Part shown: piece by piece, positions 1-64,000 of the stretch
Numbering within the stretch: the stretch's first letter is position 1
Layout: every line of letters begins with the position of its first letter
Assembly (NCBI GenBank): GCA_964463175.1
Contig: CAYXBJ010000178.1
Span: forward strand, 52,431-116,430
DNA length: 64,000 nt
Direction of reading: 5' to 3'
From: an uncultured bacterium
GTDB lineage: Bacteria; Methylomirabilota; Methylomirabilia; Rokubacteriales; DASRDR01
The notes under the pieces: model-generated
What the model was told of the DNA's origin: nothing
Database searches by the model: none
Seen by the model: only the letters and a program-made list of their open reading frames with translations
Translations under genes and position numbers: made by a program

Positions 1-198
1 GACTACGTCGGGAAGTACCCCCAGGCGATCACCGCGCGTGACCAGCTCCAGTACGCGCACGCCGAGCTGCCGGTGAAGAACATCATCGAGGTCAAGCGGG
101 CCATCGTCACGTCGCTCCAGACGGTGGTCACCACCAGCCAGCCCGTCGCGCCGATCCTGGCCGACGCGCAGAAGCGGGTGGACGAGATCCTGAAGTAG
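1..198 (+). CDS. C-terminal fragment of a protein of unknown function (5' end lies outside the window)
   Basis: Frame 1 reads ...DYVGKYPQAITARDQLQYAHAELPVKNIIEVKRAIVTSLQTVVTTSQPVAPILADAQKRVDEILK and stops at TAG 196-198. No diagnostic motif. Confidence 0.4.
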   Translation, partial: DYVGKYPQAITARDQLQYAHAELPVKNIIEVKRAIVTSLQTVVTTSQPVAPILADAQKRVDEILK

Positions 199-223
199 CC
201 CGCGCCACGCGAGCCGACCGCCC

Positions 224-267
224 GGCCGGCGGCGGCCCGGGGCCCTCGCCCCCGGCTGCCGCCGGCC
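224..267. terminator. GC-rich hairpin between convergent genes (putative bidirectional terminator)
   Basis: GGCCGGCGGCGGCC (224-237) pairs with GGCTGCCGCCGGCC (254-267): a 14-bp stem with one G.U wobble and a 16-nt loop. It sits between the + strand stop at 198 and the - strand stop at 454. Confidence 0.3.
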
Positions 268-453
268 CGGACGGCCTGGACGTTTGCACCACCGGGGCGC
301 GCGACACTCGGCCCTGCCTTCGAAACGACCCCGGCGACGACCTCGATCGACTCGTGGCGCTTGGACCGGAGCCCCGGCGGTGCGGATCGCCTCCCTTCTC
401 GGGCCACGGTGGCGGGACCCGGGGCGACGACGGCTCAGTGCGGGAGGATTCGG

Positions 454-1362
454 TCAGCCGCTCCCCTTCCGGAAGTACTGGATCGTGCCGGCGAACCGAT
501 AGAACAGCGGGGCCACGAAGCTGCGCACCAACCCGCCAGGCCCCGTCGCGACGACCGGGAACATCGGCCGCATGACGGGCGACAGGCCCGCCTCACGCCC
601 GAGGCGCCGGAGCGCCCCGTGCGTGAAGCAGTTGATGTGCTCCAGCGGATGGAACGCGTCCTTCCTGGCGCGCCAGGCCGGCGAGCCGAGCCGCTTCACC
701 CCCCAGCCGGCGTCCGGCACGGCGACTCGCATCACGCCCCCCGCCTTCAGCGCCGCCGCGAGCTTCTTCATGCTCTGGCCCGGATTCGGGATGTGCTCGA
801 ACGATTGCTCGCTGTTCACAAAGTCGAAATGCGCGCCGGGGAGCGCGTCGATGCTAACGATCTCCGCGCCGAACGTGCGAGCGTACTCCTGACGCTCCTC
901 CGACAGCTCGGTACCGTAGGCGCGGAATCCGAAGGCGGTGGCCATCCGACACCAGTAGCCCCAGCCCATGCCGTGGTCCAGCACTGCAATCTCGCGTGGA
1001 CGCTTCCGCGCGAAGGCGGCGATGTGCCCCATCTCCCTGGCGTAGCCCGAGTACAGGCCGTGGTCGCTGCCGAGCCGCTTCTCCCGCGACTCGCCCGACA
1101 CGATCCATTCCGAATACAGCCGCCCCAGATCACGGTCCCTCAAGATCGCGGTTTGCCACATGAAACCGCAGCCGTTGCATCGCGCAATCTCGTAGTCCGC
1201 GCCGCTCAGCACCTCCGGATCGATCCGGCCCGCGTAGTATTCGGTTAGAAAGCCGTACACCACGGGATCGAGGAACGCCTTGGAAAGAAGAATGGTCTTC
1301 TCGGGCCGGCTGCACACTTCACACGCGAGGCGAAGGCGAAAGTGCGGATGATCATCCTGCAT
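454..1362 (-). CDS. Class I SAM-dependent methyltransferase with N-terminal zinc-ribbon (sugar C/O-methyltransferase-like)
   Basis: N-terminal CxxC...CxxC (CEVCSRP...CNGCGFMW), followed by a glycine-rich SAM-binding core (VLDHGMGWGYW) and acidic motif. Confidence 0.75.
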   Translation of the reverse strand: MQDDHPHFRLRLACEVCSRPEKTILLSKAFLDPVVYGFLTEYYAGRIDPEVLSGADYEIARCNGCGFMWQTAILRDRDLGRLYSEWIVSGESREKRLGSDHGLYSGYAREMGHIAAFARKRPREIAVLDHGMGWGYWCRMATAFGFRAYGTELSEERQEYARTFGAEIVSIDALPGAHFDFVNSEQSFEHIPNPGQSMKKLAAALKAGGVMRVAVPDAGWGVKRLGSPAWRARKDAFHPLEHINCFTHGALRRLGREAGLSPVMRPMFPVVATGPGGLVRSFVAPLFYRFAGTIQYFRKGSG

Positions 1363-1379
1363 GCGCGCCTCCCGCGACC

Positions 1380-2252
1380 CTATGAGTCGAGCCGGCCCCG
1401 CACGACGAGATCTCCGTCGGTCAGGACGAACCGCTCAATGACCTCGCGAACGCCCTCTTCCTCCGCGGTGCCGCACACGACGTCCGCCCTGGCCCGGACG
1501 CCCTCCGGCGCGTGCCCCATGGCCACGCCCAGGCCCGCCGCCTCAATCATCTCGACGTCGTTCCAGTTGTCGCCGATGGCAATGGTCTCGGCGGCGGTGA
1601 GCGTGAGCGCCTCCAGCATGGCCTGGAGCGCCTCGCCCTTGGACACACCGGGCGGGAGGATCTCGAGGTACACGGGCTCCGACTGGACCGCGTGCACCGG
1701 CAGCGCCGCGTCACGGACCGCTTGCTGGAGACTGCCGACCCGCCCTTCGGAGCCGATGATCAGGAGCTTGTAGGGATCGGCCGCGGAGAGAAACGGCTCG
1801 AACGACGGCACGACCTCTGCGGTCAGCCCGTCGTCCGCGGCGTAGGCCTCGGTGAGCGGATGCGGCCGCTCGACGAGGACGCGGTCGTCCGCGTAGAGAT
1901 GGGGCTGGACGTCGGGGTCGAGCCGCACGATCGCGAGCGCGGCCCGAGCGGTCGCGGCGGGCAAGCGGCGCTCGTACAGAGTCCGCTTCGTCTCGAACTC
2001 GAGGATCTGGCCACCGTTGTAGAGGATCGCAGGAGGGTCGACGCCGAGAGCGCGAACCCACGGCTCGGCCGAGCGCCACATCCGTCCAGTGGCCACGCAG
2101 ACGCGGACGCCCCGCGCTTGCGCCGATGCGATGGCATCGCGCACCCCGGGCGTGATGCCGAGCCGCCGTGACCGTGCCGTCCCGTCCAGGTCGATGACGA
2201 CGAGGCGATAGCCGGCGGTCCTCTCCGCTGATCGGCGCTCTCGGCCGCTCAC
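1380..2252 (-). CDS. HAD-IIB (Cof-type) sugar phosphatase
   Basis: RLVVIDLDGT (HAD motif I), VATGR, and C-terminal GDNWNDVEM (motif IV). The first ~160 codons of the track ORF overlap the epimerase gene and are not credible. Start set at GTG 2250-2252 (VSGRERR...); true start uncertain. Confidence 0.65.
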   Translation of the reverse strand: MSGRERRSAERTAGYRLVVIDLDGTARSRRLGITPGVRDAIASAQARGVRVCVATGRMWRSAEPWVRALGVDPPAILYNGGQILEFETKRTLYERRLPAATARAALAIVRLDPDVQPHLYADDRVLVERPHPLTEAYAADDGLTAEVVPSFEPFLSAADPYKLLIIGSEGRVGSLQQAVRDAALPVHAVQSEPVYLEILPPGVSKGEALQAMLEALTLTAAETIAIGDNWNDVEMIEAAGLGVAMGHAPEGVRARADVVCGTAEEEGVREVIERFVLTDGDLVVRGRLDS

Positions 2253-2328
2253 AAGGACAGCGCGAGGCTCGGCCCGCTCAGGGACGGCGCGGCAGGGCGG
2301 TGAGGGGGCAGGAGCCGTCCAACCGAGC

Positions 2329-3345
2329 TCAGCACGCCGGCACGCGGTAGTACGCGCGATACCACTCCACGAAGCGGGCGACACCGTCCTCGATCGTCGT
2401 CCGGGGACGATAGCCGAAGTCACGGACGAGGTCGTCGATGTCGGCCCGGGTGGCGGGCACGTCGCCGGGCTGGAGGGGCAGGAAGTTCTTCTTGGCGGTG
2501 CGACCCAGGCACTTCTCGAGCACCTCGATGTACCGGAGAAGCTCGACGGGTCGGTCGTTCCCGATGTTGTAGATGCGGTAGGGCCCTCGGCTGGTCCCCG
2601 GATCGGGCCGGTCGCCAGACCAGGCGGGATCCGCCGCCGGTGGCTCGGCAAGGACCCGCACGATCCCCTCGACGACATCGTCGACGTAGGTGAAGTCTCG
2701 TTGCATCCGGCCCTCGTTGAAGACATCGATCGGCCGGTCCTCGAGGATCGCTCGGGTAAACAGGAAGAGCGCCATGTCCGGTCGCCCCCACGGGCCGTAC
2801 ACCGTGAAGAACCGGAGACCCGTGCACGGTAAGCCGTACAGGTGCGCGTAGCTGTGCGCCATCAGCTCGTTGGCCTTCTTCGTCGCGGCGTAGAGGCTCA
2901 ACGGATGGTCGACGTTGTCGTGCACGGAAAAGGGCAGCCGCGTGTTGGCGCCGTAGACGGAGCTGGATGACGCGAACACGAGGTGCTCGACCCGCTGGTG
3001 CCGGGAACCCTCGAGCACGTTGAGGAATCCGACCAGGTTCGCGTCGACATAGGCGTGGGGGTGCGAGAGCGAGTGGCGCACCCCCGCCTGCGCGGCCAAG
3101 TGGACGATGCGGGCGGGCCGGAGACGCCCGAAGAGATCGGCCATCGCCTCGCGGTCGCTCACATCCGCCAGCTCGAAGCCGAACCCGGCCTGCGCCGCCA
3201 GCCGGTCGAGTCGCGCCTGCTTCAGAGCGGGGTCGTAGTAGTCGCTCAGGTTGTCGATGCCCACGACGCGGTGGCCGTCGGTGAGGAGACGCTGGGCGAC
3301 GTGATAGCCGATGAACCCAGCGGCGCCGGTGACGAGGACGGTCAC
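2329..3345 (-). CDS. NAD-dependent UDP-uronate 4-epimerase (CapI/WbnF/TviC family, extended SDR)
   Basis: MTVLVTGAAGFIGYHV Rossmann motif, YAATK catalytic YxxxK, length 338 aa. Stop overlaps the upstream dehydrogenase gene by 4 nt. Confidence 0.85.
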   Translation of the reverse strand: MTVLVTGAAGFIGYHVAQRLLTDGHRVVGIDNLSDYYDPALKQARLDRLAAQAGFGFELADVSDREAMADLFGRLRPARIVHLAAQAGVRHSLSHPHAYVDANLVGFLNVLEGSRHQRVEHLVFASSSSVYGANTRLPFSVHDNVDHPLSLYAATKKANELMAHSYAHLYGLPCTGLRFFTVYGPWGRPDMALFLFTRAILEDRPIDVFNEGRMQRDFTYVDDVVEGIVRVLAEPPAADPAWSGDRPDPGTSRGPYRIYNIGNDRPVELLRYIEVLEKCLGRTAKKNFLPLQPGDVPATRADIDDLVRDFGYRPRTTIEDGVARFVEWYRAYYRVPAC

Positions 3346-4667
3346 GCCTTGATGACCTTCTCGCGGCCCGCCCGGACGTCGCGGGTGGCGTTGCGCGTGT
3401 CCACCACCACCACCGCATGCCGCACGACTTCCTCGTAGTCGATCGCCGAGTGGTCCGTCACGATGAGCACCGCGTCGGCGGCGCCCAGGGACTCGGCAGT
3501 CAGCGGGGTAGACTCGAGGTCGAACTGGTAGTGGCGGCCCCGTCCGAGCCGCGGGACGTGCGGATCGTGGTAAGCGATCTGCGCGCCACGCCTGGCCAGG
3601 ATCGAGAGGATGCGCAACGCCGGCGACTCGCGGATATCACCGGTGTCCCGCTTGTATGCGACTCCCAGCACCAGGACCCGCGCGCCGCGCAAAGTGGTTC
3701 CCCGGAGGTCCAGCGCGTCTCGGAGTCGGCTCACGACGTACTCCGGCATGGCGCTGTTGACCTCGCCGGCCAGCTCAATGAACCGCGTGTGAAAGTCGTA
3801 GGCACGGGCCTTCCACGTCAGATAGAAGGGATCGATGGGGATACAGTGGCCGCCGAGGCCCGGCCCCGGGTAGAAGGGCGTGAACCCGAACGGTTTCGTC
3901 GCCGCGGCCCCGATGACCTCCCACACGTCGATCCCCATCCGGTCGAAGCACATCTTCAGCTCGTTGACGAGCGCGATGTTGACCGCCCGGTAGATGTTCT
4001 CGAGGAGCTTGGACGCCTCGGCGACTCGAGTGCTGGACACCGCCACGACCTTGGCCACGACCGGCTCGTACAGCAGGGCGGTCAGGTCGCGGCAGACCTC
4101 CGTGCATCCCGACACGAGCTTGGGCGTGTTCCCGAGGGCGTAACGCGAGTTCCCCGGGTCCTCGCGCTCGGGCGAGTAGCCCAGTGCGATGTCGCGGCCA
4201 ACGGCGAGACCGCGTGCCTCGAGGATCGGGCGGACGAGCTCCTCGGTGGTGCCCGGGTACGTCGTGCTCACGAGCACGACGAGCTGTCCCGGCCTGAGGT
4301 GGGGCGCGATGGTCGAAGCCGTTCCCGACACCGCCGAGAGGTCGGGCTCCCCGTGCTCGTCGAGCGGCGTCGGCACGCAGATGATCAGCACGTCGCACTC
4401 GCCCGCCCGGCCGAAGTCGTTGGTCGCGGCCAGGCGCCCCGACGACACGAGGGCGGCCACGCGGTTCGAGGGGATGTCCATGAGGTAGGAGCGCCCCGCG
4501 GCGAGCGCCTCCGGCTTCTTGGGGTCGATGTCGAAGCCGAGGACCCGGTAGCCAGCGTCGGCGAACGCCAGCGCCTGCGGCAGGCCCACGTAACCGAGGC
4601 CGACGACTCCGACGACGCCGGTGCGATCCCGGAGACGACCACGCAACCCTTCCAGCACGCTCCTCAC
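3342..4667 (-). CDS. Nucleotide-sugar 6-dehydrogenase (UDP-GlcNAc/UDP-ManNAc/UDP-glucose dehydrogenase family; TviB/WecC-like)
   Basis: GVVGLGYVGLP NAD-binding motif, catalytic-Cys region GGHCIPIDP, C-terminal UDP-binding domain. Paired with the downstream 4-epimerase as in TviB-TviC. Confidence 0.85.
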   Translation of the reverse strand: MRSVLEGLRGRLRDRTGVVGVVGLGYVGLPQALAFADAGYRVLGFDIDPKKPEALAAGRSYLMDIPSNRVAALVSSGRLAATNDFGRAGECDVLIICVPTPLDEHGEPDLSAVSGTASTIAPHLRPGQLVVLVSTTYPGTTEELVRPILEARGLAVGRDIALGYSPEREDPGNSRYALGNTPKLVSGCTEVCRDLTALLYEPVVAKVVAVSSTRVAEASKLLENIYRAVNIALVNELKMCFDRMGIDVWEVIGAAATKPFGFTPFYPGPGLGGHCIPIDPFYLTWKARAYDFHTRFIELAGEVNSAMPEYVVSRLRDALDLRGTTLRGARVLVLGVAYKRDTGDIRESPALRILSILARRGAQIAYHDPHVPRLGRGRHYQFDLESTPLTAESLGAADAVLIVTDHSAIDYEEVVRHAVVVVDTRNATRDVRAGREKVIKA

Positions 4668-4966
4668 CTCCGTTCTTCCTCACGGCCCCAATGCAGGGCT
4701 CCGGCGCGTCCAGAAAACCCGGGTGACGCTCCGAGCATCAAGGACCTTCGTCGGCCCTTCGAAAGGTACACCGATGTCATCGCGCGTGTCGCGCACGACG
4801 AACACCGCGTGTCGTCGATGCGGACAGGCTCACCGGCCACGACGAGCGGCGCATCTTGGGCACCGTGTTCATGCACCCTGGGGGGCCCGCTCATGCGCGC
4901 GCATGAACGTCAACGCTTCCGTCCCGTGGCGGCCGTCGGTTCGCATCGGATCTCGCCCACGTGTCC

Positions 4967-5764
4967 TCAGTGGCCCGCGGATCGACGCTTGAACAGGAGG
5001 ATGGCCATGTTGGCATATCCCTTCTGTTCGACAAGGTCGTGGTCGGGCAGAGCCTCCAGTAGGCTCCGGATGCGTCCTGCGTCTCCCCGCGTTTCGCCCA
5101 CGATCCACTCGATCTCTCGAACTCGCGCCGATCCCTTGAAGATCGTGGTTTCGGATCCCTCGATGTCGAACTTCAGCAACTGCGGCGGCGAGGGCATTCT
5201 GCCTATGGCCACATCGAGGGGAGTCCCCTGCACCTGAACCGCCACGAAGTCGGCGTGATGAGAACTCGGCAGCACGAGCGAGCCCCGGGTGCTACGCAGG
5301 CGGTGCTCGAAGAATGCGACCGGTTTCTCTTCAGTCGACACCGCTTCCCGAAAGCAGCGAACACCATCAAGAGTGCCTACGTTCTTTACGAGAAGGTCGA
5401 AGTTCCCCGATAGCGGCTCATATACATGAAGACAGCGCGGCCGGAAATGGCACCAGAGGGACAGCACCGAGAATCCGATGTGGCCTCCAAGATCCAGGAT
5501 GCTCGAGATGGAATCGATGGGTACACTGAACTGCACATAGGTCTGCTCCCACACGACCTCTTTGAGGATCATGACGTCGGCGGGTCGCATGGTCCACGGG
5601 AACTCGGATCCTCCGACCCTGAGAGACACGCTCATCGAGCGCTTCACGGCGCCCGACATCTTGGCAAACGGAAGGGCAAGAGCGAGCTTCAGCCCTCCGA
5701 ATCCAGGGCTGAGCTGCCGACCCATGCGCGCGCAGGTCGCAAGCGTCCGGAGATTCGACATCAC
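4967..5764 (-). CDS. FkbM-family methyltransferase
   Basis: LDLGGHIGFSVL SAM motif, LKFDIEGSE. GC ~55% against a ~70% flank. Confidence 0.7.
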   Translation of the reverse strand: MMSNLRTLATCARMGRQLSPGFGGLKLALALPFAKMSGAVKRSMSVSLRVGGSEFPWTMRPADVMILKEVVWEQTYVQFSVPIDSISSILDLGGHIGFSVLSLWCHFRPRCLHVYEPLSGNFDLLVKNVGTLDGVRCFREAVSTEEKPVAFFEHRLRSTRGSLVLPSSHHADFVAVQVQGTPLDVAIGRMPSPPQLLKFDIEGSETTIFKGSARVREIEWIVGETRGDAGRIRSLLEALPDHDLVEQKGYANMAILLFKRRSAGH

Positions 5765-6028
5765 GCCGTCATTTCACGAGGAAGACGTAGAAGCCGCTCA
5801 CCTGTTTCGTACTCGCCCTTCCGCCGATGCGGTCCATCCCACCGCGCGACGCTCAGCCCGAATGGACTGAGCTCAAACCACGTCTCGATCGCCCCGCGAA
5901 TGGCCACGCACTCCATTCGCCCGAAGGGCTTGAAGAGCATTGGCGATGCCGTCCCCCAGTGTATCGCCGGAAGTCTTGAGCGCCCACGGCGCGTCTAGGA
6001 CTGGGATCCGCTGGCGCTTCGTCACAGC

Positions 6029-7243
6029 TCATCCGTCCCGCGAGCCGGCTCGAGCGCGAATCGGCTTGGATTCCTGGGCGCGGCGGCGGCGCCACAGGTC
6101 CTCGTAGAGCGCGAGCACGGCATCCGAAGCCCGTCCGGCAGCGTATTCCGACACGGCGATGCGCCGGGATTCCTCACCGAACTGCCTCCGTCGCGGCTCG
6201 TCCGTCAGCAATTCGGTGATCGCCGAGGCGAGGCCGGTCGCGTCCCTCGGCCGGACCAGGAGCCCGTTGACGCCCGGCCGGACGATCTCGCGACAGCCGG
6301 CAATGTCGGTCGCGACCAGCGGCCGGCCCATCGCGGCAGCCTCCAGGAGCACCCGGGACATGCCCTCTCGATAGGAAGGCAGGGCGACGATCGCCGCCAG
6401 CGCGAGGAGGCGCTGAACGTCGTGACGCTCACCGAGATACGTCACGGCACCAGCCCGCTCCCACCTCTGGACCTCATCCAGCCGGATGGCCGTGGGATTG
6501 CCGGTATCGATCGGCCCGACGAGCAGGAATCGCGCCTCGCGGACCTGCGCGCACACGCGGGGCGCGGCCTGGGCGAACTCACGGACGCCCTTGTCCCCGA
6601 GGATCCGGCAGATCATGACCACCGGCAGAGTGTCGTCGCTCAGATTCAGAGCACGGCGGAGGGCGCCGACGTCGTCGGGGCTCACGGCTCCCGGTGAGAA
6701 CTCCTCGACGTCAACGCCCTCCCCAGCCTGGATGACGCGCACCTTGGGATGGCCCGAGACTCCCAGAGCGCGCGGATCCTCCGTGTTGAGGAAGAGCATC
6801 GCGTCGCTCAGCCGGAGCGCCGCTCGCTGCAGCGACAGCACGATCCGTCGCGTCACCGGTCGCTCGCCCGTGAACGCGTAGCCAAGGCCGGTCAGCTGTG
6901 ACACGACCACCGGACGCGGCCGCAGGCTCCGGGCCGCGATCGAGCCGTAGGCCGCCGGCTTGGCCGTGAACTGGTGGACGAGATCCGGTCGGATCTCACG
7001 GTACAGCCGGACGAGGCGCCAGAGAGCCGAGAGCTCCCTCACCGCGCTCGTCGAGCTCCGGCGAAGCCTCCAGTCCCGGACGCGGGCGCCGATCCGCTCG
7101 AAGGGATCGCCGTCCAGATCACGCGGGGCGATGATCCACACGTCCGTCCCGGCCGCCAGCAGCCGCTCCACGAGCGGCCGGCGGAAGCGCCAGGTATCCT
7201 TCAGCGAGTTGGCGACGAGAGCCACCCGCCGGAGGGCCGTCAC
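6029..7243 (-). CDS. Glycosyltransferase family 4 (GT-B)
   Basis: C-terminal EGMSRVLLEAAAMGRPLVATDIAG (E-x7-E GT4 signature). Start taken at GTG 7241-7243, overlapping the upstream TGA as GTGA. The track ORF's extra N-terminus overlaps the upstream gene. Confidence 0.8.
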   Translation of the reverse strand: MTALRRVALVANSLKDTWRFRRPLVERLLAAGTDVWIIAPRDLDGDPFERIGARVRDWRLRRSSTSAVRELSALWRLVRLYREIRPDLVHQFTAKPAAYGSIAARSLRPRPVVVSQLTGLGYAFTGERPVTRRIVLSLQRAALRLSDAMLFLNTEDPRALGVSGHPKVRVIQAGEGVDVEEFSPGAVSPDDVGALRRALNLSDDTLPVVMICRILGDKGVREFAQAAPRVCAQVREARFLLVGPIDTGNPTAIRLDEVQRWERAGAVTYLGERHDVQRLLALAAIVALPSYREGMSRVLLEAAAMGRPLVATDIAGCREIVRPGVNGLLVRPRDATGLASAITELLTDEPRRRQFGEESRRIAVSEYAAGRASDAVLALYEDLWRRRRAQESKPIRARAGSRDG

Positions 7244-8436
7244 GCCGCGCGCCTCGCGACCGACTCGTACACCGCCAGCGTCTCCTGGGCCATGCGATCC
7301 ACCGTGAACATCGTACGCACTCGCTCCAGCCCTCGCTCTCCCATCCGGCGAGCCAGCGCCGGGTCGCGCAGGAGCGAGACGATCGCCCGAGCAAACTCCT
7401 CCGGGCAATCCGAGCGGACCAGCATGCCGGTCTCCCCATCGGCCACGATCTCGGAGATCGGTGCGATCGCGCTCGCCACCACGGGCCGCCCCGCCGCCAT
7501 CGCCTCGACCACCACCTGGCCGAACCCCTCGGCGCGGCTCGCGAAGGCAAAGACGACGAGCTCCTGCAGGAACCCGGGAACGTCATCGCGGTATCCGACG
7601 AGCTTGACGTGCTCCTCGACCCCCGCGGCGCGCACCATTTCCTCCAATTCCCGCCCGTACCCCAGCGGATCGTTCCCCGCGATGAGCAGGGAGGCCGCCG
7701 GGACGGCCTGGACAACAGCGGGCATCGCCCGGATCAGGACGTCATGACCCTTCCGGGGCTCGAGTCGGCCAATCGATCCGATCACCGGATCGGCCCCGCG
7801 CCCGTCACCGCCGGCTGATATCCGCGTGCCCTCGAACGGGTCGACCTCGATCCCGTAGTGGACCACGCGGATGCGCGACGGGTCGATGCCCACCGTGGTG
7901 ACGAGCCAGTCACTCACGCGGTGAGAGATGGCGATCAGCGCGTCGGCACGCCGCCACACCGCGCGGAAGACCCGGGCGTGCCACGACGTCGTCCAGTGAA
8001 TGTCGTACACGTCATGAATCGAGGCCACGAGAGGCGTCGAGGGATGGAGGGTTCGGCCCACGGCGCCTACCAGATCCGTCCGCAGTAAATGCGTGTGCAG
8101 GACGGTCGGGCGCTCGCTAGCCAGAAGCCGCCGGAGCCGGAGCATGGCGACCGGATCGAAGAGGCCGCGCATGCGAAGGTCGACGACCCGGACCCCCGCC
8201 CGCTCGAAATCCGGAACGAGCGAACGGGTCCCCCACCCCGCGGTTTCCTCGAGATGCGCGACGACGATCTCGACGCCGAGGCGCCGGAGCGCCCGACAGA
8301 GGTGCAGCAGGTGCACCTCGGCGCCTCCCACGAGGAGGGTTTTGACGAGGTGGAGAACCTTCACGGCCGGCGGTCCGCGGCCGAGGCCGGCGCCGACGGT
8401 CGGCGCGCAGGACCCGCTGCGCCGATACAACCCCAT
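7240..8436 (-). CDS. Glycosyltransferase family 4
   Basis: EGFGQVVVEAMAAGRPVVASAIAPISEIV motif. Possible alternative GTG start at VKVLHLV. Confidence 0.8.
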   Translation of the reverse strand: MGLYRRSGSCAPTVGAGLGRGPPAVKVLHLVKTLLVGGAEVHLLHLCRALRRLGVEIVVAHLEETAGWGTRSLVPDFERAGVRVVDLRMRGLFDPVAMLRLRRLLASERPTVLHTHLLRTDLVGAVGRTLHPSTPLVASIHDVYDIHWTTSWHARVFRAVWRRADALIAISHRVSDWLVTTVGIDPSRIRVVHYGIEVDPFEGTRISAGGDGRGADPVIGSIGRLEPRKGHDVLIRAMPAVVQAVPAASLLIAGNDPLGYGRELEEMVRAAGVEEHVKLVGYRDDVPGFLQELVVFAFASRAEGFGQVVVEAMAAGRPVVASAIAPISEIVADGETGMLVRSDCPEEFARAIVSLLRDPALARRMGERGLERVRTMFTVDRMAQETLAVYESVARRAA

Positions 8437-8484
8437 CCGCGCTCGGTGGCCTGACCGACCGTCATCGGCACGAATCCCGGCGCA

Positions 8485-9822
8485 TCAGATACGCAGCCAC
8501 ATCCACAGAGCGGTGAAGACGGCCACGCTCGTCCACCACAGCGCGAAGGCGAGCTTGTATCGCTGCCACCCGCCGGCCTCCATGCCCCACGCCGACAGAA
8601 GGAACATCAGGCCCAGCATCGCCGTACGCTGCCGGTAGGGATCGCTTCCGATGGCGACGCCCATGCTGGTCAGGGCAAAGACGGCAAACGCGATCACCGA
8701 GCAGATCAGCGCGACCCCGTTACGACGCGACAGCCAGCCACCGATCAGCGCGAACGGCATCAGCACGTACCAGACCGCGGCGTTCATGGCCTCGAGCAGC
8801 GTGTCGATCCCGGTGTCGAACAGGAACCTGAGCGGGGACGGCGACAAGAGGCCTCTGACGAAGAGCACTCCCAGGTTCGCCGGGGACAGCGCGTTACCGG
8901 GCGTTATGAAGCGCATCACGGTGGCGGTGGACTCGCCGAATCGCTGCATGAAGTACTGCTCTTGCGTCAGCCGGCTCATCACCATGTCCGCCACCGGACC
9001 CACGAACAGTGGCGAGACGACCGCGACCCCCAACGCCCCGGCCATGCCGAGGCGAACCCATGATCGGCCACGAATCATGTCGCGAAGGCTCGGCTGATCC
9101 CCGAACACGAGATAGAGGAGGAGGCCTAGCGCCCCGATGACTGCCCAGGTCGCACCCCGGAGCCAGTACAGAACGACGACAGGGACCGTCGCGCCGATGA
9201 TCCGGCGGGGAAGCGAACGGCCGGGTCTCGCCAGAAACCACGGAACGAGCGTCAGCAGAACGGCCGTCGGCACCTCCTTGAGCACGAGCGTCGAGAACAC
9301 GACGAGAGGAGGCAGATACGCCGTGAACCGGAATGCGCGCCGAGCCACAGCTTCATCGCGGAACAGCCACCGTCCCAAGTCCCACACGAGGAACGGCAAC
9401 AGCGCACCGAGCATGACGTTCAGCATCTTGGGGACGAGAATGTTCGGCGCGAGTCCGACGTACAGCAACGTCACGATCTGGTAGTAGCCGATCCCAGGTG
9501 CCAACGAGAAGAGTCCGTACGCCTGCGTCAGCCCGGCCGCGTGAAATCCCAGTTCATCGTCGTACAAGAACAATGATGTCAGGATCACGGCCACCACAAC
9601 TCGGAGTACGAACACACGCGTGAACAGGATGATCCGGTTGGGCATGGCGCTGCTCCGGACCACCAGCATGAGTCCCATCAGGTAGAAGATCACGGCGGCC
9701 GCGATCGCCGGAAGCACGGGAGCCTCGCCGAGTGCCACGACCCGCTCCGGCTGCATCATCCCGGCGACGCGGTACACGGCGAGACCCACGAGTGCGGCGA
9801 CCACGAGGAGGACGGCCAGCAT
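8485..9822 (-). CDS. Polytopic inner-membrane protein (>=10 TM), candidate Wzy-type polymerase / function unknown
   Basis: Hydrophobic throughout (MLAVLLVVAALVGLAVY..., many predicted helices), no soluble domain. Start taken at MLAVLL; the track ORF begins 37 codons earlier. GC slightly lower than flank. Confidence 0.5.
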   Translation of the reverse strand: MLAVLLVVAALVGLAVYRVAGMMQPERVVALGEAPVLPAIAAAVIFYLMGLMLVVRSSAMPNRIILFTRVFVLRVVVAVILTSLFLYDDELGFHAAGLTQAYGLFSLAPGIGYYQIVTLLYVGLAPNILVPKMLNVMLGALLPFLVWDLGRWLFRDEAVARRAFRFTAYLPPLVVFSTLVLKEVPTAVLLTLVPWFLARPGRSLPRRIIGATVPVVVLYWLRGATWAVIGALGLLLYLVFGDQPSLRDMIRGRSWVRLGMAGALGVAVVSPLFVGPVADMVMSRLTQEQYFMQRFGESTATVMRFITPGNALSPANLGVLFVRGLLSPSPLRFLFDTGIDTLLEAMNAAVWYVLMPFALIGGWLSRRNGVALICSVIAFAVFALTSMGVAIGSDPYRQRTAMLGLMFLLSAWGMEAGGWQRYKLAFALWWTSVAVFTALWMWLRI

Positions 9823-9954
9823 GGGCAACCCCACTCCCCGTCCTCCGCGCGATGCGCCGCCGGCCGGTCTCACGCGAGCGCGCACATCAGGCCTCATCGG
9901 CCCGTCGGGGCGTGCTGACGGCAGCAGTCCCATGCCCCCTCCACCACCATTCCG

Positions 9955-11172
9955 TCACGCTGCCTGGTCATCGAGACAGTCCAAGAGCCGTCGGGCTCTG
10001 CGATTCCACGTGTATCCCTCCACGGCCGTCCGAGCATTCCGAGAGAGGCGCCCGCCCAGCTCCGCATCCCGCAGAACGTCGGTGATGCCTCGCGCCAGCG
10101 CGCCGGCATCCCCCGGCTCGACCAGGAACGCCGTCTCCCCGTGGCGGAGCACCTCCCTCATCGCCGGCAGGTCGCTGGCCACGATGGGTGTCCCGCTGGC
10201 CATGTACTCGAACAGCTTCATCGGCGAGGTGAAATACGCCGAGAATTCGGTCCACGGCCACGGAATCGTCACGACGTCGAACGCCCGGGTCCACGACGGC
10301 ACGATCGTGTTGGGAACGCGATCGACGAAGCGAAATCGGTGCTCGGGCACGCCAGCCCGCCGCGCCACATCGACATACCCGGGAACCGCATCCATCGGGC
10401 CGCCAACACAGACCAGGAGCGGCTCGCGCCCGCCGAGTACGTCGAGCTGTCCGACCGCCGCAAGCAGCTCGCGTATGCCCTTTTCCATGTCCATCGTCTG
10501 GAACCGGCCGACGTATCCGATCAGCACCCGATCCAGCGGCAGCCCGAGGCGCCGTCGGCACTCCTCCCGCGAAGGAAGGTCCTGGAAGGGCCCGAGGTCG
10601 ACGGCATCGGGCAGGATCAGCACCCGGTCGGCCGGCGCCCCCTGCCCAATCAAACGCTGAGCGATGAACGACGTCAACGGCGCGATCAGGCGAAGCCCCC
10701 GCCGTCGCCGGAACGTCCGGCGCAGCAGCACGCCCTGCCCGCCTCCCGGAACCGTGTGGGCCTCGTACACCGTGGGCTGGCCCAGCCTCGTCAGCCAGTA
10801 CGCCGTCACCGCCTCCCGCGTGTAGTAGAGGTCTGCCCGGTCGGCGCGCGCTCGAATCGCGGCGTGCAGTCCCCAGGCCACGGAATGCGCGAAGAAGAGC
10901 CCACGCATGGCCGGGCGGGGCAACACCGTCTCGAGCCTCATCACGTCCAGGTTGGGCGCGGCGGCCACCTCGAAGATCTGGCGCACGCCGTAGTACTCGA
11001 ACACCGACTGCCGGCGAAGGCGAGCGTCTACCTGGTGACGAGCCGGGTGGATGAGCCGCACATCCACGCCGGCCAGCGACAGGGCCTCGCACATCTTGCA
11101 GATCTGGTAACCGTGTGCCTTCTCGGTCGGGAGGCGCGCGTTCGCGACGTAGACCAGCCGCTTGACGGTCAT
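9955..11172 (-). CDS. Glycosyltransferase family 4
   Basis: KLFEYMASGTPIVASDLPAMREVL motif; 405 aa. Confidence 0.8.
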   Translation of the reverse strand: MTVKRLVYVANARLPTEKAHGYQICKMCEALSLAGVDVRLIHPARHQVDARLRRQSVFEYYGVRQIFEVAAAPNLDVMRLETVLPRPAMRGLFFAHSVAWGLHAAIRARADRADLYYTREAVTAYWLTRLGQPTVYEAHTVPGGGQGVLLRRTFRRRRGLRLIAPLTSFIAQRLIGQGAPADRVLILPDAVDLGPFQDLPSREECRRRLGLPLDRVLIGYVGRFQTMDMEKGIRELLAAVGQLDVLGGREPLLVCVGGPMDAVPGYVDVARRAGVPEHRFRFVDRVPNTIVPSWTRAFDVVTIPWPWTEFSAYFTSPMKLFEYMASGTPIVASDLPAMREVLRHGETAFLVEPGDAGALARGITDVLRDAELGGRLSRNARTAVEGYTWNRRARRLLDCLDDQAA

Positions 11173-11954
11173 CGGGGCACCAGACGACGGCTCACGCGGT
11201 CAAGCCGCCGGTACCAGGTCTCCGCCGGCGAGACCTTCGCCAGAAACTCGCGGGGACCGCAGTCACGATCGACCCACACCCGAGGGAGCTGGAGCCAGTC
11301 GGGACTCGGTCCGACGAGTGCAGGCTCGGTCGTGACCGCCCACCGGAATCCTGCCTCGCCGACCATGGACACGATGCGCTCGTCCAGGCGCCCCTTCGGG
11401 TACGCGAAGGACACGACTTCAGTGCCCAGGGCATCTTCCAGCGCCCGCTTCGAGTCCCTGATCTCCACGGTAGCCACCTCCGGGGAGACCTGCGGCAGCT
11501 TCACGTGGCTTACTGTGTGGGCGCCGATCTCGTGCCCGAGCCGGGCAACCTCACGGACCTGACTCCACGTCATCATGGGACACCGGCCGGCCGACGCCGG
11601 GAACAGTCCGCCGACGAACCCGGTCGTCACGAAAAAGGTCGCCTTCAGGCCGAGGCGCTCCAGGATCGGCAAGGCCACCTCGTGGTTGTCCCGCATCCCG
11701 TCGTCGAACGTCACGACGGCCACGTTCGCCGGTCCCGCGCTCGACATGGCCGCCGCAAGATCGCGGAGCCGGACGATCTGGAACCGCTCCGCGAGCAAGC
11801 TCATCTGGTGAGCGAAGACATCTCGGTCGATGCTATTTTCGAGAGACTGCCCTACCGAGTGGTAGAGGGGAATCACCCGCACGCCACGGCCGGGACCGGT
11901 CGCAGTCCGCAACGCGCGGTACACGGCGCGTCGAGCGCGGTTACGCCAGGACAT
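11169..11954 (-). CDS. Polysaccharide deacetylase (NodB-homology, CE4)
   Basis: VTFDDGMRDN (TFDDG motif 1), HTVSH (motif 2), AYPKGR. Start taken at MSWRNRARR. Confidence 0.75.
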   Translation of the reverse strand: MSWRNRARRAVYRALRTATGPGRGVRVIPLYHSVGQSLENSIDRDVFAHQMSLLAERFQIVRLRDLAAAMSSAGPANVAVVTFDDGMRDNHEVALPILERLGLKATFFVTTGFVGGLFPASAGRCPMMTWSQVREVARLGHEIGAHTVSHVKLPQVSPEVATVEIRDSKRALEDALGTEVVSFAYPKGRLDERIVSMVGEAGFRWAVTTEPALVGPSPDWLQLPRVWVDRDCGPREFLAKVSPAETWYRRLDRVSRRLVPR

Positions 11955-12615
11955 CGGCAGCTCGGGCGCACACGACGTATCCGACGGGGCATCGCGGCCA
12001 CGAAAAGCGCCTCTCGGACCACGCATCCAGGTGCATGCAGGCCCAGTAGGCCACGGTCGGCACGATCGGTCGCGGTCGGAGGAACGGCTCGAGCAGGTAC
12101 GCAGCCGAGCACCACCGGCCGCCGAGGGCCTCGATCCGGGCGTCGACGAAACCCGCCCCGTCGAGGAGACGCGCGAGGCCCTGCTCAGTGAACCGCCAGT
12201 AGTCGGTCGGCTCCGGGTCGTACGGATAGACGAGGTTGGTCATCAGGAGCAGCGTGCCTCGGCGCTTCAGCACCCGCCGCACCTCGCCGAGGAACGTCGT
12301 CGGATCCCCGATGATGTTGAGGAATCCGCTGACGATCACGACGTCCGCCACGCCGCTTCGGAACGGGACGCCGCGGCTCAGGTCCGCCACGACGTTCGGC
12401 GAATACCCGGGATCGTAGTCGACACGGATCCTGACGACCGACGAGTCATCGTTCAATCCGAGCACGCGCGCGTACCCCGGGCGCAACCCGCTGGCCAGGT
12501 CGAGCACCACGCCGTGTATCTCGCCGCGCCAGGAGCCGAGCGCCCGATAACTGAGCATGCGCGCGATGCCCTTCCCTTCTCGGACGGCTCGCCATACCTC
12601 CCGGAACTGGATCAT
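11941..12615 (-). CDS. Class I SAM-dependent methyltransferase
   Basis: VLDLASGLRPGY glycine-rich motif; ATG 12613-12615 overlaps the upstream TGA (ATGA). The preceding 108 codons of the track ORF are out-of-frame overlap with the upstream GT. Confidence 0.7.
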   Translation of the reverse strand: MIQFREVWRAVREGKGIARMLSYRALGSWRGEIHGVVLDLASGLRPGYARVLGLNDDSSVVRIRVDYDPGYSPNVVADLSRGVPFRSGVADVVIVSGFLNIIGDPTTFLGEVRRVLKRRGTLLLMTNLVYPYDPEPTDYWRFTEQGLARLLDGAGFVDARIEALGGRWCSAAYLLEPFLRPRPIVPTVAYWACMHLDAWSERRFSWPRCPVGYVVCARAADVLA

Positions 12616-13673
12616 CGCCGCCTCAGCGATTCCAGGAGCGCGACGAGCCGGTCGAGGAGCCGGTCGAGACTGTGATGCTCGACCACGCGCCGGCGCAGAG
12701 CCTCCCCCATCGCTTCCCGATCGGCCTGACCCAGCGTCAGCAGCGGGTCGAGCCGGTCCGCCAGATCCGCGGCGTCGCCGTGGCGGAACAGGAGTCGGTC
12801 GGCCCAGTCGCCGAAGGTCTCGGCGAACCCCTCGTTTGCGGCGACGCTCGGCGTCGCGCAGGCCATCGCCTCCAATACCGCCTTGTCGAGGGCGCCCGTC
12901 GGGCAGAGGTTCACGTGGACGGCGCCGCGCCGCATCCACCCCGGGACCAGCTCGCTCGAGGCCCGGCCGACCAGTCGCACCCGGTCCTCGAGACCGCGGC
13001 TCGCGATCCGATCCCGGACCTCCTCCCGGTACGGAACGTCCCGGTCCGGCGCGTCACCGACGATGGCGCACTGCGCCTCGCGCCCCCGCTTCGTCAGGAT
13101 CTCCACGGCATCCACGAGGGTCAGCAGGTCCTTGATGGGCGAGACGCGCCCAACCGACACCACGAGGCCTGGATCCCGATCCGCCGGGCGGCCGGGGGAG
13201 AACAGGCGCGTGTCGATGCCGTGGCCCAGCAGGACCGCCTTGTCGTGACGGTACGGGTAGGACGTGGCGCCGGCGGAGACGACGCGATCGGACAAGTGAT
13301 GCGCAGCCTTCAGCGTCGGCGTGAGCTGCCGGTGAGCGTACCAGGTGACGAGCGGAATCCGGCGGGGACGCAGCAGCGGAGCGGCCAGCACCGTGAACTC
13401 CGGAATCATGTGGGAGAAGCACGCGTCCACGCCGCCCTCCCGGACCGCGCGCCAGAGGTACCGGTAAAAGCGCCACGCGCGCCGCGGCTCGCTGAATCCG
13501 AGCTCCTTGCCAACCGACCAGACGCGAACGTTCGCGGGCAGATCGACCCGGCCCCTTCGCATGGTGATCACGCGCACCGTCTCGGCCCGCTCCGCAAGGC
13601 CCGCCACCCAGCGCGCCGCGAAGGCGAGATCGCTGTCGAGGTCCATCGCCAGGTTGAAGACGAGCAGCTTCAC
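12612..13673 (-). CDS. Glycosyltransferase family 4
   Basis: GT-B fold with C-terminal ...NEGFAETFGDWADRLLFRHGDAADLADRL. Start taken at VKLLVFNLAMD (GTG). Confidence 0.7.
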   Translation of the reverse strand: MKLLVFNLAMDLDSDLAFAARWVAGLAERAETVRVITMRRGRVDLPANVRVWSVGKELGFSEPRRAWRFYRYLWRAVREGGVDACFSHMIPEFTVLAAPLLRPRRIPLVTWYAHRQLTPTLKAAHHLSDRVVSAGATSYPYRHDKAVLLGHGIDTRLFSPGRPADRDPGLVVSVGRVSPIKDLLTLVDAVEILTKRGREAQCAIVGDAPDRDVPYREEVRDRIASRGLEDRVRLVGRASSELVPGWMRRGAVHVNLCPTGALDKAVLEAMACATPSVAANEGFAETFGDWADRLLFRHGDAADLADRLDPLLTLGQADREAMGEALRRRVVEHHSLDRLLDRLVALLESLRRR

Positions 13674-13686
13674 CGCGCTACCAACC

Positions 13687-14898
13687 TCAGCGGGCGGCGG
13701 CTGCGCGCTGCGAACGGCGCGCCGTGCGCTCCCACATGCCGAGAAGTCGCTGGAGATACTCGTCCTCGGACAAGAGGTAGCCGTCGACGTGCGCGCGGCC
13801 TCGGGCGCCCATCGCGCGGGCTCGCGCCGGCTCCGCGAGCAGGTCGGCCATTCGCTCGCCCAGCCAGGCCACGTCCGTGAAGCTCGGCGCCACGAAACCC
13901 GTCTCGCCGTCGACCACCAGCTCGCGGGCACTCACAAACGGTCCGGCGAGGACCGGGGTGCCCATCAGATACGACTCGAGCGCGGTCCGCGGGAGCCCCT
14001 CGTAGAGAGAAGGCAGGGTTGTCACTGCCGCCGCGCCGTACCAGCCGCGAAGCGCGGTCGGCGGCACGCTTCCGAGCCACACCACTCGCCGCTCGATGCC
14101 AAGCGTCCGCGCGAGGTCTTGTAGCTGCCCACGCAACGGACCATCGCCGGCCAGGACGAGGGCAGCGTGCGGGACGCGGCACCCCGCGTGTTGAAAAGCA
14201 CGCAGCAGCACCCCAAGATTCTTTTGGGCGACGAAGCGACCAGTGAACACCGCGAGCGGCGCCGCTCCCAGGCCGCGCGCGTCGAGCTCTCGGGCGACGG
14301 TCAGCAGCTCTTCCTCTCGGACGGGCTCCTCGAAGACCCGGACGTTGGTCGGTGAGTGGAGCCACACCATGCGGCCCGCGAGCCTCGGAAACCGGCGCTC
14401 GAGCCGCTCGATCTCGCTTCGGGAGACGACGCGGATGGTATCGGCCCCGTGGACGACCCAGGTGCCGATCCGGCTCATCGCCCGATACAGCAGTGGCCGC
14501 TCGGCGATCCATTCGCGGCAATTCAGGAAGGTCGCGTGCAGCTGCACGTTCAGGGGGATTCCGTGCCGTCGCTTGAGCCAGACGCCCAAGAGCCCGTCGT
14601 CGAAGGGGGTTTGGGTGCTGACGAGATCGAAGGCCGTCCCGAGAGACCGGACCACCGGTAGCGCGCGGCGGGTAAAGCTGAAACGACTGCTCGGAACGGG
14701 ATGGATTCTCAGGCCCGCCGCCAGGTCGACCGAGCGCGCGGGCCAGGACCGTGGCACGCGTACCACGACATCGATCTGCCCATCGGGATAGCGCTCCCGC
14801 AGAGCCTGCGTGTAGCGAATGTGCCTAGCCGGCGTGTCCCCCACTTCCGGTCCCGGCCGGGCCAGTGTCTCATCGAAGCCGATCAGCAACAGTCTCAC
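13687..14898 (-). CDS. Glycosyltransferase family 4
   Basis: EGLPRTALESYLMGTPVLAGPFVSARELV motif. GTG start 14896-14898 is preceded by a GGAGGG Shine-Dalgarno about 8 nt upstream. Confidence 0.75.
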   Translation of the reverse strand: MRLLLIGFDETLARPGPEVGDTPARHIRYTQALRERYPDGQIDVVVRVPRSWPARSVDLAAGLRIHPVPSSRFSFTRRALPVVRSLGTAFDLVSTQTPFDDGLLGVWLKRRHGIPLNVQLHATFLNCREWIAERPLLYRAMSRIGTWVVHGADTIRVVSRSEIERLERRFPRLAGRMVWLHSPTNVRVFEEPVREEELLTVARELDARGLGAAPLAVFTGRFVAQKNLGVLLRAFQHAGCRVPHAALVLAGDGPLRGQLQDLARTLGIERRVVWLGSVPPTALRGWYGAAAVTTLPSLYEGLPRTALESYLMGTPVLAGPFVSARELVVDGETGFVAPSFTDVAWLGERMADLLAEPARARAMGARGRAHVDGYLLSEDEYLQRLLGMWERTARRSQRAAAAR

Positions 14899-15096
14899 CG
14901 ACGAAGTCCCTCCGCGGAGCTCACCGCCCCGAACCCATTCGCGTGCAACACGGACCTTCGAAGCGCGGGGCGGCGCGTCGGGGCGAAATGCCCGGCCAGG
15001 GCATGCGCCAGCTCGATGGTCCCGGTATTCCAGCCGATCGCGGGAGCACCACACCGGAACAGGGTCGGAATGCGAGGCATAGCCCGTCTGAATCTC

Positions 15097-16512
15097 TCAG
15101 CTCGAGCTAGACGCGAGCCGTTCTCGCAGCATCGAGCCACCGAGTATCCGGCGAAGCATGAGACTGCAGTACACCGTGAGGCCCACGGTCTGGGCGAGCA
15201 ATGCGAGGGCGATCCCGATATTCCCAAGTCGTGGCACCACCAATACCCACGCAAGAATCAGACCAGCGCTGGTGATTCCGGTGGCGAGCACGTACGCGCC
15301 AATCCGGTCGACCGCCATGTAGGCCGGGCGAAGCCAGAAGAACACGACTTGCCAGCCGGCTGCGAGCAGGAGGATCCGGGTAACTGGAATCGCCGGAAGA
15401 TACGCCGCCCCCACCAGCAGGACGAGGAACTCGCCCACAAGCACGGCGGCGCCGGCGGTCAGGAGGGCCAGCGGCATGCCGACGAGGAGAACCAGGCGCC
15501 ACACGTGTCGCCGGAACGCTTGCACGTCGCCTAACGCCCAGATGCGAATAAGCGCGGGGTAGGTGACCGTTTGGAGTGGACCGACCAGCAGCGCCAGCAG
15601 CGCGGCCACGCTCTTCGCGATCTTGTAATAGCCGACGTCGGTGGCCCCTCGGAAGAATCCCAGAATGGCCACGTCGAGCTGCTTCGACACCATGCCCACG
15701 GTAGCGTAGGCGCTGTTGAAGGCGAGAAAGCCCAGGACCTCGCGACGACGTCCGGCCAGCGTGGCACCGGATCCGTCGCTCAGCACGCCACCCCATTGGC
15801 GACGGGAGACGAGCGCCGACGCCAGACCGTAGAGGAGGCCATTTATCACCATCGAGATCGCATTGCCCCACACCACCCCGGCGACCTGCCATCCCGCCAA
15901 TAGGAACCAGAGAACCAGGCCACACCGGACGACATTGGTTGCGGCTTCGATCACGGCGATCGTCCCGAACCGCTGGAACGTAACGAGCACAGCAGTCGAG
16001 GTTCCAGCGACGGATCTCGGCACAAGCGCCAGCGTGTACGCGAAAATCAGCCACGCTAGCTCCGGCTGGTGGACGATCCGCACCGCGGCCCAGCCCGCCG
16101 TGAACGCCACGAGCACGGACGCCCCCAGAGCCACGCACAGATCGACGAGATACCCGAGCCGGCACATGGCCAGGGCGCGCCCGCGGTCTCCCCGGGCCTG
16201 GAACTCGCCCAGGTACTTGACCGAGGCCTCGGAGGAGCGCGCGTCCAGGATGTTGTACAGCAAGCCCGGGTAGGTCATCACCAGCGCGCTGACCCCGAAC
16301 AGCGACGGTCCAAGCCACCGGGCGACCAGCACGCCCAGGAGGACGTTCAGCCCCGCCCCGGCGACGTTCGAGATGGTGAGGATCCCGACGTGTCGGACGA
16401 ACGGTCGGCGGAGCCAGGCGGTGCCGATCGCGCGCCGGGCCGCTCCCCATACCCCCGGCCGGAAGCTCTCCTCGGGGTCGAGGGGCTCCGTCGGCGACTC
16501 GAACGTCTTCAC
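15097..16512 (-). CDS. Wzx-type oligosaccharide flippase (MOP superfamily, polysaccharide biosynthesis protein)
   Basis: ~12 predicted TM helices, 471 aa, typical PST-family composition (...LAFNSAYATVGMVSKQLDVAILGFF...). Confidence 0.75.
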   Translation of the reverse strand: MKTFESPTEPLDPEESFRPGVWGAARRAIGTAWLRRPFVRHVGILTISNVAGAGLNVLLGVLVARWLGPSLFGVSALVMTYPGLLYNILDARSSEASVKYLGEFQARGDRGRALAMCRLGYLVDLCVALGASVLVAFTAGWAAVRIVHQPELAWLIFAYTLALVPRSVAGTSTAVLVTFQRFGTIAVIEAATNVVRCGLVLWFLLAGWQVAGVVWGNAISMVINGLLYGLASALVSRRQWGGVLSDGSGATLAGRRREVLGFLAFNSAYATVGMVSKQLDVAILGFFRGATDVGYYKIAKSVAALLALLVGPLQTVTYPALIRIWALGDVQAFRRHVWRLVLLVGMPLALLTAGAAVLVGEFLVLLVGAAYLPAIPVTRILLLAAGWQVVFFWLRPAYMAVDRIGAYVLATGITSAGLILAWVLVVPRLGNIGIALALLAQTVGLTVYCSLMLRRILGGSMLRERLASSSS

Positions 16513-17636
16513 CGGCTCGCCGCCGCCGCGCGCAGCGCCTGTTCGGTCTCCGCCAGCATGCTGGGCCCGGCGGACCTGGTGGACGCGCGATCAACCTTGC
16601 AGCGCCCCCCGGAGCGAATGCGGGCCACGATCGTCGTCAGCGCGGCTTGCAGCGCGGCTGGGTCCCGCGGGTCGACAAGCGCGATCTCCGGGTATCTCTC
16701 CGCCACCTCCGGCGTCCCGCAGACGGCGGTCGCCACCGCGGGAAGCCCGAGCTCTGCCGCTTCGACCAGGACGTGCGGGTAGCCTTCGTAGGTCGAGTTC
16801 AGCACGAATGCGTCACAACCGGCCACCAGCGACAGCGTCTCTTCCACGCTCCGTCGCCCCGCGAAATGCACCCGAGCCGCCACGCCCCGCTCGGCGGCGC
16901 GACGCTCCAGCGCCGCGCGCTCGGGGCCATCTCCCACGATGACGAGGCCGACACCCTCCAGTCCGGCCAGCGCGTCGATGATGCCCGCGTGCCGCTTGGC
17001 TCGGATGAGCCGGCCGGCCGTGACGAGATTGACGTCAGTCGCGAGCGGCGGGGGCATCGGCAGGATCGACGGGGGCAGTGCCACCTCGTTGGGGATCACC
17101 GTGATCCTCGAGGCTGGCACCCCCTGCGCAGAGACCCATCGGGCGAGATAGCGGCTCGGAACGATCACATGGTCGGTCCGGGACAGCCACCAGCGTCGAA
17201 CCCGCTTGAGCCACTCGACCTTCCAGCCGTACCGGCGTGTCTGGAACGGCTCGAAATCGTCGTCGGTCCATCCCCGGGCCGTCGCCCACTCCCACGCGAA
17301 GTCTCCGACGACCTTCTGCACCTCCGGACGCCGGATGACGAGGGAACAAAAAATGGCTTCGATGGCGGGCCCGGTGACGAAGCAGACGTCGGCGTTCCGG
17401 GCGAGGCGCACGGCCGTCGCCGCGAACCCGAGCCATCGCAGCGGCCGGAACGCTGCCCGGGGCCTCCGGATCACCCGAAACGAGTACTCGCGGTCGTCGA
17501 GATCGGTCCGCTCGCTGAGGGTGAGGACGGTCACGGTGGAGCCGCGCGCCCCGAGGCCAGTGGCCACCAGCGGCACGTAGGTCGCCGGTCCGCCGATGTC
17601 GGGCGGGAAGATGGGTGTCATGATCAGGACTCTCAC
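16509..17636 (-). CDS. Glycosyltransferase family 4
   Basis: MRVLIMTPIFPPDIGGPATYV N-terminus, C-terminal EGYPHVLVEAAELGLPAVATAVCGTPEV. Stop overlaps the Wzx start (ATGA). Confidence 0.8.
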   Translation of the reverse strand: MRVLIMTPIFPPDIGGPATYVPLVATGLGARGSTVTVLTLSERTDLDDREYSFRVIRRPRAAFRPLRWLGFAATAVRLARNADVCFVTGPAIEAIFCSLVIRRPEVQKVVGDFAWEWATARGWTDDDFEPFQTRRYGWKVEWLKRVRRWWLSRTDHVIVPSRYLARWVSAQGVPASRITVIPNEVALPPSILPMPPPLATDVNLVTAGRLIRAKRHAGIIDALAGLEGVGLVIVGDGPERAALERRAAERGVAARVHFAGRRSVEETLSLVAGCDAFVLNSTYEGYPHVLVEAAELGLPAVATAVCGTPEVAERYPEIALVDPRDPAALQAALTTIVARIRSGGRCKVDRASTRSAGPSMLAETEQALRAAAASR

Positions 17637-17646
17637 GTCCCGGATC

Positions 17647-18750
17647 CTATCGAGTTTGGCCCGCGCGCCGCTTCGCGTCGGCGATCACGGGCAGATAGGC
17701 CCTCATCGGCCCCGCCGGGGGGAACAGACCCACTCGCTGGCTGTAGAGCCACACGTATCCGTCGCTCAATTCTAGCGCGTACTCGAGGGATCGCTGAAGC
17801 TCCGCCGGCGTGAAGTAGTCAGGGCGGTCCTGGTAGTCGAGCATCAGGCCGAATCCCGTGCGAACGTGCTGCCGGTAGCGCTCGGGCACGGCACTCAGCG
17901 ACATCGCGTCCTGGAGGACGCGCTGGCGGCCGGCCACGAAGTGCCACCGCCGCTTGAAGCCGTACGAAAATTCGTAGCCGTCGTGGAGCACCGCGCCGGG
18001 CGGAAGCACGTCGAGCAGACCATCGAGAAAAGCGGGCAGCAGCGCATATTCCGTCAGCTCGAGACGGCGCCCGTCCCGAATCAGGGACAGCGGCAGCGTG
18101 TACGCGAGCAGCGAGAGGATCACGGGGTCCCGGAGCCAGCTGGCCACCGCCGACATGACCTGGCGCCCCCGTCGACGCGCCGCCTCCGCCATCTCCGGAA
18201 AGGGCACGTCGGCGCTCTTCCGCTGGTCCTGGTAGCTGAAGAGCCGGTAGCCGTAGTGCTCGGGGTCCAGGAGGATGCCGCGCGTGCCGGTCACGGCAGC
18301 GATTCGCGCCAGCACGGACGCATTCCCGGCGATCACCTGCCATCGCGCGTCGTCCATCCAGCTCAGGCCTTCGGCGGAGAGACCCGGCGACAGGATCCAC
18401 GGCAGGAAGTTGTGCTGGAACCGCCGCCAGGACGGCGCCCGCAGGTCGTCCACCGCGGCGTCGAATTCCTCGAAACGGAACGCGCGGCGGCCCATCACCT
18501 GCCAGCCGAGCTGGTTCTCCGTGCTCCTCGCGCCCTGCGTCCACGCATCGCGCTGGATGGCGATCAAGATGCCGATCCCGTCCAGGGGCAGGTCTTCCAT
18601 CTCAGCCCAGCCGTTCCGCACCTGCTGGGTGTCCGGGCTGCTCCAGCCGTAGTACAGGACCTTGGCGGCCGAGCTCGCCGGGGCCGGCCGCCCGCCAAGC
18701 AGGAGGCACGCGGCGGCTCCGGTCAAAATGGTGCGCCTATCGAGCTTCAT
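17647..18750 (-). CDS. Predicted Tat/Sec-exported protein of unknown function
   Basis: MKLDRRTILTGAAACLLLGG twin-arginine-like signal. 367 aa soluble domain with no recognisable motif. Embedded between a GT and the priming transferase. Confidence 0.6.
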   Translation of the reverse strand: MKLDRRTILTGAAACLLLGGRPAPASSAAKVLYYGWSSPDTQQVRNGWAEMEDLPLDGIGILIAIQRDAWTQGARSTENQLGWQVMGRRAFRFEEFDAAVDDLRAPSWRRFQHNFLPWILSPGLSAEGLSWMDDARWQVIAGNASVLARIAAVTGTRGILLDPEHYGYRLFSYQDQRKSADVPFPEMAEAARRRGRQVMSAVASWLRDPVILSLLAYTLPLSLIRDGRRLELTEYALLPAFLDGLLDVLPPGAVLHDGYEFSYGFKRRWHFVAGRQRVLQDAMSLSAVPERYRQHVRTGFGLMLDYQDRPDYFTPAELQRSLEYALELSDGYVWLYSQRVGLFPPAGPMRAYLPVIADAKRRAGQTR

Positions 18751-18801
18751 GACGTGATTGCACGCGAGCGCCGCGACGGCGCTCTAGGTGCGCCGTGGAG
18801 C

Positions 18802-20268
18802 CTAACGCCCTGACGGCATCCCTGCCACGAAGGCGGTTCGCAGAAGGATGGCCAGGTCGAGAAGGAAGCCCTGGTTCTTGATGTAGTAGAGGTCGTACTC
18901 GAACTTCTCTCGGGAGTCCTCGAGAGACGCCGCGTAGCGGAAGTTCACCTGCGCCCACCCGGTGACACCGGGCTTCACGAGGAGCCGCGTGGAGTAGAGA
19001 CTGATCGTCTCCCGGAAGCCGTCGACGAAGTACGTGCCATCAGGGTCCGTCTTTCGCTTGCCCGACCGCATGATCGGAATGCGCTGGAGGAATCCCGCCA
19101 CGAAGACTTCCCGCTCCGGCCGCGGACCGACGAGGCTCATCTCGCCCTGCAGCACATTGATCAGCTGGGGCAACTCGTCCAGGCGCCACTTGCGCAGGAA
19201 GCGCCCGATGGAGGTGGTGCGCGGATCGTCCTCGGAGGCCCAGACCGGGCCGGTTCCGGCCTCGGCGTCCGGCACCATCGTGCGGAACTTCACGACCTTG
19301 AACACCCGGCCGTGCTGACCCAGCCGCTCCTGACGGTAGAACACCGGACCCTTTGATCCCATCTTCACGAGAGCCGCGACGCACAGCATGAGAGGTGCGG
19401 TCAGGACGAACAGCAGGGACCCCAGCGTCAGGTCCACCAGGCGCTTCACGCGCGGATTCATGAGCCGGATCTGGTTGAGGCTCAGGAAGAGTCCCCAGTG
19501 GTCCTGGTTGAAGGCGAGCGGCACCCGGCCGGTGAGCGTCTCGTACACGTGCAGGCCGTCGAGGATCTCGACCCCGCGCACGCGACAGCGAATCAGCTCC
19601 ATGACGAGATCCTCGTCACGGCGGTAGGGGGGAGCCAGGACGATGCACGTGGCATTCGCTTCCGCGGCCACCTGGCTCAGCGTTGCCGCCCCGACATATA
19701 CCGGAAGGTCGACCCGGCCGCCCTCGTTCTTCCCGTCGGAGCCCAGCACGAACCCGACCGGCTGGATCGAGCCGGCCGACGAGTTGAGCAAGAGCTCCGC
19801 GATGGCTTGACCCGCGTCGCCCGTCCCCAGGATCAGGGCGCGCCGCGGCGCCACGAAGTGCGCGGCGAACTGGTGCCCCACGAGACGCCAGACCCCGGAC
19901 ACCACCAGATTGATGAGCCCGAAGAGAATGAGAATGCCTCGACCGATCCGGTCGAGGCCCTGGAAGTAGACCAGCGACAGCGCGACCAGCCACGCGATCG
20001 CGTTGGCCGACACGTGGGTGACCAGCACCAGCGCGACGTCCCGGCGAATCCGCGAGATCTGGCTGCCGACCGCGTACAGGACCACGCCGTACACCAGCGA
20101 GACCACGGCAATCTGGGGCGCCTGCCTGAAGAGGTAGACAGGCGCTCCCGCGACGCCCAGCCGGAGGACGACCGCCAGCGCCAGGGACAGAAGCGCCCAC
20201 AGCCCCTCGATCAGGAGCAGGCGGACGTCGGTTGTCCGGACGCCCTCGAATCGCCGCCAGCGGCCCAC
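18802..20268 (-). CDS. Polyprenyl-phosphate hexose-1-phosphate transferase (WbaP/CpsE/EpsB-type bacterial sugar transferase), priming enzyme
   Basis: N-terminal TM helices and a central domain. C-terminal catalytic domain reads VFYRQERLG...FKVVKFRTM...MSLVGPRPE...KPGVTGWAQV. A ~25-aa insertion precedes KPGVTGWAQV. Confidence 0.85.
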   Translation of the reverse strand: MGRWRRFEGVRTTDVRLLLIEGLWALLSLALAVVLRLGVAGAPVYLFRQAPQIAVVSLVYGVVLYAVGSQISRIRRDVALVLVTHVSANAIAWLVALSLVYFQGLDRIGRGILILFGLINLVVSGVWRLVGHQFAAHFVAPRRALILGTGDAGQAIAELLLNSSAGSIQPVGFVLGSDGKNEGGRVDLPVYVGAATLSQVAAEANATCIVLAPPYRRDEDLVMELIRCRVRGVEILDGLHVYETLTGRVPLAFNQDHWGLFLSLNQIRLMNPRVKRLVDLTLGSLLFVLTAPLMLCVAALVKMGSKGPVFYRQERLGQHGRVFKVVKFRTMVPDAEAGTGPVWASEDDPRTTSIGRFLRKWRLDELPQLINVLQGEMSLVGPRPEREVFVAGFLQRIPIMRSGKRKTDPDGTYFVDGFRETISLYSTRLLVKPGVTGWAQVNFRYAASLEDSREKFEYDLYYIKNQGFLLDLAILLRTAFVAGMPSGR

Positions 20269-20280
20269 TGCGCTTCTCTC

Positions 20281-21459
20281 CTACCGGCGCAGTCGCGCGA
20301 GCGTCTCTCGGATCGTGTCGATCACGTACTCGACCGACTCCGCCGGCATGTCCGGATAGATGGGCAGCGAGATGGCTCCCGCGAACTGCCGCTCGGCCGA
20401 CGGGAACATCCCCGGCTGGTACCCGAAGCTCCGCTGGTAGGCGGGGTGCAGGTTCAGCGGCATGAAGTGGACGCTTGTGCCGATCCCCCGCGCCGCGAGC
20501 TCCCGCATCACGTCGTCGCGCCCCTTCGACAGGGCGTCCAGGTTCAGGCTGAGGACGTACAGGTGCCATGCGTGCACGTCACCCGACGGCTCGCTCGGAA
20601 TGCGGCAGGTGTCCAGGCCGTGGAGGCCCTCGCTGTAGCGCAAGGCGATCTCCCGACGCTGTTTTTGGAAGGCCTCGGCCTTGCGGAGCTGATGGAGGCC
20701 GATGGCCGCCGCGATGTCCGACAGGTTGTACTTGAACCCGTGGTCCTCGACCTCGTAATACCAGTTCCCCCGGTCACCGTAGCGATTCCAGGCGTCGGCG
20801 TTCAGACCGAACAGGCGCATGCGGCGAATCCGATCGGCCAGGTCATCGCGGTTGGTGGTGACCATGCCGCCCTCGCCGGTCGTGATCGTCTTCGTCGCGT
20901 AGAAGCTGAACCCCGCCACGTCGCCGAGGGTCCCGACCATCCGGCCCCGATTGGTCGCGGGAAACGCGTGCGCCGCATCCTCGATGACCGCGATGCCGTG
21001 CTGGCGCGCGAGTGCCATGATCGGATCCATGTCGCAGGCCCGTCCGGCAAAGTGCACGACGATGATCGCCTTGGTCCGATCGGTCACGTGGGACGCGAGG
21101 GTTCCGGCATCCACGTTCGGGTTCTCGAGACTGGAGTCGGCCAGCACCGGGCGCGCGCCGAGGTGAATCGCCGTGGCGGCCGTCGCGGTGAAGGTGTAGG
21201 CCGGGACGATGACCTCGTCGCCAGCGCCGACACCGACCGCCTCGAGGCCCAAGTGCAGAGCGCCGGTGCACGAGCTCACCGCGATGGCATGCTGGGCGCC
21301 GGTGAATACGGCGAACTCGCGCTCGAACCGCCGGGCCCGGGGGCCGGTCGTTAGCCAGCCAGATCTCAAGGTGTCCACGACCTCTCCGATCTCCTCTTCG
21401 CCGATCGAAGGAACGTGGTAGGGAACCTTCTTGATGGGCCGCGGCTCAATGCTGTCCAT
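20281..21459 (-). CDS. DegT/DnrJ/EryC1/StrS-family PLP-dependent sugar aminotransferase
   Basis: ...FSFYATKTITTGEGGMV (PLP-Lys region), 392 aa. Confidence 0.85.
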   Translation of the reverse strand: MDSIEPRPIKKVPYHVPSIGEEEIGEVVDTLRSGWLTTGPRARRFEREFAVFTGAQHAIAVSSCTGALHLGLEAVGVGAGDEVIVPAYTFTATAATAIHLGARPVLADSSLENPNVDAGTLASHVTDRTKAIIVVHFAGRACDMDPIMALARQHGIAVIEDAAHAFPATNRGRMVGTLGDVAGFSFYATKTITTGEGGMVTTNRDDLADRIRRMRLFGLNADAWNRYGDRGNWYYEVEDHGFKYNLSDIAAAIGLHQLRKAEAFQKQRREIALRYSEGLHGLDTCRIPSEPSGDVHAWHLYVLSLNLDALSKGRDDVMRELAARGIGTSVHFMPLNLHPAYQRSFGYQPGMFPSAERQFAGAISLPIYPDMPAESVEYVIDTIRETLARLRR

Positions 21460-23191
21460 TTGTTCGCTCCGCGTTTTCGCTCGCCAGCGGTAATCTGATT
21501 TCCAGGAGCGCCCCTCCTTGCTCGCAGGACATCAGCGAGGTCGTGCCCCCGTGTGCATTGACCACACTCCGAACGACCGACAGGCCGAGCCCCAGGTGCG
21601 GCCGGCTCTTCGTCGACACCAGCGGCGCGAAGACATCGTCTCGCGCGGCAAGCCCCAGTCCGCTGTCCTGCACGGAAATCAAGGCATGTCCGTTCTCGCG
21701 AGCCGTCCGCACGCGGATCTCTCCGCCTTCCGGCATGGCCTCGACGGCGTTCTCGATCGCATGGGCGAGAGCGGCCACGAAGTCAGGCATGGTGCGAGCC
21801 AGCAGAGGCTCGCTCATCAGCTCGAGACTGAGCCGGACCGGCGCGCGGCTCAGGTCGGTTCCCGCCTCCAGGCTGGCCCGGGCCATACTCATGACTCGCC
21901 GAACCACCTTGTTGAGGTCGGCCTCCCCGGTCCCGCCGGAGGTCTCGGACTCGTCCCCGCGAAGCGCACCGAGCACCGAACTGACCTCGCGCGTCACGGC
22001 CCCGGCCAGCGTGCTTGCTTCCAGCGAGCTCATTGGGGTGGACCCGTTCTCCCTCGTCAGGAGCTCCTGGATCCGGACTGGGAGGAGCGCCTCCACGAGT
22101 CGGTCGATCCCCTTGAGCGCCTCGCGCAGGGCAACGCGCTGGCTGGACGACAGCGTCTCGTAGGCTGCACGCCCGACGCATGCCCGCTCGTGCACGTGGT
22201 CCTCCAGCGTCGAGACCATCGCCAGCGCGTGGGTCGCAATCTCGGCCCGGTGCCGGAACGCCTCCAGCTCCCAATCGCTGAGCTGTAGCTCGTCCTCCAC
22301 GTACAGGCAGATGAGCCCCAGCAGTCGCCCCGCGCTCATGAGCGGCAGGGTGATCCGGGTCCACCGCCCGCTGTCCGGTATCGCCGCCCACAGGGGGTCC
22401 AGCGGATCGTCCGCGACGCTCGCGACTCCGATCGGCCACTCGGACTGCGTCCGGCCCCGGGCCAGCGCCAGCATCATCTGGGCCGCGTCCACGGAGGTCA
22501 CCGGCTCGGGGAATCGGTAGCGCGCAGCGACCGCGATGTCCCCCGCCGGAGTCACACGGAACAGGAGACCGCGCACTGACATCCCGAGCCACCCGCTCGC
22601 CTCCGAGGCGCACATGGCCAGGACGTCTTCGATGGTCCGGGCGTCGAACGTCTCGCGCACCATCCGGAGGAGAGACGCCATGGCCCGGACCTGCTGGCGC
22701 AGCCGCCCCGCCTCCCAGGCCTGAGCGGAGCTGGCGATGAACTCGTCGAGGATCGCGCGGCATCGCTCGCGCTTCTCGGCGCTCAAGGGCTCCCGCGCTG
22801 CGGAACGCATCTCGCCCAGCCCCAGAACGCCGACCGTCTCGTCGCCGTGCCGGATGGGCAGGAGGTAGATGGCGCGCAGGTCCGGAACCATCGACTGGGC
22901 CGCCTCGTCCTGGATGGCGACCTGATCGGCCGCTTCGAGATCGACGAACACCTCTTCGTGGCCCTGGAACGCCGCCCGGTGCGAGGGCGCCGTCGCGAGC
23001 GCCACCCGCGACCACAACGGGAGCGGCACGTCGAGGGGTCGCGCCGTCCCGACCGCCTTGACCGTGAGGCAGAAGGTCGGACGGTCCCACAGGGCGACGC
23101 TGGCAATGGTGACCGGCAGGCTGTCGGCGAGCTTCTGGGCAAGCTGCTGAGCCGCGGTCTCGAGGCCGAGCATGGTTCCGTTTCCGTTCAT
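21446..23191 (-). CDS. Cytoplasmic GAF-domain sensor histidine kinase
   Basis: C-terminal HATPase_c (ENAVEAMPEGGEIRV...DSGLGL...GLGLSVV). Upstream GAF-like regions; no TM segments. Start taken at MNGNGTMLG; the first ~124 codons of the track ORF overlap the upstream gene. Confidence 0.65.
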   Translation of the reverse strand: MNGNGTMLGLETAAQQLAQKLADSLPVTIASVALWDRPTFCLTVKAVGTARPLDVPLPLWSRVALATAPSHRAAFQGHEEVFVDLEAADQVAIQDEAAQSMVPDLRAIYLLPIRHGDETVGVLGLGEMRSAAREPLSAEKRERCRAILDEFIASSAQAWEAGRLRQQVRAMASLLRMVRETFDARTIEDVLAMCASEASGWLGMSVRGLLFRVTPAGDIAVAARYRFPEPVTSVDAAQMMLALARGRTQSEWPIGVASVADDPLDPLWAAIPDSGRWTRITLPLMSAGRLLGLICLYVEDELQLSDWELEAFRHRAEIATHALAMVSTLEDHVHERACVGRAAYETLSSSQRVALREALKGIDRLVEALLPVRIQELLTRENGSTPMSSLEASTLAGAVTREVSSVLGALRGDESETSGGTGEADLNKVVRRVMSMARASLEAGTDLSRAPVRLSLELMSEPLLARTMPDFVAALAHAIENAVEAMPEGGEIRVRTARENGHALISVQDSGLGLAARDDVFAPLVSTKSRPHLGLGLSVVRSVVNAHGGTTSLMSCEQGGALLEIRLPLASENAERTNGQH

Positions 23192-23204
23192 CGGAGTTGG
23201 CCCG

Positions 23205-26123
23205 TCACGATCCCGTGCCGGCCCCGACGGTGGCCAGGCCACGCAGGGCCGCAGCGTTGTCGGGCTGGCGCCGGAGCACGGTGCGATACTGCTGGATCGC
23301 CCGGTCGGCAAGTCCCGCCCGCGCGTACAGGTCGCCGAGCTCCGCGCCAAGGTCGCCGTCCGCCGGGCGGAGCCGCTGCGCCACTTCGTAGCTCGCGATC
23401 GCTTCCCGCAGGTAGCCGGCGCCCCGAAGGGCCTGCGCCGCCGCCCGGTGGAGGCGCCAATCGTCGCCGCCGACCGCGGCCGCCGTCCGGTACTCCTGGA
23501 ACGCCTCGGCGGCCTGCCCCCGCTGCTCGAGCAGCCGGCCGAGCTCGAGATGGACCCAGCCATCGTTCGGCTTGTCGCGAAGGATCTGGCGCCACAGCGT
23601 CACCGCCCGCTCCCACTGGCCGCGCTGGACAAACAGGGCGGCGAGCTCTCCCTGGACACGGTGGCGCCGGCTGGCCGGGCCAGGACCGGACTCGGCCAGA
23701 GTCGCAGCGGTGGCGAGCGCGATGTCCGCCTCCATCCCCTGGTTCGTCTGGGCGTAAACCATGGCGAGGACGGCGAAGACCTCCGCCTCTCCCGGCGCCA
23801 GCACCAGAGTGCGGCGGGCCTGTTCGAGCGCGGCCAGCGGGTCTTTCCGATTGATCAGCACCCGCGCGTACGCGAGTCGCGCCTCCACCTCGGTGGCGGG
23901 CTCCTGCGCGAGCGCGATCGCCTGCTCGAACGCGGCGGTGGCGCCCTGCGTTCGCCCGCGGCGCTCCAGATACGATCCGAGCCCGAGGAGCAGGTCGAAC
24001 TTCTGCGGCACGGTCGCCAGGATGAGCTGGTCGTCCACCTGCCGGGCCAGCAAGTCCTCGACAACGCCGTCGAGGAAGCCGGGGTTCAAGGCCACGGCCC
24101 GGCCGAACGCCGCGCTCGCCACCTCGTAGCGGTCCGGTTGACCGACGGCATTCAGCGCGAACGACCCCATGCGCCGGTGTCGATTCGCGTTCTGGGGGTC
24201 CCAGCGGACGGCGTCCTGGAAGTGCGCCAGGGCTTCGGGGAACACGCTCCGCTCCGACCCGACGGTCCCCGCGAGCCGCGGGTCAATCGGGGTCTGGATC
24301 GGGCTCTTCTGGACGACCTGGCGAACATTCTCCAGGGTTCCGAGGAACCAGCCGAACCGCTCGTGCGTGTCGGCCGCCCGCGGCCGGAGCTGGAGGCTCG
24401 TCCGATACGCCTCGTACGCGTCCGCGAGCAGGGGCTGCGCCGCCTCGAACTTCGCTGCGACGGACAGGTCGGACAGGCGCGCGCCGCTCGCGGTGATCCC
24501 GAGCGTCCAGGCGCGGCGCCCGAGCTCGGCGGAGACGTCGGCGAAGTCCGACCAGGCGGCCGGGTTCGAGCGATCCCAGGCAACGGCCGTCCGGAGGCCG
24601 GCGCGCGCCCGGATCAGATCCCCCTGCGGCGTCCCATCCCTTCGCCAGACACTGGTCACCGTGGAGGCGGCACTCGCTCGTTGCCATCCGGCGACGCTCG
24701 GGGGCGCCAGCAGCACCGTGGCGGCGACCACCGCCACCAGGGCGACGAAGACACTCACCGTGCTCCATCCCGGATTCAGGCGCCAGCCCCACCGCTCCAG
24801 GCCAACACGCTCCCCTTCACCATCCCGGTGGAGGGTCGCCGCCAGCGGCAGCAGCCCGGCAATCAGCGCCAGCATCACCGCATTGCCTGGCATGTGGAGC
24901 CCGAAGTCCACGACACTGTGAACCGTGACCGCGACGATCGCGCCAGTGCCTCCCAGCAGGAGCCCGCGGACGAACGGATCGCGGCGACCGCGCCACGCCT
25001 GCACCAGGGATGTCAGCAGCGCCACCAGTGCCCATCCGGCGATCAGCAGGCCCACCACTCCCGTCTCGGCCAGCAGCTGCAGGAAGTCGTTGTGCGCGTA
25101 GTCCACGAACTTGTCGGCCGGAACCTCGACTGGTTGATAGGGCGCGAAGCCATCCCGGAACGCGCCGAGCCCGATCCCGGCGACCGGCGCATCACCGACG
25201 ACTCGCAGCGTCGTCGCCCAGATTCTCGAGCGCAGATCCGACGCGGGCTCCCGCAGCACCTCGGAGAATCGGTCGGTCACCGCCCCGAGTCCGACCCAGC
25301 CGGCGTAGGTGACAACGCCGAGCGCGAGCGCCAGGATGGCCAGCGTGACGTGGTTCCCGGATCGAGCCGTGCGCGCCATGGCGAGCATGGCCAGCACGCC
25401 GACCACGGTACTCACCACACCGCCGCGGGAGAGCGTGAGGGCGAGCGCGAGCGCCAGGACAAGCACGCCACCGACCAGGAACACTCGCACCGTCAGACCC
25501 TCGAGGGCCCCCGCGGGAGGCGCCGACTCGGACCGCCCCGCGTGTCCGCGGCGCGAATGGGCGGAGGGACGCAAGAGCAGTCCCAGGGCCATGAACAGGG
25601 CGATGGAGAAGTAGAGGGCCTGGTGGTTCGGGTTGACGAAGGTGCTCGTCAGGCGGCCCGACGGGCTGGCCGCGAGCCCGCTCCAACCGATCTTGAGCTG
25701 TCCAGCAAACCCCACCCCGGCCAGGACGACCGCCCAGCCAACCAGCGCGAGCGTCAGCCGGGTGAGGCGCGCGCGGGTCATCGGGAGGCCGGTGACCACG
25801 AGGAACAGACCGAAGTAGGCGAAGTAAAGCCGCGCGCTCTCCCAGGTTGCGTACCGGTTGATCGAGCCGCCGGGCGAGAAGACCTGCCAGCCGACGAGGA
25901 CGGCCATCGCCACCGCCGGTCCCAGCAGTGGAGTCCGGCGAATCTCGAGCTCTCCGGACACCGCCATCCGAACGATCCACAGGGCGAGCAGCAGCGCCAC
26001 GCCGCCCTCGATGCCCGCCTGGGCCCAGGGCACGACGGCACCGAGGGGCAGCGGCGCGAACATCAGGAGCGCCACCACTCCGACCTCGATGACGGCGTCG
26101 ATAACCCGGGCGAGTCCAGTCAC
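23205..26123 (-). CDS. O-antigen ligase/polymerase-family (Wzy_C domain) membrane protein fused to a long C-terminal TPR-repeat domain
   Basis: N-terminal ~430 aa polytopic with Wzy_C hallmarks (LALTLSRGG, YAHNDFLQLLAETGVVGL). C-terminal ~450 aa of TPR-like repeats (...AYARVLINRKDPLAALEQARRTLVLAPGEAE..., ...LGDLYARAGLADRAIQQYRTVLRRQPDNAAALRGLA). Confidence 0.75.
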   Translation of the reverse strand: MTGLARVIDAVIEVGVVALLMFAPLPLGAVVPWAQAGIEGGVALLLALWIVRMAVSGELEIRRTPLLGPAVAMAVLVGWQVFSPGGSINRYATWESARLYFAYFGLFLVVTGLPMTRARLTRLTLALVGWAVVLAGVGFAGQLKIGWSGLAASPSGRLTSTFVNPNHQALYFSIALFMALGLLLRPSAHSRRGHAGRSESAPPAGALEGLTVRVFLVGGVLVLALALALTLSRGGVVSTVVGVLAMLAMARTARSGNHVTLAILALALGVVTYAGWVGLGAVTDRFSEVLREPASDLRSRIWATTLRVVGDAPVAGIGLGAFRDGFAPYQPVEVPADKFVDYAHNDFLQLLAETGVVGLLIAGWALVALLTSLVQAWRGRRDPFVRGLLLGGTGAIVAVTVHSVVDFGLHMPGNAVMLALIAGLLPLAATLHRDGEGERVGLERWGWRLNPGWSTVSVFVALVAVVAATVLLAPPSVAGWQRASAASTVTSVWRRDGTPQGDLIRARAGLRTAVAWDRSNPAAWSDFADVSAELGRRAWTLGITASGARLSDLSVAAKFEAAQPLLADAYEAYRTSLQLRPRAADTHERFGWFLGTLENVRQVVQKSPIQTPIDPRLAGTVGSERSVFPEALAHFQDAVRWDPQNANRHRRMGSFALNAVGQPDRYEVASAAFGRAVALNPGFLDGVVEDLLARQVDDQLILATVPQKFDLLLGLGSYLERRGRTQGATAAFEQAIALAQEPATEVEARLAYARVLINRKDPLAALEQARRTLVLAPGEAEVFAVLAMVYAQTNQGMEADIALATAATLAESGPGPASRRHRVQGELAALFVQRGQWERAVTLWRQILRDKPNDGWVHLELGRLLEQRGQAAEAFQEYRTAAAVGGDDWRLHRAAAQALRGAGYLREAIASYEVAQRLRPADGDLGAELGDLYARAGLADRAIQQYRTVLRRQPDNAAALRGLATVGAGTGS

Positions 26124-26881
26124 TTGGAGCGTGCCTCTCCCGACGAGCGGCCCTTGACCGGGTCATAAGCGCTTCGCGTGTAATACCCGTCGTACGTGTC
26201 GTAGTACCGCTTGGAGTAGCCGTGCGCCGCGGCATCGAACCGGTTGAGCACGGCGCCGATGATCCGTCCCCTCACCGCCTCGATGCGCTCCTTTGCGCGC
26301 CGCAGCGCCACCTCTGGTGTCTGCCCGCTGTCCACGACCAGCAGCACGCCGTCGACGTGCGGCGCGAGCGCGCACGCATCGCTCGTTGCGAGCGCCGGCG
26401 GGGAATCGAGGATCACGACGTCGAAGCGCTCCGCCACCGTGTTCAGGAACTCGTGCATCCGTCGGGAGCCCAGGAGCTCGGCGGGGTTCGGAGGCGTCGG
26501 ACCACTCACCACCAGGGAGAGATTCGGGACGGCGCTCTTGAGGAGCACCGCGGCCAGGAGCGAGTCGCCGACGAGGTACGACGACAGCCCCGGCGTGGTG
26601 GGCTGCCGGAACAGACTGTGGACGCTGGGGCGCCGGAGGTCCGCCTCGACCAGGAGGACCGAGCGTTCCCCCTGCGCCATGCTGATCGCCAGATTGGCCG
26701 CGGTCGTCGACTTGCCCTCACCGGGGCCGGCGCTCGTCACCAGGATGCGCCGGAGCGGGACGTCGGGATTCGCGTAATGGAGGTTGTTCCGGAGCACCCG
26801 GAATGCCTCGGCGGCGAACGACTGAGGGTCATTCAGCGTCACGAGGCTCGAGGGCGAGGACGAGCTCTTCAACGGGGTCAT
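26120..26881 (-). CDS. Bacterial tyrosine autokinase, cytoplasmic subunit (CpsD/CapB-like BY-kinase)
   Basis: Walker A SAGPGEGKSTTAANLA, Walker A' VLLVEADLRRP, Walker B DVVILDSPP, C-terminal Tyr cluster YSKRYYDTYDGYYTRSAY. Confidence 0.85.
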   Translation of the reverse strand: MTPLKSSSSPSSLVTLNDPQSFAAEAFRVLRNNLHYANPDVPLRRILVTSAGPGEGKSTTAANLAISMAQGERSVLLVEADLRRPSVHSLFRQPTTPGLSSYLVGDSLLAAVLLKSAVPNLSLVVSGPTPPNPAELLGSRRMHEFLNTVAERFDVVILDSPPALATSDACALAPHVDGVLLVVDSGQTPEVALRRAKERIEAVRGRIIGAVLNRFDAAAHGYSKRYYDTYDGYYTRSAYDPVKGRSSGEARSK

Positions 26882-26895
26882 CTCCTCTCTCCGAC

Positions 26896-28254
26896 CTAGC
26901 TACGCGCTCGGGGGAGCATGGGAATCAGGGAGAACACGGGTACACCGAGCGCATGCTCCACCTGCTCGGGCGTGCGAACGCTGTCGTCCATGTATTCGAG
27001 GAAGAAGGCAGCGCCGAGGCCCACGATCAGCCCCATGAGCGCGCCGAGCGCCAGGTTCAGCGTCTTTCGCGGCTTGATGGGGGACGTGGGGACGATGGCC
27101 GCCTCCACGATCCGGATGTTGTTCGAGTCCAGACCCTGGCTGAGGCTCGTCTCCTTGAGGCGCTTCAGCAGCACGTCATACAGCTGCTGGTTCGAATCCG
27201 CCTCTCGCTTCAGGATCCCGTACTGGATCTCCTTCTTCCCGAGAGCCTGGGCCTCGTCGCGGTACTGGTTCACGGCCTGGAGCATCGCGTTCTCGCGCGC
27301 CTTGAGCGCGTTGTACTCGCTCTCCATGCTGAGCGAGAGCCGGCCCACCTCTTCGCGGATCTTCAGCTGGATCTCGTCGATCTGGGACTGGATCTTGACG
27401 ACCTCGGGGTGCTTCTCGCGGTATGTCTTGAGGAGCTTGGAGCGCTGAACCTCGAGCTCGACGAGCTGGCCCTTCAGCTTCTGGATCAACGGATTGTTGA
27501 TCACCATCGGCGAGGACTCCAGCAGCTCGGGCTGCGTCGAGGCGCGCTTGAGCTCGCCCAGGCGCGTCTCCATCTCGAGCCGCTTGGCCTTCGCCTCGAT
27601 GTACCCGCTGTTGAATTCGGCGAGCTTACGGACCCCCAGGCTTTGCTTCTCCTCGACCTGGACCAGCCCCGCCTGCTCGCGGTAACGCTGAAGCGCCAGC
27701 TCCGACTCGTTCACCTTGTTCTTGAGGTCGGAGACCTGCGCGGTGAGCCAGCTGAGGGCATCGCGCGCGGACGACAGCTTCAGCTCGAGATTCTGATGGA
27801 CGTACGTGGTCGCCAGGGTATTGGCGATCTCCGCCGCGAGCTTGGGGTCCTCGTCCTCGACACGGATCTCGATCAGGCGCGTGTTCCGGATCGGCTCGAC
27901 CGAGATCGCGCCGAGGAACGACGACGCCGGATCGGCCGCCAGGGCCAGCCCCGGCTTCTTCGTCTTGAGCTCGAGGGTATCGATCACCCGCTCGGCCACG
28001 GGCCGGCTCTTGACGATCTGGACCTGCGTCTCGAAGAACTCCGTGGATTCGGGCGCGATGCCCGCGGCGTCCTGGAAGTTCACCACCCGCGGCCCCTCAC
28101 GCTCGAGGAGCGCCTTGGTCGCCGCCCGGTAGACCGGACGCTGGAGATAGGTGCCGAGAGCCACCGTCGCGACGATCACGACGAAGCACGCGACGACCAG
28201 CCAGGCGTGCTTCCGCAGCACACGGATGTACTCACGCAGATGGACCTGTTCCAT
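26896..28254 (-). CDS. Polysaccharide co-polymerase (Wzz/GumC/CpsC-like PCP-2b, transmembrane subunit without kinase domain)
   Basis: N-terminal TM (LVVACFVVIVATVALGTYL), long coiled-coil periplasmic domain, C-terminal TM (LNLALGALMGLIVGLGAAFFL). Start may be the upstream M (28290). Confidence 0.8.
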   Translation of the reverse strand: MEQVHLREYIRVLRKHAWLVVACFVVIVATVALGTYLQRPVYRAATKALLEREGPRVVNFQDAAGIAPESTEFFETQVQIVKSRPVAERVIDTLELKTKKPGLALAADPASSFLGAISVEPIRNTRLIEIRVEDEDPKLAAEIANTLATTYVHQNLELKLSSARDALSWLTAQVSDLKNKVNESELALQRYREQAGLVQVEEKQSLGVRKLAEFNSGYIEAKAKRLEMETRLGELKRASTQPELLESSPMVINNPLIQKLKGQLVELEVQRSKLLKTYREKHPEVVKIQSQIDEIQLKIREEVGRLSLSMESEYNALKARENAMLQAVNQYRDEAQALGKKEIQYGILKREADSNQQLYDVLLKRLKETSLSQGLDSNNIRIVEAAIVPTSPIKPRKTLNLALGALMGLIVGLGAAFFLEYMDDSVRTPEQVEHALGVPVFSLIPMLPRARS

Positions 28255-28304
28255 GAAACCCTCACTCGACACGGTGTGTCCCGGCGGCATTGCGGCCCCC
28301 TAGC

Positions 28305-29450
28305 CTAGAAGTAGCTCTCCGGCACGACGACCACGTCGTTGGCCGTGAGCGGAATGTCCCTGTCCTTGCGGCCCCGCTTGATGACCTCGTTGAGATCCAC
28401 GACGATCGTTTCCTGGCGACCGTCGCGATAAGTCCGGATGATCTTCGTCCGGTTCGGGGCAGCCTTGTCGGTGAAGCCTCCCGCGAGCGCGACGCCCTCG
28501 ATGGCGGTCCCCGCCTGCTCGAGCTGGTAGGCGCCGGGCTTCTTCACCTCGCCCATGACGTAGAAGGTGTTCCCGGCCGGCACGAGGACCGTGTCCCCCT
28601 CCGCCAGCAGAAAGTCGCGGGCGCGTGGGTCGGCGCCGCTCAGATCGATCGGGATCGTCTCCTGGCTGCCGTCCGGCTGCTTCCTGAGCACCTTGGAGAC
28701 CGACGAGGCGGCCCGCTCCGAGAAGCCGCCGGCCAGCGTGATGGCCTCGAGTGCCGAGGTCTCCTTCTCCAGCACGAAGGCGCCGGGCTTCTTCACCTCG
28801 CCCATGACGTAGAAGCTCGTCTGCTTCGCGATGTAGACGGTGTCACCGTTCTCGAGGGGAAGGTTCTCCGAGCTGTCGCCGTCGAGGAGCTTCCGGAGAC
28901 TCACGCGAATCGTCGTGCTACCCGCCGCGCCCGGAGTCACGGGACCATCGGCCTTCGGGAGGCGAACGACCACCGCCTGGCGGCCCGCGAACTTGCTGGG
29001 GCCCCCCGCCTGGGACAGCACGTCCAGCAGCGTCGAGCGCCCGGTGAGGAAGTAGGTGCCGGGCTTGTCGGCCTCGCCCAGGACGAAGACCCGTTGCGAC
29101 CGGTACTCCTGGACCGACACGGTCACCTGGGGATCGACGAGGTAGTCCTTCCCGAGCTGCTGCTGGAGGCGGGTCTCCAACTCGGTCGGGGTCAGGCCTC
29201 CCGCCGCCACGTCTCCGATCAGAGGAAAGGGCATGCGTCCGTCCCCCGCAATGACCGACGTGCGGGCGAGGTCCTCATGTCCGTAGACCGTGATCTTCAG
29301 AATGTCCCCGGGTCCGATCCGGTAGTCCTGGCCCTTGGGGCTGGAGGCCTGAGCGCGTGCGGCGCCCGCCCCGAGTAGGAGCAGACCCAAGGCCAGCAGG
29401 AGGAGGCCGTAGAGGGGGAGCCTCGATCGGTGGGCGAGCTTCATCATCAT
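28305..29450 (-). CDS. Outer-membrane polysaccharide export protein (OPX/Wza family), short form with two SLBB-type repeats; no C-terminal OM helix
   Basis: Signal peptide. Poly_export-like N-domain (DYRIGPGDILKITVYGHEDL), two GDT..FYVMGEVKKPGAY repeats. Ends ...VVVPESYF. Confidence 0.85.
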   Translation of the reverse strand: MMMKLAHRSRLPLYGLLLLALGLLLLGAGAARAQASSPKGQDYRIGPGDILKITVYGHEDLARTSVIAGDGRMPFPLIGDVAAGGLTPTELETRLQQQLGKDYLVDPQVTVSVQEYRSQRVFVLGEADKPGTYFLTGRSTLLDVLSQAGGPSKFAGRQAVVVRLPKADGPVTPGAAGSTTIRVSLRKLLDGDSSENLPLENGDTVYIAKQTSFYVMGEVKKPGAFVLEKETSALEAITLAGGFSERAASSVSKVLRKQPDGSQETIPIDLSGADPRARDFLLAEGDTVLVPAGNTFYVMGEVKKPGAYQLEQAGTAIEGVALAGGFTDKAAPNRTKIIRTYRDGRQETIVVDLNEVIKRGRKDRDIPLTANDVVVVPESYF

Positions 29451-29590
29451 CTGGAGTTGTTCCTATGCTTTCAGACGCCGGCAGGAGCAGCCGTCCGAGG
29501 TCGCGATAAGGCAGAAGTCCCTGTTGGGCACGATTTAGGTACTACGAGCAACTCTCGTGCCTAGAGTCAGGGAGGAGCAGGCGGGCTAGG

Positions 29591-31222
29591 CTAGAAGTAG
29601 CTCTCCGGGACGACGACGACGTCGTTGGCGGCCAGCGGTAAGTCCTTGTCTTTCCTACCGCGCTTGATCACCTCGTTGAGGTCCACGACGAATGTCTCCT
29701 GGCGGCCATCAGGCAGCGTACGGATCACTTTGGTGCGATTTGGCGCTGCCTTGTCCGTGAATCCGCCCGCCATGGCGATCGCTTGGATCGCGGTCGTGGT
29801 CTGATCAAGCTGATAGGCTCCTGGCTTCTTCACTTCGCCCATCACGTAGAAGGTGTTCCCGACGGGCACCAGGAGAATATCTCCATCCTTGAGGAGGAAT
29901 TCCCTTGCCTTTGGATCCGCCCCGGAGAGATCCAGGATATGGATCTCCTCCGTCCCGGAGGCAAGTCGGCGCGTGAGCTTCACCTGGGTATGGAGGGCCT
30001 TCTCGGTGAACCCCCCGGCGAGCGTCAGCGCCCCCACCGCCGTCGTGGCCGGATCGAGCGGGTAAGCGCCCGGCTTCCGCACCTCACCCAGGACGTAGAA
30101 CGCGTTGCCGGACGGGACCAGGAGCGTGTCGCCGTCGCGGAGTGGATAGTCGCGGCCGGCACGATCCGACCCCGAGAGGTCCAGGACGACGGTCTGCTCC
30201 TCCCCGGAGGCTCCCCGGCGAATCAGCTTGACCTGGCTCTGACCCGCCTTCTCGGTGAACCCCCCGGCGATCGTCACCGCCCCGAAGGCGGTCGTCGACT
30301 TCTCGAGGGGATAGGCTCCGGGCTTCCGCACCTCGCCCGACACGAAGAACGTGTTGCCGCGCGGGATGAGCAGGGTGTCACCCTCGGCGATTTGCACGTC
30401 CCGGGCGCGCGGATCAGCCAGGTCGACATCGAGGCTCTCCTGACTGCCGTCCGCCCGCTTTCGCAGGATCTTGGCCCCGCTCGGCGCGGCCCGATCGGTG
30501 AAGCCGCCGGCGAGCGTCACCGCCTCGAGGGCGTTCGTCTCCTTGTCCATTGCGTAGGCGCCCTGGCGCAGAACCTCCCCCAGGACGAAGAACGAGGTCA
30601 GCTTCGGGACATAGACGGTGTCGCCGTTCTGGAGGAGGATGTTCTCGCCCGGCACGCCATCCAGCAGGCGTTTGAGATCGGCGCGGAACGCGACGCTGCC
30701 CGCCGCGCCCGGGGTCACAGGGCCATCGGACTGAGCCCCGCGAACGACCACGACTTGGCGCCCGGCGTTCTTGCCAGGCCCTCCGGCCTGGGACAGGACG
30801 TCTAGCAGCATTGTCTGGCCGGTCAGCGCGTAGGTCCCGGCCTTGTCCACCTCGCCCAGCACGAAGACGCGCTGGGAACGATACTCCGCCACGGTGACGG
30901 AGACCTGCGGGTTGACGAGATAGTCCTTCCCGAGGAGGTCCCGGAGGAGCGTCTCGATAGCACCCGGCGTGAGGCCGCCCACGCGAACATCGCCGATCAG
31001 CGGGAACTGGAACGAGCCGTCCCCCGAGACGACGACCTGCTTTGTCAGGTCGTCGTGCCCCCAGACGGTGATCTTCAGGACGTCCTTCGCCCCGACCTTG
31101 TACTCCGTCGGACCGCCGCTACCCGCAGCCTGGGCGGCAGCGGGACCCGCGGGAACGAGCAGGAGGGCAACGAGTAGGAGGGCGGTCATGGCCGCCGGAA
31201 ACCATCGCACACTTACACCCAT
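29591..31222 (-). CDS. OPX/Wza-family export protein, long paralog with four SLBB-type repeats; no C-terminal OM helix
   Basis: Signal peptide (MTALLLVALLLVPAGPAAAQA). EYKVGAKDVLKITVWGHDDL, then four GDT..(F/Y)V.GEV(R/K)KPGAY repeats. The last ~90 aa are near-identical to the short paralog. Start set at MGVSVRW (31220-31222); the track ORF's upstream 160 codons are not credible. Confidence 0.8.
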   Translation of the reverse strand: MGVSVRWFPAAMTALLLVALLLVPAGPAAAQAAGSGGPTEYKVGAKDVLKITVWGHDDLTKQVVVSGDGSFQFPLIGDVRVGGLTPGAIETLLRDLLGKDYLVNPQVSVTVAEYRSQRVFVLGEVDKAGTYALTGQTMLLDVLSQAGGPGKNAGRQVVVVRGAQSDGPVTPGAAGSVAFRADLKRLLDGVPGENILLQNGDTVYVPKLTSFFVLGEVLRQGAYAMDKETNALEAVTLAGGFTDRAAPSGAKILRKRADGSQESLDVDLADPRARDVQIAEGDTLLIPRGNTFFVSGEVRKPGAYPLEKSTTAFGAVTIAGGFTEKAGQSQVKLIRRGASGEEQTVVLDLSGSDRAGRDYPLRDGDTLLVPSGNAFYVLGEVRKPGAYPLDPATTAVGALTLAGGFTEKALHTQVKLTRRLASGTEEIHILDLSGADPKAREFLLKDGDILLVPVGNTFYVMGEVKKPGAYQLDQTTTAIQAIAMAGGFTDKAAPNRTKVIRTLPDGRQETFVVDLNEVIKRGRKDKDLPLAANDVVVVPESYF

Positions 31223-31269
31223 GGCGTGACCCTGGACAGCGCGAAACACCGGCAGACGTCGTGCGCGGC

Positions 31270-32463
31270 TCAGTAGGTCAGTATCACGCTCGCCTTGATG
31301 CGGTTGTCCGTGTAGCTGAACTCGTTGAAGTTCGAGTTCAGGTCCAGGTAGTTGTAGCCGATCTCGAACGCCAGCCACTTCTTCATCTGGTACTTGAGGC
31401 TCACCCCGGCCTCGAAGAACACGTCCTCGCGCTGGGCGGTCTTCGTCCCGACGGTGCTGTCCTCCGGATAGTCGTTGACGCCGCCGAGCCCTCTCACCCG
31501 GAGGACCAGCCGCTCGCTGAGGAAGTGCCGGACTTCGACACCAGCGTAGTTCGAGACGTAGTAGAGCTGTCCCTCGAACGTCGACTCGACGTTCGCTCGG
31601 CCACCGAAGACCCGGACCTCCGACGGCTCGCGGTACTTCCAGATGATGTTCCCCTCGACGATCAAGCCGTCCCAGTCCTTCACCAGCGGATTGTCGTAAT
31701 TCTTCCACTCCCAGCCCGCCTTGACGAGAAGCGTCGTCTTCGCGGTGACATCGCCCTTGAGACCGAGCCAGAACCGCCAGCCCTCGGAGTCGCGGACGGC
31801 GGCGGACGCGGCGTCATCGTAGCGAACCACCACGTAGTCGAGCTCGCCAAGGACCGACGTCTTCGGCAAGAAGCGATAGAAGAACGTTCCGGTCCCGGTG
31901 TAGTCTTGGCGGTTGAGATTCTCTTCGGGGGCATCGTAGTCGACGAGGAACCAGCGGAAGTTCGCGTCGAACGAATAGCGCTCCCGGAGGGTGTAGTTCG
32001 CTCCGGCGTCGAGCGTGTTCTCGGTCCGCTCGACAAGCTGCGTCAGCTCCGGCACCGGGAACCCGGCGAAGTCGTCGGTGATGATGAACCGATCGCTGAG
32101 CCGCAGCGAAAGATTCCAGGGAAAGTTGTACTGCCCATCGACCAGGGCGTTGTGGTGGACGGTGTTGAGATCGGTGTTGTCGGTGTACTCGAGGATGTCG
32201 GCGCGGTAGCCGATGCGCGCGGTGTAGTGGTTGCCCGGAAGCTCGATGAGGATACCCGGGCTGATGACCCAGATGAAATCCTGGATCTTGTCGGTGTTTG
32301 TGAGCAGGATGTTGTCGTCGTACTCGCCCGACAGCTCGAGCGACGTGAGTATCCGGAAGGGGCCGAGCTGGATGTTACCCTGGGCAGCCGCGGGCCCCGC
32401 CAGCCCCATGATCAGCAGCAGGGCGATTCCAACCGAGATCCCCGCAGCGCGCCCTCTCAACAT
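31270..32463 (-). CDS. Predicted outer-membrane beta-barrel protein (candidate OM partner of the helix-less OPX proteins)
   Basis: Signal peptide MLRGRAAGISVGIALLLIMGLAGPAAAQG. Alternating hydrophobic/aromatic beta-strand pattern throughout; aromatic C-terminus ...IKASVILTY. GC ~53-55%. Confidence 0.55.
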   Translation of the reverse strand: MLRGRAAGISVGIALLLIMGLAGPAAAQGNIQLGPFRILTSLELSGEYDDNILLTNTDKIQDFIWVISPGILIELPGNHYTARIGYRADILEYTDNTDLNTVHHNALVDGQYNFPWNLSLRLSDRFIITDDFAGFPVPELTQLVERTENTLDAGANYTLRERYSFDANFRWFLVDYDAPEENLNRQDYTGTGTFFYRFLPKTSVLGELDYVVVRYDDAASAAVRDSEGWRFWLGLKGDVTAKTTLLVKAGWEWKNYDNPLVKDWDGLIVEGNIIWKYREPSEVRVFGGRANVESTFEGQLYYVSNYAGVEVRHFLSERLVLRVRGLGGVNDYPEDSTVGTKTAQREDVFFEAGVSLKYQMKKWLAFEIGYNYLDLNSNFNEFSYTDNRIKASVILTY

Positions 32464-32559
32464 ACCCCTCCCGGTGACAAAGCAGCGCCACCGTCGGGCA
32501 ACAGACCCGGTACGGTGGCGGCGCTGGTTAGGTTCGCTCTGAACGACCTGGCCGACGGC

Positions 32560-33132
32560 CTACTCGTTCCCGGTCGGGCTCGTCTGCTGCGAGATCCACC
32601 CCGGCAGGTTCGTCTGGAAATTCTCGGGCGGCAGGCCCCCGTAGGTCTCCACGAACTTGAGGATGGTGAACGTCCCCAGGGTCTGGAGGAACGGCACCGA
32701 CCCGCCCGACTGCGCGATCGGACCCGTCCCCGACATGCGGATGGTGATGTTGCCCGGATCGTCCCCGAGGGTGCGACCGACGATCTCGGCCTTGTTGGGC
32801 TCCACCACGATCACCCGGCCATTCGGCAAGAGGATCTCGACGCGTCCCTCGCTGCTCTCCACGAGGATGAGGTTCTTGGCCGAGGTGACCACTCGCGCCT
32901 CGCCGACGAGCGTCTTGACGACCAGCTTGCTCGCGTCCGGCTGGAAGGAGGTCTCGGCCGACGCGCCCTGTCCCAGCACCAACTCGAGACCGCCGAAGGA
33001 GGTCTTGCTAGGTCCGTTGATGATGCGCTTCTCGTCTTCCGCGGCCCAGGTGGCCGTGGCAGCAACCACGATCAGTGCGGCGAGCAATGCCGACAATGCC
33101 CTACGCGTCATATTCCCCTTCCCCCAATCCTC
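32560..33132 (-). CDS. Small secreted protein of unknown function (first gene downstream of the sigma-54 promoter)
   Basis: ATG 33130-33132 is preceded by GGGGAAGGGGAAT (strong Shine-Dalgarno). Signal peptide MTRRALSALLAALIVVAATATWA|AEDE. ~190 aa, no known motif. Confidence 0.6.
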   Translation of the reverse strand, partial: EDWGKGNMTRRALSALLAALIVVAATATWAAEDEKRIINGPSKTSFGGLELVLGQGASAETSFQPDASKLVVKTLVGEARVVTSAKNLILVESSEGRVEILLPNGRVIVVEPNKAEIVGRTLGDDPGNITIRMSGTGPIAQSGGSVPFLQTLGTFTILKFVETYGGLPPENFQTNLPGWISQQTSPTGNE

Positions 33133-33191
33133 GGGCCCATCAGGCCCGGCAGGTACAAGAACTCTATTCAAGGAAACGCGGCAACGATACA

Positions 33192-33207
33192 GCAAGGTGA
33201 GTGCCAA
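33192..33207 (-). promoter_or_regulatory. Sigma-54 (RpoN) -24/-12 promoter directing transcription toward 33132 and the downstream OM/OPX genes
   Basis: Minus-strand sequence TTGGCACTCACCTTGCT matches TGGCAC-N5-TTGC exactly (GG and GC elements, correct spacing). It lies about 60 nt upstream of ATG 33132. Confidence 0.6.
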
Positions 33208-33302
33208 TGGCAAGAGGCTCGACGATTGCCTTGGATGGCGGCCCTCTCGAAGCAAGGAACCGGCTGAAGGGGCCGCCAGTTCCAGGTCAGTTCTCTTGCG
33301 GC

Positions 33303-33313
33303 CTTCCGGGAAG
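33303..33313. promoter_or_regulatory. Inverted repeat CTTCC-G-GGAAG, candidate enhancer-binding-protein site (UAS) about 110 bp upstream of the sigma-54 promoter
   Basis: Perfect 5-bp arms with a 1-bp spacer, in the divergent intergenic region 33133-33400. Confidence 0.3.
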
Positions 33314-33334
33314 ATCAGTGCCCGTGAAATTGCC

Positions 33335-33364
33335 TTGACAGTCCCCCGGTCTGCTCCGGATAGT
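33335..33364 (+). promoter_or_regulatory. Possible sigma-70-type promoter for the NtrC-like gene
   Basis: TTGACA (33335-33340), 17-18 nt spacer, GGATAGT. Lies 37 nt upstream of ATG 33401. Confidence 0.25.
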
Positions 33365-33400
33365 GGAGAGCAGGAGAAATTCCGTAGACTTTTTCCCCTA

Positions 33401-34831
33401 ATGGACCAACCGGTCGTTCTCATAATCCACGAAGACGCGGCTGTCCGGGCCCTGCTCGGGCGGATGCTGCCCTCCTTCGGGTACACGGTCCGGACCGTGA
33501 CATCCGGGGAAGAGGCTATCGACCAGCTCACCCAGGGGGATGTCACCGTCGCCCTCCTGGACCTGGACCTCCCCGGCATGTCGGGCGCCGACACCCTCCG
33601 CGCGATCCGGGCCATGTCCCCTGCTCCCGAAGTCGTGGTCACGTCCGCCCGGGGGACCGTGACGGCTGCCGCGGATGTCGCTCGCCACGGCGCCTTCGAC
33701 TTCGTCCCGCAGCCCTTCGACCTAAAGGACTTGAACCACGTCCTCCGCACGGCCCACGACCAGGCCGTCCGGCGACGCCAGGCGCTCCACCTCGAGGCCG
33801 CGCTCAAGGCCCACGACCCGTTCCCCGAGATCGTCGGCCGGAGCACGGGGATCAAGCGAGTGCTCGCTCTCGTCAACAAAGCCGCGCGGACGCTCTCCCC
33901 CGTCCTCATCCAGGGCGAGAGCGGCACGGGCAAGGAGCTGGTGGCCCGGGCGCTGCACGCCAACAGCCCTCGCGCGAACGCGCCCCTCACAATCGTCGAT
34001 TGCGGCGCCCTCCAGGACACCCTCCTCGAGAGCGAGCTCTTCGGTCACGAGCGCGGTGCGTTCACCGGTGCCCACGGGCTCAAGCACGGGCTCTTCGAGA
34101 CCGCCAACCAGGGCACTCTCTTCCTGGACGAAATAGGCGAGATGAGCCCGGCGACCCAGGTGAAGGTCCTGCGCGCGCTCCAGTCCGGGGAGTTCCGGCG
34201 GATCGGCTCGAACCGCCACATCAAGGCCGATATCCGGGTGATCGCCGCGACGAACAAGGAACTGAAGGACGAAGTCCAGCGCGGCCGCTTCCGGGAAGAT
34301 CTCTACTACCGGATCGCGGTCATCGAGATCTACATGCCCGCGCTCCGGGAGCGGACGGATGACATCCCGCTCTTGGTCGAGCACTTCCTGCGGATCAACG
34401 CCTACGGCGGGCGGGAGCGCCTGCACGTCACGCCGGACGCCATGACGAGCCTGGCGCGGTATGCGTGGCCGGGCAACATCCGCGAGCTGCGGAATGTCAT
34501 CGAGCGGCTGTCGGTCCTCGCGGACAGCCAGGTGCTCACGGTCGACGCCCTGCCGCCGGCCATCGTGAAGGCGTCCCAGGAGCCCACCGAGTCGGCGGGG
34601 CTCCCCCGGCCGGCGGACGCCGGCCGGACCGACGGCGGGGGCGACATGACGCTCGACGATGTGGAGCGGCACCACATCATGCGGACCCTCGAGCGCCACC
34701 GCTGGAACAAGAAGCGGGTCGCGGGCATCCTTGGCATCGACACCAAGACGCTGTACAACAAGCTGCGCCGCTACGGGGTCCCCATCGGCTCACGTGGTGA
34801 CGGCGATGCGGCCGCCAGTTCCTCTGCCTAG
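33401..34831 (+). CDS. Sigma-54-dependent transcriptional activator (NtrC/Fis family; receiver + AAA+ + HTH)
   Basis: Receiver domain (ALLDLDLPGMSG). AAA+ with Walker A GESGTGKELVARALH and GAFTGA motif (ERGAFTGA), ...DIRVIAATN. C-terminal Fis-type HTH (RWNKKRVAGILGIDTKTLYNKLRRYG). Confidence 0.85.
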   Translation: MDQPVVLIIHEDAAVRALLGRMLPSFGYTVRTVTSGEEAIDQLTQGDVTVALLDLDLPGMSGADTLRAIRAMSPAPEVVVTSARGTVTAAADVARHGAFDFVPQPFDLKDLNHVLRTAHDQAVRRRQALHLEAALKAHDPFPEIVGRSTGIKRVLALVNKAARTLSPVLIQGESGTGKELVARALHANSPRANAPLTIVDCGALQDTLLESELFGHERGAFTGAHGLKHGLFETANQGTLFLDEIGEMSPATQVKVLRALQSGEFRRIGSNRHIKADIRVIAATNKELKDEVQRGRFREDLYYRIAVIEIYMPALRERTDDIPLLVEHFLRINAYGGRERLHVTPDAMTSLARYAWPGNIRELRNVIERLSVLADSQVLTVDALPPAIVKASQEPTESAGLPRPADAGRTDGGGDMTLDDVERHHIMRTLERHRWNKKRVAGILGIDTKTLYNKLRRYGVPIGSRGDGDAAASSSA

Positions 34832-34852
34832 ACCAGGAGCCTGGAGACAACC

Positions 34853-35287
34853 ATGAGCGATGATGCGGCGAGCCGTCCGCCCCGGACGGCCGCAACAGAG
34901 GAACGCGAGCGCATCCTCGTCTGCGACGACGATCCGCGCGTGAGGGAAACGATCGTCGAGGCCATGGCCGTCGAGTCGCTGGACGTGGACACCGCAGACC
35001 GCGCCGTGGACGCGATCCAGCGGATCATGCACACGAGCTACCGGGCGCTGATCCTGGACCTGAAGCTCCCCGGTCTGGGCGGGCTCGACGCCATCGCCGT
35101 CGTGAAACGGTTCGACGAGGCGCTGCCGATCATCGTGATGACGGGCCACGCCTCCTACCAGGTGGAGCAGGCGGCCCGGGCGGCCGGGATCTTTTACTAC
35201 CTCGTCAAGCCGTTCAACCTCGACGAGCTGCTGGCCGCGGTCCGCGCCGCGGTCCGGTTCCGGGAGGGTAGTCGGCGGCGCAGCTGA
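34853..35287 (+). CDS. Single-domain response regulator (CheY-like receiver)
   Basis: VCDDD, LILDLKLPGLGG, IVMTGHAS, YLVKPF; 144 aa, no output domain. Confidence 0.8.
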   Translation: MSDDAASRPPRTAATEERERILVCDDDPRVRETIVEAMAVESLDVDTADRAVDAIQRIMHTSYRALILDLKLPGLGGLDAIAVVKRFDEALPIIVMTGHASYQVEQAARAAGIFYYLVKPFNLDELLAAVRAAVRFREGSRRRS

Positions 35288-35308
35288 CGCCGGGGCGAGC
35301 CCGAGGGC

Positions 35309-35653
35309 TCAGGCCTCGGCGAGCAGTCCCCGCACCACTTCGGTCAGGCGGTCGCGGAGCTCCGGATCATCCGGCTCGTAGACATCGAGGATTCCCAGCA
35401 CCCGGACCTTGGGTGCGTGCGCGGGCCAGTGCTTCCGGATGTAAGCCTCGTGTTCCGGTTCCATGACGCAGACCACGTTCGCCCACGCGAGATCCCGTGA
35501 CGTGAGCGGGCGGCCGCCGGGGTCGGGATCGACGCCGGCCGAGCGCGCTTCGTGCTCGCCGCGTCTCGCGACGCTCCAGCTGAGCACCTGAAAGATCTGC
35601 TCACCGACCCGGCTCCGGCAGACATTGCCTCGGCAGACGAACAGGACCCGCAT
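35309..35653 (-). CDS. Low-molecular-weight protein-tyrosine phosphatase (Wzb-like, LMW-PTP/ArsC fold)
   Basis: P-loop VCRGNVCRS (CX5R), DVYEPDD (D-P-Y-like general-acid region); 114 aa. Confidence 0.7.
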   Translation of the reverse strand: MRVLFVCRGNVCRSRVGEQIFQVLSWSVARRGEHEARSAGVDPDPGGRPLTSRDLAWANVVCVMEPEHEAYIRKHWPAHAPKVRVLGILDVYEPDDPELRDRLTEVVRGLLAEA

Positions 35654-35803
35654 GAGTCGAAGGATACCATCGGGGAGCGCCGGCTCTCTTCCGCGGCTCC
35701 GTCATGACGGACCGGGCGGCAGCAGCGGGCACGATCTCCTTGCCCGCGAGCACTTCCGGCGCCAGCGGCTCGGGCCGATCACGGCGGCGGCCCGCGGGCA
35801 ACG

Positions 35804-36502
35804 TCACGCTCGGCCCCCCTCGCCGAGCTGACCGTCGCTCAACGCCAGGACGCGGTCGGCGGCGCGGGCGAGCTCCGCGCTGTGCGTGACCAGCACCACC
35901 GCCGATCGGCCGCTGCGCGCCCGGGCCCGGAGCTCGGCGAGCAGGATGGCGGCGTTCTCCGGGTCCAGGTTCCCGGTGGGCTCGTCCGCCAGGATGACCG
36001 CCGGATCGTTGAGCACGGCGCGACAGAACGCGACCCGCTGCTGCTCCCCGCCGGAGAGCGCCGGCGGGTACTGCTCCGCCCGCTCCGACATGCCCAGTCT
36101 CTGGAGAAGGCTGAGCGCCTCCGTCTCGGCGGCCGCCCGCGCCCGCCCGACGTAGCGGGCAGCGAGGAGCACGTTCTCGCGCGCGGTCATCTCCGGGATG
36201 AGGTTGTACGTCTGGAACACGAAGCCCAGGTGCCGGCCGCGAAAGCCAGCCAATGCTCGACGGCTCGCGCCGGTCAGGCGCTCGTCGCCGAACCAGAGCT
36301 CGCCCCCGTCGCTCCGGTCGAGGCACCCCAGGAGGTTCAGGAGCGTGGACTTCCCCGACCCCGAGCGTCCGACGACGGCCAGAAGCTCCCCGCGGGTCAG
36401 GGCGAGGTCCACCCCGCGGAGCACCTCGAGCACGCGGCCGTCCGGGGTCCGGAAGCGTTTGGTCAGGCCGATTGCCCGGAGGAGCGGAGCGCCGGAGCCC
36501 AC
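35804..36502 (-). CDS. ABC transporter ATP-binding protein (LolD/MacB-NBD/FtsE-like)
   Basis: GRSGSGKSTLLN Walker A, LSGGEQQRVAFCRAV signature, ILADEPTGNLD Walker B. GTG start just downstream of the permease stop. The 5' 145 codons of the track ORF are an out-of-frame read of the permease gene. Confidence 0.8.
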   Translation of the reverse strand: MGSGAPLLRAIGLTKRFRTPDGRVLEVLRGVDLALTRGELLAVVGRSGSGKSTLLNLLGCLDRSDGGELWFGDERLTGASRRALAGFRGRHLGFVFQTYNLIPEMTARENVLLAARYVGRARAAAETEALSLLQRLGMSERAEQYPPALSGGEQQRVAFCRAVLNDPAVILADEPTGNLDPENAAILLAELRARARSGRSAVVLVTHSAELARAADRVLALSDGQLGEGGRA

Positions 36503-36506
36503 GGCG

Positions 36507-37697
36507 TCAGGCCCCGCGCCGGATCGCCTCGGCCGGCGACACCCGGAGGATTCGGACGGTCGCGTACGCGCCGGCGATCGCTCCGAGCACGAGCGCGAAC
36601 CCGAGGGCGAACACCACGAGCCGGCCCGAGAACAGGAACAGGTGCTGGCCCACCTGGGCCGCGCGGGTGTCGAACGCCATCCCGCCGAGCACCGCGACGG
36701 CCGTCCCGAGCAGGCCCCCGCCAAGACTGACGGCGACGCTCTCTCCCAGGACCTCGCCGAGCAGGCGCAGGTCGGTCGCGCCGAGGGCCTGCTTGATCCC
36801 GAAGTCGCGGATCCGCTCGAAGGTCGCGGCCGCGACCGTGTTCGAGAGGGACAGCCCCCCGATGAGGAGCCCGACTCCGGTGACGCCGGCCATGAGCCAG
36901 GAAAAGAACGCCGTCGATCCGGCCAGCTGGTTCGCAATCTCGCTCGGGGCGACGACGTTGACGCCGGCCACCTCGTGGCGGATGCGCTCCGCGAGCGCGT
37001 CCGGATCGACGCCGTCCGCCCACCCCACTGCCGCCCCCGTGTTGAGATCGCTGGGCGTCAGGAGCCCGGCCGTCATGAACAGCGCGCGGAGCGTGGGATC
37101 GAGCCCGAGCCAGAGCTCGCGAGCGTCCTCGATCGGCACGAGGGCGAAGCGGTCGGGCGCGGTGAGCAGGCGCTCGCCGACGCCGACGACCTCGAAGTCG
37201 CGCTCGCCGATTCGGAGTCGGCTGCCGGCGTGCAGGCCGTGCCCCGCCGCCAGGTCGGCGCCGACGACAGCGCGGCCCCGATCGGCCACGGTCAGGCTAC
37301 GCCCTTCCGCGATGGGGAACGTCCGGTAGTTCCGGTTCGGCGACGGGATGCTCAGATCGACGCCCAGGACGAGCTCCTGGGTCACCGAGAAGATCTGGGA
37401 CGTGGCCGGGTTCAGCGGGACCATGACCTGGGGCTGGACCGCCGCGACGCCGGGAACCCGGCGGATCGCCTCGATGGTCTGCCGGCGCAAGAGGCCGCCG
37501 GACGTGAAGCCCGTCCCGGTTCCGATGCCCGCGCCGGCCACCGAGATCTGGCCCAGCACGAAGCGGTGCCCCCCGTCGATGAACCGGCTGATGCGGTCAG
37601 AGAGCGCGCCCAGAGCCACGAGCCCCGCGATCCCGACGGCGATGCCGGCGACCGCGAAGCCATAGCCTCGTGGCAGCACGCGCCACCGCCGGCGCAT
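36507..37697 (-). CDS. ABC transporter permease, FtsX/MacB/LolC-E family (4 TM with large periplasmic domain)
   Basis: N-terminal TM. MacB-PCD-like periplasmic region. C-terminal FtsX domain (...IKQALGATDLRLLGEVLGESVAVSLGGGLLG...). Confidence 0.75.
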   Translation of the reverse strand: MRRRWRVLPRGYGFAVAGIAVGIAGLVALGALSDRISRFIDGGHRFVLGQISVAGAGIGTGTGFTSGGLLRRQTIEAIRRVPGVAAVQPQVMVPLNPATSQIFSVTQELVLGVDLSIPSPNRNYRTFPIAEGRSLTVADRGRAVVGADLAAGHGLHAGSRLRIGERDFEVVGVGERLLTAPDRFALVPIEDARELWLGLDPTLRALFMTAGLLTPSDLNTGAAVGWADGVDPDALAERIRHEVAGVNVVAPSEIANQLAGSTAFFSWLMAGVTGVGLLIGGLSLSNTVAAATFERIRDFGIKQALGATDLRLLGEVLGESVAVSLGGGLLGTAVAVLGGMAFDTRAAQVGQHLFLFSGRLVVFALGFALVLGAIAGAYATVRILRVSPAEAIRRGA

Positions 37698-37722
37698 CGC
37701 GCCTCGGCCGCTCACCCGTCGG

Positions 37723-38976
37723 TCACGCGGCCGCCTTTCGACGCGCGTCGAAGGCACGGACCACCAGCGCGACGTGGGTTCCGCCCCGGGCCAGGCCGTG
37801 CACCAGCGTCGTCTCCGGCCGGCTCTCCATCGCATGCGTCACGAACCGTAGATCTCGACGGATGGGCTCGGAGAGGGGGAGCGCCGGCACGGCGGAGCCC
37901 GCCACCGCGAGCGCCGCGGCGGCCACGCGCAGGCCGCCGAGGCCGGCGTGGTCTCCCGCGAGCGGGGTGAGCGCGGTCAGGCGGGCGGGCGCCGTGCCGA
38001 GCGCGTGCGCCACCACGTCCAGCTCGCAGGCGTCGTGCGCCGGATGGCCGCTTCCCGTGAGATACGCGACCTCGACCGCATCCGACGGAACGCCGGCGGC
38101 GGCGAGGGCGCGACGGACCGTCGCCGGGTCGCGGTGTCGTGTTGCCGGAAATCCGTGGGCGGGCGCCGGGAGATTGCCCCACGCGGCCCCGGCGAGCTCG
38201 CCGTAGACCCGCGCGCCCCGGGTCAGCGCCATCTCCGCCGACTCCAGGACGACGAACGTCGCTCCCTCCCCCAGCACGGTGCCGCTCGCCTGCCGGTCGA
38301 AGGGCCGACAGCCCTCGGGACCCGGCTCCGCTCGGGACATCGTTCCGAGCCGGCTCAGCTCTCGGTAAAGGATCGGGCAGATCTCGTCGCACCCGCCGGC
38401 GAGGACCATGCTCGCCCGTCCCGCGGCGATCAACGCGGCGCCCCGGGCGACCGCCAGGTCGCCGGCCACGTCGACCGCGTTCAACGTGAGCATGGGGCCG
38501 CGCACGCCAACCGCGATCGACACCTGCGCGGCCATGGCGTTCATCACCGTGTTCGGGAAGGTGAGCGGCGAGAGGCCGAAGACCCCTCGCTGGAGAAATC
38601 CGAGCGCGAAGGCCTCCGGCGACCGGAAGTCGCCCCAGTGGGAGCCGAGGACGAGCCCGAGACCGGAGAGCTGCTCCGACTGGAGACTCGCGTCGCCCAG
38701 GGCCAAGCGGGCGGCCACGACCGCGAGCTGGCTCGCGCGCGCCAGCCGGCGCGCTTCGCTCTCCGGCAGGGACAGGACGCGATCGTCGACCTCCGCGCCC
38801 AGCCGGCTCGAGCAGTCGTCGGTCGGAAACGCCCGGATCGGCGCGACCGCGGAGCGGCCGCCGGCGAGGGCCTCGGCGACCGCGGCCCCGTTGCCGGCGC
38901 CGAACGCGCTGACGCTTCCGACGCCGGTGACGACGATGCGCGGCCGGCCGCCGCGCCGGCGCTCAGTCGCCGGCAT
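37723..38976 (-). CDS. Beta-ketoacyl synthase-like protein lacking the active-site Cys (chain-length-factor/KS-beta-like)
   Basis: Thiolase-fold KAS architecture (IVVTGVGSVSAFG..., C-terminal GGTHVALVV). The nucleophile position (canonically ACSS/ACAS) reads NAVDVAGDLA, and the His-His motifs are degenerate. Overlaps the upstream KS stop by 14 nt. Confidence 0.7.
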   Translation of the reverse strand: MPATERRRGGRPRIVVTGVGSVSAFGAGNGAAVAEALAGGRSAVAPIRAFPTDDCSSRLGAEVDDRVLSLPESEARRLARASQLAVVAARLALGDASLQSEQLSGLGLVLGSHWGDFRSPEAFALGFLQRGVFGLSPLTFPNTVMNAMAAQVSIAVGVRGPMLTLNAVDVAGDLAVARGAALIAAGRASMVLAGGCDEICPILYRELSRLGTMSRAEPGPEGCRPFDRQASGTVLGEGATFVVLESAEMALTRGARVYGELAGAAWGNLPAPAHGFPATRHRDPATVRRALAAAGVPSDAVEVAYLTGSGHPAHDACELDVVAHALGTAPARLTALTPLAGDHAGLGGLRVAAAALAVAGSAVPALPLSEPIRRDLRFVTHAMESRPETTLVHGLARGGTHVALVVRAFDARRKAAA

Positions 38977-40183
38977 CGAGGCGGCGCGGCGCGGCCACGC
39001 GCCGGAGCAGAAGGCTCAAGTTCTGACCGCCGAACCCGAAGGAGTTCGACAAGGCGTACTCGATCGAGGCCCGGCGGGCGACGTTCGGCACGCAGTCGAA
39101 CGCGACCTCGGGGTCCGGCTCCGCGAGATTGGCGGTGGGCGGAACGAGACCGTGGACGAGCGTCAGCACCGTCGCGATCGCCTCCAGCGCGCCGGCCGCC
39201 GCCATCGCGTGTCCGACCAGCGACTTGTTGGCGCTCACCAGCACCGCGTCCGGGTCGAACAGCTTGCGGAGCGCGGCGGCCTCGGTGCGATCGTTCTGGG
39301 GCGTGCCGGTCCCGTGCGCGTTGACGTATCCCACGGCGCTCGCCGGGACCCCGGCGCGGTCCAGGGCCTCCGCCATCGCCCGAACGCTCCCCTCGCCGTC
39401 GGGATGGGGCGAGGTCAGGTGGTACGCGTCGGTGCTCAGCCCGTAGCTGGAAAGCTCCGCGTAGCCGCGGGCGCCGCGCGCGCGCGCGTGGGCCTCGTCT
39501 TCCAGCACGACGAACCCGGCGCCCTCGCCGAGCGACATGCCCCGGCGATCCCGGGCGAACGGCCGGCACGGGTCGGGGTCGAGGAGCTTGAGGGCGTTGA
39601 AGCCCATGAAGCAGATGCGGGTCATCGCGTCCACGCCGCCCGCGAGCGCCACCGGCACCTCGCCGGCGGCGATCAGCTCCGCGGCCAGCCCGAGCGCCGC
39701 CCCGCCCGAGCTGCAGGCGAGGACCACGGTCTCCTTGGGGCCGGTCGTGCCGTAGCGGCGCGCGACGACGTCGGCATGGCTGAAGGGCAGGATCGTTCGG
39801 AGGGCGGTCCGGAGCTGCGGGTCGTCGGTCCCCTCGCGCTCGCGGTGCCAGAACCAGTCCTCGGCCTCCAGCATGCCGCCTCCGATGCCGCCGACCACCA
39901 CGGCCGCGGGGCGGAGCTCGCGGCGCGACAGGCCGGAGTCGCGGACGGCCTCGTCCACCGCGGCCACCGCGAAGCGGTCGGCTCGAGCCCGACGCGGCGA
40001 CACGCGGGACAGGACGGTGGCGGCGGGAACCTCGGCGCCGATCCGGGCGCGGAATCCCGTGGTGTCGAAGAGGCCGATGGGGCCGATCGTGCACCGCCCC
40101 GCGGTGAGACCATCCCAGAAGGCGTCCCGACCCGCGCCGTACGCGCTGACGACCCCCAGGCCCGTGACCAGAACCCGCTTCAC
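38963..40183 (-). CDS. Beta-ketoacyl-ACP synthase (KAS II / FabF-like), catalytically intact
   Basis: VLACSSG (Cys), NAHGTGT (His), KSLVGHAMAAAG (His), GFGGQN C-terminus. Confidence 0.85.
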   Translation of the reverse strand: MKRVLVTGLGVVSAYGAGRDAFWDGLTAGRCTIGPIGLFDTTGFRARIGAEVPAATVLSRVSPRRARADRFAVAAVDEAVRDSGLSRRELRPAAVVVGGIGGGMLEAEDWFWHREREGTDDPQLRTALRTILPFSHADVVARRYGTTGPKETVVLACSSGGAALGLAAELIAAGEVPVALAGGVDAMTRICFMGFNALKLLDPDPCRPFARDRRGMSLGEGAGFVVLEDEAHARARGARGYAELSSYGLSTDAYHLTSPHPDGEGSVRAMAEALDRAGVPASAVGYVNAHGTGTPQNDRTEAAALRKLFDPDAVLVSANKSLVGHAMAAAGALEAIATVLTLVHGLVPPTANLAEPDPEVAFDCVPNVARRASIEYALSNSFGFGGQNLSLLLRRVAAPRRLDAGD

Positions 40184-40190
40184 CTGGTGG

Positions 40191-40466
40191 TCACGCCCCC
40201 GGGGCCCGCGCGGCGACGAAGCGCACCAGGGCGCCGAACGTCCCGAAATGCGTCGCCACGTCCTCCCCTTCCTGGATCACGATGCCGAACCGCTCCTCCA
40301 GCGCGATCGACAGCTCGATGAAGTCGAGCGAGTCGAGCCCGAGCGTGCCCTCGATGCCCTTGGGGAGCGGCGTCTCGGAGGTCAGCGCGGACAGACGCGC
40401 CGGGTCGAACCGGAGTCGCTTGACGATGATGTCGCGCAACTCCCCGATGATCGCTCGCTCGTCCAT
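40191..40466 (-). CDS. Acyl carrier protein
   Basis: LGLDSLDFIELSIALEERFG (DSL phosphopantetheine site); 91 aa. Confidence 0.8.
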   Translation of the reverse strand: MDERAIIGELRDIIVKRLRFDPARLSALTSETPLPKGIEGTLGLDSLDFIELSIALEERFGIVIQEGEDVATHFGTFGALVRFVAARAPGA

Positions 40467-40484
40467 CCGTCCTCCCGTCCCTGC

Positions 40485-41444
40485 CTACCGGCCCCAGAGG
40501 ACCGCCCCGTACTCGCTTCGCCACGTGGCGGTCAAGAGCCACGGCTCCGGCGTCCCCTCGCGTCGCGTCCGGGCCAGCGCGAGGAGCGGACCCATCGCCA
40601 GCGCTTCGCCCAGCCGGGGCACCGCCGGGGGTGCGCCGATCTCCTGGAGCATCCGCGCCTCGGCGGCTCCCCGGCCGGCGCCGGCCGCGCCGCTCCACAC
40701 GAGGCGCGGTGCCTGGCCGTCGAGCGCCTGCCCGAGCACCGCGGCGACCGCACGCCGCGCCCCCGACGGCCCGGCGAGCGCGGACGCCCAGCGGAGACGG
40801 CCCGCCCCGCCCGCGTCCAGCAGAAGGCATGCGGCCCCCTCGATGAGCGGGCCGGCGTACAGCCGGCGAGCGCGGCGGAACAGGTCCCAGACCTCGTGGA
40901 ACGCCTCGACGGCGAGCACGAGCACCCGGTCCGCGCGCCCCTCGGCCAGCCAGCGCGCGGCCCACCAGAGGGCCTGCAGCGTCGCCGGAGCGCCACCCAT
41001 GAGGTTCACGTAGGCGCCACGGATCCCGAGCTCGATCGTCACCTCCCCCGGCACCGCGCTGGGTGAGGTGTACGGGAAGTGAAGCGTCGTCGAGGTCTCG
41101 TCCTCGAGGAACGCCCGGTTGGCGGCCGCGTAGCCCGTCGCGCTCACATACAGGATACCCGTTCGCGGCCCGGCCAGGTCGTCCTCGGCCAGACCGGCGT
41201 CGGCGACGGCCGCCTTGGCGGCGGCGACCGCGAACAGGCACTCGCGGGTCGCGCGGCGGAATCGATCGCCGTCCAGGACCGGCGTCGGCGCGGTCACGAG
41301 GCCACGACCGTGCTCGCCGGGTCGCGTCGACGCATCGGGGAGCCCGGGAATCCCGTCGCCCCAGCCTGTCACCACTCCGATCCCGAGGATCCGGGGCGTG
41401 GGCGGAGTCGCGAGCTCCGGTGGCGCCAGTGCGGCCGCCCTCAC
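40485..41444 (-). CDS. KS N-terminal-domain-like protein without catalytic Cys (degenerate ketosynthase half)
   Basis: ILGIGVVTGWG start. The region aligned to the KS nucleophile reads GAYVNLMGGAPATLQALWWAARWL (no Cys), then ADRVLVLAVE. Lacks the C-terminal His-His half. Overlaps the upstream KS gene (ATGA). Confidence 0.5.
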   Translation of the reverse strand: MRAAALAPPELATPPTPRILGIGVVTGWGDGIPGLPDASTRPGEHGRGLVTAPTPVLDGDRFRRATRECLFAVAAAKAAVADAGLAEDDLAGPRTGILYVSATGYAAANRAFLEDETSTTLHFPYTSPSAVPGEVTIELGIRGAYVNLMGGAPATLQALWWAARWLAEGRADRVLVLAVEAFHEVWDLFRRARRLYAGPLIEGAACLLLDAGGAGRLRWASALAGPSGARRAVAAVLGQALDGQAPRLVWSGAAGAGRGAAEARMLQEIGAPPAVPRLGEALAMGPLLALARTRREGTPEPWLLTATWRSEYGAVLWGR

Positions 41445-42685
41445 GGCGTCTCGTCCCCCACCGCCAGCACCAGACTAGCGTTGCAGCCGCCGAAGCCCAG
41501 CGACGTCGACAAGCTCACGCGCGGGCGCCAGGCGCGCGCCGTATTCGGCACGCAGTCCAGGTCGCAGGCGGGATCCGCCTCGCCATAGTTCAGCGTGGGC
41601 GGCACCTGGCCGTGACGGCCCGCGAGCAGACACATGATGGCCTCGAGCGTCGCCGCCGCGCCCATGGTGTGGCCAAGGTGCGCCTTGATGGAGTTCACCG
41701 GGATCTCGTATGCGCGCCGGCCGAGGACGCGCTTGAGCACCTCGGTCTCCAGGCGGTCGTTCGCCGGCGTCCCGGTTCCGTGCGCGCTCACCATCTCCAG
41801 CGCGTCCGGCTCGAGCCCCGCCTCCGCAAGCGCCGCGCGCACGGACAGCTCGAGCCCCCGGCCTTCCGGATCCGGGGCCGTGATGTGGGCGCCGTCCGCC
41901 GTGCTCGCGTGGCCGAGAAGGTGTCCGATCGGGGCGCGCCCGCGGCGAGCCGCCGCGTCGACGCGCTCCAGCACCACCAGGCCCGCTCCCTCGCCCAGGA
42001 GGAGACCGTTGCGCCGCCGATCGAACGGGCGGACGGGGTCCCGCGTCAACGAGCGCAGCGCGTTGAAGCCGCGCTGGACGAAGCGGCAGAGCGCATCCGC
42101 CCCGCCGGCGAGCACGACGTCGGCCTGCCCCGCCCGCAGGAGATCGGCGGCGAGTCCCAGGCTCGTGGCGCCCGACGCGCACGCGGTGGTCACGGTCAGG
42201 ACCGGCCCCCGGGCCCCCAACCAGCGCGCCAGGTTCCGCGTCGGTCCGTCGTACGCGGAGCTGCTCAAGGCGGCCAGCGGGGCCGTTGCCGCGAGGGCAC
42301 GACTCGCCTCGTCGATCCCGCCCAGCGCGGTGCCGATCACCACGCCGATCCGGGCGCCCTCGGGCAGCGCGTCTCTCAGCCCCGCCGTCTCGAGAGCCTC
42401 GCGGGCCGCGTGAACGAGGAATCGCGTGGTCCGGCAGTACGGGTTGCGTCGGGAGGGCCCGGCGCCACCCGGTGGCGGCGCCGAGACCTCGCGCCGCAGC
42501 TTCTTGATCTCGCCCCCTCGCGTGACGCGGAGGTCGTCCACCCGAAAGCCTTCGATCTCGCTGATGCCGGAGGCGCCCGTCACCAGCCCGGCCCAGAACG
42601 CGTCGAGGTCCTGCCCGATCGCGGTCACCACGCCGGCGCCCGTGATCGCGACGGGAGACACGCGGGGCGCGAGGGCCCGCGTCAC
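41441..42685 (-). CDS. Beta-ketoacyl-ACP synthase (KAS I/II-like), catalytically intact
   Basis: VTTACASG (Cys), SAHGTGT (His), KAHLGHTMGAAA (His), GFGGCN. Confidence 0.85.
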   Translation of the reverse strand: MTRALAPRVSPVAITGAGVVTAIGQDLDAFWAGLVTGASGISEIEGFRVDDLRVTRGGEIKKLRREVSAPPPGGAGPSRRNPYCRTTRFLVHAAREALETAGLRDALPEGARIGVVIGTALGGIDEASRALAATAPLAALSSSAYDGPTRNLARWLGARGPVLTVTTACASGATSLGLAADLLRAGQADVVLAGGADALCRFVQRGFNALRSLTRDPVRPFDRRRNGLLLGEGAGLVVLERVDAAARRGRAPIGHLLGHASTADGAHITAPDPEGRGLELSVRAALAEAGLEPDALEMVSAHGTGTPANDRLETEVLKRVLGRRAYEIPVNSIKAHLGHTMGAAATLEAIMCLLAGRHGQVPPTLNYGEADPACDLDCVPNTARAWRPRVSLSTSLGFGGCNASLVLAVGDETP

Positions 42686-43039
42686 GCGAGGGGCCCCCGG
42701 TCATCGTGGGTGCTGAGCGGCCGATCGATCCCCGCGGGAACCGGACGGCCCGCCGACGCGACAGTCACGCCCACGGGACGCTCCCGATCGACGGAGGGCG
42801 GAGTCAGCGCGCGCGCCGGCAGCGCGAGCACGCGTCGGAGCGGCGAGAGAGGTCGAGCGGGAAAACCCCGACAGCGCCCGGGGCGCCGGCCGTGAGGGGC
42901 CCAACCCACGAGGCTGGATGGGATCCGCCGCGCCCACCCCCGCGGCATACGTACCTCATAGGCCGCTCATTGTGGGCATCGGCCATGGCGTTCGTCAACA
43001 ACCGCGACGGAGGCAGCCGGGCCCGGCGGAGCGTCCCGC

Positions 43040-44011
43040 TCAGCGATTCAGGGGCCGGCGGAGGAAGCCGAAAAGACCCTGGGGCAGGAAGATGACCATG
43101 AGGATGAACAGAACCCCCACCGGAATGAGGTAGTACTCCGTGAAGTAGCGGGACACGCCCTCCCGGAGCAGCAGGAAGAAGGCCGCCCCCGCGAACGGCC
43201 CGACCAGGGTTCCGATGCCTCCCATGACGTTGAAGATGACCACTTCCCCCGAGACCACGAAGAACACGAAGTCCGGCGCGGCGAACTTGTTCTGGAGCGC
43301 GTACAGCACGCCGGCCAGGCCGGCGACGAGCCCCGACAGCATCACCGCCACCATCTTGTACCGCTCCACGTGATACCCGATCGCCCGGGTGCGCGGCTCG
43401 TTCTCCCGGATCGACTGGAGCACCATCCCGAACGGCGATCGGGTCACGCGGCGGACGGCGAGGTACGAGAGCGTCACCACCGCCAGCACGAACCAGTGGA
43501 ACGTCGACAGCGTGAAGCGCCAGTCCCCCAGGCCGGGTATCGAGAAGGGCGGCTGTCTGAAGGTCAGGCCGTTCTCCCCGCCGGTCACCTTCGTCCAGGT
43601 GAAGATGACGACGTAGAAGATCTGGGAGAACACGAGGGTGGAGATCGCGAAGTAGATGTCGCGCAATCGCGTCGCGAAGAAGGCGACGAAGACGGCGACC
43701 GCGCCCGCCCCGACGAGACCGTAGAGCCCCGCCAGCCAGAGGCTCGGCGGCTTGACCGTGAGGAGGGCGGCGGCCGCCCCGTACATGCCGAGCCCGAAGA
43801 AGGCCGAATGGCCGAACGACACCATCCCGGCGTACCCGATGAGGATGTCCGAGGACATCGCGAGCAACCCCCAGATCAGGATCTCGGTAACGAAGCGCTG
43901 CCAGAACGGCGGCAGGACCAGCGGCGTCGCGGCGAGCGCGGCCAGCACGGCCCCGAAGCCGATCCAGTAGCCCATCGCGCCCCGATCCGATCGCGCGGTG
44001 CCCGCCGTCAT
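43040..44011 (-). CDS. Branched-chain amino acid (HAAT-family) ABC permease, LivM-like
   Basis: ATG overlaps the upstream stop (ATGA). Ten TM segments, ...SFGHSAFFGLGMY...; 323 aa. Confidence 0.8.
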   Translation of the reverse strand: MTAGTARSDRGAMGYWIGFGAVLAALAATPLVLPPFWQRFVTEILIWGLLAMSSDILIGYAGMVSFGHSAFFGLGMYGAAAALLTVKPPSLWLAGLYGLVGAGAVAVFVAFFATRLRDIYFAISTLVFSQIFYVVIFTWTKVTGGENGLTFRQPPFSIPGLGDWRFTLSTFHWFVLAVVTLSYLAVRRVTRSPFGMVLQSIRENEPRTRAIGYHVERYKMVAVMLSGLVAGLAGVLYALQNKFAAPDFVFFVVSGEVVIFNVMGGIGTLVGPFAGAAFFLLLREGVSRYFTEYYLIPVGVLFILMVIFLPQGLFGFLRRPLNR

Positions 44012-44868
44012 TTCGGGGTCGGCACGAACAGCCCGGTCGGCCGGACGAGCATGGTGAGGACCAGCACGACGAAGGACACGATCACCGCCTGCGCCGGACT
44101 GACCACGATCGCCGCGTAGGCCTCGACCAGGCTGATGAAGATCGCGGCCAGGATCGACCCGCCGAGGTTGCCCATGCCCCCGACCACGACCACGATGAAG
44201 GCGCGGAGCGTGAAGTCGAGGCCCATGGTCTGGGTGACCCCGCCGAGCGGCCCGAACAGAACCCCGCTCGCGGCGGCCATCGCCGCGCCGATCGCGAAGA
44301 CCCCGGTGTGCACTAGGGGCACCGGGATGCCCATCGCCGAGGCCATCACCCGGTCCTGGGTGGTGGCCCGGATCCAGATGCCGAATCGGCCGTGCTTCAG
44401 GAAGAGCCACAGGGCGAGGATGATCGCGCCGGACAGCCCCGCGGTCAGGATCCGGTACCACGGGTACTCGAGGTAGAAGAGCGTGAACCGGCCCGTCACC
44501 GGCTCCTGGATCTGCCGCGCCGAGGGACCCCACTGCCAGATCGCATACTTCTGGAGGACGAGCGACACGCCGAAGGTCGCGAGGATCGTCGTCAGGGGAT
44601 CGCGGCCGAGCAAGGGTCGCAGCGTCGTCGCCTGCAGGAGGGCGCCGAAGACGCCGATGATCAGCGCGGCCACCACCAGGGCGAGCCAGAAGCTGCCCGT
44701 CGCCGCGATGGTCGCGGCGCCGACGAAGCCTCCGAGCATCACGAGGTCCCCGTGAGCGAAGTTGACGACGTCCATGATCCCGAAGATGAGCGTCAGCCCC
44801 GACGCCACGAGGGCCAGGATCATTCCGTTCACGAGCCCGTTGACGGTCTGGATAAGGATCTGGTCCAC
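44008..44868 (-). CDS. HAAT-family ABC permease, LivH-like
   Basis: MDQILIQTVNGLVNGMILALVASGLTLIFGIMDVVNFAHGD... typical LivH N-terminus. Confidence 0.85.
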   Translation of the reverse strand: MDQILIQTVNGLVNGMILALVASGLTLIFGIMDVVNFAHGDLVMLGGFVGAATIAATGSFWLALVVAALIIGVFGALLQATTLRPLLGRDPLTTILATFGVSLVLQKYAIWQWGPSARQIQEPVTGRFTLFYLEYPWYRILTAGLSGAIILALWLFLKHGRFGIWIRATTQDRVMASAMGIPVPLVHTGVFAIGAAMAAASGVLFGPLGGVTQTMGLDFTLRAFIVVVVGGMGNLGGSILAAIFISLVEAYAAIVVSPAQAVIVSFVVLVLTMLVRPTGLFVPTPK

Positions 44869-44872
44869 GGAG

Positions 44873-45579
<707 letters not shown>

Positions 45580-45580
<1 letters not shown>

Positions 45581-46368
45581 CAGGTCTTGAGGTAGACCTC
45601 CTGGACGCGGGCGTTCGCCTGGATCTCGGCGGGCGTGCCCTCGGCCAGGACCTCCCCGTAGTGCAGCACGGTGATCGTGCGGGCGAGCCCCATCACGACC
45701 TCCATGTCGTGCTCGACAATGAGGATAGTGTAGTCCGCGGCGATCCGGCGGACGAGCTCCACCGTGGCCCGCGTCTCGACGGCGCTCATGCCGGCAGTCG
45801 GCTCGTCCAGGCACAGGACTCGCGGCTCGGTGGCGAGCGCGATGCCGATCTCGAGGTTGCGCTGCTCGCCGTGCGACAGGTTGGCTGCCTGCTCCTCCGC
45901 CTTCTCCTCGAGGCCGACCTCCGCCAGCACGCGCCGCGCGCGCTCCACGATGTCGGGATACGCCAGATGGTGTCGCCAGAGATTCCAGGCGTGCCGGCGG
46001 GACTGGACGGCGATGCGCACGTTCTCCAGCACGCTGGCGCCCGGGAGGATGTTGGTGATCTGGTAGCTCCGCGCGATCCCCTTGTGGGAGATCGCGTGGG
46101 GCGGGAGCCCCGTGACGTCGTCCCCGTCCAGGACGATGCGGCCGGCGGTGGGACGCAGTACCCCCGTCAGGCAGTTGAAGAGCGTGGACTTACCCGCGCC
46201 GTTGGGGCCGATGACGGCGCGGACCTCGCCGGGCACCACGGCGATCGAGACCTGGTTCAGGGCGGTCAGCCCGCCGAACTGCACGCTCAGCCCTTCGGTC
46301 CGGAGGATCGGCGGAGCGGCTCCCGGCTGGGGTCGGGACACCGCTCCGCCGGCGCGCGCGTCGGTCAC
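45580..46368 (-). CDS. HAAT-family ABC ATPase, LivG-like
   Basis: GPNGAGKSTLFN, LSHGEQRNLEIGIAL, LCLDEPTAGM. Confidence 0.85.
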
Positions 46369-46377
46369 GAGGCCGTG

Positions 46378-47682
46378 CTACGAGAACTGGCAGGCCGGTG
46401 GGACGATCGTCTTTTCCTTGGGGATCACGTCGAGGACCTTGTACTTCCCGCCGCGGAGCTCGAACAGGAGCTCCCGCGTGAACGCCTGGTGGTCCTCCTT
46501 GCGGAGGATCTTGTCGCCCTGCGGGAAGTCCTCGCCTTCCTTCATCTCCAGTCCTTCCAGGGCCTCGATCAGTTTCATCGTGTCCTTCCGCCCCTGGAAG
46601 CCCGACTTCTGCATGCCGATCCGGAGCGCGTTGACTCCCTCGAAGTTGGACTGCACGTAGCGGTCTGGCAGGGGCCCGCTCGGATCGATCTGCTTCAGGC
46701 GCGCCGCACCGTCCTCGAGGAACCGCTTGTTGTGCGGCGTGTTGAGCACGCCCTCCATCACCGGAATGTAGCGGTCGATGCCGACGAACCCCTCGCCCTT
46801 GCTGCCGATCGCCGGCAGTGCGGTCGTCACGGCGATGGCGCCATCGCCGGCCAGCCGGTACTTCTTGCTGAGCCCCAGGTCGAAGCTCTGGGTGACGAAC
46901 GCGATGCCCTGAGGTCCGAAGAAGATCCCGAACAACCCGTCGAAGTTCCCGGTGACCTTCGCCAGGAACGGCGTCATGTCCGCCGTCCCCAGGGGGATAC
47001 CGGTGGTCTCGACGACGGTGCCGCCGTTCTTCGAGATCTGCTCGGTGTAGGCATCGCGGGTCGACTGCCCCCACGCGTAGTCGGCGTACGCGATGTGCCA
47101 GCGCTTGCCGATCTTGTTGACCATGTACGGGGCGGCCGCCACCGCCTGGGCCGGCGCGAAATCGAACGGCCGGAAGGTGAAGCGGCTGCACTTGGTCGTG
47201 GTGATCGTGGTGTCGAGGCACACCGTGATCATGTTGACGAGCTTGTGCTCCTCGTAGACCGGCATGCAGGCGAGGCACACGTTGGAGAGATAGCCGCCGG
47301 CGTGGGCGTCGATCTGATCGTCGACGACGAGCTTCTCGGCCTTGCGCCGGCCGACGTCGGGTTTCGACTCGTAGTCGGCGACGAGAAGCTCGATCGGCCG
47401 GCCGTTGACGCCACCCGACTTGTTGATGCGGTCCACCGCCATCTGCACGCCGACGAGCGCGGTCTTACCGCCGGAGGCCGCGGTGCCCGAGAGGGGCTGG
47501 AGCGTCCCGATCTTGAAGGGCTTGGCCTGTCCGAACGCCTCCCGCCACGGCGCCGGCACCAGCATCGTCGCCCCGAGGGCGCCGGCCACCCCGGCGGACA
47601 GACCGAGGAACCGCCGGCGCGTCGTCTTGCCGCTCCACCACATCTCCCGCGTCCAGGGCTCGTCCTGCCAGCGCTCCGCCAT
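46378..47682 (-). CDS. Periplasmic substrate-binding protein, Leu/Ile/Val-binding (type I PBP) family, Tat-type signal
   Basis: TTRRRFLGLSAGVAGALGA signal, then FKIGTLQPLSGTAASGGK... GGAGGAAT Shine-Dalgarno upstream of ATG 47682. Confidence 0.8.
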   Translation of the reverse strand: MAERWQDEPWTREMWWSGKTTRRRFLGLSAGVAGALGATMLVPAPWREAFGQAKPFKIGTLQPLSGTAASGGKTALVGVQMAVDRINKSGGVNGRPIELLVADYESKPDVGRRKAEKLVVDDQIDAHAGGYLSNVCLACMPVYEEHKLVNMITVCLDTTITTTKCSRFTFRPFDFAPAQAVAAAPYMVNKIGKRWHIAYADYAWGQSTRDAYTEQISKNGGTVVETTGIPLGTADMTPFLAKVTGNFDGLFGIFFGPQGIAFVTQSFDLGLSKKYRLAGDGAIAVTTALPAIGSKGEGFVGIDRYIPVMEGVLNTPHNKRFLEDGAARLKQIDPSGPLPDRYVQSNFEGVNALRIGMQKSGFQGRKDTMKLIEALEGLEMKEGEDFPQGDKILRKEDHQAFTRELLFELRGGKYKVLDVIPKEKTIVPPACQFS

Positions 47683-47759
47683 CGTCAGATTCCTCCCTGT
47701 CAGGTGTCGGAAGGTCGGCTGAGAGTCGTCCGCTCCGGGTGGCCCCCTCTATACTCCAG

Positions 47760-47785
47760 CGCGAGGCCCGGGCGCAAGCCTCGCG
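47760..47785 (-). terminator. Hairpin downstream of the PaaK-like gene
   Basis: CGCGAGGC-ccgggcgcaa-GCCTCGCG: perfect 8-bp stem with a 10-nt loop, ~70 nt after the stop at 47855. Confidence 0.3.
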
Positions 47786-47854
47786 TGATCGCCGGCTCGA
47801 CGCGCTGTCGGATCGTCGCGCCGGCACCCTCGCGCGCGAAGCCGAGCGCGCGAC

Positions 47855-49078
47855 TCAGTCCCACTTCCTCCGGTCGTCGATCTTCTTCGCGTTCGGGAGA
47901 ATGGTCGCGGGCGCCACCACGCGGATGGCGCCCCGGAGCTTCATCACTTCCCGGATCGCCTCCACCATGCCGTCGCTCACCTGCTCCGCGCTCGCACCGG
48001 GCGCCAGCTCGACGTGGAACTCGAGCTCGTCCTGGTGGCCCTCGCGCGTCACCACGACCTGCCAGCGCGCCACGGCCGGGAAGCGGGCGGCGATCTCGTC
48101 GGCCTGGCGGGGATGCACGAACATGCCGCGGACCTTGGTCACCTCGTCGACGCGCCCGCGCCAGCCGAGCATGCGGGGAGCGGTGCGCCCGCACGGGCAC
48201 GGTGCCTCGGTGATCACGGACAGATCCCCGGTCCCGAACCGGATCATCGGGTAGGCGCGGTGGTTGACGGTGCAGACGATCTCGCCGGTCTCTCCGGCCG
48301 CCAGCGGGGCCCCGGTCTCGGGGTCGCAGATCTCGAGGACCACGTCCTCCATGACGTGCATGCCGTCGGCTTCCCGGCATTCGTAGGCGACGATCCCGAG
48401 ATCGGCGGTGCCGAAGCCCTGACGCGTCAGGATTCCGTGGTCGGTCTCGATGGCCCGCCGCAGCGAGGGCGGCAGCGCCTCGGCGCCGACCTGGGCGACC
48501 TCGAGCGGCAGTCGTCCCAGCCCCTTCTCGTCGGCGTGCTTCAGGATGGCGAGGAGGAACGAGGGCGTGCCGACGTAGCCGGTGACGCCGAGATCCAGGA
48601 TGGTCCGGACCTGCACCTCCACGTTGCCCGGGCCGGTCGGCACGACCGTGCAGCCGAGCAGGGCGAGCCCGCGGTCGAAGAGGTGCGCGGCCGGCGTCAG
48701 GTGGTAGAGGAACGTGTCGATGACGACGTCGCCCGGCCGAAAGCCGCCGGCGTACGCCGCGGTCTCGGTGCGCCACGGGCTCCAGTCGCGCCGCGAGAAC
48801 GGCTCGTAGATCGGTCCCGGTGACACGAACACCCAGCCCAGGTCCGCGGGCGACACGGCCGAGAAGCCCCCGAACGGCGGCGTCGCGCGCTGTGCATCCG
48901 GCATGGTCGCCTTCTTCATGACCGGGAGGCGGGCGAGGTCGGCCGGCGTCCGCACGGAAGCCGGGCGGAGACCCGCGGCCTCCAGACGCCGGCGCACGCC
49001 GGGCGCGCGCCGCCAGGCGTGGGCCACCAGCGCCCGCACCCAGGCGCCCTGATAGGCGCTGCGCGCCCGCACGCCCAT
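47855..49078 (-). CDS. Phenylacetate-CoA ligase family protein (PaaK-like / coenzyme F390 synthetase-like adenylating enzyme)
   Basis: ...FSRRDW..., TSGTTG-equivalent region, C-terminal ...KVRGMFVHPRQAD... Start uncertain (M at 49078 or GTG upstream). Confidence 0.7.
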   Translation of the reverse strand: MGVRARSAYQGAWVRALVAHAWRRAPGVRRRLEAAGLRPASVRTPADLARLPVMKKATMPDAQRATPPFGGFSAVSPADLGWVFVSPGPIYEPFSRRDWSPWRTETAAYAGGFRPGDVVIDTFLYHLTPAAHLFDRGLALLGCTVVPTGPGNVEVQVRTILDLGVTGYVGTPSFLLAILKHADEKGLGRLPLEVAQVGAEALPPSLRRAIETDHGILTRQGFGTADLGIVAYECREADGMHVMEDVVLEICDPETGAPLAAGETGEIVCTVNHRAYPMIRFGTGDLSVITEAPCPCGRTAPRMLGWRGRVDEVTKVRGMFVHPRQADEIAARFPAVARWQVVVTREGHQDELEFHVELAPGASAEQVSDGMVEAIREVMKLRGAIRVVAPATILPNAKKIDDRRKWD

Positions 49079-49187
49079 CGTCTCGCGCTTCCGGTCGTAG
49101 TAGCCGCGCAGGCGATCGGCGCGCTTCACGGCATCCACCGTCGGGAACGCGCCGAGCGAGGCGCCTCGGCCGCGCCGTGGCCTCCGC

Positions 49188-50024
49188 TCATGAGAGCCAG
49201 CGCTTGCGGCGCCGGTAGTGCTTGACGTCCCGGTAGCTCTTCCGCTGGCCGACCCCGGAGAGCCCGAGATAGAACTCCTTGACGTCCTCGTTCTCGCTGA
49301 TGGTGGACGCGTCTCCGTCCAGCACGATCCGCCCGCTCTCCATGACGTACGCGTACCGGGCAAAGCTGAGCGCCATGGCGGCGTTCTGCTCGGCGAGCAG
49401 GACGGCGACCTGCTCCTCCCGGTTCAGACGGCTCACGATCTCGAAAATCTCCTGGACCAGCATCGGGGCCAGCCCCATGGACGGCTCGTCGAGGAGCATG
49501 AGCCGCGGGCGCGCCATCAGCGCCCGCCCGATCGCCAGCATCTGCTGCTCGCCGCCTGACACGTATCCCGCTCGCACCGTCCGGCGGTCCTTCAGGCGGG
49601 GGAAGTATCGATACACGCGCTGGATGTCCTCGTCGATCGCCCGCCGGTCGCGCCGCGTGTACGCACCGGTCAGGAGGTTCTCCTCGACCGTGAGGTGCTC
49701 GAAGATGTGCCGTCCCTCCATCACCTGCACGACGCCGCGCCTCACGATGTCAGCAGGATCGCGGGTCTGGATGGGAGACCCCTGGAACTCGATCGCGCCC
49801 TTGGTCACCTCGCCCCGCTCCGTGCGAAGCAGCCCCGAGACAGCCTTGAGGGTCGTGCTCTTGCCTGCCCCGTTGGCCCCGAGCAGGGCGACGATGCTTC
49901 CCTCGGGCACTTGGAGGGAGACCCCTTTGAGCACGAGGATCACGTGGTCATAGATGACCTCGATGTTGTTGACGGTCAGCAGCGCCTTCCCGTTCTCGCT
50001 CATGAGTCTTCGCCGGAGCGCCAT
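49188..50024 (-). CDS. HAAT-family ABC ATPase (LivF-like) of the second system
   Basis: GANGAGKSTTLK, VSGGEQQMLAIGRAL, LLDEPSMGL. Confidence 0.8.
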   Translation of the reverse strand: MALRRRLMSENGKALLTVNNIEVIYDHVILVLKGVSLQVPEGSIVALLGANGAGKSTTLKAVSGLLRTERGEVTKGAIEFQGSPIQTRDPADIVRRGVVQVMEGRHIFEHLTVEENLLTGAYTRRDRRAIDEDIQRVYRYFPRLKDRRTVRAGYVSGGEQQMLAIGRALMARPRLMLLDEPSMGLAPMLVQEIFEIVSRLNREEQVAVLLAEQNAAMALSFARYAYVMESGRIVLDGDASTISENEDVKEFYLGLSGVGQRKSYRDVKHYRRRKRWLS

Positions 50025-50070
50025 CGGCCCGCGAGCCCCGCAGGGCCCGCGGGCCGGTAGCCCACCGCGG

Positions 50071-51384
50071 CTAGCTCTTCGGGCAGTCCCGCGGCGTGTA
50101 GTTGAGCTTCTTGCCCTCCTCGACCGCCGCCTCCTCGATCTTCGGTCGTACCACGTCGCGCATGGGCTCGATCCAGTCGGAGACGATGTTCCACTTCTTT
50201 CCGTCCCACTGCTGGACCTGCGCCATGCCGTTGCCCTCGTGGTTCTCGCAGGTGACCTTGAGGGGTCGGATGAGCCCCTTCATGCCGAGCTGCTCGAGGC
50301 GCTGATCGGTGATGTTCAGATTCTCGAAGCCCCAGCGGATCTCCTCATTGGTCAGCTGCTTGTTACCGTACTTGGCCATCGCCGTCCGGATGGCCTCGAC
50401 GTTCAGCATCGCGTTGACGATCATGCGGTTGTACAGCACCTCGCCGATGCCATCGCGCCGGCCGGCACCCTTCCCCTGCTCGTAGAGGTAGTGGTTGATG
50501 TCCTGGTGAACCTTGAAGCCGGCGCCCGGGGCGGTGAACGTCATCGCCTTGTAGCCCTTGGCGCCATCGCCGGCGGGGATGACGTCGATCTCGGTACCCG
50601 TCCACCAGTTACCGACCACGTGGTCCATCTTCATCCCGTGGGAGGCCGCCTCCTTCACCGCCACCTGGTTCATGACCCCCCAGCCGGAGATGTAGATCCA
50701 GTCCGGATTGATCCGGCGAACCTGGAGCCAGGTCGCCCCCTGCTCCTGCCCCGGATGATCGACGGGAAGCAGCGTGAGGTCGAATCCGTACTGCTTGGAC
50801 AAAAGCTCGAGGGTCGGATTCGCCTCCTTGCCATACGGGCTGTTGTGGAAGATGTGGACCAGCTTCTTGCCCTTCAGCTTGTCCATCCCGCCTTCCTGCT
50901 GACCCACGTACTTGACGAAGGCCGACGCCTGGCTCCAGTAGGTCATCGGGAAGTTGAAGACCCACGGAAACCAGCGGCCGTCGGCCGCTGCTGTCATGCC
51001 GTAGCCCATCGAGTGGACGACGACCTTGTCGACCGCCGCCTTGGGGATGAGCTGGTAGGTGATGCCCGTGCTGTACGGATTGACGAGCACCGGCCCCTTC
51101 CCCTTCAGGCGCTCGTAGCACTCCACACCCTGTTTCGTGTCGTACTGCGTCTCGCACTCCTCGACCACGATCTTGAACCCGTTGATGCCTCCGTCCCGCT
51201 CGTTCACCAGCGCGAAGTAATCGAGGGCCGCGTTGGCGATCGGGGTGCCGCTCGGCGCGTACGGGCCGGTGCGGTAGACGAGGAGCGGGATGAAAAACGT
51301 CTTGTCCTGGGCGGGCGCCAGCGACCACGCCCCGAGCGCGATGACCGCCGTCAGGACCACGCTCAACATGACACGCAGCTTCAT
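50071..51384 (-). CDS. Periplasmic substrate-binding protein (type I PBP, Liv-like family)
   Basis: Signal peptide MKLRVMLSVVLTAVIALGAWSLAPAQD; 437 aa. Confidence 0.8.
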   Translation of the reverse strand: MKLRVMLSVVLTAVIALGAWSLAPAQDKTFFIPLLVYRTGPYAPSGTPIANAALDYFALVNERDGGINGFKIVVEECETQYDTKQGVECYERLKGKGPVLVNPYSTGITYQLIPKAAVDKVVVHSMGYGMTAAADGRWFPWVFNFPMTYWSQASAFVKYVGQQEGGMDKLKGKKLVHIFHNSPYGKEANPTLELLSKQYGFDLTLLPVDHPGQEQGATWLQVRRINPDWIYISGWGVMNQVAVKEAASHGMKMDHVVGNWWTGTEIDVIPAGDGAKGYKAMTFTAPGAGFKVHQDINHYLYEQGKGAGRRDGIGEVLYNRMIVNAMLNVEAIRTAMAKYGNKQLTNEEIRWGFENLNITDQRLEQLGMKGLIRPLKVTCENHEGNGMAQVQQWDGKKWNIVSDWIEPMRDVVRPKIEEAAVEEGKKLNYTPRDCPKS

Positions 51385-51451
51385 GGTGACCTCCTTGTCG
51401 GTGGTGGTGAGCTACGGACGTCCTCCGAATCCTCCATCGCGCCAACGGCCT

Positions 51452-52528
51452 TCAGTACGGGAAGGGCCACATTCGGAGCTTCTCCTTGGTGACCTGCCAC
51501 AGGCGCGCCAGCCCGCTCGGCTCGACGATCAGGAAGAAGACGATGAGCCCGCCGAACACCATCAGCTCGATTTCCTTCTGGAGCGCCGTCGGCATCTTGA
51601 CACCCAGCCAGTGGGGCACGTTCGTGAGCAGGATCGGGATCAGGATGATGAAGGCGGCCCCCAGGAACGAGCCGAGGATCGAGCCCAGTCCTCCGATGAT
51701 GATCATGAACAGCACGAGGAACGACTGGTTGATGTCGAAGGCCAGCGTCTCCGCGCTACCGAGGAACAGGAACACGAGCTCGGCCCCGGCCACGCCGCAG
51801 TAGAACGAGCTGATTCCGAACGCGAGCAGCTTCGTCCGGAGCGGCCGCACGCCGATGATTTCGGCGGCGATGTCGCGGTCGCGGATCGCCATCCACGCCC
51901 GGCCGATCCGGCCGCGCACGAGATTCTTGGCGACCAGGGCGAATACCGCGACGAAGGCCAGGCCCACGAGGTAACGCGCCGAGGCCGTCGAGTTGGGGCC
52001 GGTCAGCAGCACCCCGAACATGGCCCGGTTCGGAGCGGTGATCGTGCCGGACGACGCGTAGTTCACGAACCACGGCACCTTGTTGAAGAGCCAGAGGAGG
52101 AAGAACTGCGCGGCCAGCGTGGCGACCGCCAGGTAGAAGCCTTTGATCCGGAGGCTCGGGAGTCCGAAGATCAGGCCGACCCCGGCCGCGATGACCCCCG
52201 CGGCGAGGAAAACGAGGACGATGCTCGCGCGGGGAAACGACGTGGTCAGCTTGAAGGCCGAGTACGCGCCCACCGCCATGAACCCGCCGGTGCCGAGCGA
52301 CAGCTGCCCGGCGTAGCCGGTGAGGAGGTTCAGCCCGATGGCCGCCAACGCGTAGACCAGGAACGGGATGAGGATCGCCTGGAGCCAGTAGTCGTTCGCG
52401 ACGAGCGGCGGGACGAGCGCGGCGGCCACCAGGACCAGCCCGGCCACCCATCGATCCTGGACGATCGGGAAGATCGCCTGGTCGCTCGCATAGCTGGTCT
52501 TGAACTGGCCGGCCTCGCGGTAGATCAC
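51452..52528 (-). CDS. HAAT-family ABC permease, LivM-like
   Basis: ...LTGYAGQLSLGTGGFMAVGAY...; 358 aa, polytopic. Confidence 0.8.
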   Translation of the reverse strand: MIYREAGQFKTSYASDQAIFPIVQDRWVAGLVLVAAALVPPLVANDYWLQAILIPFLVYALAAIGLNLLTGYAGQLSLGTGGFMAVGAYSAFKLTTSFPRASIVLVFLAAGVIAAGVGLIFGLPSLRIKGFYLAVATLAAQFFLLWLFNKVPWFVNYASSGTITAPNRAMFGVLLTGPNSTASARYLVGLAFVAVFALVAKNLVRGRIGRAWMAIRDRDIAAEIIGVRPLRTKLLAFGISSFYCGVAGAELVFLFLGSAETLAFDINQSFLVLFMIIIGGLGSILGSFLGAAFIILIPILLTNVPHWLGVKMPTALQKEIELMVFGGLIVFFLIVEPSGLARLWQVTKEKLRMWPFPY

Positions 52529-52601
52529 GCGCTCACCGCTCCTTCATGGGGTCCGCGCCCGTCGCGCGACCGAGCTCGGCCCGGGGCCGGTCGCTGGCGC
52601 C

Positions 52602-53536
52602 TCATACCCGCTCGATGATCTTCTCGCCGAAGAGGCCCTGCGGCCGGAACACCAGGAACACCAGCGCGACCACATATGCGAACCAGTTCTCGATCGCTCC
52701 GCCGACCAGCGGCCCCCAGTAGACCTCGCCGATCTTCTCCCCCACCCCGATGATGAGGCCGCCCGCGATCGCGCCCGGCACCGACGTGAAGCCGCCCAGG
52801 ATCAGGACGGGCAGCGCCTTCAGGGCGATGAGCGACAGCGAGAACTGGACTCCGCTCTTGGCGCCCCACATCACACCGGCGGCGATGGCCACGATGCCCG
52901 ACACCGACCAGACGACCACCCAGATGGTCTTGAGCGGGATGCCGATCGACAGGGCCGCCTCGTGGTCGTCGGCGACCGCCCGGAGGGCGCGGCCGATGCG
53001 CGTTCGCTGGAAGAAGATCGCCAGGATGGTGACCAGCACCGCGGCGGTCGCCGCCGCGGTCAGCTCCAGCCGGTTCACCAGCACGCCGTGGACGTTGAAC
53101 GACGTGTCGGGGATGCCGATGTCGAGCCTCTTCACGTTGGCGCCCCAGACGAGCTCGCCGAACCCCTCGAGGAAGAAGGAGAGGCCGATCGTCGCCATGA
53201 AAGGATGATGTATTCCTGGTTGACCAGCGGCCGCAGCACGAACCGCTCGATCGCGAACGCAAGCGCCACCATCACCGCCATGGTCAGCCCGAGCGCGAGC
53301 CAGACCGGCGCCCCGCGCTCCAGGAGGCCGACCAGCGTGAGCGCCGCGAACAGGACCATCACGCCCTGGGCGAAGTTGAAGACCCCCGAGGCCTTGAAGA
53401 TCAGGACGAACCCGAGGGCGACCAGCGAGTACATGAGCCCGGCCGCGATCCCGCCGATGAGCACCTCGACCAGAAAGGCCGGGTTGGCGACCATGTCGGC
53501 GAAGGGCGCGACCAGGACGGCGTGGAGGATCTCCAC
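52602..53536 (-). pseudogene. HAAT-family ABC permease, LivH-like, interrupted by a -1 frameshift near 53197 (or a sequencing error in a T-run)
   Basis: ORF 53132-53536 encodes the LivH N-terminus (MEILHAVLVAPFADMVANPAFLVEVLIGGIAAGLMYSLVALGFVLIFKASGVFNFAQG...RPLVNQEYIIL) and then runs into nonsense. ORF 52602-53198 continues in another frame with MATIGLSFFLEGFGELVWG... The junction is ...ATCATCCTTTCATGGCG... Confidence 0.55.
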
Positions 53537-53624
53537 GGCGCTCAGCTCCCGCCCGCTGCCCCGGGCCCCATCGCCTCAGCGGGCCCGCGGTCGGACACAG
53601 CGCGTCGTCCCCGCCCCGGGCGCA

Positions 53625-54482
53625 TCACTCGTGGGCAACCCCCAGGTACGCGTGGATCACCGCCGGATCGGCCCGGACCACCGCCGGCGGCCCGTCGGCG
53701 ATCTTGCGCCCGTAGTCCAGCACCGCCACCCGGTCCGAGATGTCCATGACGACGCTCATGTCGTGCTCGATCAGCATGATGGTCGTGCCGAACTCGTCGT
53801 TGACGTCGAGGATGAAGCGGCACATGTCCTCCTTCTCCTCGACGTTCATCCCCGCCATCGGCTCGTCAAGGAGGAGGAGCGTCGGCTCCGCGGCCAGCGC
53901 CCGCGCCAGGTCGACGCGCTTCTGCAGCCCGTACGGCAGCCGGCCGGCCGGTGTCTTGCGGACGGCCTGGATCTCCAGGAAATCGATGATCCGCTCGACG
54001 AAGGCACGGTGCTCGAGCTCCTGCCGTCGGGCCGGCCCCCAGTAGAGAGCGTCCCACAGGAAGCTCCCTCGCATCTTGAGAAGCCGCCCGGTCATGATGT
54101 TGTCGAGCACCGTCATGCCGCGGAACAAAGCGACGTTCTGGAACGTGCGGGCGAGGCCGAGAGCGGCCACGTCGGGGGCCCGGAGACGGGTCCGATCGCG
54201 CCCCTGGAAGAGAATGCGTCCCTCCTGAGGATGGTAGAAGCCGCTGATGACGTTGAGGAGCGTGGTCTTCCCCGCCCCGTTCGGCCCGATGATTGCCAGG
54301 ACCTCGCCCGGCTGCACGTCGAGGCTCACCTGGGTGAGCGCGTGGACGGCGCCGAAGCGAACGCTGATGCTGTCGACCTCGAGGAGGGGCGTCCCGCTGG
54401 GCTGGCCGTTCGTCGGCGCCGCTGTGGGCGCGCCCGCGGCGCGAGGCGGCCGGAGCGTCCCCGCGCCCGGCTGGGCGCTCAC
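53625..54482 (-). CDS. HAAT-family ABC ATPase, LivG-like
   Basis: GPNGAGKTTLLN, GLQKRVDLARAL, LLDEPMAGM. Confidence 0.8.
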   Translation of the reverse strand: MSAQPGAGTLRPPRAAGAPTAAPTNGQPSGTPLLEVDSISVRFGAVHALTQVSLDVQPGEVLAIIGPNGAGKTTLLNVISGFYHPQEGRILFQGRDRTRLRAPDVAALGLARTFQNVALFRGMTVLDNIMTGRLLKMRGSFLWDALYWGPARRQELEHRAFVERIIDFLEIQAVRKTPAGRLPYGLQKRVDLARALAAEPTLLLLDEPMAGMNVEEKEDMCRFILDVNDEFGTTIMLIEHDMSVVMDISDRVAVLDYGRKIADGPPAVVRADPAVIHAYLGVAHE

Positions 54483-56461
54483 GCGGTCGCCCCGCCGGCA
54501 TACACCTCGGCCTCCCGGATCCGCACGTCGGCCCGCACAGTGCCGGTCCGGCCGTCCTCGTAGGTGACCTTCGCCTCGACGGAGACGTGGTCCTGCCCCG
54601 AGTAGAGCGCCTCCACGAGCGTGGCGTACTTCTGGGCGATGAACCCCCGACGCACCTTCCGGGTCCGGGTGATCTCCTGGTCGTCGGGGTCGAGTTCCTT
54701 GTGGAGCATCAGGAAGCGCCGGACCTGCGCTCCGCGGAGTCGCGGCTCCTCGAGGAGGCTCCGGTTCATGCGCGCGATCTCATCCCGGACCAGATCGTAG
54801 ACCTCGGGCTTCTGGGAGAGGTCCGTGTAGCTCGTGTAGGCGAGGCCGCAACGCTCGGCCCAGCTCCCCACCGCAGTGATGTCGATGTTGAGGAGGGCGG
54901 CGACGTACGGCCGGTCCTGACCGACGCAGACCGCTTCCCGGATGTAGGGCGAGAACTTGAGCTTGTTCTCCAGATACTTCGGGGCGAAGAGCGTGCCGTC
55001 GGAGAGATGCCCGACGTCCCGCGCGCGGTCGATGATGCGGAGGTGCCCGTCCTTGTCGATGATGCCCGCGTCCCCGGAATGCACCCAGCCGTCCTCGATC
55101 GTCTGCCGGGTTGCATCCGGGTTCTTGTAGTAGCCGACGAAGACGCCGGGGCTCCGGTAGAGCACCTCGCCCGAGTCGTCGATCCGGATCTCGACGTCGG
55201 TCAGCGGGGTCCCCACGGTGTCGAGCCGGACCTCCCCGTCCCGCTGGATACAGATGAGCGCGCTCGACTCGGTCATGCCGTACAGCTGCTTCATGTTGAC
55301 CCCGAGCGCGCGATAGAACTCGAACAGCTCGGGCCCGATCGCCTCGCCCGCGGTGTAAGCGAGCCGGACCTGGCTCATGCCGAGGTTGTCCCGCAAGGGA
55401 CCGTAGACGAGCACGCGGCCGAGGGCATGGAGCACGCGATCCCCGACCGGAACGGACTCGCCGGCCAACCGTCGCCGCTCGACGCGCCGCGCGACGTCCA
55501 GGAAATACCGGATCACGCGGCGCTTGGCCGGCGCCGAGTCGTCGATCCGGATCATGGCCGTCGTCAGGATGCGCTGGTAGATCCCCGGCGGCGCGAAGAA
55601 GTACGTCGGACCGATCTCCCGGAGGTCCTGCAGCACGGTCGTCGTGCTCTCCGGGCAGTTGGTCGCGAAGCCGGTCAGGATCGACTGCGCGAACGAGAAC
55701 ATGTGGTCGCCGATCCACGCCATGGGCAGGTACGCGACGACCTCGTCGGTGGCGCGCAGCCCCTCGTACTCGATGGCGTTCCGGCCGGTGATGATGAGGT
55801 TCCGGTGGGACAGCATCGTCCCCTTCGGCTGGCCGGTGGTGCCCGACGTGTAGCAGATGATCGCGACGTCGTCCGCGGCACCCTTCGCGATCTCCTGCTC
55901 GAAGTAGCCCGGATGCTCGCGATCGAACCGCCGCCCGAGCTCCTGGACCGCCTCCAGGCTGATGAGGCCCGCGTCCTCGTAGTGCCGGAGGCCGCGGGGG
56001 TCTCCGTAGATGATGTGCTCGAGTCGCGGGCAGGTCGCCTTGACCTGGAGGAGCTTGTCGACCTGCTCCTGGTCTTCCACGACGGCGAAGCGCACTTCGG
56101 CGTGGTCGACGATGAACTCCATCTCCTTCTCGATGGAGTCCTGGTAGAGGGGCACCGGCACGCCGCCGAGCGCCTGGGCGGCCAGCATTCCCCAGTAGAG
56201 CTGCGGCCGGTTGTCGCCGACGATCGCCGTCTTGTCCCCGCGGCGGAATCCGAGGGCCGCCAGGCCGAGCGCGATCAGCCGTGCCTGCTCGAGGTACTGG
56301 CGCCAGGTATACCTCTGCCAGATTCCGTATTCCTTCTCCCGGATGGCGATCTTGTCGGGGAAGCGCTCGACGTTCCGGCGGAGCAGCTTCGGAAACGTGT
56401 CCAGCGCGGGATCCAGGTGGGTCTTGCCGTTCGTTGCGGTCGTCCGGTCCGCCTGCGCCAT
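54479..56461 (-). CDS. Long-chain-fatty-acid-CoA ligase / AMP-dependent synthetase (FadD-like, ACSL)
   Basis: YTSGTTGQPKG AMP-binding motif, ...GYGMTES..., ...LHSGDAGIIDKDGHLRIIDRARD. 660 aa from MAQADRTT. The track ORF's 250-codon N-terminal extension is not credible. Confidence 0.8.
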   Translation of the reverse strand: MAQADRTTATNGKTHLDPALDTFPKLLRRNVERFPDKIAIREKEYGIWQRYTWRQYLEQARLIALGLAALGFRRGDKTAIVGDNRPQLYWGMLAAQALGGVPVPLYQDSIEKEMEFIVDHAEVRFAVVEDQEQVDKLLQVKATCPRLEHIIYGDPRGLRHYEDAGLISLEAVQELGRRFDREHPGYFEQEIAKGAADDVAIICYTSGTTGQPKGTMLSHRNLIITGRNAIEYEGLRATDEVVAYLPMAWIGDHMFSFAQSILTGFATNCPESTTTVLQDLREIGPTYFFAPPGIYQRILTTAMIRIDDSAPAKRRVIRYFLDVARRVERRRLAGESVPVGDRVLHALGRVLVYGPLRDNLGMSQVRLAYTAGEAIGPELFEFYRALGVNMKQLYGMTESSALICIQRDGEVRLDTVGTPLTDVEIRIDDSGEVLYRSPGVFVGYYKNPDATRQTIEDGWVHSGDAGIIDKDGHLRIIDRARDVGHLSDGTLFAPKYLENKLKFSPYIREAVCVGQDRPYVAALLNIDITAVGSWAERCGLAYTSYTDLSQKPEVYDLVRDEIARMNRSLLEEPRLRGAQVRRFLMLHKELDPDDQEITRTRKVRRGFIAQKYATLVEALYSGQDHVSVEAKVTYEDGRTGTVRADVRIREAEVYAGGATA

Positions 56462-57261
56462 TAGCTTTTCGCCGTCCTCCCGATGACGGTGCGCGCCGGG
56501 TCGATGTGATCCCGGAGGAGCTCGATCTCGCGCGCGCTCGGCGGGGCGAGGCGCTCGATCCGCGCATCCATGCGCGGCTTGGCGCCCATCCCGGCGATGA
56601 CGTCGTCGACGCCCACGCCGTCGAGCACGCCGAGCAGCGTCAGCTCGCGCGTCGACTCGTCGAAGCCGAAGAGGCCTTTCGAGGTCACCACGCGCCAGGG
56701 CCCGGTGCCGGCCGGCAGCCCGGCGCGCTCGCGGGCGTCCGGCGTGCCGTCGAGATAGCCCGGCGAGGTGATGAAGTCCACCCGCGGCACGAACCGCCGA
56801 GGCTCGTGCATCATGACGACGATCGTCCGCCAGCAGCAGGACGCGACCTCGTTGGCCCCGCCCGACCCCGGGAAACGGCGCTTGGGATGCCGCCAGTCGT
56901 CCCCGAGCATGGTCGAGTTGATGTTGCCGTAGAGATCGATCTGCGTCGCCCCCAGGACCCCGTAATCGATGAGCCCCAGCTGCGACATGGCGAAGACCGT
57001 GTTCATGTTCGTCCAGGCGATGGAGCGGTAGCAGTTGGTCGGACCGCCCATCGTGTTCCGGACGAACGGGGTCAGCGGGGTGGGGCCGATCGCCCCGAAC
57101 TCGAACACCTGGACCAGGTGGGGCGCGTGCATTCGCTGGGCGAGCACCGCCGCGAACTGGGGCATCCCGAAGCCGATGAACGCGGTCTTCTGGTCCTCGA
57201 GCAGTCGCGCGCACTGCGCGATCATGAACTCGGCCTCGGTGAAGTCCCGGGGCTCGGTCAC
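56461..57261 (-). CDS. CoA-transferase subunit B (3-oxoacid/glutaconate CoA-transferase family I, beta subunit)
   Basis: ...IGFGMPQ..., ...GGANEVA...; GTG start overlapping the subunit A stop (GTGA). Confidence 0.7.
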   Translation of the reverse strand: MTEPRDFTEAEFMIAQCARLLEDQKTAFIGFGMPQFAAVLAQRMHAPHLVQVFEFGAIGPTPLTPFVRNTMGGPTNCYRSIAWTNMNTVFAMSQLGLIDYGVLGATQIDLYGNINSTMLGDDWRHPKRRFPGSGGANEVASCCWRTIVVMMHEPRRFVPRVDFITSPGYLDGTPDARERAGLPAGTGPWRVVTSKGLFGFDESTRELTLLGVLDGVGVDDVIAGMGAKPRMDARIERLAPPSAREIELLRDHIDPARTVIGRTAKS

Positions 57262-58238
57262 GGGCCGTACCCCTCGCGGATCGTGGCGCGACGCCGGAGG
57301 GCTTTCAGGCGCCGGAAGCCGACGCGCGTGTCGAGCATGTCCTCGTCGCTGTCGACGGAGTAGATGTACTTCTCCAGGTACTCGCCGAGGCGGCCGAGGC
57401 GCTCGAGGTTGTAGTACTCGGCGAAATGCTCGAAGTCGATCTCGTAGGCGCCGGGGAGCCCGCCGGGATACGCTCCGAACGGGGCGTGGACGACCGCGTC
57501 GACGAGGAAGTACGGGATGGTGGTCAGCCCGGGCGCCTTCCGGATCTCTTCGTGCTCGATGATCTCGTCGGCGGACACGATCACCTTGCGGGCCGACATG
57601 GCCGTCTCGAGCGGCTGGACCGCGGGCCCGAAGCAGCGCGCGTTGCCGTAGATGTCGGCCTGGTGCACGTGGACGAGCCCGACGTCCGGATTCAGCGCGG
57701 GCACGAGGGCGATCGGCTTCCCCGTGAACGGATCGCGGATCACCTTGGCGCCCGAGTAGCGGAGCGTGTCGGATCCGAGCAGCGCCCGGGTCGGCAGGAA
57801 CGGAACGCCCATGGCGCCCGCCTGCTGGCGAAGGGTGAGGGTGCCATTCGTCCACTCGGACACCGTGACGTCGCCCCGCTCGACCGCCCGGTTGAGGGTC
57901 TCGCCCAGGCCCATGAACCCGACATCGATCTTCGCGCACGCCCCCGCCGCCACGAGCAGCGTCGATTCCATCAGGGTGAACTTCGCGCAGTACCAAAGAT
58001 CCCGCCGCCGCTGCCGGATGATCTCCCGGACGAGGACGAGAGGGCCCCGGGTGAAGGAGGAGAAGTCGAATGAGACGTAATCCCCGTCGGCGACGAGACG
58101 GCCGACCGCGTCGGCGGCGGTCGTCGTCTTGTCGACCAGATCGCGCCGCTTCCGGTCACGCATCCAGGCCCGGAGGGTATCCGGGTCATGGAGCCGGTAT
58201 TCACCCTCGCCGGTGGCGAGAAGCTCCGCCTCTGGCAT
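57258..58238 (-). CDS. CoA-transferase subunit A (family I, alpha subunit)
   Basis: ...KVIVSADEII... region and size (326 aa) consistent with the GctA/ScoA-type alpha subunit. Confidence 0.7.
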   Translation of the reverse strand: MPEAELLATGEGEYRLHDPDTLRAWMRDRKRRDLVDKTTTAADAVGRLVADGDYVSFDFSSFTRGPLVLVREIIRQRRRDLWYCAKFTLMESTLLVAAGACAKIDVGFMGLGETLNRAVERGDVTVSEWTNGTLTLRQQAGAMGVPFLPTRALLGSDTLRYSGAKVIRDPFTGKPIALVPALNPDVGLVHVHQADIYGNARCFGPAVQPLETAMSARKVIVSADEIIEHEEIRKAPGLTTIPYFLVDAVVHAPFGAYPGGLPGAYEIDFEHFAEYYNLERLGRLGEYLEKYIYSVDSDEDMLDTRVGFRRLKALRRRATIREGYGP

Positions 58239-58480
58239 TCGTCAGCCTCGAAGCCGTCATGCGCCGGGGCTATGGGCGGGTCTACCCGTCGGTAGGCACC
58301 GACGCCCGAAGTGATCCCGAAAAGGTACGCGGAGTGTAGCGAACCGGTGAAGCGGCTGTCAAGAAGGACGCGGACTTACGTGACACAATGTCCTGAGTGA
58401 GACTGGCGACGCGCCCGCCTCTCGGGCCTGCGTGCCTGTCCGCGACGACGCCCCAACCATTCGACTGCGGAGGGACGATC

Positions 58481-59581
58481 ATGCCACCCTCGGGAGCCTC
58501 CGACCCCGCCGCGCGGCGGGACGCGCTCGCCAGCCGGCTCCTGGAGGCCACGCTCGGCCTCATGGAAGTGGGAGCGGTCCACCTCGGGGACCGGCTGGGC
58601 TTCTACCGGGCGCTCGCGCGCTCGGCCGGGATGACGTCTTCGCAGCTGGCAGCCGAGACGGCGACCCATGAGCGCTACGCGCGGGAGTGGCTCGAGCAGC
58701 AGGCGGTGAGCGGCGTCCTCGAGGTGGACGACCCCGGTCGCCCGGCCAGGGCTCGGCGATATTCCCTTCCCGCCGGCCACGCCGAGGTTCTGGCGGATCC
58801 CGACAGCCTCGCCACGATGCTGCCCTTCGCGCAGTTCGGGGTTGGCGTGATCCGGGTCATGCCCGCGCTGCTGGAGGCGTTCCGGACAGGTGGCGGGGTC
58901 TCGTGGGCCGCGTTCGGCGCGGACCTTCGCGAAGCGCAGGCGGCGCAGAACCGACCGGCGTTCCTCCGGCTCCTCGGTCAGGAATGGCTCCCCGCGATAC
59001 CGGATCTCCATGCCCGCCTTCAGGCCGATCCTGCCGCGCGGGTGGCCGACGTGGCATGCGGCGCCGGGTGGGCCGCCATCGGGATCGCACGCGCGTATCC
59101 CAACGCGCGCGTCGACGGTCTCGACCTCGATGGTCCCTCGATCGAGCTGGCGCGGGCCAACGTCGCCGAGGCCGGCCTCGGTGATCGCGTGACCATGATC
59201 GTTCGCGACGCCGCCGACCCGGCACTGGCGGGGCGATACGACCTGGTGACGATCTTCGAAGCCCTCCACGATCTGTCGCAACCGGTCGAGGTCCTCCGCG
59301 CGTGTCGCCAGCTGCTGGCGCCGGGCGGCTCGGTCCTCGTCGTCGACGAGCGGGTGGCCGACACGTTTGTGGCCCCGGGCGACCAGGTCGAGCGGCTGAT
59401 GTACGGTTTCAGCATCCTGTGCTGCCTTCCGGCGGGGATGGCCGACCAGCCCTCGGCCGCGACTGGCACCGTCATGCGAGCGGACACGCTGCGCCGTTAC
59501 GCCGCGGAGGCGGGGTTCCGGGACACCGAGGTGGCGCCGATCGCGAGCGACTTCTTTCGGTTCTACCGCTTGCGTCCGTAG
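58481..59581 (+). CDS. SAM-dependent methyltransferase (class I; O-methyltransferase-like with N-terminal dimerisation/winged-helix region)
   Basis: ATG 58481 is preceded by a GGAGGGA Shine-Dalgarno. VADVACGAGWAA glycine motif, DLVTIFEALHD. The track ORF begins 28 codons upstream. Confidence 0.75.
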   Translation: MPPSGASDPAARRDALASRLLEATLGLMEVGAVHLGDRLGFYRALARSAGMTSSQLAAETATHERYAREWLEQQAVSGVLEVDDPGRPARARRYSLPAGHAEVLADPDSLATMLPFAQFGVGVIRVMPALLEAFRTGGGVSWAAFGADLREAQAAQNRPAFLRLLGQEWLPAIPDLHARLQADPAARVADVACGAGWAAIGIARAYPNARVDGLDLDGPSIELARANVAEAGLGDRVTMIVRDAADPALAGRYDLVTIFEALHDLSQPVEVLRACRQLLAPGGSVLVVDERVADTFVAPGDQVERLMYGFSILCCLPAGMADQPSAATGTVMRADTLRRYAAEAGFRDTEVAPIASDFFRFYRLRP

Positions 59582-59635
59582 GCGCCGGACCGCGGCCGCC
59601 CGCCGTCGCCCGCCGCCGTGGTCGACGGCAGCCCG

Positions 59636-61036
59636 TCACCGTCCCAGCGCGGCGAGCATCTCCTCCACGCGAGTGAACTTCACCCGCGGGCGCCCGGCGG
59701 CCCGACCGCGCTCGACTTCGAGCGCGTCGAGCCGGAGCCAGTCGGTCCACGACACGCTGTGCGGCTGGCGCTGCTGGACGAGCGCGAGGGCGGCGCCGGA
59801 CTCCGGCTCGGAGGGCGCGAGCTGCCGATCCTGGCCGACGTCCTCGACCATGCACGCGACAGTCTCGGCGGCGTCGGGCTTGTTGGTGCCGATCACGCCC
59901 GTCGGGCCGCGCTTGATCCATCCGGCCACGTACTCCCCCGCCCGCGGCTCGCGGGTGTCCAGCTCGAGCACGCGCCCCTTGTCGTTCAAGATCACGCCCC
60001 AGGCGTCGTTGAACGGCACTCCGGGGATCGGCACGCCGCGATACCCGACGGAGCGGAAGACCAGACCCGCGGGCAGGTTCTCGAACCGATCGGTGGGACG
60101 GGCCTGCAGCGTCCCGGCCGCCGTCGCCTGGAGCTCGTTCTTCACGAGACGCATGCCGACCACGGCGCCGTTGTCGTCGCCCTGGAGGGCGACCGGGGAC
60201 ACCAGGAAGCGAATGACCAGCTGGCGGGGCTTGCCGCCCGCCGGGCGCCGCGCGAACTCGCGCAAGATCTCCACCTTCTTGAGCGTGCCGCGGTCGCCGC
60301 TTCGCTCGAGCTCGGCCCGGGTGAGCGGGTCCGGCTCCGTCTCGTCCGGCCGCGCGATCACGTCGGCGCCCGGCAGCTCGCCGAGCTCGCGGATCTCGGG
60401 ATTGGTGAAGCTCGCCTGCGCCGGTCCCCGTCGGCCGAGGAGATGCACCTCGCGCACGCGGCTGTCTCGGAGCGCGGCCAGCGCCCGGTCGCTGATGTCG
60501 GTCGTGGCCAGCTCCTCGGGAGTACGGCAGAGGATGCGCACCACGTCCACCGCGACGTTGCCGACCCCGACCACCGCCACGTGCTCCTGCGACAGATCGA
60601 AGCGGTGGTCCTGGTAGTCGGGGTGCCCGTTGTACCAGGCCACGAAGTCGGTCGCCGGATGGCTGCGCTGGAGGTCCTCGCCGGGGATGCCCATGTGGCG
60701 ATCGGTCTGGGCGCCCGTGGTGTAGACGATCTGATGATAGTGCGACCGGAGATCCTCGATCGTCACGTCCTTGCCCAGCTCGACGTGGCCGAAGAAGCGG
60801 AACCCCGGGTGGGCCGCCGTCTTGTCGAAGGTGGCCGTGACGGTCTTGATCTTCTGGTGGTCCGGAGCGACGCCGAACCGGACCAGCCCGTAGGGCGTCG
60901 GCAGCCGGTCATAGAGGTCGACCTCGACCGAGAGGCCCGGCTGCCGGAAGAGATGCTCGGCCGTGTAGAAGCCGGCCGGGCCGGCGCCGATCACGGCGAC
61001 CCGCAGCGGGTGCCCTTCCGTGCCGGGACGCGTCAC
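59636..61036 (-). CDS. FAD-dependent NADPH:ferredoxin/adrenodoxin oxidoreductase (FprA-like)
   Basis: VAVIGAGPAGFY FAD-binding GxGxxG and a second VAVVGVGNVAVD NADP motif; 466 aa. Confidence 0.8.
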   Translation of the reverse strand: MTRPGTEGHPLRVAVIGAGPAGFYTAEHLFRQPGLSVEVDLYDRLPTPYGLVRFGVAPDHQKIKTVTATFDKTAAHPGFRFFGHVELGKDVTIEDLRSHYHQIVYTTGAQTDRHMGIPGEDLQRSHPATDFVAWYNGHPDYQDHRFDLSQEHVAVVGVGNVAVDVVRILCRTPEELATTDISDRALAALRDSRVREVHLLGRRGPAQASFTNPEIRELGELPGADVIARPDETEPDPLTRAELERSGDRGTLKKVEILREFARRPAGGKPRQLVIRFLVSPVALQGDDNGAVVGMRLVKNELQATAAGTLQARPTDRFENLPAGLVFRSVGYRGVPIPGVPFNDAWGVILNDKGRVLELDTREPRAGEYVAGWIKRGPTGVIGTNKPDAAETVACMVEDVGQDRQLAPSEPESGAALALVQQRQPHSVSWTDWLRLDALEVERGRAAGRPRVKFTRVEEMLAALGR

Positions 61037-61100
61037 GGATCAGGGCTCGACGCCCGCGCGGCGCCGCGGGGCGCCGCGCGCTGGCCGGCTCGACGGAGCG

Positions 61101-61532
61101 TCAAGGCCGCATCCCGACCTGCATCTGCAGCGTGTCCACCTCGCCGAGGTACTGGTCGAGCTCGGCCTTCACGACGTCGCCGATCGAGACGATGCCGATC
61201 AGACGGCCCTCCACGACGACGGGGACGTGCCGGATGCGGCGCTCGGTCATCGTGTGGCGCACCGCCCGGAGGTCGTCGTCGGGCACGCCCACGATCACGT
61301 CCCGCGTCATGATCTCGCCCGCGCTCCGTCCGAAGAGCCGCTCGTCGCGCGTGGCCTCGCGGACGATGTCGCGCTCGGACAGCATGCCGACGGGCGCTCC
61401 GGCCGCATCCACGACGACCAGCGCCCCGATGTTGTGCTCCGCAAGGAGCCGCAGCGCCTGCCGGATCGACTGGTCCGGACGGCACGTCGTGACCTTGCCA
61501 CCCTTCCGCGCCAAGATGCTCGCGATGTTCAT
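61101..61532 (-). CDS. CBS-domain pair protein
   Basis: Two CBS motifs (...DQSIRQALRLLAEHNIGALVVVD..., ...RAVRHTMTERRIRHVPVVVEGRLIGIVSIGDVVKA); 143 aa. The track ORF is extended 5' by ~220 non-credible codons. Confidence 0.75.
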   Translation of the reverse strand: MNIASILARKGGKVTTCRPDQSIRQALRLLAEHNIGALVVVDAAGAPVGMLSERDIVREATRDERLFGRSAGEIMTRDVIVGVPDDDLRAVRHTMTERRIRHVPVVVEGRLIGIVSIGDVVKAELDQYLGEVDTLQMQVGMRP

Positions 61533-61744
61533 GTCACTCCACCGCCTTTGCCCGCTCACGCAGGCTCTCCTTCCGGAGTTTCCCGGTCGAGGTCCTCGGC
61601 AGCGGTCCGAACCTGACGGCGCCGGACATGCTGACCGGCGCGCCCCCCCTCGCGCGCCCGGCCCGAACGTCACAGGCGTGATGGCCAGCGCCTCCGACGT
61701 CGGGGCGACGGAGACGCAGGGCGTCTGATGGTTGACGGCCGAAC

Positions 61745-62542
61745 TCATGCGCCTCGCGCCGCAGCTGGCGGCGGGTAGAAGCGCGCCTCCCGCCGCTCGT
61801 CCCAGGCCCGGTTGGCTTCCTCGAGCTCCCAGGCGCGCATGCACTCCATCTGCGCGGCGACGACCTCGTCGATCATCCCGCGGGGATCCTCGTGAAGGGA
61901 GGCGAGGAGGAGTCGCTTCGTGTGACGCGTGGCGGTCGGCGCGGCCCCGAGACACTTCTCCACGACACGCCGGAGCTCGTCGTCGAACGCCGCGACCGGA
62001 GCCACCCAGTTCACCAGGCCCATCTGCAGACCCTGCTCGGGCGTCAGGTGGTCGTTCAGGAGAGCGAGCTCCTTGGCCCGTCCGAGCCCGACGACGCGGG
62101 CCAGCCGCAGAACGGCGCCGTCCGGAATCAGCCCGTGCCGGGTCGCGCCGAGGCCCAGCACCGCGTCGGCCGCGCAGAGCCGCAGGTCGCACGCGAGAGC
62201 GAGCTGGAGCCCGCCGCCGAGGCAGTAGCCGCGGATCGCCGCGACGACCAGCTTTCCCATGTCCTCGAGACCGTTGAGCGCGCGAATCCAGTCACGGAAG
62301 AACGGCTCGCCGACGGCGCCGGCCGACAGCGCGGTCCGGTCCATCCCGGAGGAAAACGCGCGCCCCTCGCCCGTCACCACGACCACCCAGGCGCCCGGGT
62401 CCTCCTCCGCGGTGGCGACGGCCGCGGCGAGCTCGCTTGCCAGCGGTCCGTCGAGGGCGTTCAGCACCTGGGGCCGGGTGAGGGTGATCCATCCCACCCC
62501 GTCCACGGACTCGTACCGGACGCGCGCGCCGCCGAGCTTCAC
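61745..62542 (-). CDS. Enoyl-CoA hydratase/isomerase (crotonase superfamily)
   Basis: VVVVTGEGRAFSSGMD, AAIRGYCLGGGLQLALACDLRL oxyanion-hole motifs. Confidence 0.8.
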   Translation of the reverse strand: MKLGGARVRYESVDGVGWITLTRPQVLNALDGPLASELAAAVATAEEDPGAWVVVVTGEGRAFSSGMDRTALSAGAVGEPFFRDWIRALNGLEDMGKLVVAAIRGYCLGGGLQLALACDLRLCAADAVLGLGATRHGLIPDGAVLRLARVVGLGRAKELALLNDHLTPEQGLQMGLVNWVAPVAAFDDELRRVVEKCLGAAPTATRHTKRLLLASLHEDPRGMIDEVVAAQMECMRAWELEEANRAWDERREARFYPPPAAARGA

Positions 62543-62641
62543 CGCGCCTACCCTAGCATGGCCCGCTGGCGCGGTTCCGTAGGCCGGCCCGGCGTGACAA
62601 GCGGCGAGCGACGCGGCCCGCCCGGCCGGGTGACGACGGAT

Positions 62642-63367
62642 CTAGGTGGCGCGAGGTCCGAGGACGAGGCGATCGTGAAGGGCCGTGAGGATCTCGTCGA
62701 TCGCCGCAGACGCCCAGATGCGGAAGAACGGGGAGGCCTGAAGCGCGCCGAACTCCTGATCCACGCGCGCCTTGGTCGCCTCCGGCGTCTCGCCCGCGCG
62801 TGGCACCCGGATGTGGCCGTAGACCAGTCGGTCTTTGTCGTAGATCCTCGGGTACTCGATGTAGTGGTACAGGTGTCGGAGATCGGCGGTATAGAAGACG
62901 ACGACCGGAATCGATTGCCACGTCTGCCCCCTCTTCTCGTTCAGGAACTCCGCCATGAGGTCGGCGTTGCTGTCGGGGGCTTCGACCAGGCTGGGCCGGT
63001 GGCTCTGGCTGAATCGCTCCCCGTCGCGGCGGAAGATCCGGAGCTCGAGCCCGCCAGCCTCGGCGAGCCGCTTCAGCATGGGGATGTCGCGCCGGCAGTC
63101 GGACGACCATTCCTCCGCGAGGACGAGGATCTTCCGCGGGCCGCCGGGCTGCGCGACGAGCCACCGGATGGCGGCGTTCTGGGCGTCGGACAGACGGAGC
63201 GAGTGGTACCAGCTGCGCATCCACCCGCTCCAGTCCCGGCGCGCATCGCCGGCGGGCGAGCCCTGGCGCCGCAGATTCTCGGGCGTGGCGATGTAGTGCA
63301 GATACTGATCGAAGGTCATGCCGGAGGCGTAGCGCTCCGGGGTGACCACGCTCGTCGTCCGGTCCAT
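62642..63367 (-). CDS. Thioredoxin-like-fold protein, single Cys (function unknown)
   Basis: ILVLAEEWSSDCRRDIP... resembles a thioredoxin-fold protein but has no CxxC. Start taken at MDRTTSVV, 14 nt from the upstream stop. Confidence 0.4.
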   Translation of the reverse strand: MDRTTSVVTPERYASGMTFDQYLHYIATPENLRRQGSPAGDARRDWSGWMRSWYHSLRLSDAQNAAIRWLVAQPGGPRKILVLAEEWSSDCRRDIPMLKRLAEAGGLELRIFRRDGERFSQSHRPSLVEAPDSNADLMAEFLNEKRGQTWQSIPVVVFYTADLRHLYHYIEYPRIYDKDRLVYGHIRVPRAGETPEATKARVDQEFGALQASPFFRIWASAAIDEILTALHDRLVLGPRAT

Positions 63368-63380
63368 CGAGCCTCCCGGG

Positions 63381-64000
63381 CTAGCCGGCCTCGAGGAGCG
63401 CGCGCGCGATGACCATGCGCTGCACCTCGGAGGTCCCCTCGCCGATCTCGCAGAGCTTGGCATCGCGGTAGAAGCGCTCCACCGGGAACTCCCGTGTGTA
63501 GCCGTACCCGCCGTGGACCTGCACCGCCTTGGACGCGCACCGCACCGCGACCTCGGAGGCGAACACCTTCGCCATCGACGCCTCCCGCATGACCGGGCGG
63601 CCCTGATCCTTCCCGTACGCGGCGCGGAGCGTCAGGAGCCGCGCCGCCTCGGTCTCGGTGGCGAGGTCCGCCAGCATCGCCCGGATCGCCTGGAATTGCC
63701 CGATGGGCTGCCCGAACGCCTGGCGCTCGCGCACGTACCGCACCGCGAGGTCGAGCGCGCCCTGGGCGAGCCCCACCGACATGGCCGCCATGGCGATCCG
63801 GCCGCCTTCCAGCACCTTCTTGGTGTCCTGGAAGCCCCGATTCCGCTCGCCCAGGAGGTTCTCCTTCGGCACGCGCACCGCCTCGAGGACGAGCTCCGCC
63901 GTGTCGGACGCGTGGAGCCCAAGCTTCTTGTAGCGCTGGCCGGCCCGGAACCCTGACATCCCCCGCTCGAGGATGAACGCCGACACGCCGCGTCCGCCCG
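63381..64000 (-). CDS. Acyl-CoA dehydrogenase, C-terminal part (5' end beyond window)
   Basis: ...[26 protein letters not shown]..., [26 protein letters not shown]: ACAD C-terminal helical domain with catalytic-Glu region. Confidence 0.8.

Follow-up and report, generated by a model that had tools for sequence, protein, structure and literature searches.

The window analysed here is a 64-kb stretch of DNA from an uncultured member of the Rokubacteriales, and its features are summarized in Table 1. The ORF under study codes for 114 amino acids, with a GC content of 0.83 at the third and 0.46 at the second codon position, and its VCRGNVCRS motif had been read in the original prediction as the CX5R loop of an LMW-PTP. 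That assignment holds. More than 100 homologues (53-97% identity) were found, and the exact protein, hereafter PTP, is present in NCBI/JGI under the name "predicted protein tyrosine phosphatase". It scores 37.3 bits against the Pfam profile PF01451 LMWPc (gathering cutoff 23.2), with a match that spans residues 3-45 only, that is, profile positions 1-43 of 144.

The PTP gene lies on the same strand as a lipid or polyketide operon in which KS/CLF/ACP/KS/CLF genes, an FtsX-MacB permease gene and an ABC ATPase gene follow one another with gaps of at most 18 nt. The ABC ATPase, 75-93% identical to the ABC ATPases of relatives, is the last tightly coupled gene of this KS/ACP/exporter operon, and the 150 nt between it and the PTP gene form the largest gap in the series. 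On the other side, and convergent to PTP as originally described, is a gene for a receiver-only response regulator that ends 21 nt from the PTP stop and is a conserved neighbour of PTP in nearly all related loci. Beyond it lies a sigma54-dependent regulator gene, whose ORF as listed begins at 32657, with the receiver domain starting near 33416.

About 9 kb from the PTP gene is the BY-kinase gene of the EPS export operon. Judged by its sequence motifs, the kinase is a genuine BY-kinase: it has Walker A, A' and B motifs, an E-x2-R-x2-R helix (E-AF-R-VL-R) and a C-terminal cluster of 7 Tyr in the last 35 residues, and it passes TIGR01007 with 167.9 bits against a cutoff of 108. The adjacent PCP is present with its Wzz and GNVR domains, but the originally given end at 28254 would be an internal start of a longer ORF. 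Its best NCBIfam matches, EpsF and pepcterm_ChnLen, are both under cutoff. The locus can be likened to XrtA/PEP-CTERM-type (Eps) loci with a PrsK/PrsR sigma54 two-component system. Both Poly_export proteins of the window pass TIGR03027 pepcterm_export (191 and 196 bits against 180), and the kinase, PCP, outer-membrane protein, sugar transferase and sigma54 regulator match pepcterm/Eps models best or nearly so. The export operon is faced by a perfect sigma54 promoter, the sole zero-mismatch sigma54 match in the window, which 8 related loci have at the corresponding position. The locus differs in that most of these matches fall under equivalog cutoffs and no exosortase was detected in the 64-kb window. 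Annotation of the window genes revealed no other PTP- or PHP-type phosphatase, and we know of no phosphatase that is a defined part of the PEP-CTERM/PrsK/PrsR system.

Table 1. Features of the window discussed in the text, in order of position.
Feature	Position	Strand	Basis or remark
BY-kinase, candidate PTP substrate	26120-26881	-	Translation motifs; TIGR01007
Polysaccharide co-polymerase (PCP), Wzz + GNVR	26896-28290	-	Pfam
Sigma54 promoter, perfect consensus	33192-33206	-	TGGCAC-N5-TTGC; faces EPS export operon
Sigma54-dependent response regulator (NtrC/PrsR-like)	33410-34831	+	Pfam and NCBIfam
Receiver-only response regulator, 144 aa	34853-35287	+	Pfam Response_reg, 84.8 bits; convergent to PTP
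PTP, predicted trimmed ("mini") LMW-PTP-fold phosphatase	35309-35653	-	Catalytic residues C7, R13, S14, D90, Y92
Spacer, ABC stop to PTP start, 150 nt	35654-35803	-	Remainder after transferase/HpnL-like/HpnJ loss
12-mer CGATGGTATCCT, candidate promoter	35661-35672	-	Extended -10-like TG-G-TATCCT; ends 7 nt before PTP ATG
ABC transporter ATPase (LolD/MacB/DevA-like)	35804-36502	-	Pfam and NCBIfam; in-frame start GTG at 36502
MacB_PCD/FtsX permease	36507-37835	-	Pfam; start codon uncertain
Lipid or polyketide core genes	37723-42685	-	Pfam and NCBIfam
KS/CLF-like	37723-38976	-	Pfam and NCBIfam
KS (second)	38963-40183	-	Pfam and NCBIfam
ACP	40191-40466	-	Pfam and NCBIfam
KS-N/CLF-like	40485-41444	-	Pfam and NCBIfam
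KS	41441-42685	-	Pfam and NCBIfam

The AF2 model of PTP (pLDDT 94.7) has the four-stranded parallel alpha/beta fold with the catalytic Asp on the loop preceding the last helix, and its top Foldseek matches are YwlE, TT1001 and Wzb (E 1e-9 to 1e-8). The P-loop is C7-X5-R13-S14, which agrees with the superfamily pattern C-X5-R-(S/T), and the D-loop reads IPDVY. C7, N10, R13, S14, D90 and Y92 show little or no variation in the family; at Y92, after the catalytic Asp, an aromatic residue is kept (F in a few). By alignment the catalytic residues are intact, with D90 as the predicted general acid. The variable (W) loop and helix alpha2, which in LMW-PTPs form a wall of the phosphotyrosine pocket, are missing. 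On this model PTP is a trimmed LMW-PTP-fold cysteine phosphatase.

Wzb of Escherichia coli (PDB 2fek, 2wja, 2wmy) is the LMW-PTP that acts as cognate phosphatase of the BY-kinase Wzc. It has the fold in common with the window PTP (Foldseek E about 4e-8), both have the CX5R(S) P-loop, and its catalytic loop IPDPY aligns with IPDVY. In contrast to the 147 aa of Wzb, PTP has only 114: it is without Wzb residues about 50-65 (16 aa, alpha2 after the variable loop), residues 106-112 (HWDNECE, a 7-aa D-loop stretch) and 7 aa of the last, C-terminal helix. Wzb docks on the alpha2 helix of its kinase through D77, R98, K100, H106 and W107 (PMC9245664). Among these, only K100 has a kept equivalent in the window PTP, K82; position 59, which aligns with D77, is Asn here and Asp in most of the family, R98 is not conserved in the family, and H106/W107 fall in the missing D-loop stretch. 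With these parts absent, the label "Wzb-like" of the original prediction was overstated, and the aligned sequences indicate that the window PTP is not a canonical Wzb. The kinase in the window does have an EX2RX2R helix and a Tyr cluster, as Wzb uses in its partner. Genes of the Wzb type adjoin or lie within the wza-wzb-wzc export operon, whereas the window PTP gene is 9 kb from the kinase gene with regulators between; a Wzb-type placement is found only in the relative L079 (related loci are given here by L numbers).

YwlE of Bacillus subtilis (PDB 4etn, 4kk3), an LMW-PTP-fold protein arginine phosphatase, is the best Foldseek match of the window PTP (E 1.6e-9; TM 0.81 on the query). Its residues 1-47 and 68-104 align with PTP residues 1-49 and 49-85, and the 20 aa between (48-67) are without counterpart. 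Its P-loop (C-x-G-N-T-C-R-S) has a Thr, which reportedly gives phospho-arginine specificity, at the place of Val11 in PTP, and no McsB-type kinase gene was seen in the 64-kb window, so that PTP has neither mark of a YwlE-type enzyme. Its trimmed architecture is like that of a "mini" LMW-PTP group of 100-125 aa, called "predicted protein tyrosine phosphatase" by JGI. At E <= 1e-10, 511 clusters (50% identity) match the mini-PTP profile, and most among the matches listed are 100-125 aa long and matched end to end. The gene contexts of this group differ widely: enterobacterial members, about 35% identical, are encoded after phnP of the C-P lyase operon, and rokubacterial paralogues adjoin NMT1-like binding proteins. 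We found no experimentally characterised member of the group.

The original prediction made PTP the tail of the KS/ACP/ABC operon and proposed that kinase dephosphorylation is thereby coupled to lipid export. Gene order in the relatives does not bear this out. In about 35 related Rokubacteria/Methylomirabilota loci, genes for a CDP-alcohol transferase, an HpnL-like protein and an HpnJ radical-SAM protein (TIGR03471, 749 bits against 577.6) stand between the ABC and PTP genes; tblastn found none of the three anywhere in the window. The order transferase-HpnL-like-HpnJ-PTP, with short gaps or overlapping genes, persists down to 45-56% PTP identity (L014, L110, L113). HpnJ directly precedes PTP in all orthologous loci except one monophyletic subclade, and its stop often overlaps the PTP start (by 4 nt between the ORFs of L004). 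The direct ABC-PTP layout is confined to one subclade, namely the window and 6 other contigs, in which it is stably inherited. A neighbour-joining tree of 114 residues served solely to establish that loci of the deletion type cluster with one another, its deeper branches being unreliable.

As shown by this comparison, the ancestral order is KS...FtsX-ABC-(PKD protein)-CDP-alcohol transferase-HpnL-like-HpnJ-PTP, followed by the convergent receiver gene, the sigma54 regulator gene and the EPS export operon, which is sigma54-driven and contains the BY-kinase. In the window subclade the transferase/HpnL/HpnJ block has been deleted, and the ABC-PTP adjacency is secondary. Of the operon claim it stands that PTP follows the ABC gene on the same strand; the adjacency itself derives from a deletion, and a promoter of its own is plausible for PTP. 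The proposed regulatory wiring is therefore unsupported; it is a by-product of a lineage-specific deletion before a gene that ancestrally follows HpnJ. Within the deletion subclade dN/dS of PTP is 0.02-0.14 at dS 0.46-0.86: PTP is under strong purifying selection after the loss of the block. In L002, PTP is likewise intact while HpnJ is reduced to fragments.

The spacer left between the ABC and PTP genes differs in length among members of the deletion subclade (about 68 to 158 nt). A scan of 34700-36100 for terminators and sigma70 consensus gave nothing on the reverse strand of the spacer, where no sigma70-type site with both hexamers was found and no -35 element is evident. The spacer RNA folds no more stably than shuffled sequences (z -1.1), Rfam at a permissive threshold gave no match in 32400-36000, and no Shine-Dalgarno motif precedes the PTP ATG. 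A sigma54 site was rejected, the only match (35750-35764) having 2 mismatches and standing at chance level (36 in the window against 45 expected), as was homology to the 3' end of the relatives' HpnJ, for which alignment gave nothing convincing.

The sole recurrent match in a short-word blastn of the spacer against relatives is a 12-mer with an extended -10-like sequence. It is identical in the window and in L080, L081, L082, L084, L086 and L133, always 6-8 nt from the ATG; across these seven contigs its flanks cannot be aligned and its reading frame is not constant. The same string encodes D-G-I-L in 26 HpnL-like genes, where the codons GAT GGT are invariant (26/26) and the neighbouring codons vary synonymously, although in these genes only 16% of Asp residues are encoded by GAT and 7% of Gly residues by GGT. 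By this match the 12-mer is a remnant of the HpnL-like gene. Because it is invariant near the ATG and constrained at the nucleotide level inside the relatives' HpnL-like gene, sequence conservation suggests that it is a candidate independent promoter for a leaderless PTP mRNA. The original prediction had held that a promoter or a terminator in this interval would speak against it: a promoter is plausibly present, in 7 contigs, and no terminator-like site was found, so that read-through from the ABC gene into PTP is also possible.

Taken together, we tentatively favour an explanation to which, as a whole, we give somewhat less than an even chance: PTP is a signalling phosphatase, probably acting on the BY-kinase, that owes its position to a deletion and has its own leaderless promoter. 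The deletion in the window lineage spared PTP and a 12-nt stretch of the HpnL-like gene. This stretch would serve as an extended -10 element that starts a leaderless PTP transcript, and consequently the KS/ACP/ABC operon would not, or not fully, determine PTP expression. The enzyme would be a protein phosphatase in the regulatory layer of the EPS locus. It would most probably dephosphorylate the Tyr cluster of the BY-kinase and so play the part of Wzb, with less of a docking surface.

Several observations speak for a link to EPS and signalling. The BY-kinase has both the Tyr cluster and the EX2RX2R docking helix, and the 64 kb hold no rival PTP/PHP phosphatase. In L079 the PTP gene lies within an EPS/BY-kinase cluster with no lipid genes nearby, between Wzy-TPR and GAF histidine kinase genes and 3 kb from the BY-kinase gene. 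In L075/L076, L105 and L111, which form a separate family branch, a gene for a 117-aa receiver is found 25-100 nt upstream of PTP on the same strand, and in L100 the neighbour is a CHASE2-cyclase-PilZ protein. The low dN/dS and the intact PTP of L002 favour a function independent of the lost block. Against the BY-kinase as substrate stand the reduced docking surface and the retention of PTP in L005, L008, L010 and L113, which have no more than fragments of the neighbouring EPS export/BY-kinase block. So does the ancestral arrangement, in which PTP runs in the same direction as HpnJ, often with translational coupling, and is preceded by a transferase of inositol-phosphate type whose products would need a phosphatase.

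The same arrangement underlies a different reading, in which PTP acts as the final enzyme in the pathway of the transferase/HpnL/HpnJ block. An alcohol resembling inositol phosphate would be attached by the transferase, and from the resulting phosphorylated head group the soluble mini-PTP would remove the phosphate; PIP, AIP and DIPP synthases work by giving such a head group. The tight gene order in about 35 loci fits this, as do the best NCBIfam matches of the transferase (IPCT/DIPPS, PIP synthase and archaetidylinositol-phosphate synthase; E 1e-13 to 1e-15), but at 48-57 bits these are far under the family cutoffs of 170-580. Another CDP-OH_P_transf gene is found 2 kb from a paralogue in L013, PTP of L002 stays with the lipid cluster with no EPS genes nearby, and the shortened walls of the active site point to some other substrate than a docked kinase. 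On the other hand, PTP is strongly constrained where the block is gone, survives the decay of HpnJ in L002 and occurs in L079 and the L075 group without any lipid genes; the window lineage would retain it as a leftover, or for a copy of the pathway encoded at another place in the genome. Protein-directed LMW-PTPs likewise conserve an aromatic residue behind the catalytic Asp, and we know of no lipid phosphatase with the LMW-PTP fold. We regard a head-group phosphatase as unlikely. Its fuller version is less likely still: PTP as dedicated phosphatase of an undescribed lipid head-group pathway, expressed from a promoter inside the HpnL-like coding sequence and, in the window lineage, retained for a different task once the pathway had been deleted. 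Such a pathway could combine an inositol-phosphate-type CDP-alcohol transferase, an HpnL-like flippase, the ring-contracting radical-SAM HpnJ and the KS/ACP/ABC-exporter cluster, and we found no paper that brings together LMW-PTP, CDP-alcohol phosphatidyltransferase and radical SAM.

The target might instead be the receiver-only regulator or the sigma54 activator, at a Tyr or another residue, rather than the BY-kinase. The receiver gene is the immediate neighbour in nearly every locus and remains so where the lipid block or the EPS export block is gone, and both the co-directional receiver genes of the L075/L076, L105 and L111 branch and the GAF histidine kinase gene of L079 fit. However, the receivers of the main layout and of the separate branch are only 25% identical and receiver genes are very common, so the adjacency may be due to chance. 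In the main layout the two genes are convergent and not co-transcribed, and no LMW-PTP is known to us to act on phospho-Asp receivers; we regard this as unlikely. That PTP is expressed solely from the KS/ACP/ABC operon, as its final cistron, with kinase dephosphorylation tracking lipid export, agrees with its strand, the terminator-free gap and the inheritance of the layout in 7 contigs, yet we give it a low probability: the layout arose by deletion in one subclade, the spacer is variable in length and the largest gap in the operon, it lacks a Shine-Dalgarno motif for internal initiation, and a conserved -10-like element sits right at the ATG. Finally, a Trx-coupled ArsC-type arsenate reductase would share the fold and P-loop and be similarly short (124-131 aa). 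The triad of pI258 ArsC (1jf8), formed by the P-loop Cys plus Cys82/Cys89 on the following loop, has no equivalent in PTP, whose only cysteines are C7, C12 and C62, the last inside strand beta3 (60-63 in the AF2 model). PTP has a catalytic Asp loop, IPDVY, which pI258 and B. subtilis ArsC are without; every LMW-PTP outscores any ArsC in the structure ranking, and no ars genes are among the annotated neighbours in the 64-kb window. As the original prediction had it, PTP is not an ArsC; we rejected that identity on the cysteine pattern and structure ranking and consider it barely conceivable.

The protein family and the type of locus were already known and no new mechanism is demonstrated, so the overall gains are modest. 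BY-kinases need a counteracting phosphatase to cycle, and to our knowledge that partner is often unknown outside Proteobacteria and Firmicutes. If PTP is the partner of the BY-kinase, the Wzb docking surface defined in E. coli would be dispensable, and the "predicted tyrosine phosphatases" of 100-125 aa, with their 511 clusters, would gain a first functional anchor. The locus also advises caution about gene order, as a striking "operon wiring" can be a mere deletion scar. Within that scar, a promoter element hidden in coding sequence seems to have persisted and found new use in driving a leaderless gene.

The G+C content of the window is 69%, and the ORF of the trimmed LMW-PTP-fold protein (PTP) has the codon-position G+C of a real gene (0.76, 0.46 and 0.83). 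Its 114-aa product begins with MRVLFVCRGNVCRS, carries the P-loop C7-X5-R13-S14 and scores 37.3 bits against Pfam LMWPc (threshold 23.2), although no more than positions 1-43 of the 144 in the profile are aligned. More than 100 metagenomic homologues (53-97% identity) agree that the gene is real, and an identical protein is already public as a "predicted protein tyrosine phosphatase". Its neighbours are as the original prediction listed them, and that observation is confirmed: lipid and ABC exporter genes lie upstream, a receiver-only response regulator gene, itself preceded by a sigma54-dependent regulator gene, is convergent, and BY-kinase and PCP genes are present.

Coordinates of features in the window and in related genome or metagenome loci (L numbers)
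Feature	Position	Strand	Remarks
EPS locus	454-35287		complete, Wzx/Wzy type
BY-kinase	26120-26881		Walker A, A', B; E-x2-R-x2-R; 7 tyrosines in C-terminal tail; passes TIGR01007
Tandem Poly_export/SLBB (Wza-like) genes	28305-31708	-	381 aa and up to 705 aa; second gene 28305-29450
One-mismatch sigma54 site	29548-29562	-	~100 nt before second Poly_export gene
Interval with likely small gene	32464-33400	-	~940 nt; between BBP2 gene and probable sigma54-regulator start
Perfect sigma54 site, TGGCAC-N5-TTGC	33192-33206	-	between sigma54 regulator gene and BBP2/Poly_export operon
Receiver-only response regulator	34853-35287	+	3' end 21 nt from PTP stop
PTP	35309-35653	-	114 aa
ABC-PTP spacer	35654-35803		150 nt
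ABC ATPase	35804-36502	-	GTG start, in frame
KS, KS-N/CLF-like, ACP, KS, KS/CLF-like, MacB/FtsX permease, ABC ATPase	upstream of PTP	-	gaps <=18 nt
Stretch compared for GT2 and halogenase-like genes	36507-38976
BPD_transp_2 permease	52602-53536	-	ORF 53132-53536 = profile 3-87; ORF 52602-53198 = profile 89-266
GT2 and halogenase-like genes	L002 2844-4897; L077 1054-3080
Unannotated 175-186-aa gene	L001 12622-13149; L077 11473-12033
HpnL-like codons, examples	L004 8270-8300; L077 7263-7290
Upstream in-frame ATG	L080 2104-2148; L133 2506-2550		adds 15 aa
Separate-branch gene order	L075 5279-10081; L105 12-3498; L111 36-4581
PTP paralogue loci	L012 10001-12403; L013 8601-10975; L095 1-1674
Enterobacterial locus	L035 3937-10336		Kosakonia

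The BY-kinase is genuine by its Walker motifs, E-x2-R-x2-R motif, tyrosine tail and TIGR01007 match, and the PCP has Wzz and GNVR domains. The EPS locus has genes for glycosyltransferases, a Wzx flippase, a deacetylase, a priming sugar transferase and a Wzy-TPR protein, and further for a GAF histidine kinase, two Poly_export proteins and a BBP2 outer-membrane protein; domain annotation found no second PTP- or PHP-type phosphatase in it. The genes above 43040, Liv-type importers and CoA ligases, are unrelated to the PTP finding. One branched-chain amino-acid permease is split into two overlapping ORFs, which suggests a frameshift or sequencing error.

The perfect sigma54 site is the only one without mismatch in the window, and it recurs at the equivalent position in L003, L004, L005, L007, L009, L077, L090 and L096. 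A small gene is likely just downstream of this promoter, where relatives carry an unannotated gene. Both Poly_export/SLBB proteins score above the cutoff of the XrtA/PEP-CTERM export model, TIGR03027, but annotation of the 64-kb window turned up no exosortase gene.

An AlphaFold model of PTP, built with 22 family sequences as input, is confident, with a pLDDT of 94.7. Its top Foldseek matches are YwlE, TT1001 and E. coli Wzb (E of 1e-9 to 1e-8), with TM-scores of about 0.8 on the query and only about 0.6 on the targets, so that PTP is an LMW-PTP core with parts missing. In HMMER alignments residues 1-49 and 49-85 pair with YwlE 1-47 and 68-104, while YwlE 48-67 has no counterpart. The family was also aligned with the E. 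coli K-12 Wzb sequence, with which 12 of the 12 residue numbers quoted in PMC9245664 agree. Against this sequence, the family shows gaps of 16 residues in the alpha2 region after the variable loop (Wzb 50-65), seven in the D-loop (Wzb 106-112, HWDNECE) and seven in the last helix, whereas the catalytic IPDPY of Wzb pairs with IPDVY. Alignment A1 shows no variation at D90 and Y92 (three further sequences have Phe for Y92), and C7, N10, R13 and S14 are at least nearly invariant across the family. Such trimming is not rare: 511 clusters match the profile at E <= 1e-10, and most among the matches listed are 100-125 aa long and match end to end. An ArsC reading fails, the only cysteines being C7, C12 and C62, with C62 buried in a strand and the catalytic Asp loop present.

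The protein had been called Wzb-like, a label that is only partly supported. In an NMR-based complex, the Wzb elements on the EX2RX2R helix of Wzc are F2, D77, P95/R98/G99/K100, M102, the D-loop residues H106/W107 and the C-terminus (PMC9245664). The window BY-kinase carries the same helix motif as Wzc and PTP keeps an equivalent of K100. D77 is Asn in the window PTP (Asp in most relatives), R98 has no conserved equivalent and the whole H106/W107 stretch is missing. With the docking set so reduced, the evidence does not place PTP in the Wzb type, though it may do a Wzb-like job through a smaller interface.

Gene order was compared by tblastn with the window proteins, plus Pfam and NCBIfam, across 15 genome loci and about 40 metagenome loci from Candidatus Rokubacteria/Rokuibacteriota and Methylomirabilota. 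The majority layout, which holds down to 45-56% PTP identity, runs from KS genes (with GT2 and FAD-halogenase-like genes) through FtsX and ABC, sometimes followed by a large GSDH/PKD/PA14 protein, to a 400-aa CDP-alcohol phosphatidyltransferase, an HpnL-like membrane protein, a B12/radical-SAM protein and PTP; convergent receiver and sigma54 regulator genes and the divergent EPS export operon follow. With 749 bits, the radical-SAM protein clears the 577.6-bit cutoff of the HpnJ equivalog model, and bacteriohopanetetrol cyclitol ether requires HpnJ (PMC13459092). The transferase is closest to inositol-phosphate-transferring enzymes, far below their cutoffs. The HpnJ and PTP ORFs overlap by 4 nt in L004. 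By tblastn, none of the transferase, HpnL-like and HpnJ genes occurs anywhere in the 64-kb window. ABC directly precedes PTP only in the window, L080, L081, L082, L084, L086 and L133, and the six of these seven contigs included in the PTP tree group together. Since the exceptions to the majority layout are few and grouped, the ABC-PTP adjacency that the original prediction pointed out is a derived state that arose by deletion.

The GT2 gene (polyprenyl-phosphate glycosyl synthase-like) lies between the last KS and the FtsX genes in relatives, beside the FAD-dependent halogenase/geranylgeranyl-reductase-like gene. Both are absent from the window and L081; the window lineage has lost these as well, and its lipid cluster is therefore reduced to KS/ACP and the exporter.

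In this deletion subclade the ABC-PTP spacer (about 68 to 158 nt) is largely unalignable, yet all seven contigs share the 12-mer CGATGGTATCCT without a change. Its end is 6, 7 or 8 nt away from the ATG, its reading frame is not constant, and no Shine-Dalgarno motif was found before the ATG. Relatives have the string within the HpnL-like gene, as codons for D-G-I-L, some 235 nt ahead of the HpnJ start. Among the 26 HpnL-like genes examined (from L001-L014, L077 and L083-L114), Asp is always GAT and Gly always GGT, the third codon being AT(N) for Ile or Met. GAT makes up 16% of Asp codons and GGT 7% of Gly codons in these genes, and flanking codons vary synonymously, so that the constraint is on the nucleotide sequence itself. 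TG-G-TAT-N-CT looks like an extended -10 element, and its distance of 6-8 nt from the ATG is that expected for a leaderless transcript. The invariant GAT GGT points to a cis-element embedded in coding sequence, probably an internal extended -10 promoter. Such a promoter would have served HpnJ and PTP ancestrally, been kept through deletion of the flanking genes and, its conservation suggests, would now drive PTP alone. The original prediction wired PTP to lipid export and would fail with an independent promoter in 35654-35803, for which the 12-mer is a candidate; that wiring is only partly supported. As no terminator-like site was found in the spacer, read-through from ABC may still occur.

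In L080 and L133, the closest relatives, gene callers used an upstream in-frame ATG, giving 129-aa products (P0001, P0118) with the N-terminus MCASARALADGILRP. This extension is probably an annotation artefact, since its DGIL is an HpnL-derived remnant.

Other mini-PTPs have other company. Second copies in the same MAGs adjoin an NMT1_3/phosphonate-binding-like periplasmic protein; the frames of those in L012 and L013 run far past 114 aa (800 and 344 aa) and may reflect fusions or assembly errors in long-read MAGs. Enterobacterial proteins of about 110 aa (L035, L036-L062), 31-39% identical to PTP and without an NCBIfam match, are encoded some 200 nt beyond phnP, with which the C-P lyase phosphonate operon closes; phnK, L, M, N and P of this operon were identified.

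The lipid block is found next to PTP more often than anything else, yet it is dispensable. In the deletion subclade PTP shows dN/dS of 0.02-0.14 at dS of 0.46-0.86 and stayed useful without the HpnJ block; in L002, where EPS genes are not close by, it is intact beside a lipid cluster with HpnJ in fragments. The main rival explanation makes PTP a head-group phosphatase in the transferase/HpnL/HpnJ pathway; that frequent neighbour would be its setting, but we consider it unlikely. The most recurrent company is signalling genes. In L079 (63% identical), where lipid genes are absent, PTP has the reverse orientation and is flanked by the Wzy-TPR and GAF histidine kinase genes of the EPS cluster, 3 kb from the BY-kinase, a position that requires relocation into that cluster.

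A separate branch (L075/L076, L105, L111) has the order GAF-HD (HD_5), a 300-aa protein without Pfam match, a receiver-only regulator (117 aa), PTP starting 25-100 nt past it, and TatA/B, followed in L075 by LexA; in L100 a CHASE2-cyclase-PilZ gene adjoins PTP. A phosphatase acting on neighbouring two-component proteins would fit the receiver genes of that branch; we give it about as little credence as the head-group reading. PTP is also kept in L005, L008, L010 and L113, where the export/BY-kinase block next to it is absent or in fragments. Our tentative preference, somewhat short of an even chance, is that PTP, with its trimmed LMW-PTP fold, is a signalling phosphatase in the regulatory layer of the EPS locus, with the BY-kinase as likeliest substrate and expression at least partly from its own promoter. 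None of this is categorically new: the fold and the type of locus are known ones, and PTP is a structurally distinct, uncharacterised variant of that fold.

Follow-up and report, generated by a model that had tools for sequence, protein, structure and literature searches.

In type II polyketide systems, and in some that make fatty acids, chain length is decided by heterodimers of a ketosynthase (KS) and a chain-length factor (CLF), and the evolution and control of the non-catalytic subunit outside aromatic polyketides are still being worked out. Shortened partners have been described in two settings. In aryl-polyene (APE) systems, ApeC is a non-catalytic partner roughly half as large as its KS (PMC8358021, PMC8253772; PDB 6QSP). 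AmcG, of the cispentacin and coronafacic acid pathways, is a shortened partner without the KS motifs and depends on its KS to be soluble, and the AmcF-AmcG pathway borrows the housekeeping fatty-acid synthesis enzymes FabD and FabI (PMC10698177). A full-length dead FabF partner is found in the anammox ladderane cluster I (amxFabF2-amxFabFmut), where a helix-loop-helix motif, disordered as long as the partner is missing, becomes ordered in the heterodimer and lines the tunnel (bioRxiv 10.64898/2026.05.19.726425). The locus analyzed here, in a 64-kb stretch of DNA (the window), brings together three grades of one fold, namely intact, full-length Cys-less and, as modelled, trimmed Cys-less. The design of a non-catalytic KS partner is thus already known; here it occurs in an undescribed family and cassette.

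Gene organization

The genes are arranged in the order KS2, compact Cys-less protein, ACP, KS1 and full-length CLF-like protein, followed by a MacB/LolD-type exporter (Table 1). As the sequence-only reading had proposed, each Cys-less ORF follows an intact KS with translational overlap: the GTG start of the compact gene lies over the KS2 stop (4 nt, GTGA), and the ATG of the CLF-like gene lies inside the end of KS1 (14 nt, ATG...TGA), an arrangement that couples translation of each Cys-less gene to that of an intact KS. A gap of 18 nt separates the compact gene from the ACP gene, and one of 25 nt the CLF-like stop from the permease gene. The ABC ATPase scores 200 bits against the LolD model and 170 bits against DevA, both below cut-off. 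No KR, DH, ER, AT or TE genes were found in the 64-kb window, and ketoreductase, dehydratase, enoyl reductase and malonyl transferase are absent from the cassette. One flank carries Liv-type ABC importers together with AMP-ligases, the other an EPS export locus.

Table 1. Features of the ketosynthase cassette, with positions in the window.
Feature	Position	Strand	Evidence
KS2, intact FabF-like ketosynthase, 414 aa, Cys169/His267/His302/Lys334	41441..42685	-	PF00109 and PF02801; triad
Compact Cys-less KS-like partner (putative), 319 aa, Ala152 at nucleophile position, without His-His loops	40485..41444	-	
ACP, 91 aa, GLDSLD phosphopantetheine site	40191..40466	-	PF00550; NCBIfam ACP models
KS1, intact FabF-like ketosynthase, 406 aa, Cys157/His255/His290/Lys320	38963..40183	-	Triad
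Full-length CLF-like dead ketosynthase, 417 aa, Cys to Asp169, His to Gly275, His to Thr307	37723..38976	-	
MacB/FtsX-type permease, 396 aa	36507..37697	-	PF12704 and PF02687; gene call in identical contigs
LolD/MacB-type ABC ATPase, 232 aa	35804..36502	-	PF00005
Intergenic deletion scar, upstream side of KS2	42686..43040	-	blastn against relatives L007/L008
CLF-like/permease junction, 25 nt; GT2 site in relatives	37698..37722	-	blastn: two flanks abut

Intact and Cys-less ketosynthase homologues

KS1 and KS2 retain the nucleophile motifs ACSSG and TACASG, respectively, together with both His and the Lys, and these four residues are kept in 100% of the KS1 (n=75) and KS2 (n=71) orthologues. 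By sequence the two proteins are FabF-like, yet not the housekeeping enzyme, the equivalog model for which (TIGR03150, cut-off 493.75 bits) is reached by neither KS1 (361.9 bits) nor KS2 (331.1 bits). The top PDB sequence match of KS2 is 9s5h_B, and chains B and C of this entry rank among the top hits for both KSs and for the CLF-like protein; no relevant paper was found to mention the code 9S5H, and the entry may or may not be the anammox complex.

The two remaining homologues share the KS-type thiolase fold and homology to elongating ketosynthases, and both, in all orthologues, lack the Cys and have not retained the His-His pair. The CLF-like protein aligns end to end with residues 3-404 of FabF 1j3n. 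This alignment places Asp169 (NAVDVAG) at the Cys position, bearing out the earlier observation of NAVDVAGDLA at the nucleophile site, and Gly275 and Thr307 at those of the first and second His, whose motifs had correctly been described as degenerate. Cys occurs in none of 47 CLF-like orthologues in this column (T28, D9, G4, the rest among L/S/A/R/V). Among curated CLF-type families, the PF13723 cut-off of 25 bits was exceeded marginally and by this protein only (26.3 bits, with PF00109 far higher at 102.9 bits), and that of AmcG by neither Cys-less protein.

In the compact protein the alignment assigns the nucleophile elbow to Ala152 (MGGAPAT), which in the AF2 model (pLDDT 82, pTM 0.86) lies at the junction of strand 145-149 and helix 152-167; none of 37 orthologues has Cys here (A21, G8, P8). 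With Cys missing from these columns in every orthologue, its loss in the two proteins is neither chance nor sequencing error. A cysteine hidden by a wrong register was ruled out by the 1j3n and 1tqy alignments, the elbow position in the model and the orthologue columns. The compact ORF as a frameshifted piece of a KS was also ruled out, given a length kept in over 100 homologues, an ACP gene close downstream and a dN/dS of 0.15. Thus, both findings that the sequence-only reading had named as contrary to it were looked for, and neither was encountered.

The same reading had held that this ORF contains an N-terminal thiolase half only. Whereas the absence of Cys stands, the restriction to one half does not. 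Pfam and NCBIfam matches are confined to residues 54-182, in the N-terminal domain, but the model contains further beta/alpha elements at 216-317 and the sequence keeps remnants of C-terminal KS motifs (GEALAxGPL, LLTATWRxEYGALLW). Since both are present, the protein is, as modelled, a trimmed two-half fold of about three-quarter size lacking the His-bearing loops, its second thiolase half predicted to be trimmed rather than absent. In the fold comparison the nearest structures are solved chain-length factors, and ~285 of the 319 model residues superpose on the complete CLFs AntE, Iga12 and act CLF. Homologues (n>100) span 255-323 aa; most orthologues have ~275 aa and lack residues ~221-270 of the window protein. 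Invariant motifs lie family-wide at residues 59-69 and 123-151, and within the clade of the window invariance is densest at 106-135. This segment aligns to the 110-140 helix-loop-helix of FabF, and no other long conserved stretch of the monomer model falls below a pLDDT of 50. It corresponds to the motif that becomes ordered on pairing in the anammox FabF system, an indirect indication of a partner interface.

Conservation and gene loss

The triad states of the Cys-less and intact pairs hold in ~70 orthologous loci, and the cassette occurs in essentially all sampled Rokubacteria. Of 66 Rokubacteria loci, 64-66 preserve the gene order from KS2 to the CLF-like gene, 65-66 the adjacency of each Cys-less gene to its intact KS and 64 the ACP; the permease is present in 51/51 complete relatives and the ABC ATPase in 50/51. 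A literature search on this cassette in Rokubacteria returned nothing relevant. The novelty lies in the family of compact Cys-less proteins, which no existing model describes specifically, and in a cassette shared across Rokubacteria.

The cassette of the window has lost lipoprotein, acyltransferase and glycosyltransferase genes through clean deletions. In relatives, lipoprotein and LpxL-like acyltransferase genes precede KS2; the scar at this site still contains pieces of the lipoprotein (DUF8321/8322) gene and of its junction with the acyltransferase gene, matching L007/L008 by blastn at 6889-6960 and 7688-7852, and L090 has the same 355 bp at 91% identity. A GT2 glycosyltransferase gene of ~0.9 kb occupies the CLF-like/permease junction in 51/51 complete relatives. 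By tblastn, no acyltransferase, GT2, lipoprotein or halogenase-like genes were found elsewhere in the window. The reduced arrangement recurs on 11 contigs, four from different samples, and in a 94%-identical lineage, ruling out an assembly artefact. Between two lineages with a common reduced cassette, dN/dS is 0.11-0.23 for KS2, the compact gene, ACP and KS1 (0.15 for the compact gene), indicating purifying selection.

Comparison with described systems

The closest analogue of the KS1/CLF-like pair is amxFabF2-amxFabFmut. Both combine a live FabF-like KS with an adjacently encoded FabF-like protein of full length that carries substitutions at all three triad positions, and both lie in a fatty-acid-type setting, not an aromatic-PKS one. 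In contrast to the anammox locus, the Cys-less gene lies downstream instead of upstream, radical-SAM genes are missing, and the Cys position holds Asp, Thr or Gly where Val or Thr is found there.

The KS2/compact pair resembles ApeO-ApeC in joining a live KS with a shortened Cys-less homologue of reduced second thiolase half, in a cluster with a second KS. A stand-alone shortened partner had been considered uncommon, an impression that ApeC (PMC8358021) and AmcG (PMC10698177), both established cases, do not support. Also, like APE clusters, the full cassette of the relatives adds a lipoprotein, an LpxL/lysophospholipid-type acyltransferase, GT2 and a dedicated exporter, the first three being found in the relatives only. 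However, no sequence relation between the compact protein and ApeC is detectable: PF13723 gave no match at E<=0.01, 6QSP chain B is missing from the sequence and fold match lists, and a PDB profile search with the compact family alignment recovered no ApeC or AmcG-like chains. Membership of the ApeC (PF13723) or AmcG (NF058659) families was accordingly rejected, the scores being absent or below cut-off. KS1 and KS2 lie nearer to FabF than to ApeO. The APE core context (acyl-ACP synthetase, KR, two dehydratases, thioesterase, two ACPs) is absent from the window and the 51 complete relatives; the Rokubacteria cluster has one ACP, a second KS with its own full-length Cys-less partner, and a MacB/LolD-type instead of an RND exporter. 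Iga11-Iga12 (ishigamide; 6KXD/6KXE) and AntD-AntE (6SMO) show only 12-20% sequence identity and have CLFs 30-90 residues longer, and their clusters carry their own KR/DH or cyclases and yield polyenes or aromatics.

Proposed function and alternatives

Taken together, the data suggest that both Cys-less proteins are probably non-catalytic CLF-like (KS-beta) partners of the intact KS encoded directly upstream. Two heterodimers would result, a KS2-compact and a KS1-CLF-like one, acting on one ACP. The pairing is suggested by gene order and by analogy with the characterised cases. Points that weigh against it are the lack of reductive and release enzymes in the cassette and the failure of either Cys-less protein to match a curated CLF-type family clearly. 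The single ACP encoded between the pairs would serve both, and in each pair the live KS alone would carry out acyl transfer and decarboxylative condensation. The Cys-less subunit would complete the dimer interface, contributing among other elements the helix-loop-helix by which the acyl tunnel is closed and shaped, and would thereby set the chain lengths or intermediates accepted by its KS. The two pairs may act in relay, for example in early and then late elongation. The cassette contains no KR, DH, ER or malonyl transferase, and housekeeping fatty-acid synthesis would supply the reductive, dehydrating and malonyl-transfer steps. An envelope lipid of fatty-acyl or polyketide-like type is the most probable product, with the adjacent ABC transporter as its exporter.

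The compact protein could instead be a cyclization-factor-type partner like AmcG/Cfa4, with KS2 performing one elongation and ring closure. AmcG is likewise shortened and motif-less, and weak NCBIfam matches to the cispentacin set were obtained (AmcG, 18.5 bits for the compact protein; AmcF, 250-256 bits for KS1 and KS2; AmcB, the best ACP model, 37 bits). All, however, fall below the curated cut-offs (80, the NF058659 equivalog value, 325 and 80, respectively); the compact protein is twice the size of AmcG (157 aa) and superposes extensively on CLFs; and no AmcH-type adenylating loader, AmcE decarboxylase, aminotransferase or other tailoring gene is conserved in the cassette, making this role improbable.

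A comparably low probability is given to the two Cys-less proteins dimerising together, or acting alone as a scaffold or acyl/ACP-binding protein, with KS1 and KS2 forming homodimers or a KS1-KS2 heterodimer. Such a dimer is conceivable because, by HHalign, the compact family matches the CLF-like family with 96% probability but KS1 with only 35% and KS2 with 3%, a point against live-dead pairing, and the anammox dead FabF is able to crystallise as a homodimer. Yet the Cys-less genes are each coupled to a different live KS gene and never to one another, this order is invariant across genomes, and all characterised cases pair dead with live subunits.

KSQ loading domains and aromatic type II CLFs are malonyl-ACP decarboxylases, and the anammox heterodimer also decarboxylates malonyl-ACP, but via its live subunit. 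A corresponding priming role for the Cys-less proteins is very unlikely: Gln occupies the Cys position in none of the orthologues (T/D/G/L/S/A/R/V, with Asp in the window, in the CLF-like family and A/G/P in the compact one, unlike act-type CLFs), the CLF-like protein lacks both His and the compact protein the His-bearing loops. Unlike in act-type clusters, no cyclases/aromatases or C-9 ketoreductase occur within the 64 kb or the cassettes of the relatives. That the Cys-less copies are decaying, functionless paralogues, the short one a gene fragment, is the least credible reading and already contradicted: not one position in the C-terminal half of the CLF-like protein reaches >=95% conservation and the cassette of the window has undergone deletions, but the frames are open and length-conserved in ~70 species-level genomes, invariant motifs are kept, and the compact gene shows its low dN/dS after the deletions occurred.

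With the two KS/CLF-like heterodimers as the preferred reading, it is possible, though doubtful as a whole, that the locus represents an undescribed envelope-lipid pathway across Rokubacteria/Methylomirabilota, in which the two pairs work in relay on one ACP, all reductive steps come from primary fatty-acid synthesis, the compact family (255-323 aa) is intermediate between full-length CLFs and half-size ApeC/AmcG, and condensing core and exporter are still selected after the gene losses. If so, the compact protein would document how the catalytic half erodes step by step after a KS copy has become a structural partner, and the selected core would imply a product useful without lipid anchoring. 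Its presence in essentially all sampled members of Rokubacteria, an abundant uncultured soil phylum, speaks for a core envelope lipid and against a secondary metabolite made only here and there. As the class of mechanism is already known, the gain is incremental and not conceptual; the ~70 orthologue sets offer a ready series for following the change from KS to partner subunit. Outside the family, distant relatives (32-35% identical, 330-360 aa) lay on short contigs whose gene context told little, apart from one more pair of a KS and a PF00109-only protein.

Gene organization of the cassette

The window, which has a GC content of 65-75% and is most closely related to metagenome-assembled genomes bearing the label Candidatus Rokubacteria or Methylomirabilota, carries seven genes arranged head to tail around a pair of inactivated ketosynthase (KS) homologues. 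The start of the compact partner gene overlaps the stop of KS2 as GTGA, and the ATG of the CLF-like gene lies 14 nt inside the 3' end of KS1, in agreement with the sequence-only reading that each dead gene translationally overlaps an intact KS. The cassette is flanked upstream by Liv-type ABC importers with AMP-forming ligases, and downstream by a small phosphatase gene, genes for response regulators and an extensive locus for exopolysaccharide export. Genes for a ketoreductase, dehydratase, enoyl reductase, malonyl transferase and thioesterase are all absent from the 64 kb.

Genes of the ketosynthase cassette in the window
Gene product	Coordinates	Strand
KS2 ketosynthase	41441-42685	minus
Compact partner, 319-aa KS-like protein	40485-41444	minus
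ACP, GLDSLD site	40191-40466	minus
KS1 ketosynthase	38963-40183	minus
CLF-like protein, 417-aa KS-like	37723-38976	minus
MacB/FtsX-type permease	36507-37697	minus
LolD/MacB-type ABC ATPase	35804-36502	minus

Active-site state of the four ketosynthase homologues

Residues 13 to 405 of the CLF-like protein align with Thermus FabF, placing Asp169 (NAVDVAG) in the catalytic Cys column and Gly275 and Thr307 in the two His columns. Residues 37-182 of the compact partner align to FabF and the act KS, with Ala152 (MGGAPAT) in the Cys column and at the strand-to-helix nucleophile elbow of the predicted structure. KS1 (ACSSG) and KS2 (TACASG) both have both His and the Lys. Among orthologues taken from 80 related loci and counted as distinct sequences, Cys/His/His/Lys are kept by all those of KS1 (n = 75) and KS2 (n = 71). 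Cys occurs in none of the 47 CLF-like orthologues (T in 28, D in 9, G in 4, and others) and in none of the 37 compact ones (A in 21, G in 8, P in 8). Both homologues were therefore correctly described at the outset as lacking Cys, and the larger one as having degenerate His motifs. Given these residue counts and the gene overlaps, Cys loss and coupling are lineage-wide and not accidental.

Fold and family of the compact partner

Pfam and NCBIfam models match only residues 54-182 of the compact partner, part of the N-terminal KS domain. An AlphaFold2 model based on 33 homologues (pLDDT 81.9, pTM 0.86) contains more strands and helices at residues 216 to 317. Foldseek comparison of this model with the PDB ranks chain-length factors (CLFs) on top, with TM about 0.72 (Iga12, 6kxe_B; AntE, 6smo; act CLF, 1tqy_B), and remnants of C-terminal KS motifs (GEALAxGPL, LLTATWRxEYGALLW) persist in the family alignment. 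On the strength of these elements, matches and remnants, the compact partner is predicted to have both halves of the fold in trimmed form, the loops bearing both histidines having been lost, and so not to be the N-terminal half-domain of the earlier description. The extent of trimming differs among family members, those of most other Rokubacteria clades being shorter (about 255-300 aa), with gaps opposite window residues about 221-270 in 63-79% of sequences.

The family is small, with only 24 representatives (50% clustering) at E<1e-30 among 1.8 billion proteins, and is almost wholly limited to Rokubacteria/Methylomirabilota bins. The compact partner takes its name from no curated model specific to the family; NCBI labels it 'beta-ketoacyl synthase N-terminal-like domain-containing protein'.

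On an unrelated metagenome contig (L094, 639-2848), a 385-aa KS is followed, with a 4-nt overlap, by a PF00109-only protein of 351 aa. This second protein shares 32% identity with the compact partner, and the sequence downstream of the pair has no other PKS/FAS genes. Judging from this contig, pairs of a live and a short dead KS may occur more widely than annotations show.

Selection and conserved segments

Comparison of the window with L090, a metagenome locus from a lineage 94% identical in the compact protein, yielded dN/dS values of 0.11 for KS1, 0.15 for the compact partner, 0.17 for KS2 and 0.23 for the ACP, showing that the condensing genes have been under purifying selection since the two lineages split. 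An origin of the compact ORF as a frameshifted fragment of a full-length KS is rejected by this value of 0.15, by the existence of more than 100 homologues of 255-323 aa and by the ACP gene starting 18 nt further on.

Within the window's clade, the densest invariant stretch of the compact partner spans residues 106-135 (among them N109, R110, F112, D115, E116 and TLHFPYT), which align to the helix-loop-helix segment of FabF (residues 110-140) and, alone among the long conserved segments, have pLDDT <50 in the monomer model. An interface element whose folding depends on the partner would be expected to look like this. In the CLF-like protein, strongly conserved motifs (GLS...FP.TVMN.M, AGG.D, GEGA...LE) lie in the N-terminal half, and 95% conservation is reached nowhere past residue 252, leaving the whole C-terminal half devoid of such positions, a pattern that fits relaxed constraint on a formerly catalytic half. 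In profile-profile comparison the best match of the compact family is the CLF-like family (96% probability), ahead of KS1 and KS2, so the two dead partners may descend from a single dead ancestor.

Occurrence of the cassette in relatives and its reduction in the window lineage

The core of the cassette is spanned by 66 loci, all with identical gene order; KS2, the compact partner and KS1 occur in 66/66, the CLF-like gene in 65/66 and the ACP in 64/66. The 51 loci that span the whole neighbourhood also encode a GT2 glycosyltransferase resembling polyprenyl-phosphate sugar synthases (51/51), the exporter permease (51/51) and ATPase (50/51), a DUF8321/8322 protein with the lipobox LFVAAC (50/51), a CmlS-like flavin halogenase/monooxygenase homologue (42/51) and an LpxL/lysophospholipid-type acyltransferase (33/51). 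The lipoprotein and acyltransferase genes lie upstream of KS2, and GT2 lies between the CLF-like and permease genes. The lipobox protein (6971-7810 in the relative's locus L001), which has a lipoprotein signal, heads the cassette, much as the lipoprotein ApeA does in aryl-polyene (APE) clusters. In four relatives (L002, 10313-11809; L004, 16251-17738; L018; L020), the exporter's permease and ATPase genes are separated by a TcuA-like flavoprotein gene (tricarballylate dehydrogenase model, 603 bits).

No lipoprotein, acyltransferase, GT2 or flavoenzyme gene of this set occurs anywhere in the window. By blastn, the 355-bp spacer upstream of KS2 (42686-43040) retains two short remnants of the lipoprotein-gene region, and, at the junction 37698-37722, the permease gene directly adjoins the CLF-like gene's end, exactly at the relatives' GT2 site. 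The lipoprotein, acyltransferase and GT2 genes have been lost by clean deletions in the window lineage, in which the five condensing/ACP genes and the exporter are retained under purifying selection. The reduced arrangement was found on 11 metagenome contigs, the four retrieved coming from different samples, and L090 is also reduced, its scar being common to the window at 91% nucleotide identity; on this basis, the reduced cassette is natural and older than the window/L090 split.

Comparison with known systems and proposed mechanism

Functionally, the arrangement is of KS/CLF type. The stand-alone short partner had been considered uncommon, but shortened dead KS partners are already an established theme (ApeC, AmcG). 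ApeO-ApeC of APE clusters is a characterised KS/partner precedent; AmcG, the short partner of cispentacin synthesis, is insoluble without its KS AmcF, and that pathway takes FabD/FabI from primary metabolism (PMC10698177). The anammox proteins amxFabF2 and amxFabFmut are each inactive alone and active as a heterodimer, in which the helix-loop-helix at residues 110-140 of the dead subunit amxFabFmut, disordered alone, becomes ordered and lines the substrate tunnel. KS1 and KS2 are FabF-like yet fall under the FabF equivalog cut-off, with 9s5h_B and Iga11 among their best PDB matches.

Assignment of the compact partner to ApeC fails for want of a PF13723 match and of the APE core context, and ApeC is missing from its sequence and fold hit lists. 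Its AmcG score of 18.5 bits falls short of the cut-off of 80, and membership of the aromatic type II CLFs is dismissed by the absence of the Gln and of cyclases.

In the proposed mechanism, KS2 with the compact partner and KS1 with the CLF-like partner would form two heterodimeric condensing enzymes sharing the single ACP. This is the best-supported reading of what was directly observed (triad loss, intact neighbours, coupling, conservation and selection) and of the CLF-like fold seen by modelling. The KS/CLF-like pairing put forward from sequence is reasonable; the heterodimers themselves we infer, the mechanistic steps leaning on ApeO-ApeC, AmcF-AmcG and amxFabF2/amxFabFmut. The lipoprotein, LpxL-type acyltransferase, GT2 and exporter of the relatives parallel the anchoring/export half of APE clusters (gene table, PMC8253772), suggesting by analogy, as product, an acyl chain placed on an envelope glycolipid or lipoprotein and then exported. 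While live/dead KS pairs are a known theme, the lineage-specific partner family is new, as is the undescribed phylum-wide cassette with two such pairs, naturally reduced in the window.

Surroundings of the cassette

The exopolysaccharide locus (about 3300-32500) encodes two Wza-like SLBB export proteins, a Wzz/GNVR chain-length protein, a ParA-like kinase and a Wzy_C-TPR protein, together with several GT4 glycosyltransferases, a priming sugar transferase, a DegT aminotransferase, a UDP-glucose dehydrogenase and a BBP2_2 porin of a type typical of PEP-CTERM systems. Genes for a divergent sigma-54 activator and for a response regulator occupy 32657-35287. On the other side (43040-57304), two ABC uptake systems of the Liv type (branched-chain amino-acid-like) stand in succession. 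An AMP-forming ligase goes with each, one of them PaaK-like (47855-49363) and the other long (54479-57304), and a CoA-transferase comes next; synteny of the first Liv set with the KS cassette is confined to the closest relatives. A 147-aa ORF at 53132-53575, whose match to a Liv-type permease domain covers just the domain's first third, may be a truncated or frameshifted permease gene.
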